The notes beneath the pieces are model-generated. The model worked only from the letters and a program-made list of their open reading frames with translations. It had not been told where the DNA came from and searched no databases. DNA of 64,000 bases from Bacteroidales bacterium (GTDB lineage Bacteria; Bacteroidota; Bacteroidia; Bacteroidales; UBA10428), in NCBI GenBank assembly GCA_016935355.1, contig JAFGRC010000104.1:22874-86873 (forward strand), in the 5' to 3' direction. This document shows, piece by piece, positions 1 to 64,000 of the stretch. Within the stretch, counting starts at the first letter, position 1. Every line of letters begins with the position of its first letter. The position numbers were made by a program, and so were the translations under genes.

Positions 1-612
1 GGGACATACGTTAAAGACAACGGTCTCGGAAGTGATCAGGGTATCGGTGAACGTATTACAATGGCCACACAGAATCTTGTGAACAGACTGGGGTCTGAAT
101 TCGGGTATCAGACCAGGTTGATCGCAGCGAGCATCCGGACTGTAGAACAGATTGAATACCTGGCCGGTGTGGATACAATGACCATACCGGTCAGGATTGC
201 TTCAGCAAGCCCCCAAAAGCTTGAAGGTTCATTTTCTTCCAATGTTGACCGTGAATTTCCCGTTCTGCTCAACAAACACGCAGAGTGCTATCATATTGAA
301 AAACTATGGGAAATCAGCGAAGATGAGTTGCTTCTTGCACATGAATTCAACCGAAATCCTCCCAAAAGCGGCATTGAGCTTATAAATCTCGCCCATCAGT
401 CAGGATGTGGTGATCTGTTCCCGATCCTGGCGGAAGAAGACCTGAAACAAATTGCCAGGGACGGTAAAATTCCCGTTCACAGTCACTGGGAAAAACGCAT
501 CCGGTCGGGCGAGCTGGCCCCGGACGCACTGCTGAATCTGGCCGGTCTGGAAAGCTTTGCAGCGGACCAGTCCAGTCTGGATAAAAGGATTGCAGGCATT
601 CTGCTGAAATAA
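1..612 (+). CDS. transaldolase-family protein, C-terminal part (5' end lies outside the window)
   Basis: Frame 1 is open from base 1 with no stop before the ATG at 61, so the gene starts upstream. The segment IAASIRTVEQIEYLAGVDTMTIP resembles the conserved transaldolase-family stretch (ASFRN..qi..LaG.D.lTi.P). Confidence 0.55.
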   Translation, partial: GTYVKDNGLGSDQGIGERITMATQNLVNRLGSEFGYQTRLIAASIRTVEQIEYLAGVDTMTIPVRIASASPQKLEGSFSSNVDREFPVLLNKHAECYHIEKLWEISEDELLLAHEFNRNPPKSGIELINLAHQSGCGDLFPILAEEDLKQIARDGKIPVHSHWEKRIRSGELAPDALLNLAGLESFAADQSSLDKRIAGILLK

Positions 613-696
613 AATTGCAGTAAGATCATCTTCACAAATCAACACTCAGATGCTCAAAAAACGGTGCCCCGGCCGTCATTTTCAAATCGACATTGC

Positions 697-2337
697 TTAC
701 AGTCCAAGCACATCCAGTCCCTGCTCGAACACAATATCCACAGGAATATCCTGCTGCTCAATGCGGTCAAGAGAAGCCTTCAACTGTCCGTCCATGACAC
801 CATAAGTTTCAATCAGCCACGCAGCTTTGTCATAATCACCGTCACCCTGAATTGTAATGATAAGATTTGAAAGAGACACCACAGCCTCCTGCATTTTAAC
901 AAAATCAACGACATATTGTCCGTCAGCCCTTATGGTGAATGCCTCCTTTTCCCTGAAATAGTTGAAGCGTATCAAATTCGCCTTACCATGCGCACTGGAT
1001 GCGCCAAAACGGACCGACCTGAAAATGCCTGCAAGGAATGTTGTATAGGAATCCGTCAGGTCCATTTCCATTTCCCCCATCTCCGTAAGCTTTGTAACAA
1101 GGTATAAGCCCAGAATATCGGCCTTGCTTTCCTCCAGGGTAGTGTAATGTTCCTTTAAAGCCTCCCGCACCGTGCCTTTGCCGTTTATTGTATGGTTGCA
1201 TCCCAGTCCGTGCGCAATTTCATGAAACATGGTGTTGGTAAAAAAAGCATCAAAGGTTATATGTTCCAGGTCACTTTGCGTGATAAGTTCATTCGCAATG
1301 GGGACTAATATTTGATCAAATTTTGCCTGCATGGCATTCTTCAGCTGTAACCGCCGGCTGCCTTTTGCCTGCTGCACGCGTTCATCATTCGGAAGGTTTA
1401 TGGCGATTGTTTTGGCACCTGCATTGCAATCACCCGCATAATATATTGCATCATAAACACCAAGATCGGAGCTGCTGCCCGGGGTTTCCGACTTATAAGC
1501 CACATCGGCAGGCAACTGCTCCTGCAGCATGGGAAGCAAAGCTTCAAATTTTGACAGCCTTTCGGTCCATTCCAGATCCTTTATCAGTATATAAGCTTCA
1601 TGTGCCGCTTTGTATCCGTATAGCTGATCTTCATATGTTTCAATGGGACCTGCAACAAAATCGATAAGATTTTCTTTCATATCCATCCATGCCATATCAC
1701 TCATATAATAATTGTCTGTAAGCAAAGCTTCTGCCCGCAGTTCAAGATATTTCCCAAATCCGGGGTCTTCAGCCAGAGCGGCGGCCTCATGCATCAACCG
1801 TGAAGCTGTTCCCACCCGTTCCCTGAAAGCCTCATGATAGGGAACAACCTGAAGCTTCCCTTCATTATCCCTCCGTATCAGCGTATAAGAGCTGGTTTTA
1901 TCCGCAGCATCGAACTGCTCAAATTCGTTTTTTGTCAAATCAGCCGGATAAAAATTCGCTCCCGGGGGCTTCGGACCGAATCCTTCAACAAAAGGAAGAT
2001 TGTTATTTAAACGTTCCCATGGGCCGTAATTTATCATGCCAAGCCGTTTTTCAGCATCGGTTTCAAGACTTTCCAGAAAAGCTTCCTGATCGCCGTATGC
2101 TTCCGCCCAGAAGATGTCATTCATGATTTGCGCCACTTCAATCAGTATGGGTATCATTTTCTTCTGGTTTTCAGACAATATCGTGAGATCGGTTGTCAGC
2201 CTGAATGAGGCAAAATCGTTCAGTTTCATCATTATAGAATCAATTGGTAGCACATTGCTTTCAGTATACGAGGGTCTGCACCCCGGCAGGGTAATGCACA
2301 TAACCGCTGCTAAAAAGGGAAAAATTATGCTTTTCAT
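697..2337 (-). CDS. lipoprotein zinc metallopeptidase, peptidase family M49 (DPP III-like, pentapeptide-motif subgroup)
   Basis: 546-aa ORF. It has a lipoprotein-type signal (MKSIIFPFLAAVMCITLPGC). HEIAH (HExxH) is followed about 30 aa later by EESKAD, the two-motif zinc site arrangement of M49 enzymes. Confidence 0.6.
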   Translation of the reverse strand: MKSIIFPFLAAVMCITLPGCRPSYTESNVLPIDSIMMKLNDFASFRLTTDLTILSENQKKMIPILIEVAQIMNDIFWAEAYGDQEAFLESLETDAEKRLGMINYGPWERLNNNLPFVEGFGPKPPGANFYPADLTKNEFEQFDAADKTSSYTLIRRDNEGKLQVVPYHEAFRERVGTASRLMHEAAALAEDPGFGKYLELRAEALLTDNYYMSDMAWMDMKENLIDFVAGPIETYEDQLYGYKAAHEAYILIKDLEWTERLSKFEALLPMLQEQLPADVAYKSETPGSSSDLGVYDAIYYAGDCNAGAKTIAINLPNDERVQQAKGSRRLQLKNAMQAKFDQILVPIANELITQSDLEHITFDAFFTNTMFHEIAHGLGCNHTINGKGTVREALKEHYTTLEESKADILGLYLVTKLTEMGEMEMDLTDSYTTFLAGIFRSVRFGASSAHGKANLIRFNYFREKEAFTIRADGQYVVDFVKMQEAVVSLSNLIITIQGDGDYDKAAWLIETYGVMDGQLKASLDRIEQQDIPVDIVFEQGLDVLGL

Positions 2338-2342
2338 AAGTA

Positions 2343-3104
2343 TTAAATTTGATTATTACTATTTTTTGAAAATATTTTAAAATGAAAGATTCCGGCCTTT
2401 TGTAAAAAATAGGATAATGACACAATCAGTACACCCAGACCATATTTAATACTTCCTGTAAAATTAACAGATGATGCCTCATCATCATACTGAGTGGGAC
2501 ATGTAATTTCAGCAATTTCGAATCCTGCATAAAAAATCTGTGCAAGGATCTGGTTGTCAAAGACAAAATCATCCGAATTCACCTGATAACTGATCTGCTC
2601 CAGAACGTTCCTTGAAAATGCCCTGAAGCCGGTATGGTATTCAGACAACTTCTGGTTCATGAGCAGGTTTTGCACAAAAGTCAGCACCCGGTTGGCAACG
2701 TATTTGTAAACAGGCATACCCCCTTTCAGTGCGCCTTTGCCCAGGATCCTCGAACCCAGAACGACTTCATACATGCCGTTCGCAATCAGATAACACATGG
2801 AATGTATCAGTCGCGGTGAATACTGGTAGTCGGGATGCAACATCACGATGATATCCGAATTTAATTCCAGGGCTTTATCGTAGCATGTTTTCTGGTTGCC
2901 ACCGTATCCCCTGTTCTGCAAATGAGAAATAACATGTCTGATGCCAAGTGCCTTTGCTTTTTTTATGGTATTGTCCTCACTCAGATCATCAACCAGGATC
3001 ACATGATCAACAATATCGAACGGTATCTCATGGTATGTTCGTTCCAGCGTTCTCTCCGCATTGTATGCCGGTAAAACGACTGTGATGCATTTGTCGTTGA
3101 TCAT
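2343..3104 (-). CDS. family 2 glycosyltransferase (dolichyl-phosphate mannose synthase-like)
   Basis: 253-aa ORF. The N-terminus VVLPAYNAERTLERT...VILVDDLSEDNT is the GT2 Rossmann/DxD signature. Its stop is 5 nt upstream of the M49 gene start, which suggests an operon. Confidence 0.85.
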   Translation of the reverse strand: MINDKCITVVLPAYNAERTLERTYHEIPFDIVDHVILVDDLSEDNTIKKAKALGIRHVISHLQNRGYGGNQKTCYDKALELNSDIIVMLHPDYQYSPRLIHSMCYLIANGMYEVVLGSRILGKGALKGGMPVYKYVANRVLTFVQNLLMNQKLSEYHTGFRAFSRNVLEQISYQVNSDDFVFDNQILAQIFYAGFEIAEITCPTQYDDEASSVNFTGSIKYGLGVLIVSLSYFLQKAGIFHFKIFSKNSNNQI

Positions 3105-3514
3105 CCTGTATTACAATGGTTATTAATCACAACAACCGGACCCGTTTCTTTCATAAAGCACACTTTATGCCGGAAACCGGTTCATTTCTGTGCACTGATC
3201 GCGATCTGAACTGCAAAGTAAGCAGTTTTATCGATAACTTCATCGTGTTAAATGTCAACATCTTTATCAGTGAATTTAAAAGAATCCGGATTTTGCCGTA
3301 AAGAATCCTGTACCGGTTGATATTCCGGAGCATTAAATGATAAACATACCCCCTATATCTGCCTTGCTGAAACAAAATGGCTGATAAAAACTTCAGGCTA
3401 AAAATCCGGCCTTTTGTCGATAAAAAGTCCCTGTACTTATATTAGTGTTGCAGAGTTTAATCAGAAAATTGTAATTTGATGCTAAATTACTCGTGAACGT
3501 ATATCATATCAAAA

Positions 3515-4141
3515 ATGCAAAATACAATATTGGGTCTTGATATTTTCCATGCGACCAGTTTTAATGAATTGCTCTTGAGATTTGCTATCAACAGCAGTGT
3601 CATACTGATCATTGTAAGGCTCCTGTATTATCCCATCGCCAAAAGAAAGGATTATCTGTTCAGTTTTACATTGGTGTCCACGCTGGTTTTTCTGCTCTGT
3701 TTTCTGCTGGAGAGCGTTGAACTGCAGCTGGGATTTGCTTTCGGAATGTTTGCCATCTTTGGCATCCTCCGGTTTCGTACCAACCAGATTCCGATCAAGG
3801 AAATGACCTATTTGTTTGTTCTGATCGGAATTTCCGTGATCAATGCATTGGCAGGGGATTCTTTCAGTCTGGTTGAACTCTTATTCACCAACCTGGTCAT
3901 TATCATCATCGTTTACGGCCTGGAAAAACTATGGCTGCAGGAACGCGAATGTTCACAAATCATTATCTATGACAAACTGGAAATGATTGTCCCCGATAAA
4001 CGTGAGGAGCTTATTCAGGATTTACGCATAAAAACCGGTCTGGACATATACCGGGTTGAAATCAGCCGCATCAATTACATGACCCAAAGGGTCCGTATTG
4101 TAATATATTATCGCGATGATAAGGCTCCGGAAGGAGAATAA
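3515..4141 (+). CDS. DUF4956-like integral membrane protein
   Basis: 208-aa ORF with 4-5 hydrophobic helices and a soluble C-terminal tail (IIYDKLEMIVPDKREELIQDLRIKTGLDIYRVEISRINY...). I recognise this layout from the DUF4956 family, which usually accompanies VTC, CotH and Cthe_2159 genes. Confidence 0.55.
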   Translation: MQNTILGLDIFHATSFNELLLRFAINSSVILIIVRLLYYPIAKRKDYLFSFTLVSTLVFLLCFLLESVELQLGFAFGMFAIFGILRFRTNQIPIKEMTYLFVLIGISVINALAGDSFSLVELLFTNLVIIIIVYGLEKLWLQERECSQIIIYDKLEMIVPDKREELIQDLRIKTGLDIYRVEISRINYMTQRVRIVIYYRDDKAPEGE

Positions 4142-4205
4142 CTCCGGTATATCCGGCACTATGTTTTAAAAGTACGGTCCCTGAGATGCTAAAACCAGTT
4201 AAAAC

Positions 4206-6143
4206 ATGTTGAAAAGTGAAAAACTATGTAAAAAGAAAGCATCCCTGCTTCTGATCGGTTATCTGACCCTGATTGGGTTTTCAACTTGTCAGATAAGTAA
4301 CAGGGACCAGTCCCCTTCCGGTGATCCCCAATTTATGGATCGTCAAGACTTCAGGCGTAACATACCTGTGGCTGGTGATGAAAATGCATTCCATAATGAG
4401 GAACCTGCTGATGCCGTGAAGCCTGCTGTTGCCTTGGAACCGGCCGGTGATCAGGAAGCGGATTACCCCTTGGTTTATTATCCTGCCGTTGCGGATGCAT
4501 TAAGGGACAATCAGACGGATCATGAAGATGCAGGTGATGATGACTGGAATGATGCCGGAGCGGTTCAGATCATCCTGAACGGAAAAACCATAAATATAAG
4601 CGGAAAGGGTGCGATCGCAGACGGAAGCATCGTTACGATCACCGCTGCCGGTACTTACATCCTCAGCGGCCGGCTTTCCGATGGCCGTATCATTGTGAGT
4701 TCAGATGACAAGGGAACGGTCAAACTTGTGCTGAACGGTGTTGACATCAGTTGTGCAACAAGTTCCCCGGTATACATCCAGAATGCAGGCAAAGCCATCA
4801 TCATCGTTTCCGATCAAACCGAAAACCATATCGCGGACGGAGCATCATACGTATTTGAAAATCCTGATGAAACCGAACCCAATGCTGCAATTTTCAGCAA
4901 GGCCGACCTGTCACTTTACGGGAGGGGCAAACTGACCGTGGAAGGCAACTATAATGATGGCATTGCAAGCAAAGACGGCCTGATCATATCAAACAGCAAC
5001 ATTACCGTGCATGCTGTTGACGATGGAATAAGGGGTAAAGACTATCTTGTGGTGAAGAGCGGAAATATTAAGATAAATGCAGGCGGTGACGGACTAAAAT
5101 CGGATCATTCCGAAGATGCTGATAAAGGTTATGTATACATCAGGTCGGGTACCATCGACATTCATGCTGGAGGTGACGCCATTCAGGGCGTCACCGATGT
5201 ACTGCTCGCCACAGGTGACTTTACACTGGTTTCAGGCAGCAGCAAACTCCAGTCCTCCGGAAAAGGAATAAGTGCCGATGTGAACACCATCATTGACGGG
5301 GGAAATCTGTCAATTACCTCTGTTGATGACGGTGTTCACTCGAACGGAAGCATTGTGATCAACGGAGGTTCACTGCTGATCTCCACCAATGATGACGGTA
5401 TACATGCCGACTCCATGATCACGATTAACAAGGGTAACATTAACATTACAGAATCGTATGAAGGTATTGAAAGTAAGATTGTTACCATAAACGATGGAGA
5501 CATCCGCGTCGTTTCGAGTGACGACGGTCTGAATGCTGCCGTAGGCAATCAGGGTTTCGGTATGGGAAGAAGACCGCCGGGACCCGGGGATCGCGGAGGC
5601 CGTGGTGGTGGTTTCGGCAGTTTCGGAAATTGCTTCCTTTACATTAACGGTGGCCATATTGTGGTCGATGCCAATGGTGATGGTATCGATATAAACGGTT
5701 CCGTTGTCATGACAGGTGGTAATCTGATTGTAAACGGACCCACAGCGGATTTTAATTCGGCACTGGATTACGACGGCTATTTCACCTTATCCGAAGGTTT
5801 CCTGGTCGCTGCAGGCAGTGCCCGGATGGCACAGATTCCCGGCAACACTTCAACACAGAATTCATTGTTACTGAATTTTCAAAGTGCACAGCAGGCGGGT
5901 ACCTTGTTTCATATACAAACCAGCTCAGGAAAGAAAATCCTTACATTCGTTCCTTCAAAAAGATATCAGTCAATAGCATTCTCTTCACCGGATCTGATCA
6001 CAGGCACATCATATGATGTATTTACCGGTGGCAGGTCGACCGGCTCGCCGCAGTACGGGCTATATCATACCGGATCATACACTCCCGGTATAAAATATGC
6101 AAGTTTTACCTTGTCCGGCAATGTTACGAGGCTAACCAAATAG
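4206..6143 (+). CDS. secreted right-handed beta-helix protein, Cthe_2159-like carbohydrate-binding family
   Basis: 645-aa ORF with a signal/lipoprotein-like N-terminus (LIGFSTC). There are more than 8 periodic turns carrying DDGI/GDGL/GDAI/DDGV/DDGIH/YEGIE/DDGLN/GDGID motifs, plus a Gly/Arg-rich insert (GRRPPGPGDRGGRGGGFGSFG). Both features are typical of the PF14262-type family. Confidence 0.55.
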   Translation: MLKSEKLCKKKASLLLIGYLTLIGFSTCQISNRDQSPSGDPQFMDRQDFRRNIPVAGDENAFHNEEPADAVKPAVALEPAGDQEADYPLVYYPAVADALRDNQTDHEDAGDDDWNDAGAVQIILNGKTINISGKGAIADGSIVTITAAGTYILSGRLSDGRIIVSSDDKGTVKLVLNGVDISCATSSPVYIQNAGKAIIIVSDQTENHIADGASYVFENPDETEPNAAIFSKADLSLYGRGKLTVEGNYNDGIASKDGLIISNSNITVHAVDDGIRGKDYLVVKSGNIKINAGGDGLKSDHSEDADKGYVYIRSGTIDIHAGGDAIQGVTDVLLATGDFTLVSGSSKLQSSGKGISADVNTIIDGGNLSITSVDDGVHSNGSIVINGGSLLISTNDDGIHADSMITINKGNINITESYEGIESKIVTINDGDIRVVSSDDGLNAAVGNQGFGMGRRPPGPGDRGGRGGGFGSFGNCFLYINGGHIVVDANGDGIDINGSVVMTGGNLIVNGPTADFNSALDYDGYFTLSEGFLVAAGSARMAQIPGNTSTQNSLLLNFQSAQQAGTLFHIQTSSGKKILTFVPSKRYQSIAFSSPDLITGTSYDVFTGGRSTGSPQYGLYHTGSYTPGIKYASFTLSGNVTRLTK

Positions 6144-6290
6144 CAGCCGAAGAACTTTATTTCAATTTCCTTTTTTAATTTTACCATGAATCGCTGACAG
6201 CCGTTTTCGATTGAACACGTACATCCCCTCCTGGTTCTGAAGCCGTTTGCTTTCTACAGTCAACGGTCAGGTTAAACAAAAGATAATTAA

Positions 6291-6298
6291 TATATTTG
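6291..6298 (+). promoter_or_regulatory. candidate Bacteroidota -7 promoter box (TATATTTG = TAnnTTTG)
   Basis: Exact match to TAnnTTTG, 73 nt upstream of the ATG at 6371. A motif with 6 fixed bases is only weak evidence in AT-rich spacer. Confidence 0.3.
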
Positions 6299-6370
6299 CT
6301 TTATCGGTACAACTTTATATTTTCTGTTCGATACATGGAAGACTGAAATATCCATAAAACTCCCGGAATC

Positions 6371-8563
6371 ATGAAAAGACTCATTATCATTTCAAACCGT
6401 TTGCCCGTCAGCATAACAGAAAACAACGATGAAATCAGTTATTCCAAAAGCGTGGGTGGACTGGCCACTGGTCTTGATTCCCTGGATTTCCAGACAGAGA
6501 TGCACTGGATTGGTTGGCCCGGCATCCATCCCGATGATGAAGTCAAAAAACAAAAAATAACCCGGGATCTGAAAAGTCAGCACATCCATCCCGTATTCCT
6601 TTCTTCTGAACAGATACATTATTATTATGAAGGTTATAGCAACAGCACCATCTGGCCGCTTTTCCATTACTTTTTTGTATACACCGAATATGATGCAAGG
6701 TTTTGGGAAACTTACAAGAGCGTTAACCAGTTGTTTCTGGAGGAAGTAAAAAAAGTCGTGCAACCCGATGATCTCATCTGGATTCATGATTACCACCTGA
6801 TGCTTCTTCCAGGAATGTTGCGGGATCATTTTCCCGAGTGCCGTATCGGTTTTTTTCTGCACATACCGTTCCCTTCCTATGAATTGTTCAGGGTGTTACC
6901 GGAACGGGCGGAAATTTTGCAGGGATTGCTGGGTGCTGACCTGGTCGGATTTCACACATTCGAATACATGCGCCACTTCATCAGTTCGGTATACAGGATC
7001 CTCGGGCTTGAATTTACTATCAATGAAACGATCTTTAAAAACCGGCCGGTAAGGGTCGATAATTTCCCGATGGGTATCAATTATGACCTGTATCACAATA
7101 TTGCAGAAGACCCTGAGGTAAAGATTCATATAGATCATTATTCAGAACAGTTTAAAAATAAAACGATCATCTTCTCGGTCGACCGGCTGGATTACAGCAA
7201 AGGGATACTGCACAGGCTGAAGGCATACGACAGGTTTCTCGAAACATATCCGGTATACAGAAAGAATGTTGTATTGATCCTGCTTGTCGTGCCATCGAGG
7301 GATAGCGTGGAAAAATACCAGGATTTGAAGATGAGGATCGACGAGTATGCCGGATACCTTAACGGAAAATACAGTGATATCAACTGGGCGCCTGTTCATT
7401 ATCTCTACCGCTCTTTTGATCTCAAACATCTTTGTGCCCTATATTACATTTCAGATGTAGCCCTTGTGACTCCGTTGAGAGACGGGATGAACCTCATCGC
7501 AAAAGAATACGTCGCCACCAAAAAGAACAAGCCCGGGGTTTTAATCCTGAGTGAAATGACCGGTGCGATCATTGAATTAAATGAAGCTTTACGCGTGAAT
7601 CCCAATAATATTGAAGAAATAAAAGACACCTTGTTCTTTGCTCTGAATATTCCGGAATCTGAACAATTGCAGCGGCTGGAGAAAATGCAGAAAGTGCTCA
7701 GCCGGCAAACGAATGCCAAATGGACAGGTGATTTTTTCTCAGAGCTTGAAAATATCGGACTGATCCGGAAAAAAATCGGCGGGAAATATATCGATGCCAA
7801 CAACCGGAATACAATAATCAATACATACCGGAAAGGGAAAAAAAGATTGTTTCTTCTCGATTATGACGGCACGCTGACAGGCTTTGCAAAAGATCCTTAC
7901 AAAGCCGTGCCGGACGAGAAACTGCATATCCTGATCAACCAGCTCATTGCATCTCCAAAAAACAAGGTTGTGATCATTTCAGGAAGAGACAGGAGGTTCC
8001 TGGAACAATATTTTCCCCAGCCCGAGCTCGTTCTTATTGCCGAACACGGTTCATTCATCCGCAGGCAGGGAAAATGGACCAGGAAGTTTACGAAGCAAAA
8101 ACATGACTGGAAGGAAGAGATTTCCGAGCTCATACAACCCATAACGGACAGAACACCCGGGTCAGCAATAGAAATAAAAGAAGCTTCCATTGTATGGCAT
8201 TACAGAAAAACAGACCTCTGGCTGGCCGATCTTCGGGTTAAGCAACTGCTTGACACTTTGATATATCCCTGTACCCGGCTGAATCTTCAGATCATGAAAG
8301 GAAACAAAATAGTTGAAGTCAAGTATCCCGGTGTCAACAAAGGCTCTGCTGCAGTTGCAATGCTTGATTTTTTTCCGTCTGATTACATTCTTGCTGCAGG
8401 TGACGATACTACCGACGAGGACATGTTCATGGTGCTCCCTGAAAAAGCGATTACCATTAAAATCGGAGGATACTCACAAAATGCAAAGTATTATCTGCAT
8501 TCTCACAATGAATTCCTGGAATTCCTTGAGAACCTGACGCAGGATAACCAAACCCGGATATAA
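6371..8563 (+). CDS. otsA: bifunctional trehalose-6-phosphate synthase (GT20) / trehalose-6-phosphate phosphatase fusion
   Basis: 730-aa ORF. The N-terminal ~460 aa have OtsA hallmarks (IISNRLP, VGGLATGL, IWIHDYHLMLLP, FFLHIPFPS, VTPLRDGMNLIAKEY). The C-terminal ~240 aa form a HAD phosphatase (LFLLDYDGTL ... GDDTTDEDMF). Confidence 0.9.
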   Translation: MKRLIIISNRLPVSITENNDEISYSKSVGGLATGLDSLDFQTEMHWIGWPGIHPDDEVKKQKITRDLKSQHIHPVFLSSEQIHYYYEGYSNSTIWPLFHYFFVYTEYDARFWETYKSVNQLFLEEVKKVVQPDDLIWIHDYHLMLLPGMLRDHFPECRIGFFLHIPFPSYELFRVLPERAEILQGLLGADLVGFHTFEYMRHFISSVYRILGLEFTINETIFKNRPVRVDNFPMGINYDLYHNIAEDPEVKIHIDHYSEQFKNKTIIFSVDRLDYSKGILHRLKAYDRFLETYPVYRKNVVLILLVVPSRDSVEKYQDLKMRIDEYAGYLNGKYSDINWAPVHYLYRSFDLKHLCALYYISDVALVTPLRDGMNLIAKEYVATKKNKPGVLILSEMTGAIIELNEALRVNPNNIEEIKDTLFFALNIPESEQLQRLEKMQKVLSRQTNAKWTGDFFSELENIGLIRKKIGGKYIDANNRNTIINTYRKGKKRLFLLDYDGTLTGFAKDPYKAVPDEKLHILINQLIASPKNKVVIISGRDRRFLEQYFPQPELVLIAEHGSFIRRQGKWTRKFTKQKHDWKEEISELIQPITDRTPGSAIEIKEASIVWHYRKTDLWLADLRVKQLLDTLIYPCTRLNLQIMKGNKIVEVKYPGVNKGSAAVAMLDFFPSDYILAAGDDTTDEDMFMVLPEKAITIKIGGYSQNAKYYLHSHNEFLEFLENLTQDNQTRI

Positions 8564-10356
8564 TGGATAATCTCAGCTATGGCCTTATCGGTAACTGCAA
8601 AAGCGCAGCTTTGATATCGCTGGATGGATCCATTGACTGGTGTTGTCTGCCTGAGTTTGATTCACCCTCGGTTTTTGCCCGGATCCTGGATGATAAGATC
8701 GGAGGATCCATGCAAATCATTTTGAATGAACGGTACAAGACTTTTCAAAGCTATCTGAAAAACACAAACATCTTGTCCACTCTTTTTACAGACGGAAGCA
8801 ATTCCTTTGAGGTCCTTGATTTCATGCCAAGATATAAAACAGAATACGACAGGTATTTTACACCTCCGGAAATATACCGGTATATCAGGGTTGTTTCGGG
8901 AGCACCCGTGGTCAGGTTTATATACGACCCAAAGCTCAATTATGCTGCAGGGGAAACCCGTCATATACTTAAAAACAATTGCATCAAAAGCTATGTTTCA
9001 GGTTCAAGATATGAATCCGTTTATCTGTACGCCTCATTTCCCTTGAAGGATATTATGGAATCAAATGAAATTGTTTTAAATAATTCCAGCTACATCCTGA
9101 TCTCGTATAATGAGAAGCTTATCGATTTAGATCTGAGCCGTGTTTACCTTGAATACCAAAGAACCAAGGTCTACTGGCTGAACTGGATAAACCGTTCCCG
9201 CGACTATCCTCTATACAATGATCTGATATCCAGAAGTCTGCTGGTATTAAAGCTCCTCTCGTATCAGAATTCCGGTGCAATTTTGGCCGCACCCACGACT
9301 TCATTGCCGGAAACCATTGGAGAAGGCAGGAACTGGGATTACCGTTTCTGCTGGTTGAGGGATGCATCACTAACCCTGAATACGCTTGTCGGGCTGGGTC
9401 ATTTTTCTGCAGCACGCCGTTATATGACCTATCTTAAGAATATTATCAAGTCAAAAGATGAAAGCTTTCAGATCATGTACGGCATCCGCGGTGAAAGGAT
9501 TCTTGAGGAGATGATACTCGGGCATCTTTCGGGTTATGGGAATTCCGGACCGGTACGTATTGGAAATGCAGCATATCTTCAGATTCAGAATGATATTTAC
9601 GGTTTTTTACTCGATTTAATCCTGCTATACTACCAGTATTTTGCCGGGACACTGGATGAAACTGAAGACATATGGTCGATTGCACGCAGTCTGGTCCGGA
9701 CCGTTTCCAGGGTATGGAGAAATCCTGATCACGGCATCTGGGAAATCCGGCAGGAACCCAGACACTATGTCTTTTCAAAAGTCCAGTGCTGGGTTGCAGT
9801 TGACCGTGGCATAAAAATCGCCCGGATGCTTCACCGTGCGGAATACATTGAGGAATGGGAGAAGATCGCTAACCAGATCAGGTATGACATTATGAGCAAG
9901 GGATGGAGCGGTACAAAGCAATCCTTTGTACAGGTTTACGGCGGGGAGGATCTGGACGCTTCCCTGTTACTGATGGAAGACAGCGGCTTTTTAAAGGCAG
10001 ACGATGAACGGTATGTCAGTACGGTCATTGCTGTTAAAAAGGAGTTGCTGAGAGACGGACTGATGTACCGGTATAAAAACCCCGACGGTTTGGGGATACC
10101 AAGTTCTTCATTCACAACATGCACTTTCTGGCTGGTCAGCAGTCTTTATAAAATCGGAATGAAGGATGAAGCAAAGCAGATCTTTGAAGAGTCAGTATCC
10201 TGTGCAAATCATCTGGGCCTTTTAAGCGAGGACATCGATTTCAGTTCCAGGAGACTTCTCGGAAATTTTCCGCAGGGTTATTCTCACATCGCACTGATAC
10301 AATCAGCGATCCTGTTCTCAAATGAAATCACAAAACCGGAATTTATAAAACCATAA
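8563..10356 (+). CDS. glycoside hydrolase family 15 protein (glucoamylase/trehalase-type)
   Basis: 597-aa ORF with an N-terminal beta-sandwich (YGLIGNCKSAALISLDGSIDWCCLPEFDSPSVFA) and a catalytic (alpha/alpha)6 region (NWDYRFCWLRDASLTL, GIWEIR, ...LLSEDID). Its ATG shares one base with the otsA-fusion stop (TAATG). Confidence 0.85.
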   Translation: MDNLSYGLIGNCKSAALISLDGSIDWCCLPEFDSPSVFARILDDKIGGSMQIILNERYKTFQSYLKNTNILSTLFTDGSNSFEVLDFMPRYKTEYDRYFTPPEIYRYIRVVSGAPVVRFIYDPKLNYAAGETRHILKNNCIKSYVSGSRYESVYLYASFPLKDIMESNEIVLNNSSYILISYNEKLIDLDLSRVYLEYQRTKVYWLNWINRSRDYPLYNDLISRSLLVLKLLSYQNSGAILAAPTTSLPETIGEGRNWDYRFCWLRDASLTLNTLVGLGHFSAARRYMTYLKNIIKSKDESFQIMYGIRGERILEEMILGHLSGYGNSGPVRIGNAAYLQIQNDIYGFLLDLILLYYQYFAGTLDETEDIWSIARSLVRTVSRVWRNPDHGIWEIRQEPRHYVFSKVQCWVAVDRGIKIARMLHRAEYIEEWEKIANQIRYDIMSKGWSGTKQSFVQVYGGEDLDASLLLMEDSGFLKADDERYVSTVIAVKKELLRDGLMYRYKNPDGLGIPSSSFTTCTFWLVSSLYKIGMKDEAKQIFEESVSCANHLGLLSEDIDFSSRRLLGNFPQGYSHIALIQSAILFSNEITKPEFIKP

Positions 10357-10436
10357 AGGTAAACCATTGTTGAATTGTTGCAATGCTCTGACACGGGTAC
10401 GGCCGTGAACCATTAGCCGGCCGGTCTCGCGATGAA

Positions 10437-11351
10437 TCAGGCTTCCTGCTCTTTCTTGTGCATTGCCCTGCAAAAGAGGGTGAGTTTGTATATGCTGAAG
10501 AGGAAAAGACTTGGGTTACTGCCTGACATGTTACGGTACAAAGCATTGGAAAAACCGTCAAAAAGCGTCAGGAATATTTTGGCCAGTCCGTATTTCTTCA
10601 GGAAAGCGTAATATCTCAAAATCCTTATGTCATCATAGTATTTTCTGTCAATTTTACCGGACTTGACCAGTTTTACCAGATTCTCAATACTTTCACCCAT
10701 CTTGATCAAAAACTCCCCCGTGGGTTCAACCCCGATATGGATCAATGGATTTTGAATATGATAAATGGGAATGTTTCTTTTTTTCAGTTCCAGACCAAAC
10801 AATGTATCTTCATGACCATATTTTACAATGCTTTCATCAAATTGAATCTGTAACAAAATTGACTTCGAGATCATGAAATTGTTTGTCATAAAAGACCTGT
10901 ACGGGTGTTTAGCCCTTATATGGGCGGGAATCTGTTCATGGCTTAATCCATAGAGCCATCTCAGAAAATATTCAGGTTCCTCAGGTTGCTCAGACCTGTA
11001 TGCCCTTCCGCCGCATACGACAGCTTCATGGCCGACATAGGGTAAATATCTGTCAATATATTGATCATCCGGCACTTCAGAATCACAATCCATGAAAAGA
11101 AGGGAGGAATATTGTGCCATGTCGGCAAGCCTGTTCCGGATACGGGCCCTTCCGATGTTCTTTTCCAGTTCAATGAAGCGGACATGCTTCAACTTGCGCA
11201 CACCTTTGTTCTGGTCGCGCAGCAATTCCGATGAGCAATCATCCAGTACAATAATTTCATACGAAACCGAAGCTTTTAGCGCCTGTTTGTGAAGCTCAGT
11301 AACCAGTGATACGATATTGAAATTATAAACGGGAATAAGAATCGACAGCAT
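10437..11351 (-). CDS. family 2 glycosyltransferase
   Basis: 304-aa ORF. LSILIPVYNFN...IIVLDDCS...FMDCDS are the GT2 motifs. It is the last gene of the co-directional string that starts at the B12 riboswitch. Confidence 0.8.
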   Translation of the reverse strand: MLSILIPVYNFNIVSLVTELHKQALKASVSYEIIVLDDCSSELLRDQNKGVRKLKHVRFIELEKNIGRARIRNRLADMAQYSSLLFMDCDSEVPDDQYIDRYLPYVGHEAVVCGGRAYRSEQPEEPEYFLRWLYGLSHEQIPAHIRAKHPYRSFMTNNFMISKSILLQIQFDESIVKYGHEDTLFGLELKKRNIPIYHIQNPLIHIGVEPTGEFLIKMGESIENLVKLVKSGKIDRKYYDDIRILRYYAFLKKYGLAKIFLTLFDGFSNALYRNMSGSNPSLFLFSIYKLTLFCRAMHKKEQEA

Positions 11352-11387
11352 TGTTTATTTGGTTTCCGTCAACAATAGCAATCAAAG

Positions 11388-11597
11388 TTAATCCTTTCTT
11401 TCCGAATCCCTCATAAAAACGGTATATATGAACAGAATTACGGCTGAAGCCGCAAATATGACGATCAGGGATAAAATTGCATTCATCATAACATTTCTCA
11501 AATCAATGATATCCCAGATACCCAGTATTGCAACAATGGTAAATACCAGAACCAGTGCAATCAAGATATATGACACTATTGTTTTCATTGTTTCCAT
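11388..11597 (-). CDS. small two-helix membrane protein (hypothetical)
   Basis: 69-aa ORF with two clear hydrophobic helices. It starts 6 nt after the ABC ATPase stop on the same strand. Confidence 0.45.
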   Translation of the reverse strand: METMKTIVSYILIALVLVFTIVAILGIWDIIDLRNVMMNAILSLIVIFAASAVILFIYTVFMRDSERKD

Positions 11598-11603
11598 CAG
11601 TTT

Positions 11604-12629
11604 TTATTTACAATTATACTTTAAATAATATGTCAGTTCATATATTGATTTAAATTTCCGGGTTTCAATTCCTGCCTCTAAAATCCAGATGATTCCACTG
11701 CCTTCTGAAACAACTTCAACCCTGATCATATCCTCATTTGTGCCATTCACCTGAAAACCTATTCTTTTTAGAGCTTTCTCCGTATAAAATACATATTCTT
11801 CCGGCCCCTGCAGTCCGATTGTTTTATGGATTTCCTTTTTTAATCTGAAACCATCCGACTGCTGATCATATTCAAGAGGCGAATTCAGGAACAATTTATG
11901 AAATTGTTGTCTAAAAAGCAAGTCTTCCGGTGCTCCTTCAGCAATACCTTCATTCAGCATCAGCCATATGATATCTGCTTCATGCATGGCAATATCGAGA
12001 TCGTGTGTTGAAAACAGAATCGTTTTCCCTGCCTGACCTGAAAGTTCATTCATCAGTCTGAGTATTTCATACCGGGATGGCAGATCGAGAAATGCAGTAG
12101 GTTCATCCATTATGATTACGGGTGTATCCTGTGCAAGTGCTCTGGCGATCATGACCTTTTGTCTTTCACCATCACTGAGCTGATATATAAATTTTGCAGT
12201 CAGATGCCTGATTTGTGCCATATCAATGGCAGACTGTATACTTGAGTGGTCAAAATGTTCCAGCTTTCCCAGCCAGTTTGTATACGGAGATCTTCCCAGG
12301 GAAACCATCTCATATACCTGCAGATTTTGTACACCGACAATTTCAGTTGATACAAAGCTTATGATTTTAGCCAGTTCCGCTCTGTTATAACTGAAGTCAT
12401 CCTTTCCCAGCAAGAGTATATTTCCTCCCACAGGATTTTGCAGCCTTGTTATGGTACGCAACAAGGAACTTTTGCCAATTCCGTTCCGGCCAATCAACGC
12501 AATCAGGTCACCTGAATGGATGCTCAGGTTTATGGGACCATAGGTAAATGCATTTTGTACACCCCGGGTCCGGTACCCGATCATCAGGTCTTTGAGATCA
12601 ATGATAATATTCTGTTTCTGATGGTCCAT
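11604..12629 (-). CDS. btuD: ABC transporter ATP-binding protein (FecE/BtuD type) with a ~85-aa C-terminal extension
   Basis: 341-aa ORF with Walker A GRNGIGKSS, signature LSDGERQ and Walker B IIMDEPT. The symbol is given from riboswitch-locus context only. Confidence 0.85.
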   Translation of the reverse strand: MDHQKQNIIIDLKDLMIGYRTRGVQNAFTYGPINLSIHSGDLIALIGRNGIGKSSLLRTITRLQNPVGGNILLLGKDDFSYNRAELAKIISFVSTEIVGVQNLQVYEMVSLGRSPYTNWLGKLEHFDHSSIQSAIDMAQIRHLTAKFIYQLSDGERQKVMIARALAQDTPVIIMDEPTAFLDLPSRYEILRLMNELSGQAGKTILFSTHDLDIAMHEADIIWLMLNEGIAEGAPEDLLFRQQFHKLFLNSPLEYDQQSDGFRLKKEIHKTIGLQGPEEYVFYTEKALKRIGFQVNGTNEDMIRVEVVSEGSGIIWILEAGIETRKFKSIYELTYYLKYNCK

Positions 12630-12647
12630 TTCATATTGGTCTGATGC

Positions 12648-13709
12648 TCAAGATACACTGACCAGTCTCTGGTTTTTGACAATGATCCATATCACTATGG
12701 GAATACCCAGCAGTGCAGTAACTGCATTCACAGGAAGGTGGGTGTCCTGTGGCGGCATTTGCGAAATCAGATCACTGATGAGCAACATGATTGCACCCAG
12801 TATGATACAGCCTGGAAAAAGTACTTTATGATCAGCACTCCGGAACAAAAGCCTTGCCAGATGAGGGATAGCAATCCCAACAAATCCTATCGGTCCGCAA
12901 AATGCGGTTACGCTGCCTGTCAGGATACTGGTCGACAAAAAGATCAGGATCCTTGATGATTTCAGGTTCAATCCCACACTCCGGGCATATGTCTCACCGG
13001 TCAGCAATACATTCATGCGTTTTAAGGAAAGTACTGAAACCGCAAATCCTGCGGCAATGCTGATCAGCAATACGTTGAGCTGCATTCCTGTCAGGCTGCC
13101 GAAGTTTCCCATGGTCCATATGACATAGGTCTTCAGCATGGTTTGCTCGCTGAAATACTGTAAAATGCTTACAACAGCTGATACTGCACTTCCGAAAAGT
13201 ATTCCGAGGATCAGTATGGTCATGATATCACGCACGCGCAATGAGACCGCCATCACAAGTAACAATACTACAGCTGAGCCGGTCCATGCAGCCACGATTT
13301 GAATCCAGCCGCTGATGTAAAGCATCTCACCACCGGAAAAGAATCTGTCGAATCCGAGAACTACCAGCGCAACGCCCAGACCGGCACCGGAACTGATCCC
13401 GAGCACGTCGGGTCCGGCAAGCGGGTTCCGGAATATAGTCTGCATCTGCAATCCGCTTACAGCAAGCGCAGAACCTGCAATCATTGCTGTAAGAGCTTTG
13501 GGGATCCTGAAATCAAACAAAACCTGTTTCCAGATCGGGTCAACAGATCCAGGATAAAAAAGTGTGACGAAAACCTGTTTGAACGGAATCTTTACCGGAC
13601 CTGTAATCAGGTCGAGCGCAAACAGGAAAAACGCAACAGCCAGCAGCAGAAAAATCAGGAATGATTTGTGGATGCCTGTGTCGTGATGAATCGGTTTCAT
13701 GCTGTCCAT
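12648..13709 (-). CDS. btuC: FecCD/BtuC-family ABC permease
   Basis: 353-aa polytopic ORF with the typical FecCD pattern (LAGPDVLGISSGAGLG ... GPIGFVGIAIPHLAR). Confidence 0.9.
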   Translation of the reverse strand: MDSMKPIHHDTGIHKSFLIFLLLAVAFFLFALDLITGPVKIPFKQVFVTLFYPGSVDPIWKQVLFDFRIPKALTAMIAGSALAVSGLQMQTIFRNPLAGPDVLGISSGAGLGVALVVLGFDRFFSGGEMLYISGWIQIVAAWTGSAVVLLLVMAVSLRVRDIMTILILGILFGSAVSAVVSILQYFSEQTMLKTYVIWTMGNFGSLTGMQLNVLLISIAAGFAVSVLSLKRMNVLLTGETYARSVGLNLKSSRILIFLSTSILTGSVTAFCGPIGFVGIAIPHLARLLFRSADHKVLFPGCIILGAIMLLISDLISQMPPQDTHLPVNAVTALLGIPIVIWIIVKNQRLVSVS

Positions 13710-13716
13710 TCGCGGT

Positions 13717-14865
13717 CTACTGCAGTTTCTGGTAATACTTTAACTCATGTGAAGGTAACAATTGTGGGTGTAAAATGGATATAAGATCTGCAAGAATAAT
13801 ATGAGGTTCCACAACACCTGATTCAAAATAGTCATTTCCGCCGGCATCGTTCAGCAACCTGTTATTGTTATAAATCGCATTTCCTGTAAAAGCGGGCAGG
13901 TTTTTGAACCGCTCATCAGAGCTGATAATTTCAGCCTTTGAACGTGCATCTCCGGTATTTAGCCAGAATTCAGCCGTCAGTGCATTCTGGTATACTTTTT
14001 CAAGCTCAACGGGTTTACTGTCCTTATAATCCAGGGTTTTCCATACATAATTACCTCCTGCATCCGCGACAAGTTTAGCAACATAACTCTCTCCGCCTGA
14101 AACATACCAGGTGCCCCTCCACGGTAATCCCAGAATTACTTCAGGTTTGAGGCTTACTTGTGATGCAAGCTCCGCAAGTCTGTTGTATTCATGCGCAACC
14201 GAATCAAAGCGGACATCCGCTTCCGTTCCCATACCATAAAATGCTGCAAAGAACTTGATCCATTCCATTTTAGCCAACGGATGCTGTTCGAGATATTCCG
14301 CAACAAGCACCACCGGTATATTCAGTTCATTCAGTTTGTTTATGATCCTGGTGACCGAACCTGTTACTCCATATGCAAAGACGATATCAGGATCGAGCTG
14401 CAGCAACAACTCATAATTTATATTCTCATCATACCCCACATCTGATATTTCATGATCTGCAATCCTTTCCCTCAAATGCCGGCTCACAATAAAGTCCTTT
14501 CCGGATATGCCGATGATGCTTTCTGTCATTCCCAGATCATCAATAAATCCGATGTGTGTAGTTGAAAGACAAACAACGCGTCTTACAGGAACCTTTATGA
14601 GGCTTTCCCTGTTACTGCTTATGACCGATGATTCAACCGAACTGGTTAAAACGTAGGAATATGTCGTCTGCTGTGCATTCTGCCAGGGATTGGTCACATT
14701 GATCACCACCCGGTCCCCATGCTCTTCAAGGACAAAGCCGCTTGCATATTTGATCCGCCCGGAGGATGCACCGCGACTGGTATTTGCTTTTGCTGTTTCA
14801 GATTTCCTGCCATTACAGCCTGATAAGATAAAAAATATGACCAGGCTCATGTACCAGCACCTCAT
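13717..14865 (-). CDS. btuF: periplasmic-binding (BtuF/FhuD class) ABC substrate-binding lipoprotein
   Basis: 382-aa ORF with lipoprotein signal MSLVIFFILSGC. The body (RVVCLSTTHIGFIDDLG...PDIVF...) fits class III SBPs. The ATG at 14865 overlaps the upstream stop (ATGA). The alternative ATG at 14850 leaves an 11-nt gap. Confidence 0.85.
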   Translation of the reverse strand: MRCWYMSLVIFFILSGCNGRKSETAKANTSRGASSGRIKYASGFVLEEHGDRVVINVTNPWQNAQQTTYSYVLTSSVESSVISSNRESLIKVPVRRVVCLSTTHIGFIDDLGMTESIIGISGKDFIVSRHLRERIADHEISDVGYDENINYELLLQLDPDIVFAYGVTGSVTRIINKLNELNIPVVLVAEYLEQHPLAKMEWIKFFAAFYGMGTEADVRFDSVAHEYNRLAELASQVSLKPEVILGLPWRGTWYVSGGESYVAKLVADAGGNYVWKTLDYKDSKPVELEKVYQNALTAEFWLNTGDARSKAEIISSDERFKNLPAFTGNAIYNNNRLLNDAGGNDYFESGVVEPHIILADLISILHPQLLPSHELKYYQKLQ

Positions 14866-17777
14866 TGCATTACAATTTCTTTTAATTGTTCACCTTCACG
14901 TTGTTTGATCTGTGAATAAAAATACATCCCTGTAATTGGTTTGCCATTCACAGAATATTGCTCACCGCCAAAGGTAAGAAATCTGATTTTTCTGAATTCA
15001 TTTACGACATCATTTCTTATAACAATATAGCGCAAGGTTTCTTTGTATTCTTCACGGTAAATTTCCAGTGTAATTCCATCCGGGTAATTTTTCCTGAGTT
15101 CTTCAAAATAATTGTCTTTTTCCAGTTCGGATGAAAAATCGAGTTTGTCCGGTTCTGTTTTAACCAATGCAGGTGACTGTGCTTCAGTACCGGAGGACTG
15201 CAACCGTGATGATGCTGTTAGAATGCGGTCAATTCCGGCTATCTGTTCTTTTGCATACGCATCACCGGGAATGATCTGAAGGGCTAGATTATAACTGTTT
15301 CTGGCATCCTGATATGCCTTCTTGTTGTACAAATTGTTGGCTGTGTTGATGGTAGCAGCATAGGCATCAGCTCTTTTAGCAGCTTCAGCCTGTTCCTTTT
15401 CCCGTGCCTGTATCAATTCCTCCACATCCTCAAGTCTTTCCCTGGCATAGGTTTCTTCCGGTTTTATGGAAATTGCCCTGACATATTCCTCACGTGAACT
15501 GGCATACTCCTTTGCTTCATAATATTTACCAGCATAGGTCAGAGCCGTTTGATATGCATTTTCCACTGCCTGTCTCTCCTGCAGCAATTGATCCTGTTCC
15601 GCGATGATCCGGTTTATTTCCTCTATTTTCTGACGTGGGTATGGTTCAGCTGGAATGAACCGCAAAGCGCCTTCATAAGCCAGCTTTGCACCGAAGTAGT
15701 CTTTCTCTTCAAACATATAGTCGCCCCTCGTTACGGCCTCATCAAATTTATGCTTCTTTTCCCTTTCGGCGATCAGACGTTCGGCTTCAGAGGAGACCAC
15801 CTGTTCAATTTCATGCAATTTCTGTGTTGCCGAAACATCATCAGGCCGGATGGCAAGTGCCTGCCGGAAAGCGGTACCGGCTTCCTCATAGTTTTTTTGT
15901 GTAAGCGCTTCAACACCTGCTGTCATTGCTGCTGAATATGCCAGCTTCTGCTCCAGCTGCCTTGCAGCTTTCTCAGCCAGCAGAATTTCTTCAATCTGTT
16001 TCAGCATTTTTTGCGCATATGCATCTCCGGATTTTATCTGCATGGCTTTCTGATACTGTTTCCGGGCACCATCGAATTCTTTTCCTTCCAGATGCTGATC
16101 AGCAGCTGCAATGGCATCTTTGTACTGCTCATCCTGAAGTTGCCTTATTTGCTGATTGTTTACCTGTTCTGCAATAAGGAAATCCGTTTCAGTAAGCTTA
16201 TTCAACGCGTATGGATCATCCGGTTTGTATTCCAGGGCTTTTTGAAGTGAAATCCTGGCCTGTTCATAATTTTTTTGTGACAATGCAGCATTTGCAGCGG
16301 TGATAGCAGTTTTATATTCCTCTTCCAAAGCATTCAGCCGGGCAGCTTGTTCTGCAATCACGGTATTTTCAATAGCATTGATCCTTTGCCTCGGGAATGA
16401 TTCTGAAGGTTTCACTTCAAGAGCTTTTGCATAGGCAGCTTTTGCTCCTTCATAGTCTTTCGCCTGAAAAAACTTATCCGCCTCGGTAAGAACCGACTGA
16501 TATTCTTTCTCCAGTGCAGTCTTTTTCGCATTTTCCTCAGCACGGGCGTGAGCTTCAATAGTTCTGTCAATTTCGGTCATTTTTGTCTTTGGATAAGCTT
16601 CCGCAGGCTTGATGGTCAGTGCATAAGCATACTTCTCTTTTGCTGCATTATATTGCCCGTTTTTCGTCAGTGCTTCTGCTTCAGCAATTGCACTCCTGTA
16701 TGCACCATCAGTTTCCTTTATTCTTGCTTCTTCAGCCGCTTTCTTTTCCAGTATTTCATGAATTTCTTCAAGTCTCATTTTCGGCAAGACTTCTGAAGGT
16801 TTAATGTCAGCCGCAGTCTGATAATACTCCTGTGCCATCCCATAATCCATCTTTGTATAAGCCGTGCCTGCTTTTGCCAGAGCCAGGTTATAGGCATCTT
16901 CCCTGGCACGCTGTTCTTTGAACTCAGTCTGTTGCCTGGAATAAGCTTCCTGAGCTTCTGTGATTTTTTGTTTCGGGTAGGCCTCCCCGGGTTTCATGGC
17001 AGATGCTTCCTTATACCTGGCAAGTGCTTCACTGAAATTTTGTTTTTCAAATAAGGCATCAGCCTGAGCAATCGCATGATCAAACGCTTCCCCGGTTTTC
17101 CTTTCGTTTGCGATCAGTGCTTCAATCTCTGCGATACGCCTTCCCGGTACTTTTTCATCCGGATAAATTTCCAGCGCAGCCTTATATCCTGAAATTGCTT
17201 CCTGATAATTCTTCCGGACATAAGACTGATCGGCATTTCTTAAGGCAGCATCATACTTGTCCAGCATGCAGGTTTCATAATCCATCAGAACATTTTCAAT
17301 TTCAGGTCTCATCCTCGACACATATTCCTTATTGGACACAAATTCCCGTCTTCTGGTATCAAATTCCACAATATCCACAGGTTCATCCAGAATGCTGTAA
17401 TCTACACCATCGCAAAATTTAACGAGCCCAATTGAAAACTCATTTGTCCATATCCCTTTTTCTTCATCCGGCATAGTGGTGTTGAAACTGATCCTTTTAC
17501 TCACCAGCCCTTCTTTCGATATCTCAATGGTATATTGCCTGTTCACTTCAAGCCTGAAAGAAAAAGTCCCGTTTGCACCGGTCCTGACAGAACTCACACG
17601 GACATTTCCTTCATATAGGGTTGCGGTTGCGCCCGGAAGTGCTTCCATGTCAAGTTCAGATATACCCCGCACATTAAGGTAGGTGGAGGATGAACCATCC
17701 TGAGCATTTACGTTCATGAACACCAGCGTTAAAAGGAGCAACAATGCAGTCCTGTATTTCAACATTGTGAATAACAT
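14862..17777 (-). CDS. secreted repeat protein: CarboxypepD_reg-like N-domain, 11 TPR-like/coiled-coil repeats, ~110-aa C-terminal domain
   Basis: The track ORF runs to 17876, but the signal peptide (MLKYRTALLLLLTLVFMNVNAQ) begins at the ATG at 17765 or 17777. Residues ~224-893 contain 11 units, each 57-66 aa for the four spacings I counted, with the pattern Y..A...Y..AL.[IV]KP.E.YP...I.EI. Confidence 0.75.
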   Translation of the reverse strand: MLFTMLKYRTALLLLLTLVFMNVNAQDGSSSTYLNVRGISELDMEALPGATATLYEGNVRVSSVRTGANGTFSFRLEVNRQYTIEISKEGLVSKRISFNTTMPDEEKGIWTNEFSIGLVKFCDGVDYSILDEPVDIVEFDTRRREFVSNKEYVSRMRPEIENVLMDYETCMLDKYDAALRNADQSYVRKNYQEAISGYKAALEIYPDEKVPGRRIAEIEALIANERKTGEAFDHAIAQADALFEKQNFSEALARYKEASAMKPGEAYPKQKITEAQEAYSRQQTEFKEQRAREDAYNLALAKAGTAYTKMDYGMAQEYYQTAADIKPSEVLPKMRLEEIHEILEKKAAEEARIKETDGAYRSAIAEAEALTKNGQYNAAKEKYAYALTIKPAEAYPKTKMTEIDRTIEAHARAEENAKKTALEKEYQSVLTEADKFFQAKDYEGAKAAYAKALEVKPSESFPRQRINAIENTVIAEQAARLNALEEEYKTAITAANAALSQKNYEQARISLQKALEYKPDDPYALNKLTETDFLIAEQVNNQQIRQLQDEQYKDAIAAADQHLEGKEFDGARKQYQKAMQIKSGDAYAQKMLKQIEEILLAEKAARQLEQKLAYSAAMTAGVEALTQKNYEEAGTAFRQALAIRPDDVSATQKLHEIEQVVSSEAERLIAEREKKHKFDEAVTRGDYMFEEKDYFGAKLAYEGALRFIPAEPYPRQKIEEINRIIAEQDQLLQERQAVENAYQTALTYAGKYYEAKEYASSREEYVRAISIKPEETYARERLEDVEELIQAREKEQAEAAKRADAYAATINTANNLYNKKAYQDARNSYNLALQIIPGDAYAKEQIAGIDRILTASSRLQSSGTEAQSPALVKTEPDKLDFSSELEKDNYFEELRKNYPDGITLEIYREEYKETLRYIVIRNDVVNEFRKIRFLTFGGEQYSVNGKPITGMYFYSQIKQREGEQLKEIVMQ

Positions 17778-17882
17778 TATGATCTCATTACTATACTTGT
17801 TTTTAACCTCAAATGTTACCAATTTGAGCCTGAAAAATCTGAATTCCCTGATGCCTGAAGTGCAGCATTGCATCATTACCGC

Positions 17883-17926
17883 ATCATCGAATCACCGGAT
17901 CAATGGATCATCGAATCACCGGATCA
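17883..17926. repeat. perfect tandem direct repeat, 2 x 20 nt at 24-nt spacing (ATCATCGAATCACCGGATCA)
   Basis: Copies at 17883-17902 and 17907-17926 are identical. The last 3 nt of copy 2 are the complement of the protease stop codon. The element lies in the spacer before the repeat-protein gene. Confidence 0.9.
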
Positions 17927-20089
17927 CCTGTATACAACAAGCTTCAAACTTGAAGTCCCGTAAGCTCCCGTAACTTTCAGAATATAGATACCGGACGGGA
18001 GATTCCCGGTCTGCAAATGAATCAAAGTCTGATAAGGCGGGAATTCCTGCTGATAGATCAACTGGCCCGATAAATTGTATAATTTCACCTGTACCGGTCC
18101 GGCTGTCATTTCCCTGAATTTAATCCAGCATGCATCCGAGACCGGATTCGGATAAACCAGGATCGCTGCAACAGAATCATCATCCGGATTTGTCACAGGA
18201 TCATGATCATAAACAACGGGCATGATGCTGAAGGAAGAATTATAAGATCCTGAAGTGTAATCATTCAGTGACATCCAGTTTGCTCCGTCGAAAACAAATG
18301 CCGAATTTCCCGGCTGAACCGTACGGTTATCAGCCATCCATACCGCAAATGTATCCTGGGGAATGTCATAAAAAAGTTCATATCCGACATAAAACGTATC
18401 GACAACAGATACAGACGAATCCAGTTCAATCAGGTTGACCTCACCCTTTACGAGATCTGCAAGATGTACATCCTTCTCAAAAACTATTTCTTTGGGTATG
18501 GTGCCTCCCTGCCAGACTTTCATGACCAGATGCCCCGAAACTGAAGCGACATAATTATGGGATATGTTCAACAATATGCCGAGCAGCGTTTTTTTGTCTA
18601 CAGTCCTGTATTGTTCTGCAAACTGCCTGAGATATGAAGAATTATGACCGGACAGGTGACCCCAGAGCAGTCCGTCCTTCTCAGCCACCAGTTGTTCGGT
18701 CTTCATAATGTTGGAAAGCGTGTCCCCGCTCATCCGGAATTCCGCGTAGGGATCATATCCGTCAATAAAACCGTACAAGCGCATGGCCGGATCAAGCCAG
18801 AAGCTCAGGAAATCCCATCCGCTTATCATCTTCTGAAAATAATCGTTGACCGGATTGCTGCATTGGGCCTGACCACCGGTCAGCGTACCCACAATCCTTC
18901 CGTTCTGGTCAAAGAAGGGTCCGCCTGATGAACCCGCTTCTGTGGTACCTGATTCCCAGTGATGGACAAGCCAGTGTGAATTTTCAACGTATTCACTGCT
19001 GAATGTTGCTGTTGTCAGAGGATGATTTTCCAGGGCAATTTTTTTTACATCTCCCTGCGGATGATGTATGGTTACACCTGAAAGCGGCTGATTATCCGTC
19101 ACATCCCATCCTGCGTAATAAGGATGATAATAGAAAGGAACAGGTTCAAGCAATTCCAGCAATACGAAATCGAGACGGTCACCTTTCGCCCGTATGGTCG
19201 ATCCCGAAATGCTCATGCTGCTGTTCCCGTCCGGTCCGTCGCAAAAAGGACTTTCATAATCAAAACAAAAGACCGATGTATTGGCAATGCTTTCCCGGTT
19301 GATGCAATGTGCTGCCGTAATCACAAAATTACGCCCGTTGTCGGAAGTGTTGTTTATAAGTGCCCCCGTGCACCGTTCACCACCATCGTAAACGATGCGA
19401 ACGACGGAATACTTAAGCCGCTGATATCCGGGATCATCATAACAATTGATATCTTCGTTGCAGTCCCCCGACCATCCGTACCATCCGTCCTTTAAAACCT
19501 TCGTTTCCCGGTCACCTGTAAAATCACATCCGATCTGCGCAACGACAAGCTGGCCCGCATGTTCAAGGAATGGCGGAACCTGCACTTCCACGATCAACAT
19601 TTCGCTGAACAGCTGTGCTGTTGCAAGCACACCTGTGGCTTTGTTGTTCAGATCTGTAAAAGCGCCCAGAATATGCTGCTGATCGTAATCATACAGATAG
19701 ACTTTCACGCCCTTGTTCACCCTGTAAGTATTGAAAACAATGTTCATGGCTGAGGCATTGCTGACAAGAAAAGCTGCACGCCAGATTTTTGTCCCTTCCT
19801 GCAGGGTATCCCAAATACCGGATTCATAAATATCAAAATCAACATCCGCCAGAAATCCTGAACCTGCAGGTTTCAGCAGGGGATGAGCCGCTTCGGTAAG
19901 TTCCCCCGATCTTACCTCCGGGGGAATCTCTATCTCATATACCATGAGTGGTTTTGAATCCTTATAGTTCAGCGGAAGGGGTTTCCCGGGCCTTGAAAGC
20001 TGACAGGCAGCAAGCGAACAGATGCACAGGAAACAATTCAATAAAATGCTTCGGCTGAACAGTTCTGGTCTCATAACGGTATCATTCAC
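17924..20089 (-). CDS. T9SS-secreted trypsin-fold (S1 family, lysyl-endopeptidase-like) serine protease
   Basis: 721-aa ORF with a signal peptide and a catalytic triad context of VITAAHC (His), DFVLLEL (Asp) and GSSGGPFF (Ser). The C-terminal ~80 aa (VYPNPVSD...GIYILKV...LKLVVYR) form a type-A Por/T9SS sorting domain. Confidence 0.8.
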   Translation of the reverse strand: MNDTVMRPELFSRSILLNCFLCICSLAACQLSRPGKPLPLNYKDSKPLMVYEIEIPPEVRSGELTEAAHPLLKPAGSGFLADVDFDIYESGIWDTLQEGTKIWRAAFLVSNASAMNIVFNTYRVNKGVKVYLYDYDQQHILGAFTDLNNKATGVLATAQLFSEMLIVEVQVPPFLEHAGQLVVAQIGCDFTGDRETKVLKDGWYGWSGDCNEDINCYDDPGYQRLKYSVVRIVYDGGERCTGALINNTSDNGRNFVITAAHCINRESIANTSVFCFDYESPFCDGPDGNSSMSISGSTIRAKGDRLDFVLLELLEPVPFYYHPYYAGWDVTDNQPLSGVTIHHPQGDVKKIALENHPLTTATFSSEYVENSHWLVHHWESGTTEAGSSGGPFFDQNGRIVGTLTGGQAQCSNPVNDYFQKMISGWDFLSFWLDPAMRLYGFIDGYDPYAEFRMSGDTLSNIMKTEQLVAEKDGLLWGHLSGHNSSYLRQFAEQYRTVDKKTLLGILLNISHNYVASVSGHLVMKVWQGGTIPKEIVFEKDVHLADLVKGEVNLIELDSSVSVVDTFYVGYELFYDIPQDTFAVWMADNRTVQPGNSAFVFDGANWMSLNDYTSGSYNSSFSIMPVVYDHDPVTNPDDDSVAAILVYPNPVSDACWIKFREMTAGPVQVKLYNLSGQLIYQQEFPPYQTLIHLQTGNLPSGIYILKVTGAYGTSSLKLVVYR

Positions 20090-20157
20090 ACCGTGAATTT
20101 ATTGTTTTTACAGGAAAATTGCTGCAAAATGAAAAGGGAAGTGTCAACATCCCGCAT

Positions 20158-21237
20158 TCATGGGACAAAAACCGCTCCACTCGGCATGATACCAACAGTA
20201 TGGAATGCCACCGGATGCATTTCCGCATCATAAATTTTCATAAGGCCATTGCCCGACAAATTTGCTTCAAACAGGTAAATTTCTCCGTTTCCGGGATTAA
20301 CCTCAATTCCATAAAAACCGGATCCCGCTAAAACAGGTTCTTCCACCAGGCCGGGATTCCTGACAGACAGACTGTAGACCCCGTCAGGTCTTAAATAGAA
20401 TAATGTAAGACCGTCATCAGAAATGGCACATTTGGGCGGAGTCATAGAGAAATCACCGGCTTTCCCCACTGTCTCCCGCCAGAGAACAACTCCGGTGACC
20501 GGATCTATCTTATGCAGATATGCATCTGTTTCCCGGATCAGTTCATATGGCGGATCCCAGTTATACAATGCATATCCTTTACAGTATATCCATAGGTTGC
20601 CGTCAGCATCAACTGCCATGTCTACGGGACCATCACTCACTTCAATGGTCTGAACCACATGGTCGGTTGAAACATCAATCACACTGACCGTTGAGTCCAG
20701 TCCCCACCCACCGCTGTTGCATATGTATGCTTTGCCGTTAAGGGCGATCAGGGATTCAGGACCAGATCCCACGGTTATGGAATCAATGACTGACATATCT
20801 TTCAGATCCACGATGAGCACATAACCCTGCATGCTTCCGCTGGTCAGATATCCTTTTTCAGCAGTTACAGGAAGAAAATATCGCGGATATGTCACGATAA
20901 TGGGTTGTGCTGCTGTCTTAAAATCAGAGAGGTTGACAATTTCCACCTTTGCGGAATTGTTGACAACAATAAATCCCGTTGTGTCACCATTCACGGCAAA
21001 GGATTGCACAACGTCACCCAAAGGACGGCCGTTGGCATCATTGAAAATATTATGGACCAATGTCCCGTCAAAAGGATTGTAATAGCTTACAGATCCGTTA
21101 TTGTTCCCGTAGAAGCCTTCATGAACAATGTAAATCCCCGGACCGTAATCACCACCGTCATTTCTGTTCAGGTTATCCTCACATGACACAAATACACAGA
21201 CCGGCATCAGTATCAAAATATACAGGATGTACTTCAT
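20158..21237 (-). CDS. surface lipoprotein with YncE/DUF5074-like beta-propeller repeats, in the position occupied by BtuG in B12 loci
   Basis: 359-aa ORF with lipoprotein signal (LILMPVCVFVSC). It has repeated beta-strand blades (IYIVHEG..NNGSVSYY, FIVVNNSAKVEIV, GYVLIVD, AYICNSGG, LWIYCKG, IYLFEAN). It starts 29 nt after the TonB-dependent receptor stop. Confidence 0.6.
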   Translation of the reverse strand: MKYILYILILMPVCVFVSCEDNLNRNDGGDYGPGIYIVHEGFYGNNNGSVSYYNPFDGTLVHNIFNDANGRPLGDVVQSFAVNGDTTGFIVVNNSAKVEIVNLSDFKTAAQPIIVTYPRYFLPVTAEKGYLTSGSMQGYVLIVDLKDMSVIDSITVGSGPESLIALNGKAYICNSGGWGLDSTVSVIDVSTDHVVQTIEVSDGPVDMAVDADGNLWIYCKGYALYNWDPPYELIRETDAYLHKIDPVTGVVLWRETVGKAGDFSMTPPKCAISDDGLTLFYLRPDGVYSLSVRNPGLVEEPVLAGSGFYGIEVNPGNGEIYLFEANLSGNGLMKIYDAEMHPVAFHTVGIMPSGAVFVP

Positions 21238-21266
21238 GATATATGAGTTTTTATTGCGGATTGTTA

Positions 21267-23243
21267 TCAGTTAAAATCCAGTGCCACGGTAATTTGAAAA
21301 GTCCTGCCCGGCATTGCATAGGCACGTATTGCTTCATACTGTTTGTTCAGCAGGTTTTCAATTTTAAAATGGATACCTGCACGAATGTTCTTGAATTCCC
21401 TTTCATAACCGCTAAACAGGTCGATCAATCCGTATGCGGGCAACCGGAAATACGGGTCAGCGCGCTCCACTGTTTCCCTTGAACCGGTCAGTGAACCATG
21501 GCAACCGATCGAAATCTCACGGTAACGGATGATCAGATTCATTCTGGCCACATGCCGCGGTATGTAAATAAGCTGGTTGCCCGTCAGTCCCTCACGTTCG
21601 TCATAAGTCTCAGAAATGGTGGCATAATTGCATCCGTAACTGATGTTTCCGGAAACGCTGGCAAATCCTGCAGGAAACAGGAAATTTATAACAGCCTCCG
21701 TCCCCCTGACATGTACCCGCTTATATTCCACAGGAGTTAGTGAATCACGCACGATCCACTGGATCCAATTGTCAATGCCCTGATAATATCCGGTCAGGAC
21801 AGCAGAAAGGTCTGTTCCTTTGTCATCATCATGTAAAATCAGCAATTCAGCAGCCATATCACCACCCCATCCTTTCTCAGGTTTTAAGCCTGTATTGCCG
21901 CCCGGCTTCCAGTATTTTTCGTTTAATGTGGGTTTCCTGAACTTGCTTGAAAAATTCGACCGGAATATAAGCTTTTCCGTGACTTTAACCCGGATTCCCA
22001 GTGAATACTGGAGAACAGGGTCTGTTCCCTCATAGAACTCCTGCCTCACGGATGTATTGATGATCCAGTCAGCAAGTCTGATCTTCAGATTGCCATAAAT
22101 GGCAAATTCATTTTCGATTATATCATCATTGTAATTGTTCGTAACAGCCCTGTTGTGGATGAACGAGCCGCCAGCTCCTGCAGTGATTACCCTTGAAATA
22201 TGATGGCGGTATTCAATGGCGTTCATCATGCTGCCGGTATTCATTTTTGAATTAAGAGAATAATTCTCATCAGTGACATTCAGCTTATCAGTATAATGCA
22301 GGAAATCAGTGAAATATGCGGTCTTTACCAAAAGGGACGAGTTTATAAAGGATCTTCTGTAATTCAGGTATGTCCTGAAGTTCCGGTCCTCCTGCATTGC
22401 ATTGCTTTCCCCATATGATCCCATAAGCGCGGGTATCTCCTTCATCTTATGCTGAAACCATGCACCTGCTTCAAAATAATTTCCGTTCCCGGCATTCAGG
22501 TACAGATTCTGGATCATGCCGCGGGACTTATAGGCGTTGTGCTCTGCCTGTATCTCGGGTGAACCTGCACGGTATGCGTCTACATACGTAAAATCATTGC
22601 GCGATTGATTGTCAATCAATGCCATATGATATTGCAGCCGGTTTCCGCCTGTTTGAAGCGAAAGAAAGTGTCCCCGGGTATGAAAACTGGCCCACGTTGC
22701 GGATGCACTGAACGCGATCCTCTTGTTCCAGTCGGGTTCATTGATGAGTTCAATCAGTCCGCCAAAAGTGCCACTGCCATTCAGTGCCCCGGAAGCACCA
22801 TGTACGATGTCGACCGACTGCATGAAACCAAACGGGATCAGTGATAGGTCGGCCTGTCCCGTTGAAGGCGAATTGATCGGAAAACCGTTCCAGCTGACGG
22901 ATGCATGATTGGAGCCGGTTCCGTGTAAAGAAAGTGAAATCAGGGATCCCGGACTCCCGTAACTTCTTACGAGTGCAGGTGACTCATAGTCAAGCACTGC
23001 GCCCAGGTTTTGTTGTTTGCTTAACGGAAAGGAACTGTTGCCAACCGATATGGTGGTCTGATCTTCTGAAAAAAACTTCGAATTGCTTTCAGTTATGATA
23101 ACTTCGGGTATGTGAACAGGTTCTGATTCCGGAATCTGGCAGACTGCCCCGGGACACATCAGCATTGCAGACAAAGCGGATAATAAGAAGTATGATTTCA
23201 AAGCCAATTCAGTATTGTTTAAACCCGAACAAATCTTTATCAC
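21267..23243 (-). CDS. btuB: TonB-dependent outer-membrane receptor (BtuB-like)
   Basis: 658-aa ORF with a plug domain (VIITES..., SLHGTGSNHASVSWNGFPIN), a 22-strand-type barrel and a C-terminal aromatic residue (ITVALDFN). It lies directly downstream of the cobalamin riboswitch. The track start is GTG at 23243. A TTG at 23201 would give the cleaner signal peptide (M)KSYFLLSALSAMLMCPGAVCQ. Confidence 0.85.
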   Translation of the reverse strand: MIKICSGLNNTELALKSYFLLSALSAMLMCPGAVCQIPESEPVHIPEVIITESNSKFFSEDQTTISVGNSSFPLSKQQNLGAVLDYESPALVRSYGSPGSLISLSLHGTGSNHASVSWNGFPINSPSTGQADLSLIPFGFMQSVDIVHGASGALNGSGTFGGLIELINEPDWNKRIAFSASATWASFHTRGHFLSLQTGGNRLQYHMALIDNQSRNDFTYVDAYRAGSPEIQAEHNAYKSRGMIQNLYLNAGNGNYFEAGAWFQHKMKEIPALMGSYGESNAMQEDRNFRTYLNYRRSFINSSLLVKTAYFTDFLHYTDKLNVTDENYSLNSKMNTGSMMNAIEYRHHISRVITAGAGGSFIHNRAVTNNYNDDIIENEFAIYGNLKIRLADWIINTSVRQEFYEGTDPVLQYSLGIRVKVTEKLIFRSNFSSKFRKPTLNEKYWKPGGNTGLKPEKGWGGDMAAELLILHDDDKGTDLSAVLTGYYQGIDNWIQWIVRDSLTPVEYKRVHVRGTEAVINFLFPAGFASVSGNISYGCNYATISETYDEREGLTGNQLIYIPRHVARMNLIIRYREISIGCHGSLTGSRETVERADPYFRLPAYGLIDLFSGYEREFKNIRAGIHFKIENLLNKQYEAIRAYAMPGRTFQITVALDFN

Positions 23244-23249
23244 GGCAGG

Positions 23250-23430
23250 TCTTCTGACTTACTCCATTCAGTGATGCCTTCCCGTTGCATCATCAGGTTT
23301 AAACCTGAAACATCAACAGTGGCCGGAGACGCACTGAAAAATACGGAGATTACAGCAGCGGGTACTGTTCAGGATTCTCACCTGATTCCCTATTATCCGG
23401 AAGATGAGGGCCCAACTTCCGGAACCATAA
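23250..23430 (-). promoter_or_regulatory. cobalamin (B12) riboswitch
   Basis: The reverse complement reads GGUUCCGGAAG...CUUCCGGAUAAUAGGGAAUCAGGUGAGAAUCCUGAACAGUACCCGCUGCUGUAA...GCCACUG (B12 box; + strand CAGTGGC at 23317-23323)...CGGGAAGGC (+ strand 23276-23284). All conserved core blocks of the RF00174 class are present in the right order. The boundaries are approximate. Confidence 0.85.
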
Positions 23431-23436
23431 TCTGCA

Positions 23437-23452
23437 CAAAGATACAAAAGTA
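23437..23452 (-). promoter_or_regulatory. two tandem TAnnTTTG -7 boxes (TACTTTTG, TATCTTTG) just upstream of the riboswitch
   Basis: The + strand reads CAAAGATA (23437-23444) and CAAAAGTA (23445-23452). The proximal box sits about 7 nt before the first riboswitch helix. Confidence 0.45.
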
Positions 23453-23505
23453 TTGCAGTTTTAAATATGCATATTACCAACAACACTCAATTTCTTATCA
23501 TTTGT

Positions 23506-23513
23506 TAACTTTG
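23506..23513 (+). promoter_or_regulatory. candidate -7 promoter box (TAACTTTG)
   Basis: Exact TAnnTTTG match 36 nt upstream of the ATG at 23549. Confidence 0.35.
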
Positions 23514-23548
23514 CATTACTTATTAACATTATTCATGACTGCAGAAAT

Positions 23549-24499
23549 ATGCGTTTGATCTTACTGTTACTGATACTGATTCCATATGCAGATCCTGCAG
23601 CCCAGTCATATGAAACAGGGAAGGGAAATGTGACCGGTGCCGATCCTTCCGGGACCACTTTCAACTTCCTGATGTTGTCATTTGATTTTGTCACCAACAG
23701 TGATTTTATGGGCAGACTCAGTGAAACCGTTGATCAACCTGCTTTTTCATCAACATTTTCCTACATCGGAAAATCAGGTATAGACGCGTCCCTGACAGGT
23801 TTTATGATTGGCAATTCGGATGAGTCACTGGAACATTATACATCTGAGGTTGATATCATGCTTGGATACCGTAAGGAATTGTTCGGATCACTGACATTGT
23901 ATCCTGCTTATTCCCATTTCTTTTACAGTAAAAAGTCCAACGACCTGCAAAAAATTTTTACAGACGAGTTGCATCTTGACGCTGATTACACATATAAATT
24001 TTTGAATTTGGGCCTTTCACCGATTGTATACCTGGGAAGACAACGCACATTCACGCTTAATTTCCGGAACTTTTATACCATCAATTTCAGCAATGTCATC
24101 CTCAACAATTCCATTATGAGTATACAACCGGGAGTCGATTTAAATTTCGGGGATTTCGAATACCTGAACCGGTATTATCTCGATGAAATGAAGGAAAATG
24201 AACGTTTTTACGAGTATTTGCTGCTGTCTAAAGCGATCCGTCAATATGCAATGGTTAAAAAGGCACAAAACCCGGAATTAACGGTATATCAGATCCTGGA
24301 CCAGTATCTGAATGAGAAAATCCAGGATACGTTTAAACTCACCTCTGCAGTCTTATACCTGCCGGTAAGTTATCTGGCCGGTAATTTTGGTATTAATACC
24401 GGATTGTATGTTTTTTTGCCAGTTAAACAACCCGATTATCTTTATAACGAAAAGCAGTTCTTTTTCACAGTGGGAATATCATACAATCTGGCATTCTGA
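23549..24499 (+). CDS. hypothetical outer-membrane beta-barrel-like protein
   Basis: 316-aa ORF with a signal peptide (MRLILLLLILIPYADPAAQ), alternating amphipathic strands rich in Y/F/G/S/T, and a terminal aromatic residue (GISYNLAF). I recognise no family. Confidence 0.5.
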   Translation: MRLILLLLILIPYADPAAQSYETGKGNVTGADPSGTTFNFLMLSFDFVTNSDFMGRLSETVDQPAFSSTFSYIGKSGIDASLTGFMIGNSDESLEHYTSEVDIMLGYRKELFGSLTLYPAYSHFFYSKKSNDLQKIFTDELHLDADYTYKFLNLGLSPIVYLGRQRTFTLNFRNFYTINFSNVILNNSIMSIQPGVDLNFGDFEYLNRYYLDEMKENERFYEYLLLSKAIRQYAMVKKAQNPELTVYQILDQYLNEKIQDTFKLTSAVLYLPVSYLAGNFGINTGLYVFLPVKQPDYLYNEKQFFFTVGISYNLAF

Positions 24500-24507
24500 A
24501 CTTCGTT

Positions 24508-25221
24508 CTACCTGCACAATTCCCTGATGTATTCACCGGCCTCGGGATCACCCAGCTCCCGGGCTTGCTGCAGGTCACTGCAAGCCTGATCATCCATTTC
24601 AAGATAAAACTCAGCCAGCGCCCGGTTAAAATAGTAATCATAGGTCTGATCCTGTAATTCAATTGCTTTTGAGTAATCCAGCACTGACGATTCGTAATCC
24701 TCCAGATAAAAATATGTGTTACCCCTGTCATAATAACCATCCGGGTATTCCGGATTCAGCGGAATACCCTGATTGAAATCAAGCAGTGCTTCCTTATATT
24801 TTCCGAGTTTGAAATATGCATTCCCCCTGGTGAACCAGGCGTCGTAGTTTTGCGGATCAAGTTTTATAACGGTTGTAAGATCGCTGACTGATTCCTCGAA
24901 CCTGCCCGTCTCATAGAATGCATTTGCCCTGTTGAACCAGGCATCTTTATAATCCGGCTTCATTTGGATCAGGCTGGTATAATCATTAATAGCCGTTTGA
25001 AAATCCTCCAGATCAAAGTAGGCGTTTCCCCTCAGATAATATGCTTCTAAACTGTTCCGATCGATTTCGATCGCTTTATTGTAATCATCGATTGCAGACA
25101 ACAGTCTTCCCTTTTCATGTTTTTCCCTTCCGGATTCGATATATTGTTGTGCCTTTTCCTGTGACATTCCCTGTTGAATGCTTACCAGCAGAATGAAAGC
25201 GACCGTATTCAGCTTATGCAT
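24508..25221 (-). CDS. secreted tetratricopeptide (TPR) repeat protein
   Basis: 237-aa ORF with a signal peptide and about 6 canonical 34-aa TPR units (AYYLRGNAYFDLEDFQTAINDY..., AWFNRANAFYETGRFEES...). Confidence 0.8.
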   Translation of the reverse strand: MHKLNTVAFILLVSIQQGMSQEKAQQYIESGREKHEKGRLLSAIDDYNKAIEIDRNSLEAYYLRGNAYFDLEDFQTAINDYTSLIQMKPDYKDAWFNRANAFYETGRFEESVSDLTTVIKLDPQNYDAWFTRGNAYFKLGKYKEALLDFNQGIPLNPEYPDGYYDRGNTYFYLEDYESSVLDYSKAIELQDQTYDYYFNRALAEFYLEMDDQACSDLQQARELGDPEAGEYIRELCR

Positions 25222-25253
25222 AAGTTATGTTTTAAAGATTAACACGATTTTTA

Positions 25254-25586
25254 CTACCGGTGGGGATTACGCTGGCGGATCATCCTTTGTCTGATCTGCT
25301 GCTGCCTGATCATCCGTTGCTGTATAATCTGCCGGCGACGTTCCATGGCCATCTTCCGGTTTATGATAGCCTGACTTTGCCGCATCATAACCTCGGCCCG
25401 GATTTGCAGCATGCGCTCGTGGTTATTGCCTTTGCGCACTATGGCATAATCCCTGCTGTTCTGGCGTATGACAAGATTATTGCGATCGATGCCGGAATTC
25501 TGCGCCACAGGTGTCTGTTCCTGACCATAAGCTGTGAAAAAAAAGACGCATGGCAAACATATCAATATTAACCTTTTCATTTTCAA
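25254..25586 (-). CDS. small secreted protein with an Arg/Gln/Met-rich basic tail (hypothetical)
   Basis: 110-aa ORF with signal peptide MKMKRLILICLPCVFFFTAYGQ. The C-terminus RRRQIIQQRMIRQQQIRQRMIRQRNPHR is low-complexity and repetitive. Confidence 0.45.
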   Translation of the reverse strand: MKMKRLILICLPCVFFFTAYGQEQTPVAQNSGIDRNNLVIRQNSRDYAIVRKGNNHERMLQIRAEVMMRQSQAIINRKMAMERRRQIIQQRMIRQQQIRQRMIRQRNPHR

Positions 25587-25752
25587 ACGGTTTTATTTAT
25601 ATCGATGATGAAATAAAATCCTGTTCCATTTTATTAGACGCATGTAAAACGCAATGGTTTAATCCGGTGAAAAATATTCCCGGCGATGCGCGCATCATAT
25701 TTTCACGCAATTTTTATAAATTGCTTTTCAAATTTAATAAAAAGCATTTTAA

Positions 25753-27749
<1,997 letters not shown>

Positions 27750-27750
<1 letters not shown>

Positions 27751-27786
27751 AAAAACTGTCACCCGAAAAACCGGATGACAGTTTTT
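27750..27786. terminator. bidirectional intrinsic terminator between ligA and tonB
   Basis: AAAAAA-CTGTCACCCG-AAAAAC-CGGATGACAG-TTTTT. The stem has 6 + 3 bp around one C.A mismatch, with a 6-nt loop, an A-tract on one side and a T-tract on the other. It sits between convergent genes. Confidence 0.6.
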
Positions 27787-27804
27787 AAATCAGCGTATTT
27801 TTTT

Positions 27805-28602
27805 CTATTCTGTCAGTGTAAATACAACTGGAATTGTGAACTGCTGTTTAACTGCTCTACCTCCCTGTCTTGCAGGTTGCCATCTTGGTGATGAAAGGAT
27901 CACGCGTCTGGTTTCTCCATCCAGTGTTGGATCAACACCACGCAGAATCACCACATCCACTACCTCACCCTGTGAGTTCACAGCAAATTGTACGGTTACA
28001 CGACCAAAGATATTATTTTCAATTGCAAGAGGCGGATATATGATGTTCTCCTGCACCCAGAGGCGGAAATCATTCAGATCGCCTCCACGGAAGGTTGCCT
28101 GTTCCTCAACAAACACAAAAGCTGGTTCCTCTTCAATGATCACAGATTCTTCTTCCTCAATAACCTCTATGATCTCTTCGGGAACCGGTTCGTTTGTTAC
28201 ACTCTCCCTTACGTCATCCACAATGGCAAGTTGTACTTCCTGCTGCACCGTATCCACAACAACAGGTGCCGTATACCTCACAGTTTGTTCAGCTGCGGAG
28301 GGAGGAGGTGGTGGAGGGGGTGGAGGTGCCAGATCTTCTTCGACATCTATGGTCTCCATTACAACAGATTTTTCCTCTGCCAAAACAATTTCCTCATCCT
28401 CTGCAGTCAAGGCCTTTATAAAAGGTACAGCAACAGCCGATGAAACCGCAATTAATGCAATAATAAAGCCTATGATCAAATACCGTCCAAATCTCTTACG
28501 CAGCAAGTATGAACCATAAGCCTTATTTCTGAATTCAAAAACGATATCATCGAATGTTAAAACCCTTTTCTTTTCCGGTTTATTCTCCATAATATAGATC
28601 AA
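27805..28602 (-). CDS. tonB: energy transducer TonB
   Basis: 265-aa ORF with an N-terminal anchor helix, a Pro-rich spacer (PPPPPPPPP) and a C-terminal TonB domain (GRVTVQFAVNSQGEVVDVVILRG...). Confidence 0.85.
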   Translation of the reverse strand: MIYIMENKPEKKRVLTFDDIVFEFRNKAYGSYLLRKRFGRYLIIGFIIALIAVSSAVAVPFIKALTAEDEEIVLAEEKSVVMETIDVEEDLAPPPPPPPPPSAAEQTVRYTAPVVVDTVQQEVQLAIVDDVRESVTNEPVPEEIIEVIEEEESVIIEEEPAFVFVEEQATFRGGDLNDFRLWVQENIIYPPLAIENNIFGRVTVQFAVNSQGEVVDVVILRGVDPTLDGETRRVILSSPRWQPARQGGRAVKQQFTIPVVFTLTE

Positions 28603-28608
28603 TTAATG

Positions 28609-29277
28609 TTAATTACTACTGGCGGCTCCAGATGATTCAGCAGCAAAAAAGCGCCGTACCATGATCTGTTCGACACTATTGAGATCTACGATCGAATAAC
28701 GTGCAATATTCGTAATTGCCATTTCATCAACAATGTCTACCATGTTTTTATATCTGACACCTTCGGTAGCTTTTATAAGAATTATAGGCCCCACATTATC
28801 ATCTGTCATCATCTGCCTTCTCATCGAGGTAATACTGTCCCTCGGCACTTCAAGTCTTCCCTCAAGAACAGCTTGTTGCATTTCATTTATCTGTGTATAC
28901 AGACTTTTATTGCGCTCCAGCAAGATTCTTCTGATTCCGTTCGCACTGAAATCAGTCTCATACAAGGTTGGCAATGTTTCCCGTGTAGGATCGGCGCGAC
29001 CTGTGTACCACAAGATCCTGTCATTTTCGGTCAGGATTATATGGAATGCCCTGCTCTCAGGTATCTGAGGGGCATTTGCCTCCTGACCTGCTTCCTGTCG
29101 CTCGGGATAAACGATTTCCATAACCTTTGATTTGGTAAAAGCCGATGTAAGCACAAAAAAGGTAATCAATAAACAGGCAAGGTCCACCATCGGAGTCATA
29201 TCGATGTGCGTACTCTGCTTTTTTGCCCGTTTTTTACCTTTATGCTGACTACCGCCGGTTTCTGCTATTTCAGCCAT
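28609..29277 (-). CDS. exbD: ExbD/TolR-family biopolymer transport protein
   Basis: 222-aa ORF with the IDMTPMVDLACLLITFFVL motif and helix. Confidence 0.85.
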   Translation of the reverse strand: MAEIAETGGSQHKGKKRAKKQSTHIDMTPMVDLACLLITFFVLTSAFTKSKVMEIVYPERQEAGQEANAPQIPESRAFHIILTENDRILWYTGRADPTRETLPTLYETDFSANGIRRILLERNKSLYTQINEMQQAVLEGRLEVPRDSITSMRRQMMTDDNVGPIILIKATEGVRYKNMVDIVDEMAITNIARYSIVDLNSVEQIMVRRFFAAESSGAASSN

Positions 29278-29288
29278 AATAATATTTT

Positions 29289-29933
29289 TTAAAGATTTTC
29301 TTCTAATTGTACTTCAGCCGTCTCAAGGTTTGTAATCAAATTGAACCTTCTGACATTGTTATCCTGCAAAACATTAATAACATCCTTAACCCTATCATAA
29401 TCAGCATCTTTATCTCCTCTAATAACGACTGTCAGATTCGGTTCTACAGTACGCGCGGCTCTGATCCAATGAAAAAGCTGATTGGTTGCCAATTTGGTTG
29501 AATCCATTGGTATCCCCTCGTCATAAGCTGCACGTTTCTGCATATCCTCTGCATTGATCCAGTTTTTCAGATTTTGAACGGGCAGGGAGAATGATTCCAG
29601 CATTTCAAACTGTTCAATCTCTTCCCGGGTAAATTCAATTTCATAAAAATCTCCGATCTCTCTCAAGAGATGCGCTCTCAGGTGCAGGGATGTGTCCATC
29701 CCTCCGTTATCCATATTGAAAAATACCATATTCTCTGCATTGATGGAAAGCGTCATCACTCTACCTTCAGGGGCTGGAGTTTCTGAAATCGATCCGGGCG
29801 TATCCACGGTCACCGATTCCTGTTTTCTGAACTGAGCTGTTAATAATAAAAATGTTAGCAGGAGAAAAAACACGTCCACCATAGGCGTCATATCAATCCT
29901 AGGTGCCGCTTTTCGCATTTTAATTTTAGCCAT
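29289..29933 (-). CDS. exbD: ExbD/TolR-family biopolymer transport protein (second copy)
   Basis: 214-aa ORF with the IDMTPMVDVFFLLLTFLLL motif. Confidence 0.85.
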   Translation of the reverse strand: MAKIKMRKAAPRIDMTPMVDVFFLLLTFLLLTAQFRKQESVTVDTPGSISETPAPEGRVMTLSINAENMVFFNMDNGGMDTSLHLRAHLLREIGDFYEIEFTREEIEQFEMLESFSLPVQNLKNWINAEDMQKRAAYDEGIPMDSTKLATNQLFHWIRAARTVEPNLTVVIRGDKDADYDRVKDVINVLQDNNVRRFNLITNLETAEVQLEENL

Positions 29934-30003
29934 GTTTCTCTCTTTTAATTATTTTCAAAAACCTAATTGTTTCATATGTTTTTATCTCCTCAATAAAATC
30001 ATT

Positions 30004-30810
30004 CTATTTTAATGAAGCAGAGAAGGTTTGAATGAGACTGAAACCGGCCTCATCAATTTTATAGGTCATGGAATCGATTCTTGTTGTAAAATAATTATAG
30101 AAAATCAAAGCCACAACTGAACCCAATATTCCAAAAGCAGTATTTACAAGCGCTTCCGAGATGCCTTCTGACAATGCCAGTGCGTCAGGAGCACCTGCAG
30201 TCGCCAGTGCGCCGAATGCCCGGATCATACCAAGTACGGTACCGAACAATCCGATAAGCACCGATGCGGAAACAATGGTTGCGATCACCGGAATGTTCCT
30301 TGAAAGTACCGGTAACTCAAGTGCGGTTGCTTCTTCCATATGCTTCTGAAGTGCTACTACTTTCTGATCGTTTTCCAGTGATTTATCGTTCTGAAGTTCT
30401 CTGTAGCGTCCCAGTCCTGCTTTCATAACATTGGCCAAAGAACTTCTTTGTCTGTCACAAAGTTGGCTTGCTTCCTCGATCTTGTCTTCATCCAGAAGAT
30501 TCTGCAGTTTGCGGACAAATCCTGCGATACTGCCACGGCCATTTGCCAGTGAAAGCATAATGAATCTTTCAATAACAAATGTCAACACAATCAAATTCAC
30601 TGCAATAAGAACGGGCACAACAAATCCTCCTTTATATACAATACCCAGATAGTTTCCCTGCAGAGCAGCTCCTGCCGGATTGCCACCCTCAAAATTGGCA
30701 GGATTTCCCATGACTTTTGACCAGATCAGGTAACCAGCCAATAATGCCAGTGCCATAACCGCTATCACAAAAATCGATCTTAATGCTTCTAAAAAAGTTT
30801 TCATGTTCAA
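30004..30810 (-). CDS. exbB: MotA/TolQ/ExbB proton-channel protein
   Basis: 268-aa ORF with three TM helices and the conserved LIGLFGTVLGMIRAF...ALVNTAFGI segment. Confidence 0.9.
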   Translation of the reverse strand: MNMKTFLEALRSIFVIAVMALALLAGYLIWSKVMGNPANFEGGNPAGAALQGNYLGIVYKGGFVVPVLIAVNLIVLTFVIERFIMLSLANGRGSIAGFVRKLQNLLDEDKIEEASQLCDRQRSSLANVMKAGLGRYRELQNDKSLENDQKVVALQKHMEEATALELPVLSRNIPVIATIVSASVLIGLFGTVLGMIRAFGALATAGAPDALALSEGISEALVNTAFGILGSVVALIFYNYFTTRIDSMTYKIDEAGFSLIQTFSASLK

Positions 30811-30954
30811 GTTTATTTTAAGTGTATACTAATAATTAATATAATTTTCGGTTACAAAGAAAGTAATTTTTTTAAAATAAAAAGTTTCTAAAAAAAAAAA
30901 ATTAAAATTTAGATCAATAACTACATATTTAAATTTGAACTATTTAAAACAATT

Positions 30955-32757
30955 CTATTGCCGTAAATTTCTTTCCATATTGATCAGCTTTGTCAGATCT
31001 TCAATGGTTCTGCGGATTTCCGCTGCATTTTCCGGATTCCAGTTGAGAAGTTGCTGGTACATTTCACGTGAATTCACGTAATCATCTACATGATAATAAC
31101 TTATGGCTTTGGCGCTCAGTGCATTTATCTGCCAATCCCGGTTTTGGGGATCCAGGTTCATGATCCTGTCCGCCCAGGAACGGACTGCGGAATAATTTCT
31201 CTGCTGCAGGTTGTAGTATTCCATATAGGAAAAAGCTTCGTAGAGCTGATTCTTATATTGCTCGGCATCCGGGCTGAACCTGTCGATCACGGTCTGAAAT
31301 TTGGGTGCTGCCAGACCCTTCACGGTATTCGGATCCATTAATGTATAGGTCCTGGCCAGAAACATATGAGCTTCGATATTATCAGGCTGCAACCCGACAC
31401 ATTTGCTGAACACGGAATCTGCTTCAGCTGTCATTTTCAAATTGTAATAGGACCTGCCGATCCGCATGATGTCTTCGAAGCTTTCTTCGCCATCCCTGAG
31501 TTCAGCTTTTCTTTGATACATACGGATAGCGCCCTCATACCACTTGCCGTTGTAAAAGTCGAGTGCAAGCTCGGAAACAAGGTTTACATTGGCCGAATCC
31601 AACTCATAGGCGTTCATGAACTGGGTAAATGACCTGGCCAGCAAAACAGAATCACTGTAATCAGCCATCCTGTAAAGTATCCTTCCGTAATATGCATAAT
31701 CCCTGGCAATGATGTTTTCCGGATCTTCATTTTGCAGGAAAGTTTCTATATATTTCAGACCTTTCTCCAGCTGCTGCGGTCTGACTTCATAGCACGAATA
31801 TGCAGCAACGCGATAGAGATAATTACGTGATTGATCTACCTCAAGAATATCTTCATACACCTCCAGTGCACCGGCATAATCACCGGCTTTGAAAAGTGAA
31901 TTGGCATATTGCAGTTTGGAAGGAGTGGTATATCCCGACAACATCATGAACCTTTCAAACATCTGATTTGAAAGATCGTACATACCTGCTTTGTAGTAGA
32001 GTTCACCCAGACTCCGGTAAACGGGGGCAAAAGTTGAATCGATATCCCGGGCATCTTCGAAATAAGGACGTGCAACCTGGATGTTGGGAATCCGCATGTA
32101 TATGTCGCCGATCTTTATTTTGGGAACCGGCCATTCAGGGTCGTAGTAATTTGCTCTGTTGTAATTGAACAGTGCATCTGATGCATTGTTCTGTGCAATG
32201 TACATATTTCCCAGCGTCAGATAGATGTAAGGATTTTCCGGATCAATTTCCCGTGCTTTGTTTGTATAATAGATCACCCTGGAATAATTGATGATTTTGC
32301 TGTACAACTGTGCTTCAGCCATTTTTTCCAGCAAAACCGCATGTTTGGGTGTTATTTGTCTCTTTCTTGTGGGAATGGTAACTTCGGCTTTATCGAAATA
32401 CGGCTGCGCCTGGATTGTGTCACTGGTGCGCAGCAATATAACTGCTCCCATACCAATAAGGTTCAGCGGATTACCGGGATCCCGCTTGAGTCCTTCCTGG
32501 AATAATTCTTCCGCACTGCTGGCGAATTCCTCGAGAGAATTTGCCAGTGTATCAGACAGGTAGTCCTTAAGCAACGCTTCCCCATAATAATAATATAAAT
32601 CGCCGTTTGTCGGATCTTTTTCCAGTAAACTGGCAAATACCTCCTCTGCCGCTTCATATTGCTCACTATTTACAAGTTTTTGCGCATATTCAAAATCCTG
32701 CTGACCAAATGTATGAAGTGCTAAAAGGCACAATAGAACGGTTGTTATCGCTTTCAT
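30955..32757 (-). CDS. secreted TPR repeat protein
   Basis: 600-aa ORF with a signal peptide and many TPR-like helical hairpins. It sits between the PstS-like gene and exbB, as in the conserved Bacteroidota cluster. Confidence 0.8.
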   Translation of the reverse strand: MKAITTVLLCLLALHTFGQQDFEYAQKLVNSEQYEAAEEVFASLLEKDPTNGDLYYYYGEALLKDYLSDTLANSLEEFASSAEELFQEGLKRDPGNPLNLIGMGAVILLRTSDTIQAQPYFDKAEVTIPTRKRQITPKHAVLLEKMAEAQLYSKIINYSRVIYYTNKAREIDPENPYIYLTLGNMYIAQNNASDALFNYNRANYYDPEWPVPKIKIGDIYMRIPNIQVARPYFEDARDIDSTFAPVYRSLGELYYKAGMYDLSNQMFERFMMLSGYTTPSKLQYANSLFKAGDYAGALEVYEDILEVDQSRNYLYRVAAYSCYEVRPQQLEKGLKYIETFLQNEDPENIIARDYAYYGRILYRMADYSDSVLLARSFTQFMNAYELDSANVNLVSELALDFYNGKWYEGAIRMYQRKAELRDGEESFEDIMRIGRSYYNLKMTAEADSVFSKCVGLQPDNIEAHMFLARTYTLMDPNTVKGLAAPKFQTVIDRFSPDAEQYKNQLYEAFSYMEYYNLQQRNYSAVRSWADRIMNLDPQNRDWQINALSAKAISYYHVDDYVNSREMYQQLLNWNPENAAEIRRTIEDLTKLINMERNLRQ

Positions 32758-32771
32758 TTTTATTGATTTAA

Positions 32772-33725
32772 TTAAAATTCATTACTAAGTTGCACAAGCC
32801 TGACCGGGATCGTTGCAGGCAACATTCCCATTTTCAACAGAATACGTTGTCCTGAATCACCGGCCACAAATGCAATAAATCCTCCTCCCAGCCCGGCAAA
32901 GGTTTCACGGCTGATCATGTAAACTTCCCTGATAAAAGGATACGATTCATCTGCAATGTATGCCGGATGAGGCTGATAATATTCACTGGACTCGGAAAAG
33001 AATTCAGATGTAATTCCCAGGACTTTCACACGATTTAAAAAGGAATGGGTTATGGAATCATCAACATCGCTGATCCAGTTCACACCGATAATGCCTATTG
33101 CCCCGGCATCGTTTTCGACATAATCGATTACCAATGGATTGGAGCCTGTAACATAACAATAATCAGGCAGGCTGTCGATATTAAATTTCTCCATTATGGT
33201 CCTGACATTGCCGGATCCCGATTCATCAAAAACGACTTTTATTCCGTTCAACGGGGATTCAGGATTAATCTGCTTCCACGATGTGATCCTACCCAGAAAA
33301 ATGTCTCGTATGGAATGATACCGGATCGTCCTGTCCGGATTGGACTGGTTAACCACAAATGCAATTGCATCATAAGCAATTTTTGTCGTCCTTGCTATGA
33401 TCAGGTCCTGTTTCAGATAGACAACTTCATTTTCGGTAAGCGGACGGCTCGTGATCATCAATCTTACAGAATCATTCAGAAACAGATTGAGTATACTGTC
33501 TTCCGAAGCATAAACCGGTTCAATCTCGGCATTTGTGTATATGGCTTCAAAAGCATCGATCTCCGCCTTTGCAAGCAGCTGGTATGATTCATCTACACCA
33601 ATCCTGATATGACCCCTGGTGGGTCTTTCATCCGTCCCCATTTTGGAAACAGCTGATTTGCAAGAAACAACAGCAGTCAATATTGGGATCAGCAACAAAA
33701 GCAATATTTTATTCATCCTCTTCAT
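32772..33725 (-). CDS. PstS-family (PBP-like 2) substrate-binding lipoprotein
   Basis: 317-aa ORF with lipoprotein signal (LTAVVSC) and a body matching phosphate-binding-protein-like SBPs (IRIGVDESY..., AIAFVVNQSNP, SGSGN). Confidence 0.75.
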   Translation of the reverse strand: MKRMNKILLLLLIPILTAVVSCKSAVSKMGTDERPTRGHIRIGVDESYQLLAKAEIDAFEAIYTNAEIEPVYASEDSILNLFLNDSVRLMITSRPLTENEVVYLKQDLIIARTTKIAYDAIAFVVNQSNPDRTIRYHSIRDIFLGRITSWKQINPESPLNGIKVVFDESGSGNVRTIMEKFNIDSLPDYCYVTGSNPLVIDYVENDAGAIGIIGVNWISDVDDSITHSFLNRVKVLGITSEFFSESSEYYQPHPAYIADESYPFIREVYMISRETFAGLGGGFIAFVAGDSGQRILLKMGMLPATIPVRLVQLSNEF

Positions 33726-33933
33726 ACCTGGCTTCTCTTTGTTTCTGATAATTCAATACTGCTCTGAAAATGCCGTAAAACAATAAGACAACCCCCACGA
33801 TTGTTCGCAGTTCCGGTTGTATCTGGTCCAGACTTTTGGTAAAGATCAGGTACAATCCCAACCCTACAAACAAAACAGCTACCGCGTAACCGAATATGCC
33901 CATGAACATGCTTACAACATTTCTCTTTCTCAT
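33709..33933 (-). CDS. small two-helix membrane protein (hypothetical)
   Basis: 74-aa ORF with two hydrophobic helices. Its 3' end overlaps the PstS-like start by 17 nt on the same strand. Confidence 0.45.
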   Translation of the reverse strand: MRKRNVVSMFMGIFGYAVAVLFVGLGLYLIFTKSLDQIQPELRTIVGVVLLFYGIFRAVLNYQKQREARYEEDE

Positions 33934-33982
33934 TAGTATCTATAAATCAATTCAATATACCTCCCTCTTTAGGAAAGAGGAG

Positions 33983-33990
33983 CAAATTTA
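33983..33990 (-). promoter_or_regulatory. candidate -7 promoter box (TAAATTTG)
   Basis: The + strand reads CAAATTTA, 50 nt upstream of the ATG at 33933. It would drive the 74-aa/PstS-like/TPR/ExbBDD/TonB string. Confidence 0.35.
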
Positions 33991-34066
33991 TAAAAAAAAG
34001 TTACAAAAAAAATGCCAATATGGTGTATTTTATTTTTTTTTACACAAATACCTGAATTCCTTGTGA

Positions 34067-35506
34067 CTAAAAATTCAAATCCCCGGTATTCTGGATGTTA
34101 AAAATTTCGTTCCGGTCCCAGTTCATCCAGCACCTGATGGCTGCATTTCTCACCAGTTCCCAGTAAATGTCGTTGTTAAGACCGTATATCCTGTTGTATT
34201 CGTTGATTTCCTGCTCAACCTGTTCCCTGTATTCCTCTTTAAGCGAAATGGTGATTTTCCGGTTCATATAGGTAAAATCAGCAGCCGGAGTATTGATATG
34301 GCTTGTCGCAACCTGAATGAGTCCATGACCAAGTGTGGCTCCTGTACTGACCTGTATGCCGTCATTCAGACAACTGTATGGCGGATTGTCTCCCGCGTAT
34401 GTAACAACGCTCATCTCATCGATTCCGGCATTGAAATATTCTTTGGCCCTGATCCCCATCTTTACGCCAATTACAGCATACATACCCAAATGACGGTGCA
34501 ATTCTGCCGTAATGGTTTCTGCCATCCATTCCTCCCATCCGTACATTTCAATTGTCTCAGTCATATGTTTCTGAACATCGCCAAAATAAGCCACCGTGTC
34601 CATGGGAAAGACATCAAGGACCTGATTCCGGTTCACGGTTTCTCCTCCGAGGATTTTCTTATAAGCCGTTGTGATCTGATCAGTTGTAACATCTGATTTC
34701 AGGGTGTACCGTAAAAAGAACCCGGCGGTATCCTGGATGAACATACCGGGGAAATGCATCAACAACGGTATCAGTTCGTCAAAAATTACTTTTGCATACA
34801 CTGCATCAGGAACTGCCGTGCTTGAAGCCATTTTCATGGCAGGCTGACTGCCGGTTTTGTTGATCTCACCTGTTACGATTGTGGTATAACCTGCATCCCC
34901 GGTTTCACCATTTACATGATGAACAGCAATATTATGTTGCAGGATTTTGTATATTGAAGCGGTATCCAGACTGTAGTTGAAGTTCCCGACCGTCAGACCG
35001 GGGCCGCTGCTCCATAGAATCTTTTCAATCCGCTGTTCAAAAAGGCCGCTATGATCCAGGCACGAACCTGCAGTATTGAGACTGCCAAGACTCACAAAAG
35101 TGACAGGTTCAATGGTGTTGCTCAGGACAAAATCCACAATTTCGAGGGCTGAAGGAATTTCTTTCACGGGAGAGACTGCTTCACCCCATTGAAGATCTTT
35201 TGCAGGCTGGCAGTTCGCAGGTTTGACAAGTGTATCCTGACTGGCACCGACCAGTAATCCTTCGTGATGCAGATCGTTCAGCAATGCTTTTACCTTGTAA
35301 TAGCCTGTCCCGGCATCCAGAACACCGCTTGAAGTTGTTATGGCCAGTATCCTGATCTCGGGCGATGCAAGCATCAGGCACAGTGCCCGCAGATCATCAA
35401 AACCGCAATCCGTGTCAACAATGACATAGTATTTTGGTTTCCAGGGATGGGCTGAGAGTGTCAGCGCGAAAATCAACAAAGTAATAATGGACCGAAACCT
35501 TCGCAT
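34067..35506 (-). CDS. secreted fusion protein: inosine-uridine nucleoside hydrolase-like N-domain + FmdE-like C-domain
   Basis: The track ORF extends to 35593, but the signal peptide MRRFRSIITLLIFALTLSA starts at the ATG at 35506. The IUNH aspartate cluster is present (VIVDTDCGFDDLRAL). The C-terminal ~150 aa resemble FmdE (HRHLGMYAVIGVKMG ... SCLNDGIQVSTGATLGHGLIQV) but lack its Cys ligands. Confidence 0.55.
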   Translation of the reverse strand: MRRFRSIITLLIFALTLSAHPWKPKYYVIVDTDCGFDDLRALCLMLASPEIRILAITTSSGVLDAGTGYYKVKALLNDLHHEGLLVGASQDTLVKPANCQPAKDLQWGEAVSPVKEIPSALEIVDFVLSNTIEPVTFVSLGSLNTAGSCLDHSGLFEQRIEKILWSSGPGLTVGNFNYSLDTASIYKILQHNIAVHHVNGETGDAGYTTIVTGEINKTGSQPAMKMASSTAVPDAVYAKVIFDELIPLLMHFPGMFIQDTAGFFLRYTLKSDVTTDQITTAYKKILGGETVNRNQVLDVFPMDTVAYFGDVQKHMTETIEMYGWEEWMAETITAELHRHLGMYAVIGVKMGIRAKEYFNAGIDEMSVVTYAGDNPPYSCLNDGIQVSTGATLGHGLIQVATSHINTPAADFTYMNRKITISLKEEYREQVEQEINEYNRIYGLNNDIYWELVRNAAIRCWMNWDRNEIFNIQNTGDLNF

Positions 35507-35615
35507 GATAAACCGGTTTATGTTTATGTACAGTTCCCTGTAAAATGGATTCCTCACAACCATCCGATCGGTAACCACATACAGGTAATTCAACCTGTAT
35601 AATGTTGCTGCCCGG

Positions 35616-35623
35616 CAAATTTA
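35616..35623 (-). promoter_or_regulatory. candidate -7 promoter box (TAAATTTG)
   Basis: The + strand reads CAAATTTA in the divergent spacer, 23 nt upstream of the ATG at 35593 and 110 nt upstream of the ATG at 35506. Confidence 0.3.
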
Positions 35624-35678
35624 GATAAATTTACCATATTAATATAACATTGTATATTTACCCATAATTCATACGAAA

Positions 35679-36149
35679 ATGATCACATCAGATAAAAAGG
35701 TATCCCGGTACAAACGCATCATACACCAAATCGATTCGCTCATCAATCCCGATCATGATGCGCTTGCCCGCATGGCAACGATCAATGCTGTTCTGTACCA
35801 TAAAATGCAGGAGTTTTTCTGGGTTGGGTTCTATCTTTTGCATAACGATACCCTGTCCGTAGGTCCATATCAGGGACCGTTGGCCTGTCTGGTGCTGGAA
35901 AAAAACACAGGTGTTTGCTGGACCTGCATCCGGCAGAAAAAGACCATTGTGGTATCCGATGTTAATGCCTTTCCTGGTCACATCGCCTGTAATCCCGGGT
36001 CACAGTCAGAAATTGCAGTACCTATGGCAGATAAAGAGGGAAACATAGCCGGTGTACTTGACATCGACAGCAGAAAAAAATCCTGCTTCGACAATACGGA
36101 TGCAGTTTTCTTGGAAAAGATCGTATCCCGGGTTTACAACGTAGATTGA
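35679..36149 (+). CDS. msrC: free methionine-(R)-sulfoxide reductase (single GAF domain, fRMsr/YebR type)
   Basis: 156-aa ORF. WVGFYL...LSVGPYQGPLAC...GVCWTC...DVNAFPGHIACNPGSQSEIAVP matches the fRMsr signature, including the conserved Cys residues. Confidence 0.8.
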   Translation: MITSDKKVSRYKRIIHQIDSLINPDHDALARMATINAVLYHKMQEFFWVGFYLLHNDTLSVGPYQGPLACLVLEKNTGVCWTCIRQKKTIVVSDVNAFPGHIACNPGSQSEIAVPMADKEGNIAGVLDIDSRKKSCFDNTDAVFLEKIVSRVYNVD

Positions 36150-36150
36150 T

Positions 36151-36534
36151 TCAGATGCTCCTGTCCTCCCGGGAATAACTTTCCAGCAATTGTGTGAATT
36201 TATCTATAGAATATGGTTTGGTAAGAAAACAATCAAATCCGACATGTTGGCAATCCTCGGGGAAAATACCCTGATTGTGTCCGGTGATAGCCACGATCGG
36301 AATCTGATTCTTCGGATACAGGAACCTTTCCCTTATTTGTCTGGCTGCCTCCATTCCGTTCATCACGGGCATCTCAATATCCATCAGGATCAGGTCAATG
36401 TCACTGTATTGCTCCATCATGCTGATTGCCTGCACTCCGTTCTCGGCTTCAATGAGTTCATGCCCCAGATCCCTGACGATCTCAGAGATCAGCAACCTGT
36501 TTGCAAATTCATCATCAGCTATGATTATCTTCAT
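36151..36534 (-). CDS. stand-alone response-regulator receiver protein (CheY-like)
   Basis: 127-aa ORF with IIIADDE, the phospho-acceptor context DLILMDIEMPVMNG, and TGH...KP. It has no output domain. Confidence 0.85.
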   Translation of the reverse strand: MKIIIADDEFANRLLISEIVRDLGHELIEAENGVQAISMMEQYSDIDLILMDIEMPVMNGMEAARQIRERFLYPKNQIPIVAITGHNQGIFPEDCQHVGFDCFLTKPYSIDKFTQLLESYSREDRSI

Positions 36535-36610
36535 CTCCAGGTGTATTATTTTTCAGACAGATCCCAAATGCCGGTCCGGATTTTTCAGTGACCTGACCCC
36601 GTCGGCTAAA

Positions 36611-37294
36611 TTAACCCAATTTGCTTAAAGTATGGATGATTTTTAAACTGTTGATATAAACTTTGGATCCATCCAGATTTATTATTTTATCATGTTTGAA
36701 CTCTGCGAGTGTTCTGATAAAACTCTCTTTCGTCGTACCCGCCAGCTCCGCCAGTTCCTTGCGGCTTAAAGGAAATTCGAATGCAGTGTCATGGAAGATG
36801 TTCTCGGAAAAATACAGGATCACATCGGCTATCCTGCCCGGAAGTTGCTTGTGAATTTGTCCTATAAGCCGGTTGATGATAAAGATGTTCTCTTCAGAAA
36901 GAAGTCTGATCAAACCCATTGCATATTGCTTATTCCGTTGCGTTATTCTGTTGAATGTATAAAAATCGATGAAACATATTTCGCTTGTTTGGAGCGCAGA
37001 CGCGGAGTACTGGTGGAGTTCGTTCCCGTATACTGATGTCAGTCCCAGAAATTCACCTGCACAGGCCACCTTCAGAATAAAATTACGCTTGTTGTGACCC
37101 TCTTTGTACACCTTGACCAGTCCGGATTTCACATATGCAATATGAGATGTGCGCGTATCCTGGCGCAAAATAACCTCGGGCTTTTCATACGTCACGACAT
37201 TGCTGTTCATTCTCAACTCATCCAGTTCATCCTCCGTGAGGCATTCTTCCTGGTAAATGTTGCAGAGGTGATCAATATTTTGTATATCATCCAT
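36611..37294 (-). CDS. Crp/Fnr-family transcriptional regulator
   Basis: 227-aa ORF with an N-terminal cNMP-binding beta-barrel and a C-terminal HTH (SRKELAELAGTTKESFIRTLAEFK). No N-terminal Fnr-type Cys cluster is visible. Confidence 0.85.
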   Translation of the reverse strand: MDDIQNIDHLCNIYQEECLTEDELDELRMNSNVVTYEKPEVILRQDTRTSHIAYVKSGLVKVYKEGHNKRNFILKVACAGEFLGLTSVYGNELHQYSASALQTSEICFIDFYTFNRITQRNKQYAMGLIRLLSEENIFIINRLIGQIHKQLPGRIADVILYFSENIFHDTAFEFPLSRKELAELAGTTKESFIRTLAEFKHDKIINLDGSKVYINSLKIIHTLSKLG

Positions 37295-37347
37295 ATCCTG
37301 TCAGGCTCCGGAACCTTTGCTATTCTTTTAACATCCGGTTAATATCC

Positions 37348-37355
37348 CAAAGATA
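37348..37355 (-). promoter_or_regulatory. candidate -7 promoter box (TATCTTTG)
   Basis: The + strand reads CAAAGATA, 54 nt upstream of the crp-like ATG at 37294. Confidence 0.35.
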
Positions 37356-37374
37356 ACAATTTGTTCCGTTGTGG

Positions 37375-37388
37375 TATATTGCAATATA
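37375..37388. promoter_or_regulatory. perfect 14-bp palindrome TATATTGCAATATA (candidate operator)
   Basis: Self-complementary over all 14 positions. It lies in the divergent spacer between the Crp/Fnr gene and the receiver gene at 37503. Confidence 0.35.
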
Positions 37389-37502
37389 TACGTCAATTTG
37401 TCGCATGAGTTATAGGATGCTTCAATAATTTTTATTGTTTTCGTTTCCTTCAATGCGTTAAATTATTATTTTTATTGATCTTTTATTTGTGAATTACATG
37501 TT

Positions 37503-37880
37503 ATGGTAGCAAAAACAAACCAACCCCGAATTTTACTTGTTGATGATTCCACCACGAACATTGCTTTACTGGAGGCTGTACTTGAAGATAAGGGATACCA
37601 GATTATTAAAGCACAGAATGTACAGGATGCGTTTTTATCCATTAGAAGAAAAACCCCTGATCTTATTTTACTGGATCTTCTGATTCCGAAAACAAGCGGA
37701 TTTGATTTTTTTGAACAGCTTCGTAAAGATGAGAAAACCTCAAACATTCCGGTAATTGTCATTTCAGCCCTGTCTGACAAAGAAATTGAAAGCAAAGCAA
37801 TGGAACTGGGAGCTGTCGATTTCATTAATAAACCTGTTGATATTCAATATCTTGTTAAACGTGTGGAATCAGTTCTCTAG
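37503..37880 (+). CDS. stand-alone response-regulator receiver protein (CheY-like)
   Basis: 125-aa ORF with ILLVDDS, DLILLDLLIPKTSG and VISAL...KP. It has no output domain. Confidence 0.85.
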   Translation: MVAKTNQPRILLVDDSTTNIALLEAVLEDKGYQIIKAQNVQDAFLSIRRKTPDLILLDLLIPKTSGFDFFEQLRKDEKTSNIPVIVISALSDKEIESKAMELGAVDFINKPVDIQYLVKRVESVL

Positions 37881-38102
37881 TGCTGATGCGGTCTCTTGGT
37901 CCCGTGGTCTGATCAAAGGCACAGAACTTTCAGCTAAAACTTTCCTGAATTTCTTTAACCTGCTTTCATCCATCCACCGTATTCTTTTGTCAATATTATC
38001 AGGTTGTTGCCTGAAATATTCCGCCTCCGGTTTACCTGGTACTGCAAGGAATGAACAATTTTTCAAACAATTGTAACATTGATTGCATTCCGGAGTATAC
38101 AT
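37869..38102 (-). CDS. possible small Cys-rich protein (CX2CX2CX3C motif), hypothetical
   Basis: 77-aa ORF. The N-terminus MYTPECNQCYNCLKNCSF carries a ferredoxin-like cysteine spacing and the remainder is basic and helical. It is convergent with the receiver gene and overlaps it by 12 nt. Coding status is uncertain. Confidence 0.3.
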   Translation of the reverse strand: MYTPECNQCYNCLKNCSFLAVPGKPEAEYFRQQPDNIDKRIRWMDESRLKKFRKVLAESSVPLIRPRDQETASALEN

Positions 38103-38183
38103 GTCTTATAAACGTTTTCATTACCCGCAGATGAGGTTTGTTTAATATCATCCTGATGATACTATCGAAATATTCATTATTTT

Positions 38184-38191
38184 TAGATTTG
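38184..38191 (+). promoter_or_regulatory. candidate -7 promoter box (TAGATTTG)
   Basis: Exact TAnnTTTG match 28 nt upstream of the ATG at 38219. Confidence 0.4.
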
Positions 38192-38218
38192 TTCAGAATT
38201 TAATTCCAAAACACTGCA

Positions 38219-40498
38219 ATGGACAAAAAACAAAGAAAAGAAGTTACGGTGCAATATACAGTTATCGCCGCAATTACCTCCGTTATTTTCCTGATAGCCG
38301 CATTCTTTCTCAGTTCTTTATCAGACGGAAATATGACAGGTTCATTCGGGGCAAATCTCATCCGTTTCATTAACCAGCCGTACTTCTGGATCATTCTGCT
38401 TCTCGTGATACTTGTGCCGTTTTTTGCATTTTTTGTTGCATACCGGCTGACAGGTCAGATTCAGATACTTCAAAAGACCATCGCTCATGAACATGAGCGG
38501 ATGCATCAAATCAGCAAATTTATACAGGATTTGATACAGGAGGATTTTTCAGCTGACCTGCAACTGACCGGGGAAAACGATATACTTGGTTTGTCACTGG
38601 TAAACCTGCGGGATACCCTCAGAAACAATAAGGAAGATGAAATCAAAAGAAGGGAGGAAGAAAACAGGCGCAACTGGCTTGCGGAAGCTATGGCGCATTT
38701 CGGTGAACTGCTCAGGAATCACGTGAATGATCTGGAAAGATTATCTTATCAGGTATTAAAAGATCTCACCAAATATATTAATGCTGTTCAGGGCGGATTT
38801 TATATGCTGGATGACACGGATCCGGCAAACCGGTTTTTTACTCTTACGGCATTTTTTGCATATGACCGGCGCAAATTTGCAGATCAGCAGATTAAGTGGG
38901 GAGATGGACTGATCGGAACATGCGCGTTTGAAAAAAAGACCATCCATATTAAGAAGGTTCCTGAGAGTTATATCCGCGTCACTTCAGGGCTGGGCTATAC
39001 CAAACCGACAAGCATTTTACTGGAACCCATGCTTCATGAAAATGAGGTTTATGGCGTACTGGAATTTGCCACTCTGGAATCGTTTACGGAAGATCATATT
39101 AAACTTATCGAAAGAGTCGCCAGTAATATCGGATCAACGCTGGCCACCATCAAAAACAACGTACATACGGCCAGGTTACTTGAAGATTCAAAGGCACAGG
39201 CTCAACTGCTTTCATCCCAGGAAGAGGAGATGAGGCAGAATATGGAAGAGCTGAAAGCAACACAGGAGGAGGCTGCCCGACAGGCAGAACAATCCATGGC
39301 TCTTGAAAATGCGCTCAACCGGACACTGATCAAGGCAGTGTTTAATGTTGACGGTATACTGCTTCAGGCCAACAAGCTCTTTCTGGAAAAATTCCAGTAC
39401 AGGTCTTTTCCGGAAATTGAAGGAAAGCATCTATCCGATCTGATCGATACAAATGAGAAGGAAAGTTTTAAGAAGATCTGGAATGATGTTGTCGGCAAAG
39501 ACGATCATTTTGAAGGCAAAATCAAGTATCTGACCAGTTCGGGTAAAGGGCTGTGGACCTTGACCACGTTGTCGGGTATCAGACAGGACAACGAAACGGC
39601 GCAAAAGGTTATGCTCCTGGCTGTTGATAATTCCGCAGAATACCAGAAAAATTTAAAGCATGAACTGATTGCGGAAACAATTGAGAGTATCGGAATTAAA
39701 ATGGAAATGGACATTCATGGAACAATACTGGCATGTAATGGTAATTTTAGCAGGCTTGCGGGAATTGCTGCAAAAGATAACAATTCTGTGACCATTTTTG
39801 ATCTGATCGATCATATTGATCATGAAGGTTTTGTTAAACGCTGGGAGTCCATTATCAAAGGCACTGATTACGAAGGTCAGGTGAAGATCAAATCAAAAAA
39901 CGGTGAAGAAAAATGGATAAAGGGTGTATTTGGAGGTTTGAACGATTTGGATCATCAGATCGACCACGTCATTTTTACCGGCAATGATGTTACCTGTGAA
40001 AAGAACCTTGAAACGGAGCACCGTAATTTTGCAGACAAATTGAAAAAACAGGAAAAAATGCTTCGGGATGCTGAGCGTGAAGCCACGGGGAAAATCCGTG
40101 AGGCAAGAGCTGAAATGCTGAATCAATACAAAGAGATCCTTGAGACGAATGAAAGAAATGAGGCCTTGCTGGAAAGCACGTCGGATGCCATTATCATAAC
40201 ACGCAGCGATAACAGGATTGTCTTTTTTAATAAAGCTGCCGAGGATCTGTGGGGCTATAACAGATCAGAAGTACTCAGTCAGAATGTCGGAATGCTTTTC
40301 ACGGATGCTTTGATCGAGCAGGATGACTTTTTATCGAGGTATGCGGGACCCGGCGACATTAAAATCACAGGCATCGGAAAAGAGGTTAATATTGCGGACA
40401 AACGGGGAGTTGAAAAACCTGTCATATTTATAATTTCAAAAGCAAAGATCAATCAGGAGAATGTTTACCTGGCATGCATCCGTAAAAAGCAGACCTGA
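38219..40498 (+). CDS. membrane-anchored GAF + multi-PAS sensor protein without a recognisable output domain
   Basis: 759-aa ORF with two N-terminal TM helices and a GAF domain (~170-315; ...VYGVLEFATLESFTEDHIKLIERVASNIGSTLA). Coiled coils and several PAS-like modules follow, the last being SDAIIITRSDNRIVFFNKAAEDLWGY. No HisKA, HATPase, GGDEF or HTH domain was seen. Confidence 0.8.
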   Translation: MDKKQRKEVTVQYTVIAAITSVIFLIAAFFLSSLSDGNMTGSFGANLIRFINQPYFWIILLLVILVPFFAFFVAYRLTGQIQILQKTIAHEHERMHQISKFIQDLIQEDFSADLQLTGENDILGLSLVNLRDTLRNNKEDEIKRREEENRRNWLAEAMAHFGELLRNHVNDLERLSYQVLKDLTKYINAVQGGFYMLDDTDPANRFFTLTAFFAYDRRKFADQQIKWGDGLIGTCAFEKKTIHIKKVPESYIRVTSGLGYTKPTSILLEPMLHENEVYGVLEFATLESFTEDHIKLIERVASNIGSTLATIKNNVHTARLLEDSKAQAQLLSSQEEEMRQNMEELKATQEEAARQAEQSMALENALNRTLIKAVFNVDGILLQANKLFLEKFQYRSFPEIEGKHLSDLIDTNEKESFKKIWNDVVGKDDHFEGKIKYLTSSGKGLWTLTTLSGIRQDNETAQKVMLLAVDNSAEYQKNLKHELIAETIESIGIKMEMDIHGTILACNGNFSRLAGIAAKDNNSVTIFDLIDHIDHEGFVKRWESIIKGTDYEGQVKIKSKNGEEKWIKGVFGGLNDLDHQIDHVIFTGNDVTCEKNLETEHRNFADKLKKQEKMLRDAEREATGKIREARAEMLNQYKEILETNERNEALLESTSDAIIITRSDNRIVFFNKAAEDLWGYNRSEVLSQNVGMLFTDALIEQDDFLSRYAGPGDIKITGIGKEVNIADKRGVEKPVIFIISKAKINQENVYLACIRKKQT

Positions 40499-40564
40499 AT
40501 ACATTTTTACAACATATATCAATAGCTGGCATGTTTTAATCATCCGTACCGACTGAACCAGGAA

Positions 40565-42220
40565 ATGGGAATTGGCAACAGAAGAAAAGAAATAAAGGAT
40601 CTCAGGCAATTGGCCGTGATGCTCGAGGAAGAAAACAGGAGACTCAAGAGCATACTGGGCGGAATTTATGCCGGAGGTGACTCTCAGTCAGACCTCCAGG
40701 TCCTTCTTAAAGTCCTTGAAATTTGTGGAACCGGATTCATAATAAAACCTTTCGGACATACAAATGTCATCCTGTCTCCCAGAGCAGCGGAAATACTTGG
40801 TTTAAGAACGGAGCATGACATTTCGGTTGATGTGATCAAAAACCTGATCCCTCCGGAAGACCGGATTTTTTTTGATAAAGCCCTGATCAATGCCGAAAGG
40901 CAGGACAAATATTCTGAGATGGAATTCAAAATTGCCAGAACGGAACCAGAAGGAAGGGAATTCAGAATCATTGCCCTGCAAGTGGATACCTTAAGATACC
41001 ATGAAGAAAACAGAACGGATGCCGTGATTTTTACCGTAACGGACGTTACCGGACAGGACAAAATAAAAAGAGACCTGTTAAAAGCCAGGGAGAAGGCTGA
41101 TGATCTTGAAAAAAACAAGAGTATGCTGCTGAAACACATATCGCATGAGATCAGAACACCGATGAATGCAATTATCGGTTACAGTGAGCTGCTTAATATC
41201 GGAAACATGTCGTATGATCAAAGGATAGAATACGTAAACACCATCAAAGAACAGGGGCTTTACCTGCTCAGACTGATCGACGATATGTCTGAATTTGCCA
41301 GGATGGAAACGGGCAAGGTACGGATCAACAAATCACCCTGTAATATTGAATTGCTGCTGAATGAAGTAGTGACGATCTGCAACCGGCATAAAGCCATCAG
41401 CAACAAATCCCACCTCGTGATCAGCGTGAATTACCCTGAAGAAAGGGAAATTGTTACCTATACGGATTCAGGAAGGCTTCAACAGCTCATCATAGGTCTG
41501 GTCAGGCATTCCATCAATCATACAACAAAAGGATTCATTGAAATTGGATATCGATATGGTACTGAAAATAAAATTGAATTTTATATAAAAGATACCAGTG
41601 CAGGACGTTCACGTGACCAGATCAGGAAGAGTTTTACAGACGAACTGACTTACTTTGGCAAGTATGAAGGTTCCGGACTTGAGCTGACCATATCCCGGAA
41701 TCTTGTAAAACTTCTCGGCGGAAAAATGTGGATTGAATCGGTCCCGGATCAGGGATCCACCTATTCATTCACCATACCTTATGAAGAGGTGCCCGATACT
41801 TATCACGAGGTGCTGCCGGAGGAAGAATTCAGGATCCCGCCTTACAGATGGAAAGACAAGGTGGTGTTGATCGTTGAGGATGAGGATGTAAATTTCAAAT
41901 TTCTGGAAGCGGTCCTGCATGAAACGGATGTGCAGATTCTGAGGGCCAATACCGGACTGCAGGCAATAGAACTTTGCCGGTCAAGTATTAAAATTGATCT
42001 CATTCTGATGGATATTAAATTACCCGGACTGAACGGTCTGGAAGCGACAAAAAAAATACGTGAATTCAATCAGGAGACTCCCATAATTGCACAATCCGCC
42101 TTTATTCTGGAAGATGAAAGGGACGTCTGTCTTGAAGTGGGAATAAATGATTATATAGACAAGCCCATAAACATAAAAGAATTCTTTGAAAAAGTAGATA
42201 AATTTCTAAGGGAATCCTGA
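40565..42220 (+). CDS. hybrid sensor histidine kinase / response regulator (coiled coil-PAS-HisKA-HATPase-REC)
   Basis: 551-aa ORF with H-box ISHEIRTPMNAIIGYSELL, N/G boxes (...GSGLELTISRNLVKLLGG) and a C-terminal receiver (VLIVEDEDVN...DLILMDIKLPGLNG...KP). Confidence 0.9.
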   Translation: MGIGNRRKEIKDLRQLAVMLEEENRRLKSILGGIYAGGDSQSDLQVLLKVLEICGTGFIIKPFGHTNVILSPRAAEILGLRTEHDISVDVIKNLIPPEDRIFFDKALINAERQDKYSEMEFKIARTEPEGREFRIIALQVDTLRYHEENRTDAVIFTVTDVTGQDKIKRDLLKAREKADDLEKNKSMLLKHISHEIRTPMNAIIGYSELLNIGNMSYDQRIEYVNTIKEQGLYLLRLIDDMSEFARMETGKVRINKSPCNIELLLNEVVTICNRHKAISNKSHLVISVNYPEEREIVTYTDSGRLQQLIIGLVRHSINHTTKGFIEIGYRYGTENKIEFYIKDTSAGRSRDQIRKSFTDELTYFGKYEGSGLELTISRNLVKLLGGKMWIESVPDQGSTYSFTIPYEEVPDTYHEVLPEEEFRIPPYRWKDKVVLIVEDEDVNFKFLEAVLHETDVQILRANTGLQAIELCRSSIKIDLILMDIKLPGLNGLEATKKIREFNQETPIIAQSAFILEDERDVCLEVGINDYIDKPINIKEFFEKVDKFLRES

Positions 42221-42250
42221 AGTATATGCCGGATATGTCCTGTTGAAAAT

Positions 42251-42805
42251 CTAATTATTCAGCCAGTCAAGGATCTCATCTGAATTCGGATTTTTCCGCG
42301 GAGGAACCATGCCGATAAGATTTCCGGCTTCATCAATCATATATTTCTGGAAATTCCAGGATACCTCGGAATCCATCACACCATTCAGTTCCTTACTGGT
42401 CAGCCACTCATAAAGGGGATGAATGTCTTTCCCCCTGACTGAGATCTTCGACATCATCGGAAATGTAACACCATAATTAAGCTGGCAGAAGGCTTTAATT
42501 TCCTCGTCCGTACCCGGTTCCTGTCCCAGAAAGTCGTTTGCGGGAAAACCGACCACAACAAAATTACGGTTACCGTATTCCTTGTAAAGTTTCTCAAGGT
42601 CTGCGTACTGCGGTGTAAAACCGCATTTGGAGGCAGTATTTACCACCAGCACTTTTTTCCCGACCAGAGAACCCAGGTCAAACACGTTCCCGTCGATATC
42701 GGTTACCTGAAAATCATGGAATGATTTGTATTCCTGCGGACTGGCCGTAACAAAAAAGAGTCCGGCCAAAACCATCATAAATATTCTGTTTTTCATTGCA
42801 GGCAA
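42251..42805 (-). CDS. glutathione peroxidase (Cys-type), secreted/periplasmic
   Basis: 184-aa ORF with a signal peptide, an active site VVNTASKCGFTPQY (Cys codon, not TGA), and the FPANDFLGQEPG and WNFQKY motifs. Confidence 0.9.
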   Translation of the reverse strand: MPAMKNRIFMMVLAGLFFVTASPQEYKSFHDFQVTDIDGNVFDLGSLVGKKVLVVNTASKCGFTPQYADLEKLYKEYGNRNFVVVGFPANDFLGQEPGTDEEIKAFCQLNYGVTFPMMSKISVRGKDIHPLYEWLTSKELNGVMDSEVSWNFQKYMIDEAGNLIGMVPPRKNPNSDEILDWLNN

Positions 42806-42896
42806 TATTATTGAGTTATATTCTTTACACCATTCTTAACACGATTGAAGTTAAAAAGTTCATTGAAACGGATCAGTATTTTTGTTTGTGCCGGCA

Positions 42897-43319
42897 TCAT
42901 GATGCGTCATTGCACTTCATTTCAGGTCTGGTATTTTTTCCATCTTCGGCTCTTCTGTGCAGCAGTCCCCGGATATTCAAGAACAACGAAACAGCCAGAG
43001 CTGCAAAGAAAGATATCAACGTTACGGCATCCACCATATCCTGCAGGACTGACAAACCAAACAGCCGACTGAGCATATAAGAGATATAGGATAGGGGTAA
43101 ATCCTGATGCCCAAGTTTTTCAAGAATACGAAAATGCCATTCGGTGAGCGGACAGTATCCCCATCCATAAAATATGCCCAGTCCGAACCAGGAAACACCT
43201 GTTAGTAAAAGAGTGGCCAAATTCCATTTTCGCGCTGCCGGATGGATCCACCCGAATAAATTAAACAACGTCAGAATGGAATGGAAACATAAAAAAAATA
43301 TATCAGCCAGTCTTAACAT
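42897..43319 (-). CDS. DUF2784-like small membrane protein
   Basis: 140-aa ORF with 4 hydrophobic helices. The motif GWGYCPLTEWHFRIL matches my memory of DUF2784. Confidence 0.5.
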   Translation of the reverse strand: MLRLADIFFLCFHSILTLFNLFGWIHPAARKWNLATLLLTGVSWFGLGIFYGWGYCPLTEWHFRILEKLGHQDLPLSYISYMLSRLFGLSVLQDMVDAVTLISFFAALAVSLFLNIRGLLHRRAEDGKNTRPEMKCNDAS

Positions 43320-43342
43320 ATCTCTTTTTTCTTGTTAAATTA

Positions 43343-43636
43343 GTGAATCATAAAATGAAAGACAACAAGAGACACGTCAATATTACAATTTCGGGATTGG
43401 TACAGGGCGTGGGCTTCCGCTATGCAGCATCGATTGCTGCCAGTCGCTTGGGAATCGATGGTTTTATCAAAAACCTGCAAAATGGTGATGTATACGTGGA
43501 GGCCGAGGGCGAAAGGGGTACACTGGACGAGTTCATCCGATGGTGTAAGAGCGGACCGCTCCATGCCAGGGTTGACAACGCATCTGTATCTGAAGGTGAA
43601 TTCAGGAATTTCAAACTTTTTGAGATCAGGTCCTGA
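43343..43636 (+). CDS. acyP: acylphosphatase
   Basis: 97-aa ORF. ISGLVQGVGFRY...GFIKNLQNGDVYVEAEG...GP..ARV is the acylphosphatase signature. The start could be the ATG at 43355. Confidence 0.85.
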   Translation: MNHKMKDNKRHVNITISGLVQGVGFRYAASIAASRLGIDGFIKNLQNGDVYVEAEGERGTLDEFIRWCKSGPLHARVDNASVSEGEFRNFKLFEIRS

Positions 43637-43646
43637 AACAATTCTG

Positions 43647-44471
43647 TTAAATTTCTCCGATTGAGTTCTTCAGGACCCACCCCCTGTTGCCATTGGCCAG
43701 TTTTATTTCCCTCCAGTTTTGCAAGCTGTCCATGATTTCAACCTTCGTACCTTCATGCAACACAAACACACTGGTACCCATCTCATCCGGAGAGCTTTTG
43801 ACGTCAACGGACAAGTCCATTACAACTGCTTTGTCGTTCTGCACAATATAATTCTTCCTTGATATACTGAACACATACAACAATCCTGACAGGAATAAGG
43901 CCATCAATCCAAACGGCAACAGATATTTTCCGGTCCTGGCCGAATTTAAAACCAGCGTGCGCCAAAAGAAGAGCACCAGGGAAATCAGAAAAAGCAAAAT
44001 ACTGAAAACAGCCCACACATCAGGAGAGAAAAGGTTTACAATCAGCCTCCACCATCGACTCAGAAAAAAAACAGGAATGGTTTCCACCTGATCCACGATC
44101 AGCATATTTGCCATTTCCAGGTTGTTTCTGATGTCTTCATCATAGGGCGACAATTCCAGCGCCTTTTCATAATACAGTATGGCTCCGGAGAGCCGGTTCA
44201 GCTTATAATATGCATTACCCAGATTATAATACAGTTCACCCGATTCGTAACCGGCATCAACAACAGACCGGTAAATAGCAGCAGCCTGATCAAATTCAAG
44301 ATTTATGTAATGCTGATTTGCCTTCGATATCAGCGAATCGACAGGACTGGCGTTTATCATTGCGGGACGGGCCAAAATGAGGATGGCTGTCAAAAAAATA
44401 ATATACCACTGTTTTTTAAAAAACACCTGGCTGGTGATCATCACCGGTGATCGATAATGGCGTATATTCAT
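43647..44471 (-). CDS. batE: BatE-like protein (TPR + TM helices + C-terminal SH3b)
   Basis: 274-aa ORF and the last gene of the Bat string. It has TPR units, several TM helices and an SH3-like end (WREIKLANGNRGWVLKNSIGEI). Confidence 0.7.
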   Translation of the reverse strand: MNIRHYRSPVMITSQVFFKKQWYIIFLTAILILARPAMINASPVDSLISKANQHYINLEFDQAAAIYRSVVDAGYESGELYYNLGNAYYKLNRLSGAILYYEKALELSPYDEDIRNNLEMANMLIVDQVETIPVFFLSRWWRLIVNLFSPDVWAVFSILLFLISLVLFFWRTLVLNSARTGKYLLPFGLMALFLSGLLYVFSISRKNYIVQNDKAVVMDLSVDVKSSPDEMGTSVFVLHEGTKVEIMDSLQNWREIKLANGNRGWVLKNSIGEI

Positions 44472-46285
44472 CTCAGTTTCTGTTGAATTTTTGATATAAC
44501 ATCCAGCGCATCCTGGTAAACCTGTTTTATGCCCGAGTATTCCGCCACGGGAGTATATCGCGCTACCTCACATTCACCTGTTATTCTGAAGAATTCTTGG
44601 ATCAGCTCTTCTGCAACGTTTCGCATTCTCAGATGTTCCGTTGCGGTTTCTTTGGATAAACCCGCAAGCGGGATATTGAGTTTATCACTCAGATATCGCC
44701 ATAAAGCGACCAGAAGTCCGTCATAAAATTCCATATATTTTTCCTGCTCCATAAGCTCATTGCAATGCTTCAGCCTTTTCAGCGCATATTTATCAGCCTT
44801 GCGTTTTCTCACCTGAACGACATCAGCATTGTAAGCTTTTAAACGATTCCGGACCATTAGCAGGATGATGAACATGAAAAGAAAAGTACCCGATATGATA
44901 TAGTACAATAAGGATCCTGCGAAATATGAATCCTGCTCTGATAGCCGGAATGCTCTGGTTTTTATATAATGAATATCCTGGTTAAGCAATTGAATATCTT
45001 CCTTATAGATGCCAGAAATTACAGGAGACAGACTATCCCACTGACCCTTCTGTACATCCACTTTGTAAGATTGTGAAAAAAGAGTCCGGTATTCACTTGA
45101 AACAGGATCAAAATAGGTAAATTCTGCCGGAGGGATGACATATGTACCTGCATTTTGAGGGATGATTAGATATTCAAAAGTTTTTGTCCCCGATTTGGCA
45201 TTATCCATATTTGTATTGATGACCGGATCATACTTTTCGAGACCGGCAGGGACATCAACCTTTAGTTCATCCATCAGTTTAAGGTTACCTGTTCCTGAAA
45301 TCATATATTTCAGCGTGAGTGGCTCGTTGGTAGCGGTTTCAGTCCTGCTCAATGCAGATGAGAGCCTGAAATTTCCCACCGCACCTGTGAAAGAGCCCGG
45401 AGTACTATCCGGTAAAGGTTTTACCCTGATCCTGAGGGGTTTGCTTGAAAGTGTATACTGTACATTCTGCACCTCAGGAAAGAAAAAATCATCGAAAAAG
45501 GAATCGGCTATTCGTCTTCTAACTTCCTGACGTACAGAAACATCGACGCTAAACGATCCGATTGTGATTTCGCCTGCATGTTGCGGTATGATCACAAGCT
45601 GTCTGAGAATCCCTGTACCATAGATGTCTCCGTCGTATACTTCACGCTCAAGATTTCTTAAAGGCGGAACATCCACCGGTTCCATGAAAAATCCTGTAAA
45701 ATCAGGCCCCTTGAAAGCCAGGTCAACACCTGATAAATTGACCTGAGAATACAGTTTAATGGTAACCGTAATCTGTTCACCGATGTAAGCTTCTGTCTTG
45801 TCAGCGGTTAATCTGATAAACAAGCTGTTTTCATCGATTGAAGCCGGTTGTTCCGTACCGCTCCCTTCAGACTGGTTTTGCCGTGATGATGGTGCCTGAA
45901 CAGACACAACTTCAATCGAAACCGGATTCGAACGGTATATCTCGTTTTCGATTTTTGCAGAGGCCGCGGGAATTGTATACCTGCCCTCTTTTGTTGCCCG
46001 GAAAAAATAAGTATATTGATAAGTCGATGTTCTTGTGATCTTCCCGTTCACGACAGAAATGCTCTGGCTTTGTCCCTGACTCGGTCCACCAAGGAATTCA
46101 AAATCACGGATCTCCGGTAGTTCCAGTCCGGTAATTTGTTGATTGGCAGCATATATCAGGTTGAACTCCTCACCCGCATGCAAAACATCCGGGGTCGCAG
46201 TGGCCGTAAATTCAACCTCCTGTGCAAATGCACAGGTGTTGAAAAATACGGCAAGCATGATACCCAAAAACGTACGCATGATCAC
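44468..46285 (-). CDS. batD: BatD-like oxygen-tolerance protein
   Basis: 605-aa ORF with a signal peptide, repeated Ig-like modules, a single TM helix (LLYYIISGTFLFMFIILLMV) and a cytoplasmic tail. Its stop overlaps the batE start by 4 nt (44468-44471). Confidence 0.75.
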   Translation of the reverse strand: MIMRTFLGIMLAVFFNTCAFAQEVEFTATATPDVLHAGEEFNLIYAANQQITGLELPEIRDFEFLGGPSQGQSQSISVVNGKITRTSTYQYTYFFRATKEGRYTIPAASAKIENEIYRSNPVSIEVVSVQAPSSRQNQSEGSGTEQPASIDENSLFIRLTADKTEAYIGEQITVTIKLYSQVNLSGVDLAFKGPDFTGFFMEPVDVPPLRNLEREVYDGDIYGTGILRQLVIIPQHAGEITIGSFSVDVSVRQEVRRRIADSFFDDFFFPEVQNVQYTLSSKPLRIRVKPLPDSTPGSFTGAVGNFRLSSALSRTETATNEPLTLKYMISGTGNLKLMDELKVDVPAGLEKYDPVINTNMDNAKSGTKTFEYLIIPQNAGTYVIPPAEFTYFDPVSSEYRTLFSQSYKVDVQKGQWDSLSPVISGIYKEDIQLLNQDIHYIKTRAFRLSEQDSYFAGSLLYYIISGTFLFMFIILLMVRNRLKAYNADVVQVRKRKADKYALKRLKHCNELMEQEKYMEFYDGLLVALWRYLSDKLNIPLAGLSKETATEHLRMRNVAEELIQEFFRITGECEVARYTPVAEYSGIKQVYQDALDVISKIQQKLR

Positions 46286-46324
46286 GTATAATTATTTTTA
46301 CTTGTTTATGCAAAAAACTGATCT

Positions 46325-47068
46325 TTACCAGTTTTTTTCAACAGGAACCTTTTTTATCTGCATCTGCCGTTCCTGAACTTTTTTCAGGACATTCTTCTCT
46401 TCATTTTCAAGGGCCTGAAGCAACCTTTCCGCATCTTCGGGAGAAATCTGTCCCCGTGAAGATTGAGGAACATCCGCAGGATCTTTACGTTGTTCATCCT
46501 TTCCCGGGTCCTGCATATGCTGGTCCTCAACCGACTGCTGATCCTGCTGCTGGTTATTTTCAGGGTTACTGTCGCTTTGATTTTCCTCATCCCGGTTATC
46601 CCTCCTGTCCGGTCTTCCGGACTGGTTTTGTTCCTGTAACATCCTCAGTGCCATTTGCAGGTTATGCTTTGCATCCATATCGTCCGGTCTTATGAGCAGG
46701 GCATTTTTATAAGCCGAAACGCTTTCCGCGTATTTTTGGGATTTATAAAGTGAATTGCCCAGGTTATAAAAATATTTTGCACTTTCAGCAATGTCATCAG
46801 ACTGATGCAGAAGCATGTTATAACGTGAGGCAGCCGCTTCATACTGGTCCTGTTTATACATTGCATTTCCCAGGTTGTAATTTGCCTTTGCAGATCCGGA
46901 ATTTTTTTCGAGCGCCCTCCGGTAATTGATTTCCGCCTCATGGTAATGATGTTCCCTGAAATCCTTGTTGCCACGGCGCAGATATTTCTGTTCAACCTGG
47001 GCATATACCGCGGCACCGCACATAAAAAACAGCATGAATATGATTTTTTGACTTATCATTTTCTTCAC
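46325..47068 (-). CDS. batC: BatC-like TPR protein with an acidic/Gln-rich tail
   Basis: 247-aa ORF with a signal peptide, 3 TPR units and a low-complexity D/E/Q/N-rich C-terminus. Confidence 0.7.
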   Translation of the reverse strand: MKKMISQKIIFMLFFMCGAAVYAQVEQKYLRRGNKDFREHHYHEAEINYRRALEKNSGSAKANYNLGNAMYKQDQYEAAASRYNMLLHQSDDIAESAKYFYNLGNSLYKSQKYAESVSAYKNALLIRPDDMDAKHNLQMALRMLQEQNQSGRPDRRDNRDEENQSDSNPENNQQQDQQSVEDQHMQDPGKDEQRKDPADVPQSSRGQISPEDAERLLQALENEEKNVLKKVQERQMQIKKVPVEKNW

Positions 47069-47074
47069 AATACG

Positions 47075-48100
47075 TTACTTTAGTTTATTCAGCCATTTAT
47101 TTCTCCTCTCAAGTATGAACAGGTCAAGCACCAGAATGAACAGGGCAGTCCATATAAAATACGGAAATTGTTCCTCGTATTCCGCATATACCTGAGATGT
47201 CGTTTCTGCCTGTTCCAGCTTTTTGAGCTGGCTGATGATATCGTTTAAACCCATTCCCGGTGTCGAAGCCCGGTAATATTTACCATTTCCGGCAGATGCA
47301 ATTTGTAAAAGCATTTTTTCATTAATTTCCGATACCACAAAATTACCGTCCTGGTCCCTTAAATAATCCTTGTTATAAGGGCCGGAACTGACGGGGATCC
47401 TTACTCCCTGACCTTGTCCCATGCCGATTGTAAAAATGCTGATATTCCTCTCATCCGCTTTTCTGCATGCTTCCATTACATCGCCTTCATGATTTTCTCC
47501 ATCACTGATCACTATGATCGCCCTTCCGACCTCCTGATCCTGTGTGAAAGATTTTATTGCCAGTTCAATTGCTGCACCGATTGCGGTGCCTTGCCGGGAT
47601 ACCATATCAGTATTGATTCCTGAAAGGAACATTTTGGCGGAAAGAATATCGCTCGTAATGGGTATCTGGGTATATGCCTCTCCGGCAAAGACTATAAGTC
47701 CAACCCGGTCATTTTCCAGTCTGTCCATCAGTCGCGACAGTTCCTGCTTTGCCCTTTCAAGACGGTTGGGTTTGATGTCTTCAGCCAGCATGCTGTTGGA
47801 GACATCCAGCGCAATGATGATCTCAAGTCCTTTTTGCCTCACGTCCACAAGCTTGGAACCAAATTGTGGCCCGGCAAGTGCAAAGATGATCAGGACAGCT
47901 GCCACCAACATTAGTACAAACTTGAAGTGGTAACGGAATGATGAAAAATCCGGCATCAGACGCTTTAAAAGCAGGCTTTCACCAAAATCTTTCATATTTC
48001 TCTTTTTCATGAACGAAATGATCACATACAAACCGGCCAGCGCCGGAATGACTGCGAGCAGCCATAAATACTCCATATGCTCGAATCTGAATGTATTCAT
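47075..48100 (-). CDS. batB: von Willebrand factor A (VWA) membrane protein BatB
   Basis: 341-aa ORF with N-terminal TM helices, MIDAS motif ALDVSNSM and a C-terminal TM helix. Confidence 0.85.
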   Translation of the reverse strand: MNTFRFEHMEYLWLLAVIPALAGLYVIISFMKKRNMKDFGESLLLKRLMPDFSSFRYHFKFVLMLVAAVLIIFALAGPQFGSKLVDVRQKGLEIIIALDVSNSMLAEDIKPNRLERAKQELSRLMDRLENDRVGLIVFAGEAYTQIPITSDILSAKMFLSGINTDMVSRQGTAIGAAIELAIKSFTQDQEVGRAIIVISDGENHEGDVMEACRKADERNISIFTIGMGQGQGVRIPVSSGPYNKDYLRDQDGNFVVSEINEKMLLQIASAGNGKYYRASTPGMGLNDIISQLKKLEQAETTSQVYAEYEEQFPYFIWTALFILVLDLFILERRNKWLNKLK

Positions 48101-49098
48101 TATACCATACTTCTTAAGAACACATTTCTGATGATCACCTCCACAAACACGAACAACAATGCCCAGACCCCAAAGATTCTGAACTCTTCGTATTTTCTCG
48201 AATACTGTCGCACATCAGTTTTTGTCGTCTCAAGCTGGTTGATCTGATCATATATTGCCCTGAGTTTTTCTTTGTCTGTGGCCCTGAAGTATTCTCCGTT
48301 TGTGAACAGGGCTATTTCCCTGAGCATTTCTTCGTCGATTTCCACTTTCGCCTGCTGGTAGTATATGTTACCAAAACGATCCTGAACTGGGAACGGTGCC
48401 ATACCTCTTGTGCCCACTCCGATTGTATACAGCCGGACTCCAAATGTTTTTGCTATGTCAGCTGCCGTATACGGATCTATGGAACCCGCATTATTCTCAC
48501 CATCGGTCACCAGTATCAGCACGCGACTTCTGGCAGCGCTTTCCTTAAGGCGTTTTACGGCATTTGCCAGGCCCAGTCCGATTGCAGTCGACTGATCCTC
48601 TACAATACCTACATTTACTTTCTGTATTAAGTTTATCAATACCGCATGATCCGTAGTCAGGGGACACTGTGTAAAACTCTCCCCGCCGAAAAGAACCAGA
48701 CCGATCCTGTCGTTCGGTCTCCCTGATACAAACTCAATTGCCACATCTTTTGAAGCTTCAATACGGTTTGGGGCGAAATCTGCCGCAAGCATGCTGCCCG
48801 AGATATCCAGTGCAAGCATGATATCAATTCCTTCAACAGATTCGTCATTCCATCGATTGGTTGACTGGGGCCTGGCCAGTACCAGGATCAGCGCAATACA
48901 CGCAAGCATCCTGAGGATAAAAGGAAAATGCCTCAAATAATACCGCATGCCATTTTTGGCATCAACCAGTTGAGAAAGCGTAGAAACCTGAATTTCTGCC
49001 TGAATGCGGTTGTGATAAATAATATACCAGACAATTGCCGGTATTACCAACAGCAAAAGATAAAGATATTCCGGATGCGCAAATGCGATGTTACTCAT
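48100..49098 (-). CDS. batA: VWA membrane protein BatA
   Basis: 332-aa ORF with MIDAS motif ALDISGSM. Its stop shares one base with the batB start. Confidence 0.85.
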   Translation of the reverse strand: MSNIAFAHPEYLYLLLLVIPAIVWYIIYHNRIQAEIQVSTLSQLVDAKNGMRYYLRHFPFILRMLACIALILVLARPQSTNRWNDESVEGIDIMLALDISGSMLAADFAPNRIEASKDVAIEFVSGRPNDRIGLVLFGGESFTQCPLTTDHAVLINLIQKVNVGIVEDQSTAIGLGLANAVKRLKESAARSRVLILVTDGENNAGSIDPYTAADIAKTFGVRLYTIGVGTRGMAPFPVQDRFGNIYYQQAKVEIDEEMLREIALFTNGEYFRATDKEKLRAIYDQINQLETTKTDVRQYSRKYEEFRIFGVWALLFVFVEVIIRNVFLRSMV

Positions 49099-49099
49099 T

Positions 49100-50095
49100 T
49101 CAGACCTGTATTTCTTTGAGCCTTTCCGTTTTCATTACCTGATTTTCCCCGACCTCCTGTCCTGTTCCCGTGCTGGTTCTTTTAATATACTCGGTTGCAA
49201 GTTCGATCTGGTCTGCATTTTCTTCCCTCTCAGGGAGGACCCTGGCAAACTTCACAAGATCTGCAAGTGTAAGCAACTGTGATAACAATTGAAGGCTGCA
49301 GGAATCCTGAGTTATATTCTTCAGAGCCTGAATAATTTCCTCTGTGGTTAGTTCAGGTGCCATTATTTGATATCGTTGTTCGATATAGTTCCGTATAATT
49401 TCTGAAAGCCTGATATAATAGAATTTGATCTTATTGTGCAACCATGGGGTCTCCGCCCTGAGCTTTTCCAGCTCAATCAGTGCAATTGCGTCCGGAGGAC
49501 CAAGCATTTGGCCGGCAAGTGCGACGGACATTCCCGTATATTTTTTCCTGTAGTAGGCTCTTACGAGCCAGATGGCCACGATGGTAACCAGTGCCGCAAT
49601 AATGTATGGCAACAGTTCCATGATTGTTATCGGTGCTCTGTAATTTGCCTTAATATCCCTGATTTCAGATTCCAAAGGAAGTGGTATAATTTCAAAACCG
49701 GTAGGCAATGTCCTGACCGTATCATACAAATGCCCGGATTGATAAACAAATTTCAGCGGGGGTATCTCGAAAAAACCGGTATCGAACACGGCAATTACAA
49801 GTTCCTGCTGAAGCTTTTCAAATCCTTCGGACATCCTCATGGTATCAATACCAGATTTGCGTACAACTTCAATTTTTTCGGCCAGTTCGCCGGCAATTTC
49901 AGGGAAGCTCACCACAACACCCTCAGGCTTTTCGACCGTAAGTTGGATGTTCAGCTGATCACCGATCAACGCCCTGTTGGTATCCAGGTCAGCCCTGACC
50001 GTGATGTCCTGGGCGGATAATCTGCAGGCAGAAGCCAAAGTGAGCATGCAGCCAACAACCGGGATTACCAAATTATGTTTCAGGAACGCTTTCAT
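49100..50095 (-). CDS. Bat-operon membrane protein with a BatD-like N-terminal module (hypothetical)
   Basis: 331-aa ORF with a signal peptide and a segment ITVRADLDTNRALIGDQLNIQLTV that resembles the first BatD module. It has one TM helix (LLPYIIAALVTIVAIWLV) and a helical cytoplasmic domain. There is a 1-nt gap to batA. Confidence 0.6.
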   Translation of the reverse strand: MKAFLKHNLVIPVVGCMLTLASACRLSAQDITVRADLDTNRALIGDQLNIQLTVEKPEGVVVSFPEIAGELAEKIEVVRKSGIDTMRMSEGFEKLQQELVIAVFDTGFFEIPPLKFVYQSGHLYDTVRTLPTGFEIIPLPLESEIRDIKANYRAPITIMELLPYIIAALVTIVAIWLVRAYYRKKYTGMSVALAGQMLGPPDAIALIELEKLRAETPWLHNKIKFYYIRLSEIIRNYIEQRYQIMAPELTTEEIIQALKNITQDSCSLQLLSQLLTLADLVKFARVLPEREENADQIELATEYIKRTSTGTGQEVGENQVMKTERLKEIQV

Positions 50096-50128
50096 AAGAT
50101 CCGAGTCCGTTATTTGTTTGTCAGCTAA

Positions 50129-50995
50129 CTATGTCCTCTTCTTAAAAAGTCTCATCAATGGCTTAACATAATCTTCATGAGTGGCGACTGAAACATGATC
50201 GACACCATGCCGGGTAAACAGATCACGAATATCCTCCTGCCGTTTCAGAAACATTTTGCGATAACCATCCCTGACTGCATTGTTCGATGTATCAATCCAT
50301 TTAATCATACCGGTTTCCGCATCACGCAATTTAAGCAGTCCCACATCCGGCAATTCGGTTTCACGGTAATCATAGATCCACAAACTTACAAGGTCATGCT
50401 TTTTGTTTGCGATCTTCAACGCATCTTCGAAACCCTCATCAATAAAATCGGATATCAGAAATGCAATGCTGCGCTTTTTAATCACATTGACAAGATATTG
50501 AAGCGGTAATGAAATATCGGTTCTGTGGTTCACAGGCTTGTATCCGATCAGTTCACGAATGATTCTCAGGATATGCTGCCTTCCTTTTTTGGGCGGAATA
50601 AATTTTTCGATCCGGTCTGTAAACATAATCATGCCGACTTTATCATTGTTCTGAATTGCTGAGAATGACAGAACGGATGCCATCTCGGCAATCAGATTGT
50701 TTTTATAACGGCACCTTGTACCAAATTCGGAAGAGCTGCTTACATCAACCAGCAGCATAACCGTCAGTTCCCGCTCCTCCTCAAATATCTTTACATAAGG
50801 ATGATTGAAACGGGCTGTTACATTCCAGTCAACATTCCTGAAATCATCACCATACTGGTATTCACGAACTTCGCTGAATGCCATTCCCCTTCCCTTAAAT
50901 GCAGAATGGTACTCACCGGCAAAAATATGACGGGAAAGACCTTTTGTTTTAATCTCTATTTTGCGTACTTTTTGTAATAGTTCGTTGGTTTCCAA
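50129..50995 (-). CDS. DUF58 domain protein (MoxR-associated, VWA-like)
   Basis: 288-aa ORF. REYQYGDDFRNVDWNVTAR is the DUF58 hallmark. Confidence 0.85.
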   Translation of the reverse strand: METNELLQKVRKIEIKTKGLSRHIFAGEYHSAFKGRGMAFSEVREYQYGDDFRNVDWNVTARFNHPYVKIFEEERELTVMLLVDVSSSSEFGTRCRYKNNLIAEMASVLSFSAIQNNDKVGMIMFTDRIEKFIPPKKGRQHILRIIRELIGYKPVNHRTDISLPLQYLVNVIKKRSIAFLISDFIDEGFEDALKIANKKHDLVSLWIYDYRETELPDVGLLKLRDAETGMIKWIDTSNNAVRDGYRKMFLKRQEDIRDLFTRHGVDHVSVATHEDYVKPLMRLFKKRT

Positions 50996-51013
50996 TGCAC
51001 TAAAACTTTTATA

Positions 51014-51433
51014 TTATTCTTTCCGAATGTTGACTGTAAAGTACCATTCCTCCTCCTCGAGTGTTACAGCATAATGCTTTCCATCGTGACTGTATGTCCA
51101 GCTTTTTTCCCCGTTTTTTTTATAAGTCCTGTTGAGCATTCCGATCATATCGTTCAGGTTTGCATAATCAGATATCCATCGCACATACGTGCACATATCG
51201 TCATCTGAAAGAAAAAACAGTATTGTTTGCTCACTGACACTGTCAATAAACTTAAGGTATTTGTAAGTATTGTTCACCGAAGAATTGTCAATCCTGAAAT
51301 CCGGATGATCCTGCCTCAGAACTTTCGCAATGTTATCCTTATGCAGGCCAATGAAATTTTGTCCATGTGTGAGCGTCATTCCCCACATGAAAACAAACAG
51401 GGTTAGTAGGATTCTGTTCCTTGCAATCATCAT
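51014..51433 (-). CDS. small secreted protein (hypothetical) inserted between moxR and DUF58
   Basis: 139-aa ORF with signal peptide MMIARNRILLTLFVFMWGMTLTHGQ. Its ATG shares one base with the moxR stop (TAATG). Confidence 0.5.
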   Translation of the reverse strand: MMIARNRILLTLFVFMWGMTLTHGQNFIGLHKDNIAKVLRQDHPDFRIDNSSVNNTYKYLKFIDSVSEQTILFFLSDDDMCTYVRWISDYANLNDMIGMLNRTYKKNGEKSWTYSHDGKHYAVTLEEEEWYFTVNIRKE

Positions 51434-52431
51434 TAAGGTACTTCAATATTGTTTAATATGTCGATCACGATATTTTCCGTTGTGATGTTTTCAGCTTCCG
51501 CCTCATAAGTCAGTCCAATTCTGTGCCTCAGAACATCAAGACAAACTGCCCGCACATCTTCAGGAATTACATAACCCCTGTGCCTGATAAAAGCAAAGGC
51601 TTTGGCGGCTTTAGCCAGATTGATACTGGCCCTGGGCGAGGCCCCGTAGTTGATCATGTTTTCAAACTGTGATAGATTATATTTTTCAGGTTGACGCGTT
51701 GCAAAAACGATATCCAGAATGTACTGCTCAATTTTATCATCCATATATACTTCCTTAACGATCTCTCTGGTTCGTATAATGTCATCTGGCGTCAGGATGG
51801 TATTTGTCACCGGAAATTCCTTCCCGATATTTTCCCGGATAATGAGTCTTTCTTCTTCGAGGGAAGGGTAAGTAATGATAACTTTCAGCATGAACCGGTC
51901 AACCTGTGCTTCAGGCAGAGGATATGTACCTTCCTGCTCAATGGGATTTTGTGTGGCAAGTACCATAAATGGTTTTGGCAGCTCAAATGACTGGCTCCCG
52001 ATGGTCACCTGCTTCTCCTGCATCGCCTCAAGCAATGCGCTCTGAACCTTGGCGGGAGATCTGTTAACCTCATCAGCCAGGACAAAATTCGCAAATACCG
52101 GTCCCTTACGCACAATGAACTCTTCTTTTTTCTGACTGTAAATCATGGTACCGATAAGATCGGCCGGAAGCAGATCGGGTGTGAACTGTATACGACTAAA
52201 TACGGCGTTGACTGAATGAGCCAGTGTATTGATCGCAAGTGTTTTTGCAAGTCCGGGAACACCTTCAAGCAGGATATGGCCATCAGAAAGAAGGCCGATC
52301 AGAAGACTGTCTATCAGATGCTTCTGTCCTATGATCACTTTGCGTATTTCCTGTGTGATCCGTTCGATAAAAACGCTTTCATGCTGTATTTTTTCATTCA
52401 GCTCCCTGATCTGATTTGATAAGTCAGCCAT
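51433..52431 (-). CDS. MoxR-family AAA+ ATPase
   Basis: 332-aa ORF with Walker A LLEGVPGLAKT, Walker B VLADEVNR, and VLATQNPIEQEGTYPLPEAQVDRF. Confidence 0.9.
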   Translation of the reverse strand: MADLSNQIRELNEKIQHESVFIERITQEIRKVIIGQKHLIDSLLIGLLSDGHILLEGVPGLAKTLAINTLAHSVNAVFSRIQFTPDLLPADLIGTMIYSQKKEEFIVRKGPVFANFVLADEVNRSPAKVQSALLEAMQEKQVTIGSQSFELPKPFMVLATQNPIEQEGTYPLPEAQVDRFMLKVIITYPSLEEERLIIRENIGKEFPVTNTILTPDDIIRTREIVKEVYMDDKIEQYILDIVFATRQPEKYNLSQFENMINYGASPRASINLAKAAKAFAFIRHRGYVIPEDVRAVCLDVLRHRIGLTYEAEAENITTENIVIDILNNIEVP

Positions 52432-52733
52432 AACAACTAATCTTGGTGCTTGTTAAAAAACAATATGGTTCACTATTATACGGATGCGGCGCCACAACTG
52501 TTCAGTATGCTGTTCGTTTGAGTGTTGCCGTGATCGCTAGCGAAAGTAACAATTTTTATACCATCTCGTCAGCCTTCCCCTTAAGATGTTTTGCTATATT
52601 ATTGATAATCAAGAATTATTCTTTTGTTAAAAATTGTTAAATAGGTGATTGTGAATAATTAATATATTTCAGAAGCAATACGGTTCCCGAAAATTATGCA
52701 ACTTTATGAGTGTATTAAACAACAAATGATACT

Positions 52734-53489
52734 TTGATCAGCAGGCACTTCATCGAATTGTCCTTCAGGGGTACACGCTATCATGGATGGCAGATACAGA
52801 CCAATGCCCTTACCGTCCAGGCAGCTGTGGAAACCGCCCTTCATAAAATCTGCGGAAAGCAGGTTAAAGTTGTCGGATCCGGACGAACGGACGCAGGCGT
52901 GCATGCCAGGTCTTTCATAGCTCATGTTGATGTGGAAAGCGGCTTATTCCTGGACAAAAAAGTCTTTCTTTACAAAATTAACAGTATTCTTCCCGGGGAC
53001 ATTGCTGTAAATAACATTCAAGCGGTCAGATCAGAAGCTCATGCCCGTTTCAGTGCACTTTCCAGAACATATGAATACGCTGTTCGTCAATATAAAGACC
53101 CCTTTCTGACTGACCTCTCCTGGTTTTATGGACGGCCTCTTGATGTGGGAGCCATGAATGATGCCGCAAAAAAGCTGCTGTATTACTCTGATTTTACCAG
53201 TTTCAGTAAGCTCCACAGCAATGTAAAGACAAATACCTGCCATGTTGTGCAGGCGCACTGGAAAGAATTTAACAGGCATCTTGTATTTGGAATCGAAGCC
53301 GACCGTTTCCTGAGAAATATGGTACGAGCCATTGTTGGCACCCTGATTGGTGTGGGAAACGGTAAAATAACACAGGAAGATTTCATCCGCATTATTGAAA
53401 GCAAAGACCGTGGCACGGCATTATTTTCAGCACCGGCGCACGGATTGTCCCTGGTCCGCGTAAAATATCCCGGCGATATTTATCTGTAA
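52734..53489 (+). CDS. truA: tRNA pseudouridine(38-40) synthase
   Basis: 251-aa ORF containing YHGWQIQ and the catalytic Asp motif GSGRTDAGVHA. The first codon is TTG, so the start is uncertain by a few codons. Confidence 0.9.
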   Translation: MISRHFIELSFRGTRYHGWQIQTNALTVQAAVETALHKICGKQVKVVGSGRTDAGVHARSFIAHVDVESGLFLDKKVFLYKINSILPGDIAVNNIQAVRSEAHARFSALSRTYEYAVRQYKDPFLTDLSWFYGRPLDVGAMNDAAKKLLYYSDFTSFSKLHSNVKTNTCHVVQAHWKEFNRHLVFGIEADRFLRNMVRAIVGTLIGVGNGKITQEDFIRIIESKDRGTALFSAPAHGLSLVRVKYPGDIYL

Positions 53490-53589
53490 TCGCAAAATTT
53501 GCTCTGCATCCAGGTCAATTTAACAGTGGTCAACAAGAACTTTTTACCTGTTTTTGCGTATAAAAGAAGACTGATTAAAGGATGTTTTT

Positions 53590-54099
53590 ATGAAACGATT
53601 TTGGATCACGTTATGCGCAGTTTTTGTCTTTACTACAGCCTATATGCAAAATACCATACCCAGAGCTCAGACACTTTTTATCTACAATTTTTGCCTGCTG
53701 ACCGAATGGCCTGATGGTTACCGGACCGGGCCATTTATTATCGGAGTTTTGGGAGATTCGGAAATAACGGGCGAACTGGAATCCTACATGTCGGACAGGA
53801 AAGTAGGGTCCCAGAACATCAGGATCGTACAATTCAATGCTTCCAAAGACATCACAAGATGTCACATCCTGTTCGTACCCTTTTCAAAAACCCGGATGAT
53901 TCCGGAAATAAGTCGTCATCTGGCCGGGAAAAGCACGTTGCTCGTAACGGAAAGAAGCGGAGCTCTGGATGCAGGATCAGCAATCAATTTCGTGATCGTC
54001 CGTGAAAAAATGAAATTTGAGGTCAGGACCGAGAATGCGGACAAATACGGTATCAGTCTGAGTTCTGAACTGCAGGAAATGGCAGCCCTGGCCATGTAA
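53590..54099 (+). CDS. YfiR/DUF4154-family periplasmic protein
   Basis: 169-aa ORF with a signal peptide. LFIYNFCLLTEWPDG...IGVLGDSE...CHILFV...TLLVTE...GSAINFV...KMKFEV fits DUF4154. Confidence 0.6.
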   Translation: MKRFWITLCAVFVFTTAYMQNTIPRAQTLFIYNFCLLTEWPDGYRTGPFIIGVLGDSEITGELESYMSDRKVGSQNIRIVQFNASKDITRCHILFVPFSKTRMIPEISRHLAGKSTLLVTERSGALDAGSAINFVIVREKMKFEVRTENADKYGISLSSELQEMAALAM

Positions 54100-54115
54100 A
54101 CTTCATCATTCGTAT

Positions 54116-54871
54116 TCAAAGTTCAGAATCATTCCAGATTTCCCATGCTCTTTCTGCCTGAAGCTGCAGCATTTTCATCCCGTTGAAAACAGTTGCACCC
54201 TTTGATTTACCTTTTTCCAGGAACCGGGTAATGGCCGGATTATAGATCAGATCATATAAAATATGTCCGGGTGTCAGTTCATGGTATGGAATGTCGGGAA
54301 AGGATCCGGTATCAGGATACATGCCAACCGGACTGGTATTTACAATGATCTGAGCCTCTGAGAATATTTCAGGCGACAGGTCTTTATAGGAAATCTGGCC
54401 CTGGCGGACAGGATTACGTGATACAAAGGTAGTCCTGATGTTATGTTTTTTCAACACAAAGGCAACTGCTTTAGATGCGCCTCCGGTCCCCAGAATAAGC
54501 GCATTCCTGTGAGAAGGTTTGAGAAAAGGTATGATCGAAGCTTCAAATCCGTATGCATCAGTGTTAAATCCTTTTAAACGATAAGTCCTTTCGGGTCGGT
54601 ATATTTTAACTGTATTTACTGCACCGATTTCCCTGGCCTCGTCATCCAGATCATTCAGAAAGGAAAGGATCGTTTCTTTATAGGGAATCGTTACATTCAG
54701 TCCGGCAAGTTCAGGATGCCCGGTTATCAAATCATGCAACCGGTCAATGGTTTCGATCGGAAAATTCTCATAATAACAATCGAAAAGGGATTCCTTCCTG
54801 AATTTTTTTGTGAAAAATTGTTTTGAGAATGAATGTGTGATCGGTAAGCCTATTAAACCATAACCCTTCAT
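54116..54871 (-). CDS. aroE: shikimate dehydrogenase
   Basis: The ORF runs to 54898, but the canonical N-terminus MKGYGLIGLPITHSFS begins at the ATG at 54871. It has an NAD(P) loop ILGTGGASKAV. Confidence 0.85.
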   Translation of the reverse strand: MKGYGLIGLPITHSFSKQFFTKKFRKESLFDCYYENFPIETIDRLHDLITGHPELAGLNVTIPYKETILSFLNDLDDEAREIGAVNTVKIYRPERTYRLKGFNTDAYGFEASIIPFLKPSHRNALILGTGGASKAVAFVLKKHNIRTTFVSRNPVRQGQISYKDLSPEIFSEAQIIVNTSPVGMYPDTGSFPDIPYHELTPGHILYDLIYNPAITRFLEKGKSKGATVFNGMKMLQLQAERAWEIWNDSEL

Positions 54872-54894
54872 ACCTGTTGATCCGGAAAGGCTGT

Positions 54895-55707
54895 TCATGA
54901 ATCAAGGTGCTGATATTTTTCCGATTCTGGTCTGTAATCAGTAAAAGTTGATGGCAGGAAATCAAAAAAAGTATCACCGCGCAAGCCCAGGCGAAGACAT
55001 TCAAGAGGTATGACATCCTGTGCGGCAATATTGCCCAGGTTAACGTTGCATCCCAGTTGCTTAATAAACCAGACCTGTTGTTTTCCCGCCGGAGCTTCCC
55101 ATAATACATTGGTTGCATCCACCGTTTTGTTGATCATACTGATCAATTCCACATCAGCTGTACCATCGCTATGGTAAATGCCTGTCGTACCACTTTCACG
55201 AGCTTCAGCAATCACCTTCCATGAACCCGCTTCAAGTTCGGATTCCATCATCCTGGCCCAGACATGATCCGGGATCTCAACACCTTTTTGTTTGGAACCG
55301 ACTTCAGACAAGACGGTAAAGTTGACCGAAAGTTTTTTGATATATTCAAGTTTCCTGCTGTGATGCATGAACATGGATCCGTCTGAAACCTCAGCAACCA
55401 TGATTCCCAGATCATCAAGCAATTTCATGTAATCCTCAAACTTGTTCCGGATTATAAAAGCTTCGAATAATGTGCCGCCAAGATACGTTTTAATACCTGC
55501 CTGATGATACAACCGGATTTTCTGTTCCAGTTTCTCACTTAATACGGCAGTTCCAAATCCAAGCTTAACAAGATCAGTAAATCCGGCACACATCTCAACA
55601 AAATCCTCAGCCTGCCGGAAACTCAATCCTTTATCCATCACCATGGTCAATCCGTTCTCTCTTGGTTTAGCCAGTCTCTCAGGCAGATAAGGTAATTCGA
55701 TTTTCAT
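54895..55707 (-). CDS. comA: (2R)-phospho-3-sulfolactate synthase (ComA family)
   Basis: 270-aa ORF. LPERLAKPRENGLTMVMDKGL is the characteristic ComA (PF02679-type) N-terminal motif, and the rest is TIM-barrel-like. Confidence 0.75.
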   Translation of the reverse strand: MKIELPYLPERLAKPRENGLTMVMDKGLSFRQAEDFVEMCAGFTDLVKLGFGTAVLSEKLEQKIRLYHQAGIKTYLGGTLFEAFIIRNKFEDYMKLLDDLGIMVAEVSDGSMFMHHSRKLEYIKKLSVNFTVLSEVGSKQKGVEIPDHVWARMMESELEAGSWKVIAEARESGTTGIYHSDGTADVELISMINKTVDATNVLWEAPAGKQQVWFIKQLGCNVNLGNIAAQDVIPLECLRLGLRGDTFFDFLPSTFTDYRPESEKYQHLDS

Positions 55708-55726
55708 TATTTCAGTAAGGATTAAT

Positions 55727-57160
55727 TCACTGGTTAATATTATGCTGAAGTTTATGCTGGTGTTGCTCTATCAGTGTATAAAAGAACCCGTATTCCCTGG
55801 TCTTGGGGAACAACCGGAACATTTCCTGGTATTCACTGTAATTCAGTATAAGTCCTTGTTCAAAATGAACGGTTGCGGTATTAAAATCCTGTTGATACAC
55901 ATGATAAGCAGCCAGCCTGTAATGCAGTGTTGGATTTTCACGGATGTATTCATAGGATTCGCTCAGGGTGCTTATGGCCTCACAGATCTTTCTTTTTCGG
56001 AAGAAAACCTGCGCACAGGCCAGCCAGGCTTCATAATCCAAAGGATTGATCTTTACAGCCTCTTTATAGGCATCAACCGCCTGTATGTCTTTATTCAAAC
56101 GGGAATACAGCTCACCGAGCATAAACCAGTAGTCGGGATTATCCGGTTCAAAAAGCAATGCTCTTCTAATGGCTGAAAGACTCTGGTTGTATTTTTTGAT
56201 TTTCAGCAGGACCAGACCTTTACCAAACCAGGCATCACTGTAATCGGGATAAAGAGAAATGGCATGATTGTATGTTTTCAGAGCCTCCGCATAATTTCCC
56301 GTTTCTTCATAACAATCTCCCAGACAACATAATGCCCGGGTATTGTCAGCATCCTTATCAAGTATATCCCGGTATATTTCAATCGCACCCGGATAATCGT
56401 CCTGAGCGGCCAGCATATCAGCCTTATTCATATAAGCTGTGAAATAAAACGGATTGACGGCTGTTGCAAAATCATAGGCCTCTGCAGCCAGCCTGATTCT
56501 ACCCGTTTTGCAGTAGAGAAGGCCAAGATTGTTCCAGACCTGTTCCGCGAACGGGTCAACATCCAGATATTTCTGATAATATTCAAGACTTTTTTTAGGC
56601 TGATCAAGTCTTTCAAAATTCTCGGCCAGATCATACAAAACAAGGACATTATTCCTGTCCAGATTATAAGCACGCAGCAAAAACCTGTTGGCAATATAAA
56701 ACTGACCCGTCTGCAAAAATGACTGAGCAACCGAGTACAATAGTTCATCACGGTTCTCATTACAAAGTTCAATTGCGCGTTTAAAGCTTGTCAGCGCTTC
56801 ATCGCTTTTCCCGGTAACATTAAATGCAATGCCTTTAAACAGGTGCACCTGATAATTCGATGGTTCGATCTTTTCCACTTTTCTGATCATACCAAGCGCT
56901 CTTGAGGGTCTTCCTGTTTCAATCAGCAACTGTATATTTTTCAATCTGATGGACAGTGAATAGGGATGTTGCTTAAGGGCAAGACCGATGGCTTCGGTTG
57001 CCTCCTGATAATTGTATTCATTCAGATAAAAATCTATGATGCTTTCAAATTCATCCATATCGAAATAATCGATCCTGTCATTGGTGCGCATGTCATGATA
57101 CCGCTTCACAAGTTCAAGAACATCATCATCGCCCGTATAATCATCCCAGTTTGAAAACAT
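55727..57160 (-). CDS. cytoplasmic TPR repeat protein
   Basis: 477-aa ORF with more than 10 TPR units and no signal peptide. Its stop is 19 nt before the comA start. Confidence 0.8.
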   Translation of the reverse strand: MFSNWDDYTGDDDVLELVKRYHDMRTNDRIDYFDMDEFESIIDFYLNEYNYQEATEAIGLALKQHPYSLSIRLKNIQLLIETGRPSRALGMIRKVEKIEPSNYQVHLFKGIAFNVTGKSDEALTSFKRAIELCNENRDELLYSVAQSFLQTGQFYIANRFLLRAYNLDRNNVLVLYDLAENFERLDQPKKSLEYYQKYLDVDPFAEQVWNNLGLLYCKTGRIRLAAEAYDFATAVNPFYFTAYMNKADMLAAQDDYPGAIEIYRDILDKDADNTRALCCLGDCYEETGNYAEALKTYNHAISLYPDYSDAWFGKGLVLLKIKKYNQSLSAIRRALLFEPDNPDYWFMLGELYSRLNKDIQAVDAYKEAVKINPLDYEAWLACAQVFFRKRKICEAISTLSESYEYIRENPTLHYRLAAYHVYQQDFNTATVHFEQGLILNYSEYQEMFRLFPKTREYGFFYTLIEQHQHKLQHNINQ

Positions 57161-57293
57161 CGCAAATCGAGTTATTGGCTAATATAGAAAAAGTAATGTT
57201 AAAATTCTTACCGATATTAACAATAATCCTGCAATAATATCATAACTATTTAAAATTAAAGGAAAAATACTGTTAAAATGTATCATTTGTATG

Positions 57294-59843
57294 CTATCCG
57301 GTTGAATAATCAGCCTGATAATTACCGAGTTCTTTCCCCAGGGTTTGATGCATCGATCTAAGCTGCCGGATCAGATTGTGCTCGATGCCCAGAATATCCT
57401 GCATGAACAATACCTGAAGGTCCATTGCCTGCAGTTTATCCTGTCCATTTTTCAGATTTCGGGCAACCTGTTCATTATTACCCAGCCGCAATAAAATCTC
57501 AAGCATTTCACCATAATTTGCGGCATATGCTACCACCTCACATGCAACATCCACACCATAACGCATCACCAGGACTTTCCACAAGGAGTAATCAGGATCA
57601 TACTGATTCATGTTCCATATAAAATCGGCAGCTGTTGCAAGCCTGATCAGATCAATTTCTGAACCTGCGATTTGATTGATAAAAATATGTGACCGATCCA
57701 GCCCGTGAAAGATCTCACGGATACCGGTATTCCCAAAAGGCTCAAAAATATTAAAAAGTTTTAGTCTCCCGGGATAATAAGGAACTGTTCCGCCATATTG
57801 ACCCCACTGCGAGGCCATTATCATGGAATTGTCGAAAAATACAGGTGACCTGCCGCCCGTTTGGCCGACGAACCGCTCCAGATCAGCATCATCTGTATTT
57901 ACACTAAAAAATGAGCTGCCCGACCACAGGATGGAAATGTCTTCCACTCCGGCCATGTCCATTGGGCCAAAAGTATTGCTAAGATCCAGCAACTCATTAT
58001 TAAATAAGGGCGGGCAATACAAAATGTCACGTCCGGGATATCCGCCTGAAACCAGGCTTCTTATGGCCGCTATATGGTTATCTGCAGGATCCCTGTCAGC
58101 CTCCGGAGTCAAGGGATATGTATAACAAAGGGAAGAATCATCGGGCAAGCGGAATGATGGGGCATAGATGATCCCATCCATTCCCGCCGATAAAGCCAGA
58201 TCAGCCGTATTGCGCATCCACTGATACTTTTTCATATCATTTTCAATAAAAGGAACCGGATCAACAGCCGGTGAACCGGGATGAATCTGATTTGATGAGA
58301 TCATCCCGTAAACAGTGAACAGATCATCCGGACCGTAAAGATCGTGGAACTGTTCAAGATTTCTGTATACGGATGCAACGGCATTACCGGGATTAATGTC
58401 CAGTGTCGCACCATTGAACTTGTAACGTGCAAGCTCTTCAGACATTTGCAGACCATGATCGGTCATGCTTCCAGCATCCCAATCCGGGATGATATAATGA
58501 CGTTTTTCAAAATCCGGAAAATCAATGATCCGGGCATTGTGAAAAACGGGTTGCTTGCTGTCAAACAGCTGAACTGCAGTCAGGACTGCATAAAAAACGC
58601 CCGTTTCATTGTTTCCATTCAGAAATACCATGTTTGACATATCATCAGGGGTATAAATAAAATACCCCTGATCGTGCCCTTCAATTTCATGAGCAGGCAT
58701 GATTTCCCGGTTGCTCTGGTGGACTGCCGTGTTACCCAGACTGAATACAAGCTTTGATTCACTGATTTGTGACGTCGAAGGATTTGGAATAATCAGAATT
58801 TCTTCCTGATTTGCCTGATCACCGATTGCGGTCAGGATGCCATCGAATATTGCTTCACGCAACAGATGAGCCGCTTTCAGAGTAAGGTTACCGGCATTCT
58901 GCGGAATAATGATTATGGGAAGTGCATGAATATCATGGTCTGGAGAAAAATAAACAACCGACTCCATATACCTGACCTCCTTGGGTGTGGGAATGATGAC
59001 ATGATGCATTGAGAACGATGCATCCACATAAAGGCTCATTCTCTCGGCAACCGAGAAATTTTTTATGGAATAATGCAGTGTAACGCTGTCAATCCACATG
59101 GTACCCGTCCCTTTCAGTCCGAGATAAACCTTAACATAATGTGCATTCGACGGAATATCGCCGTCAGGAAAAGGAAACGAATATGATTCTCCGGTAATTT
59201 TACCCCATTCAAAAGCCGGAATGCTCAGAAAATTTGCAAATGACAGAGATTTATCAGAATGATCAATATATTGATCGAGATGCGGAAAGTATTGCTTTGA
59301 ATCGAGCAAGATCTTGTTTCTGTCATAATACATCAGTTTTACCTCTATGGCATCATACATGCGTGTTCCCAATCTCGACCTGTTGGGTCTGATGTCATTC
59401 AGCCGGGTATAAAACGAAAAATCATAATTACCGGGAATCACCCGTATAAACTCGCTGATGATACCCTCACCCTGATGATCTGTTTCGTATGCCTTATTCC
59501 TGAAGATCTTAATGGACCGTTCACCTGTAAAAACCTCTTCTGTGCCGTAAATGCTGTCCTTGTTAATATCCACCCACTCAATATGTTCACCTGACTGTTG
59601 CCAGCCATCCACAACAAAGGATGTCCGGCCGCTGTCAATTGAAAAGGTGCGGCCGGTCTCAAATGAGCCGTTTCTGAGCAGGTTCGGCCTTTCGTATCGT
59701 TGAAATCTTGTTCTGTAAGGGATCGTTAACGGATCTTCCGTGACCCATGACAATCTTTGTCTTTCAATATCATTTCGCCTTTCACAGCCGTTGAAGATCA
59801 AAACAAAGATCATGATCAGCGATATTGAAACAATGGATCTCAT
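57294..59843 (-). CDS. lipoprotein with a CBM-like N-domain and a divergent GH84 (O-GlcNAcase/beta-N-acetylglucosaminidase)-like body
   Basis: The track ORF extends to 59924, but the lipoprotein signal MRSIVSISLIMIFVLIFNGC begins at the ATG at 59843. GH84-like landmarks: GYFIY...GVFYAVLTAVQLF, IIDFPDF, GIIYAPSFRLPDD, ILWSGSS, PVFFDNS, and ATAADFIWNMNQYDP..SLW. Confidence 0.45.
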   Translation of the reverse strand: MRSIVSISLIMIFVLIFNGCERRNDIERQRLSWVTEDPLTIPYRTRFQRYERPNLLRNGSFETGRTFSIDSGRTSFVVDGWQQSGEHIEWVDINKDSIYGTEEVFTGERSIKIFRNKAYETDHQGEGIISEFIRVIPGNYDFSFYTRLNDIRPNRSRLGTRMYDAIEVKLMYYDRNKILLDSKQYFPHLDQYIDHSDKSLSFANFLSIPAFEWGKITGESYSFPFPDGDIPSNAHYVKVYLGLKGTGTMWIDSVTLHYSIKNFSVAERMSLYVDASFSMHHVIIPTPKEVRYMESVVYFSPDHDIHALPIIIIPQNAGNLTLKAAHLLREAIFDGILTAIGDQANQEEILIIPNPSTSQISESKLVFSLGNTAVHQSNREIMPAHEIEGHDQGYFIYTPDDMSNMVFLNGNNETGVFYAVLTAVQLFDSKQPVFHNARIIDFPDFEKRHYIIPDWDAGSMTDHGLQMSEELARYKFNGATLDINPGNAVASVYRNLEQFHDLYGPDDLFTVYGMISSNQIHPGSPAVDPVPFIENDMKKYQWMRNTADLALSAGMDGIIYAPSFRLPDDSSLCYTYPLTPEADRDPADNHIAAIRSLVSGGYPGRDILYCPPLFNNELLDLSNTFGPMDMAGVEDISILWSGSSFFSVNTDDADLERFVGQTGGRSPVFFDNSMIMASQWGQYGGTVPYYPGRLKLFNIFEPFGNTGIREIFHGLDRSHIFINQIAGSEIDLIRLATAADFIWNMNQYDPDYSLWKVLVMRYGVDVACEVVAYAANYGEMLEILLRLGNNEQVARNLKNGQDKLQAMDLQVLFMQDILGIEHNLIRQLRSMHQTLGKELGNYQADYSTG

Positions 59844-59948
59844 ATGGCGGATAAATTTACAACATCTCGTTAAAAATGCAACCCGTTCCGACGCAATATT
59901 GCCATCCTTTATGGTTTTCAGCATGAAAATCCGGACATGCGAGGCACA

Positions 59949-60830
59949 TTACCCGAAGCGCTTCGATTTGGAGGCAAGCAAGGTATTCCTGAGCAATGAG
60001 ATTATTGTCATTGGTCCCACCCCACCCGGAACAGGGGTGATAAAACTGCATTTGGGTGCCACCTCATCAAATTTCACATCTCCGATCAGCTTGTATCCGG
60101 ATTTTGTAAAATCAGATTTGACGCGTGTAATACCCACATCGATAACAACAGCACCTTCTTTTATCATTTCACCCGTTATGAATTCAGGCGATCCGAGTGC
60201 AGCAATGATGATGTCACTTTCTAATATCAGTCCGGGAAGGTTGGTGGTTTTACTGTGGGCCAGCGTAACGGTCGCATTGCCCGGGTATCTTTTCAGGGAA
60301 AGCAGATTGCTTAACGGCCTTCCGACGATATTGCTTCTGCCGATCACCAGGCACGATCTGCCTGCTGTGGGAATATCGTACCTTCTGATCAGTTCGATGA
60401 TTCCTGCTGGAGTGGCCGATACAAAAGACGGCAGACCCAGAACCATACGGCCGATGTTTACGGGATGAAACCCGTCAACATCTTTATGGGGATCAATTGA
60501 TTCAATGATATTTGGTTCAGAGATGTGTTCCGGAAGCGGCAACTGAACAATGAAGCCATCGACATCCGGATTTTTGTTCAGGTCGCGAACCGCTTCGATC
60601 AGCCTTTCTTCCGAGATATCATCAGTGAAACGGACCAGTGTGGATTTAAAACCGACTTCTTCACACACCCTGACCTTGCCTGCAACATAGGTTTCGCTTG
60701 GAGGATCATTGCCTACCAGAATTGCGGCCAGGTGTGGTATTTTTCCACCGGAATTTTTTATCTGGTCAACTTCACGGGCAATTTCGTCCTTTATTTCGGC
60801 AGCGACTTTTTTCCCGTCCATAATCTGCAT
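59949..60830 (-). CDS. folD: bifunctional 5,10-methylene-THF dehydrogenase / methenyl-THF cyclohydrolase
   Basis: 293-aa ORF containing [28 protein letters not shown] and [10 protein letters not shown]. Confidence 0.95.
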
Positions 60831-60900
60831 GGTGATCCGATTTAAAATTTTAAAATATATTCTTGATACTCATGGAATTCAATGATTCAGGCGATAATGT

Positions 60901-62238
60901 TCAGTTCCTGTTCATCATGGACATGTTGCCGGGCATTTTTATCTGATTTTTATTTGCAGCCATTGCTTTCATCATTTTTCTCGTTTCATCAAACTGCTTT
61001 GTGAGACGGTTTACTTCCTGTACACTTGTGCCACTCCCTTCAGCGATCCTTTTTCTCCGGGAACCGTTCAATGTTTCGGGATGATCCCTTTCATAGGGGG
61101 TCATCGAATAAATGATCGCTTCAATATGCTTAAACGAATCATCATCCATGTCCATGTTTTTAACAGCTTTCCCGACTCCGGGTATCATACTGGCAAGATC
61201 CTTGATGTTTCCCATCTTTTTGATCTGTTGTATTTGGGTAAGAAAGTCACTGAAGGTAAACTGATTTTTGGCAATTTTCTTTTGCAGCTTACGGGCTTCC
61301 TCAACATCAAACTGTTCCTGGGCTTTCTCGACAAGGGTCACAATATCACCCATCCCCAGTATCCTGTCAGCCATCCGTTCGGGATGGAACAGCTCGATAG
61401 AATCGATCTTTTCGCCGACACTTACGAATTTAATGGGCTTATCTACAACTGCCCTGATGGAAAGTGCCGCACCACCTCTGGTGTCACCATCAAGTTTGGT
61501 GAGTATAACGCCATCAAAATTCAGGCGCTCATTGAACTCCCTGGCCGTATTGACCGCATCCTGTCCGGTCATTGAATCAACCACGAACAATATCTCATGA
61601 GGTGAAACGCTCTTTTTTATGGATTCAATCTCATTCATCATCTCTGTATCTACAGCCAAACGCCCCGCAGTGTCAATAATGACCGTATCATTCCCATTCT
61701 GTCTTGCATGCCTGATGGCAAGCTGTGATAACTTCACCGGGTTCATATTTCCTTCTTCTGTAAATACCGGTACCCCAATCTGTTCCCCCAGAATTTTTAA
61801 TTGTTCAATTGCAGCGGGCCTGTAGACGTCACAAGCCGCCAGCAAAGGATTCTTGCCCCGTTTGTGGTGCAAATGACCGGCCAGCTTTGCTGAAAATGTC
61901 GTTTTTCCTGAGCCCTGCAGTCCGGCTATTAAAATAACTGCAGGACTCCCTTTCAGATTAATGTCCACGTGCGATCCCCCCATCAGGCCGATCAGCTCAT
62001 CGTGAACGATTTTTACCATCATTTGACCGGGTTTTACCGATGCAAGGATTTTTTGTCCCAAAGCCTTTTGCTTAATGGTATCGGTAAAAGACTTCGCAAT
62101 TTTATAATTCACATCGGCATCCAGCAGGGAACGGCGGATTTCTTTCACGGTCTCCGCAACGTTGATCTCTGTAATCCTTCCTTCACCTTTAAGGATCTTA
62201 AAAGACCGCTCCAATCTGTCGGTTAGGCTGTCGAACAT
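60901..62238 (-). CDS. ffh: signal recognition particle protein
   Basis: 445-aa ORF with GLQGSGKTT, DTAGR, TKLDGD and a Met-rich M domain. Confidence 0.95.
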   Translation of the reverse strand: MFDSLTDRLERSFKILKGEGRITEINVAETVKEIRRSLLDADVNYKIAKSFTDTIKQKALGQKILASVKPGQMMVKIVHDELIGLMGGSHVDINLKGSPAVILIAGLQGSGKTTFSAKLAGHLHHKRGKNPLLAACDVYRPAAIEQLKILGEQIGVPVFTEEGNMNPVKLSQLAIRHARQNGNDTVIIDTAGRLAVDTEMMNEIESIKKSVSPHEILFVVDSMTGQDAVNTAREFNERLNFDGVILTKLDGDTRGGAALSIRAVVDKPIKFVSVGEKIDSIELFHPERMADRILGMGDIVTLVEKAQEQFDVEEARKLQKKIAKNQFTFSDFLTQIQQIKKMGNIKDLASMIPGVGKAVKNMDMDDDSFKHIEAIIYSMTPYERDHPETLNGSRRKRIAEGSGTSVQEVNRLTKQFDETRKMMKAMAANKNQIKMPGNMSMMNRN

Positions 62239-62269
62239 ATCATAAACTCCTTGTTAAATTAAACCAAAG

Positions 62270-62277
62270 CAAAAATA
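62270..62277 (-). promoter_or_regulatory. candidate -7 promoter box (TATTTTTG)
   Basis: The + strand reads CAAAAATA, 32 nt upstream of the ffh ATG at 62238. Confidence 0.35.
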
Positions 62278-62337
62278 TGATAATTCCCGCACATTGAGGT
62301 TCACCGTTCCGGGTCTGTCCTGTGTAAATCTGCCAGG

Positions 62338-64000
62338 TTACATTCTTTCCGGCATTTCAATGCCGAGCAAACCCATGCTGTTACGGATAACCCGGGCCAC
62401 AACCTCTGAAAGTAAAAGCCTTAAATTTCTCTTATCTTTATTTTTTTCCTTTAATATTGAAAAGTCGTGATAAAACTGATTGTACTCCTTGACCAGTTCA
62501 TATGTAAAATTAGCGATCAGGGAAGGATTATATGTCTGTGCGGCATCCGCAATTACAGCCGGAAACTCATGAACCAGCTGAAGGAGGTTCTTTTCCTTCT
62601 GGTTTAGCGCAATCTGTCCGGAAACAAATCCGGGTTTTGAAATTCCCAGTTCTTCAGCTTTCCGGAAAACAGATCTGATCCTTGTGTATGTATACTGAAT
62701 AAAGGAGCCCGTATTACCATCAAAGTCAATTGATTCGCGGGGATTGAATGTCATATTTTTCACGGGATCCACCTTTAATATATAATATTTCAGTGCTCCC
62801 ATACCAATGATTTTGCAAATATTTTCCTTCTCACTTTCCTTCAGACCATCCAGCTTACCCAGCTCTCTTGACATGTCCCTCGCGGTTTGTATCATTTCCC
62901 CGATCAGATCGTCAGCATCAACAACAACCCCTTCCCGTGATTTCATTCTTCCTTCGGGCAGTTCCACCATACCGTAGGATAAATGGTGCAAAGATTCTGC
63001 CCATGGAAATCCCAGCTTGTGGAGTATTATTGAAAGTACTTTAAAATGATAGTTTTGTTCGTTGCCAACAACATATATCATTTTATCGGGATTGTACTGT
63101 TCCTGTCTGAGTTGTGCTGTCCCCATATCCTGTGTGATGTACACTGAGGTACCGTCCGAACGCAGCAGCACCTTTTCATCCAGCCCCTCCGGCCTTAGAT
63201 CAACCCAAACAGAACCATCAGGATGTTGAAAGAACTGTTTTTTCCCCAGTCCATCAAGTACCATTTTCTTTCCCTGCAACCAGGTCTCCGACTCATAATA
63301 TATTTTGTCAAAATCAACCCCCAGTTTTCTGTATGTTTCGTTAAATCCTTCATAAACCCATTCGTTCATGGTTTTCCAGAGATTCAGTATTTCCGGGTCA
63401 CCGGCTTCCCATTTTCGCAGCATCTCCTGTGCTTCAAGGATAACCGGAGCGTTTTTTTCAGCATCTTCCTGTGAATACCCTCCTGCAATCAATTCAGAGA
63501 CTTGTGATCTGTATTCCTGTTCAAATCTTACATAATACTCGCCAACAAGATGATCGCCTTTCTTACCCGAAGTCTCAGGGGTTTCTCCTTTTCCGTAACG
63601 CAACCAGGTAAGCATGGATTTGCAAATGTGGATACCACGGTCGTTTACCAGATTGGTTTTTATCACCCGTTTACCGGTCGCCCTGAGAATATTGCAAACG
63701 GAATATCCCAGTAAATTATTCCGGATGTGGCCAAGATGAAGGGGTTTATTGGTATTCGGAGAAGAATATTCAACCATAATGGTCTCAGGCTGTTGGTTTC
63801 CGGCAGGCGACAGATTCCCGGTATCCGGTCCGGCCTGTATGCCATAACTCGCGTCAGGAATTATACGATTCAGGTAATTCAGGTAATAGTTGTCCTGTAT
63901 CACCATATTCAGGAAACCCTTAATGATATTGTAATGTTTTATCTCAGTGTGATTCCGGACCAGATGTTCACCGATGTCCAATGCAGTCTGTTCAGGGGAT
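62338..64000 (-). CDS. argS: arginine--tRNA ligase (N-terminus outside the window)
   Basis: HIGH motif in SSPNTNKPLHLGHIRN, and an anticodon-binding DALR-type C-terminus. The frame stays open from 63981 to base 64000, so the true start lies beyond the window. Confidence 0.95.
   Translation of the reverse strand, partial: SPEQTALDIGEHLVRNHTEIKHYNIIKGFLNMVIQDNYYLNYLNRIIPDASYGIQAGPDTGNLSPAGNQQPETIMVEYSSPNTNKPLHLGHIRNNLLGYSVCNILRATGKRVIKTNLVNDRGIHICKSMLTWLRYGKGETPETSGKKGDHLVGEYYVRFEQEYRSQVSELIAGGYSQEDAEKNAPVILEAQEMLRKWEAGDPEILNLWKTMNEWVYEGFNETYRKLGVDFDKIYYESETWLQGKKMVLDGLGKKQFFQHPDGSVWVDLRPEGLDEKVLLRSDGTSVYITQDMGTAQLRQEQYNPDKMIYVVGNEQNYHFKVLSIILHKLGFPWAESLHHLSYGMVELPEGRMKSREGVVVDADDLIGEMIQTARDMSRELGKLDGLKESEKENICKIIGMGALKYYILKVDPVKNMTFNPRESIDFDGNTGSFIQYTYTRIRSVFRKAEELGISKPGFVSGQIALNQKEKNLLQLVHEFPAVIADAAQTYNPSLIANFTYELVKEYNQFYHDFSILKEKNKDKRNLRLLLSEVVARVIRNSMGLLGIEMPERM

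Follow-up and report, generated by a model that had tools for sequence, protein, structure and literature searches.

What part could a secreted protease and a large repeat protein play inside a vitamin B12 uptake locus? In anaerobic microbial communities, competition for B12 is a structuring force, and the known B12 systems of Bacteroidota depend on the ultra-tight binders BtuG, BtuH and BtuJ. In an uncultured Bacteroidales bacterium, nine genes follow a cobalamin riboswitch on the minus strand of the 64-kb window (the whole stretch of DNA analysed here), in the order btuB, btuG (encoding a DUF5074 protein), an S1 protease gene, a TPR gene, btuF, btuC, btuD, a gene for a 69-aa peptide and a GT2 gene. 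The initial annotation had counted ten ORFs on this strand where the ORF coordinates give nine genes; its intergenic gaps (29, 68, ~146, -4, 7, 18, 6 and 36 nt) were recomputed identically, and its gene identities and gene order are upheld by Pfam, NCBIfam and PDB sequence matches. Our preferred answer, to which we assign a probability of roughly 0.55, is that this is a Bacteroidota-type cobamide uptake locus of a putative T9SS host, in which the predicted protease would release protein-bound cobamides for BtuG, with the TPR protein as a possible partner of BtuF, of the protease or of both.

The cobalamin riboswitch that had been read on the minus strand proved sound. The RF00174 aptamer (23227..23444, minus strand) lies directly 5′ of btuB, covers the full model (1-189 of 189) with the B12 box GCCACUG aligned, scores 102.2 bits with cmscan (gathering threshold 31.5; E 1.9e-24) and is the sole Rfam match within the window. 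Two tandem TAnnTTTG boxes, the Bacteroidota -7 promoter element, had also been pointed out (23437..23452, minus strand). Both are present, TATCTTTG at 23437-23444 and TACTTTTG at 23445-23452, but only the proximal one (23437-23444) is conserved among relatives. The motif is not enriched across the window (40 observed versus ~50 expected); it occurs 2-7 nt 5′ of the riboswitch in 17 of the 18 related loci whose riboswitch is full-length, against a background of about 2% of random 72-nt windows. Position, not abundance, is the conserved feature of this box. Judging from homology and context, the -7 box and the riboswitch are predicted to control at least btuB and btuG. The expression platform shows no intrinsic terminator, either in a terminator scan or by folding (z = +0.8), and its folding yields neither a stable terminator nor a stable sequestering hairpin; since a terminator is missing, control may be limited to the translation of btuB alone. 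A window scan for sigma-70 promoters and intrinsic terminators gave counts equal to the shuffle expectation, the promoter model being ill-suited to Bacteroidota, and the terminator-like sites on the minus strand were all intragenic.

The first two genes encode the predicted outer-membrane components. The btuB product (21267..23243, minus strand), a TonB-dependent receptor with the Pfam Plug and barrel domains, has four PDB matches at E ≤ 1e-10, all of them Bacteroides BtuB (three at E 2e-36, chains 8p98_A and 8bmx_C among them, and one at 1.3e-16), while its best NCBIfam match is TonB-B12, under the equivalog cutoff of that family. Its GTG start at 23243 falls inside the 3′ strand of the aptamer P1, with an alternative TTG at 23207. 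The btuG product (20158..21237, minus strand) is a beta-propeller protein (DUF5074, 67 bits) that matches the BtuG chains 8p97_B, 8bmx_D and 8bn0_A over nearly its full length at E 1e-25 to 1e-26 (best 1.7e-26), and it carries a lipobox Cys19 followed by acidic residues. By homology and context, BtuG is the predicted B12-binding surface lipoprotein and BtuB the TonB-dependent transporter of an outer-membrane capture and import pair.

Next to this pair lies the protease gene (17924..20089, minus strand; GTG start at 20089, alternative ATG at 20074), whose product, with Trypsin_2 and Por_Secre_tail domains, is a predicted T9SS-secreted lysyl endopeptidase of the LysC/API/PepK type with an intact catalytic triad and specificity Asp. 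A ~200-aa N-terminal region precedes the catalytic domain (aa 200-442), which is followed by a ~200-aa beta-sandwich region and a type A CTD. phmmer comparisons with 1arb and 4nsv gave E ~5e-29, and Foldseek agrees on the LysC/API type. Counting API residues ourselves along the alignment, the triad H256, D302 and S383 aligns with that of API and is present in 82-83 of the 83 homologues, and D411, present in 81 of the 83, aligns with API Asp225, the S1-pocket Asp of Lys specificity. The T9SS CTD was recovered by both Por_Secre_tail (47.5 bits versus 27) and TIGR04183 (44.9 bits versus 23), and Foldseek matches it to the NucA CTD 8glk_D. PepK of P. gingivalis is a T9SS-secreted and surface-anchored Lys-specific serine endopeptidase (PMC4674972), and since our protease bears a T9SS CTD as PepK does, it would be expected to be secreted and surface-anchored as well. 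Foldseek matches for the AF2 model, whose mean pLDDT is only 65 and whose catalytic C-lobe is poorly modelled, comprise only LysC, a T9SS CTD and generic beta-sandwiches, and no B12-binding domain was recognisable by Pfam, NCBIfam or Foldseek on this model.

The placement of this gene recurs well beyond a single genome. Synteny was counted in the 80 best species-level loci of at least 594 protease relatives. At least one B12 link is found in 46 of the 80, including a same-strand cobalamin riboswitch ahead of the protease gene in 31 (cmscan confirmed all seven riboswitches tested in related loci), btuG upstream of the protease in 27 and a btuF homologue in about 43, with 42 downstream on the protease strand. 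Where at least 1.5 kb of downstream sequence is available, btuF lies within the next two genes in 38 of 73 loci, and in 23 loci the riboswitch, btuB and btuG are followed by the FCD genes on one strand. The B12-linked loci are found in every major clade of the protease phylogeny, and their outer flanks vary. The initial annotation had staked its reading on such a recurrence, and the arrangement riboswitch-btuB-btuG-protease-(TPR)-btuFCD was indeed recovered in many species of Bacteroidales and Marinilabiliales. The predicted T9SS-type Lys endopeptidase gene between btuG and btuF is, as far as gene order can tell, a widely conserved accessory gene.

This pairing of protease and B12 locus in dozens of related species suggests that B12 may be cut from proteins before import, and we regard the extracellular release of protein-bound cobamides as the best reading of the role of the protease. 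Exported by the T9SS, the enzyme would act at or beyond the cell surface, where it may cleave proteins that hold cobamides, such as B12 enzymes from lysed cells, carriers or the BtuG/BtuH-type binders of competitors, and the freed cofactor would then be captured by BtuG. The TPR protein may remain in the periplasm and work there with BtuF, with the protease on its way out, or with both. A comparable release is known from hosts, whose proteases free haptocorrin-bound B12 (PMC6143338). More tentatively, and likened to gingipain-driven haem acquisition, the locus could serve a cobamide piracy by T9SS-bearing environmental Bacteroidales and Marinilabiliales, in which the secreted endopeptidase would strip cobamides from foreign proteins, the femtomolar binders of competitors among them, for BtuG-BtuB to capture, and a giant, clade-specific periplasmic TPR protein would link this step physically to BtuF-BtuCD.

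The protease, TPR and 69-aa peptide genes could instead form a separate module with no part in B12 uptake, involved for instance in general extracellular proteolysis for peptide nutrition or in T9SS cargo handling, that stands beside the btu genes by inherited gene order. We consider this unlikely, though less so than the other alternatives. Members of the protease family also occur outside B12 loci: by automated count, 22 of 56 well-covered loci have no B12 neighbour, of which at least two do have such neighbours on inspection (L009, and L077 with TPR-btuF-btuC on the opposite strand), and L010 and L016 keep the protease-TPR-peptide trio although they lack btu genes altogether. In addition, the protease can be parted from riboswitch-btuB-btuG by insertions, either an opposite-strand oxidoreductase gene (L082, L086) or ~6 kb of unrelated genes (L005, L009), and in seven Prolixibacteraceae-type protease-btuFCD loci without btuB/btuG, cmscan detected no riboswitch of any class. 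Nevertheless, across several families the protease gene still lies between btuG and btuF even where BtuB is only 24-35% identical and the outer flanks have been fully reshuffled. The protease is also retained when only one half of the system remains, whether riboswitch-btuB-btuG (L068, L073) or btuFCD (L036, L048), and it stands beside DUF4465 B12-binding genes in L025, L071, L075 and L079, all of which favours a link with B12 over mere inherited gene order.

The TPR gene (14862..17777, minus strand; alternative start at 17765) bears on both readings. It encodes a protein of ~970 aa (Pfam TPR_2, 80 bits; TPR_11, 57 bits) with a Sec signal peptide, a conserved N-terminal beta-sandwich (aa ~33-148), a core of 11 repeats of ~64 aa, each made of a long and a short helix, and a conserved C-terminal alpha/beta domain of ~80 aa. 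AF2 models it as an extended, entirely helical array, for which Foldseek returned generic TPR matches only, pointing to no characterised subfamily and without any match for the terminal domains, and a PDB sequence search gave nothing useful. The initial annotation had imagined a scaffold for capture at the cell surface; this is unlikely, since the protein has a Sec signal peptide and neither a lipobox nor a T9SS CTD that would take it there. The gene is limited to one clade, with its adjacency to the protease gene verified in L082, L084, L085, L086 and L087, and in 30 cases a protease homologue and a TPR homologue come with identically sized longest contigs. A distant homologue of 1681 aa (L083) sits in a setting unrelated to B12, so B12 specificity is not a property of the TPR family at large. 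The stop codon of the TPR gene and the start codon of btuF share an ATGA, an overlap conserved in relatives, from which translational coupling of the two genes is predicted; the shared mRNA that this implies speaks against a module separate from the btu genes.

On the other hand, a promoter-like motif conserved ahead of the TPR gene fits such a module. This non-coding element, GGTAAC-N18-GTATA(G) (17792..17820, minus strand), lies ~44 nt 5′ of the TPR start and is unique in the window, where 0.05 occurrences are expected. It is found likewise 5′ of the TPR gene in L002, L003, L082, L084, L085 and L086 and in near-exact form in L004, L005 and L009. A coding origin was ruled out, as a stop codon interrupts the frame in L002, and a literature search for a GTAAC-type ECF promoter in Bacteroidetes came up empty. 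Together with the opposite-strand insertions and the riboswitch-less loci, the motif argues against one obligatory 13-kb riboswitch-controlled transcript, and the co-regulation of the whole string as a single unit, as initially proposed, was not upheld. Transcription probably proceeds in two or more units, the first of which would comprise riboswitch-btuB-btuG(-protease) and the second TPR-btuFCD-peptide, from an internal promoter.

The string would end with the gene of the 69-aa peptide (11388..11597, minus strand), a small and putatively membrane-bound protein that is mostly hydrophobic by eye and has only weak, sub-threshold Pfam matches to Tetraspanin and DUF3149. tblastn recovered it in 15 related loci at 48-75% identity, 3′ of btuD or, where btuFCD is missing, 3′ of the TPR gene. 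The GT2 glycosyltransferase gene (10437..11351, minus strand; Glycos_transf_2), with a TAACTTTG box beside it at 11383-11390, had been included in the B12 string. It belongs, however, to a neighbouring conserved block: an opposite-strand thioredoxin-like gene intervenes between btuD and GT2 in most relatives, and GT2 is still beside the protease in relatives without btuFCD. It is probably a conserved neighbour outside the B12 system. That GT2 and the thioredoxin-like gene are equally persistent neighbours with no obvious role in B12 is a further point in favour of a separate protease module.

A second alternative keeps the protease within the B12 system but turns it on its own components: its task would be the maturation, activation or turnover of the surface binders of the cell (BtuG, DUF4465-CTD proteins) and not an attack on foreign cobamide-binding proteins. 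T9SS cargo is often processed proteolytically, and PepK itself requires processing by Rgp (PMC4674972); furthermore, proteins that combine DUF4465, the BtuH-type B12-binding domain, with a T9SS CTD occur in or beside several loci, and adjoin the protease even where btuFCD is missing. Yet no DUF4465/BtuH gene was found in this window, nor near the protease in most loci, and BtuG and BtuH of gut Bacteroides function without such a protease (PMC6143338, PMC8941943), which makes this explanation improbable.

The inner-membrane half consists of btuF (13717..14865, minus strand; periplasmic binding protein, Peripla_BP_2), btuC (12648..13709, minus strand; permease, FecCD) and btuD (11604..12629, minus strand; ATPase, ABC_tran, with a ~90-aa C-terminal extension). 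All three products score under the NCBIfam BtuF/C/D cutoffs. The best match of the permease is BtuC (PRK03784, 198.6 bits, under cutoff), that of BtuF is IsdE, and BtuD scores higher on FecE; a PDB sequence search with BtuF gave no match. Homology and context predict a periplasm-to-cytoplasm ABC importer, to which we tentatively ascribe B12 specificity, from its gene context only. That this transporter, and hence the whole protease-TPR-FCD half, imports haem, a siderophore or another ligand, with B12 specificity confined to btuB-btuG, would agree with these sub-cutoff scores and their leaning towards FecE and IsdE, with the riboswitch-less protease-FCD loci and with the Haem_bd genes that adjoin the protease in Draconibacterium-type loci, but it is very improbable given the BtuC match of the permease and the 23 loci that show the canonical Bacteroidota B12 layout (PMC8941943).

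On the preferred reading, a conserved protease in an uptake locus is a concrete candidate for freeing cobamides locked in proteins. Our literature search turned up no account of B12 loci that include a protease or a TPR protein, in line with the initial annotation, which knew of none. Prolixibacter bellariivorans ATCC BAA-1284, a cultured strain with the protease beside btuFCD, is suited to testing this role. Beyond the protease, the loci bring to notice an uncharacterised TPR protein family with predicted translational coupling to BtuF, and they suggest that outside the gut Bacteroides, accessory proteins of B12 loci may be held by T9SS anchoring instead of lipoprotein anchoring.

Compared with known systems, the locus is closest to the cobamide loci of B. 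thetaiotaomicron (riboswitch, BtuB, BtuG, BtuH/BtuJ, BtuFCD), with which it shares the upstream riboswitch, the presence of btuFCD in the same string and the insertion of heterogeneous accessory genes (PMC8941943, PMC6143338, PMC13616437). Bacteroides BtuB and BtuG are also the best PDB sequence matches of their homologues here. In contrast, the accessory genes of our locus (Lys endopeptidase, ~970-aa TPR protein, 69-aa peptide) are absent from those papers, and the DUF4465 proteins of the relatives carry a T9SS CTD in place of the lipoprotein anchor of the B. thetaiotaomicron system. With Achromobacter protease I, Lysobacter LysC (1arb, 4nsv) and PepK, the protease shares the S1 fold, the triad and the Lys-specificity Asp, as well as the N- and C-terminal extensions around the catalytic domain. 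Its identity to LysC is ~28% over the catalytic domain only, and the likeness to PepK is one of shared features. Unlike our protease, LysC and PepK have no reported context in a B12 uptake locus. The haem uptake of P. gingivalis, with the Lys-gingipain Kgp, the haemophore HmuY and the TonB-dependent receptor HmuR, offers the nearest functional analogy: a T9SS-secreted Lys-specific protease degrades the carriers, a surface lipoprotein captures the tetrapyrrole and a TonB-dependent transporter imports it, a logic that we propose may apply here too. Kgp, however, is a cysteine protease encoded outside the hmu operon and its ligand is haem, whereas here a predicted serine protease is encoded within the locus and the ligand would be a cobamide.

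Comparison of gene neighbourhoods indicates that B12 uptake loci of T9SS-bearing Bacteroidales and Marinilabiliales repeatedly include the secreted protease as an accessory. Its full-length homologues number more than 1100. When one genome was scanned for each species, at least 594 relatives emerged, and the best 80 species-level loci (L-numbers below denote individual related loci) were analysed by tblastn with the window proteins, ORF clustering and an nhmmer model of the riboswitch, which cmscan confirmed in 7 of 7 cases tested. At least one B12 link was present in 46 of these 80 loci, so the synteny recurs in related genomes: about 43 contain a btuF homologue, 31 an upstream cobalamin riboswitch on the same strand, and 27 an upstream btuG. 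Where the sequence continues for at least 1.5 kb downstream (73 loci), btuF is one of the next two genes after the protease in 38, and riboswitch and btuF occur together in 23 of the 56 with enough DNA on both sides. The protease loci are spread over Bacteroidales, Rikenellaceae, Prolixibacteraceae, Marinilabiliaceae and others.

Common ancestry of the gene order does not by itself explain a linkage of this strength: no major clade of the neighbour-joining protease tree lacks loci with a B12 link, the outer flanks differ entirely, and the protease is kept with whichever part remains, either riboswitch-btuB-btuG without the btuFCD importer genes (L068, L073) or btuFCD without btuB/btuG (L036, L048, L054, L061). 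The linkage is not obligatory: 22/56 well-covered loci had no B12 neighbour in an automated count that overlooked L009 (extra ORF calls lie in between) and L077 (TPR-btuF-btuC on the opposite strand). In the Draconibacterium- and Sunxiuqinia-type loci (L029, L031, L032, L035, L047, L074), the protease lacks btu neighbours and is divergent from one or two Haem_bd (CxxCH) genes, tandem in 5/6, with a tRNA-Thr_ED gene also present in 5/6. Some loci place the protease beside genes for DUF4465 proteins (BtuH-type B12-binding domain) carrying T9SS C-terminal sorting domains (CTDs), often directly after the riboswitch (L013, L055, L058, L071, L072, L075, L025, L079); B12 binders outside gut Bacteroides seem to be cargo of the T9SS, not lipoproteins.

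Residues 200-442 of the protease match lysyl endopeptidases (Lysobacter LysC, 4nsv; Achromobacter protease I, API, 1arb; E about 5e-29), in agreement with Foldseek. In the alignment, the catalytic triad falls on His256, Asp302 and Ser383, and the Asp giving API its Lys specificity on Asp411; these residues are kept in 81-83 of 83 homologues. The C-terminus is a type A T9SS sorting domain (47.5 bits vs a cutoff of 27), while domain searches and Foldseek on a modest-quality model detected no B12-binding domain in the flanking beta-sandwich regions. Alignment with L082 and L086, where TAATTTCAC lies about 5 nt before the protease ATG, speaks for GTG 20089 being the start codon used in the window. 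TAAATTCACGGTGTGAA (palindrome TTCAC-N3-GTGAA) occupies 20089-20110 (minus strand), just before the protease start; right after the stop, at 17883-17925 (minus), are two copies, 5 nt apart, of the 19-nt direct repeat GATCCGGTGATTCGATGAT, not conserved in L084, the nearest relative.

The initial annotation had described a riboswitch-headed string in which B12 genes are interrupted by the protease and a repeat protein; this observation is confirmed and its interpretation supported in part. The gene order (receptor, beta-propeller lipoprotein, S1 protease, repeat protein, BtuF/C/D-like, 69-aa peptide and finally GT2) holds and the intergenic gaps were reproduced exactly, with nine same-strand ORFs instead of the reported ten. 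In the receptor (BtuB), Plug and barrel domains are present, and nothing in the PDB matches its sequence strongly except Bacteroides BtuB chains solved in BtuB-BtuG complexes (E 2e-36). The lipoprotein, a DUF5074 protein with a lipobox Cys followed by acidic residues, matches solved Bacteroides BtuG near full-length (E about 1e-26). After the TPR gene come Peripla_BP_2, FecCD and ABC_tran proteins (btuF-, btuC- and btuD-like); the best NCBIfam match of the permease is BtuC, and since all three score below equivalog cutoffs, the B12 specificity of the importer rests on genomic context. A conserved helical protein of ~93-101 aa without Pfam family, absent from the window, lies between btuF and btuC in L005, L007, L008, L009, L013, L060, L062 and L087. 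The 69-aa ORF (11388-11597, minus), mostly hydrophobic by eye and with only weak, sub-threshold Pfam matches, encodes a putative small membrane peptide with 48-75% identity in 15 loci, always as the string's final gene. A PBP_like_2, 600-aa TPR, ExbB, ExbD, ExbD, TonB cluster (27805-33725, minus), which lies on the riboswitch strand some 4.4 kb further upstream and is also kept beside the B12 locus in L084 and L086, could energise BtuB.

The riboswitch, whose conserved blocks had all been recognised on the minus strand, gave a significant cmscan match to the full RF00174 model at 23227-23444 (minus), GCCACUG B12 box included (102.2 bits vs a gathering score of 31.5; E 1.9e-24), the sole Rfam match across the window. 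The two TAnnTTTG boxes reported at 23437-23452 are also present. Window-wide, this motif is not enriched (40 observed vs about 50 expected); among related loci with a full-length riboswitch, a box lies 2-7 nt 5' of it in 17/18, vs about 2% of random 72-nt windows, which makes the proximal of the two boxes in the window (23437-23444) a conserved -7 promoter element. Divergent from this promoter, a 316-aa ORF without Pfam family (23549-24499, plus) is kept at the same position in L002, L008, L082, L016 and L017, directly abutting the protease in the last two.

Co-regulation of the protease and repeat protein with the transporter, as initially proposed, stands only in part. The short gaps, in which a terminator scan found no terminator-like hairpins, are compatible with read-through, but several observations argue against a single obligatory transcription unit. 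A non-coding motif, GGTAAC-N18-GTATA(G), at 17792-17820 (minus) is unique in the window (0.05 expected), and in at least nine diverged loci GGTAAC-N17-18-GTATAG recurs some 40-50 nt before the TPR gene, even though the TPR N-terminal regions of these loci share only about 51-79% identity with that of the window (positions in relatives: L002 12134-12161, L003 5485-5512, L082 9948-9975, L084 12232-12260, L085 2751-2779). The motif is promoter-like and might be read by an alternative sigma factor; it may resemble ECF-type -35/-10 elements. Moreover, an opposite-strand oxidoreductase gene (L082, L086) or about 6 kb of unrelated genes (L005, L009) separates btuG from the protease, cmscan found no Rfam riboswitch in seven protease-btuFCD loci, and no terminator was found in the expression platform, so that the riboswitch may control nothing beyond btuB translation. 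Its control over the entire string is putative and unproven. GT2, initially included in the string, is probably a bystander from a different conserved block: an opposite-strand thioredoxin-like gene precedes it in most relatives, it remains beside the protease where btuFCD is missing, and it has its own TAnnTTTG box in 11/24 loci.

The TPR protein consists of a highly conserved N-terminal beta-sandwich, eleven ~64-aa repeats that each pair a long helix with a short one, and an alpha/beta domain, also conserved, at the C-terminus; structure searches retrieved only generic TPR proteins. Among the best 80 loci its gene is confined to the window's clade, between protease and btuF, with L077 as the exception, and L010 and L016 retain a protease-TPR-peptide trio without any btu gene. 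The longest contigs are of identical size in 30 protease/TPR homologue pairs, all five pairs checked being adjacent. A distant 1681-aa homologue has an unrelated genomic context. The TPR stop and the btuF start share an ATGA in the window, L002, L005, L009 and L082, and an equal 4-nt overlap appears in the gene calls of L084 and L085, which indicates translational coupling. The protein is an addition specific to one clade and coupled to btuF. The surface-capture scaffold initially suggested is unlikely for a protein with a Sec signal peptide and neither lipobox nor CTD; more plausibly it acts in the periplasm, together with BtuF and/or the protease.

B12 loci carry a heterogeneous set of accessory genes whose function is unknown (PMC8941943). 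The initial annotation knew of no such components in these loci, and likewise literature searches and targeted reading of the BtuG, BtuH, DUF4465 and 2026 review papers turned up no protease, peptidase or TPR protein there, nor any protease as a recurrent accessory. The most likely role of the protease would be extracellular release of protein-bound cobamides, which BtuG would then capture, by analogy with haptocorrin degradation in the host and with gingipain-driven haem acquisition, an analogous proteolytic system. Host proteolysis of haptocorrin, which frees B12, provides a precedent (PMC6143338). The closest characterised analogue of the window protease is PepK of P. gingivalis, a Lys-specific serine endopeptidase that is T9SS-secreted and A-LPS-anchored (PMC4674972).
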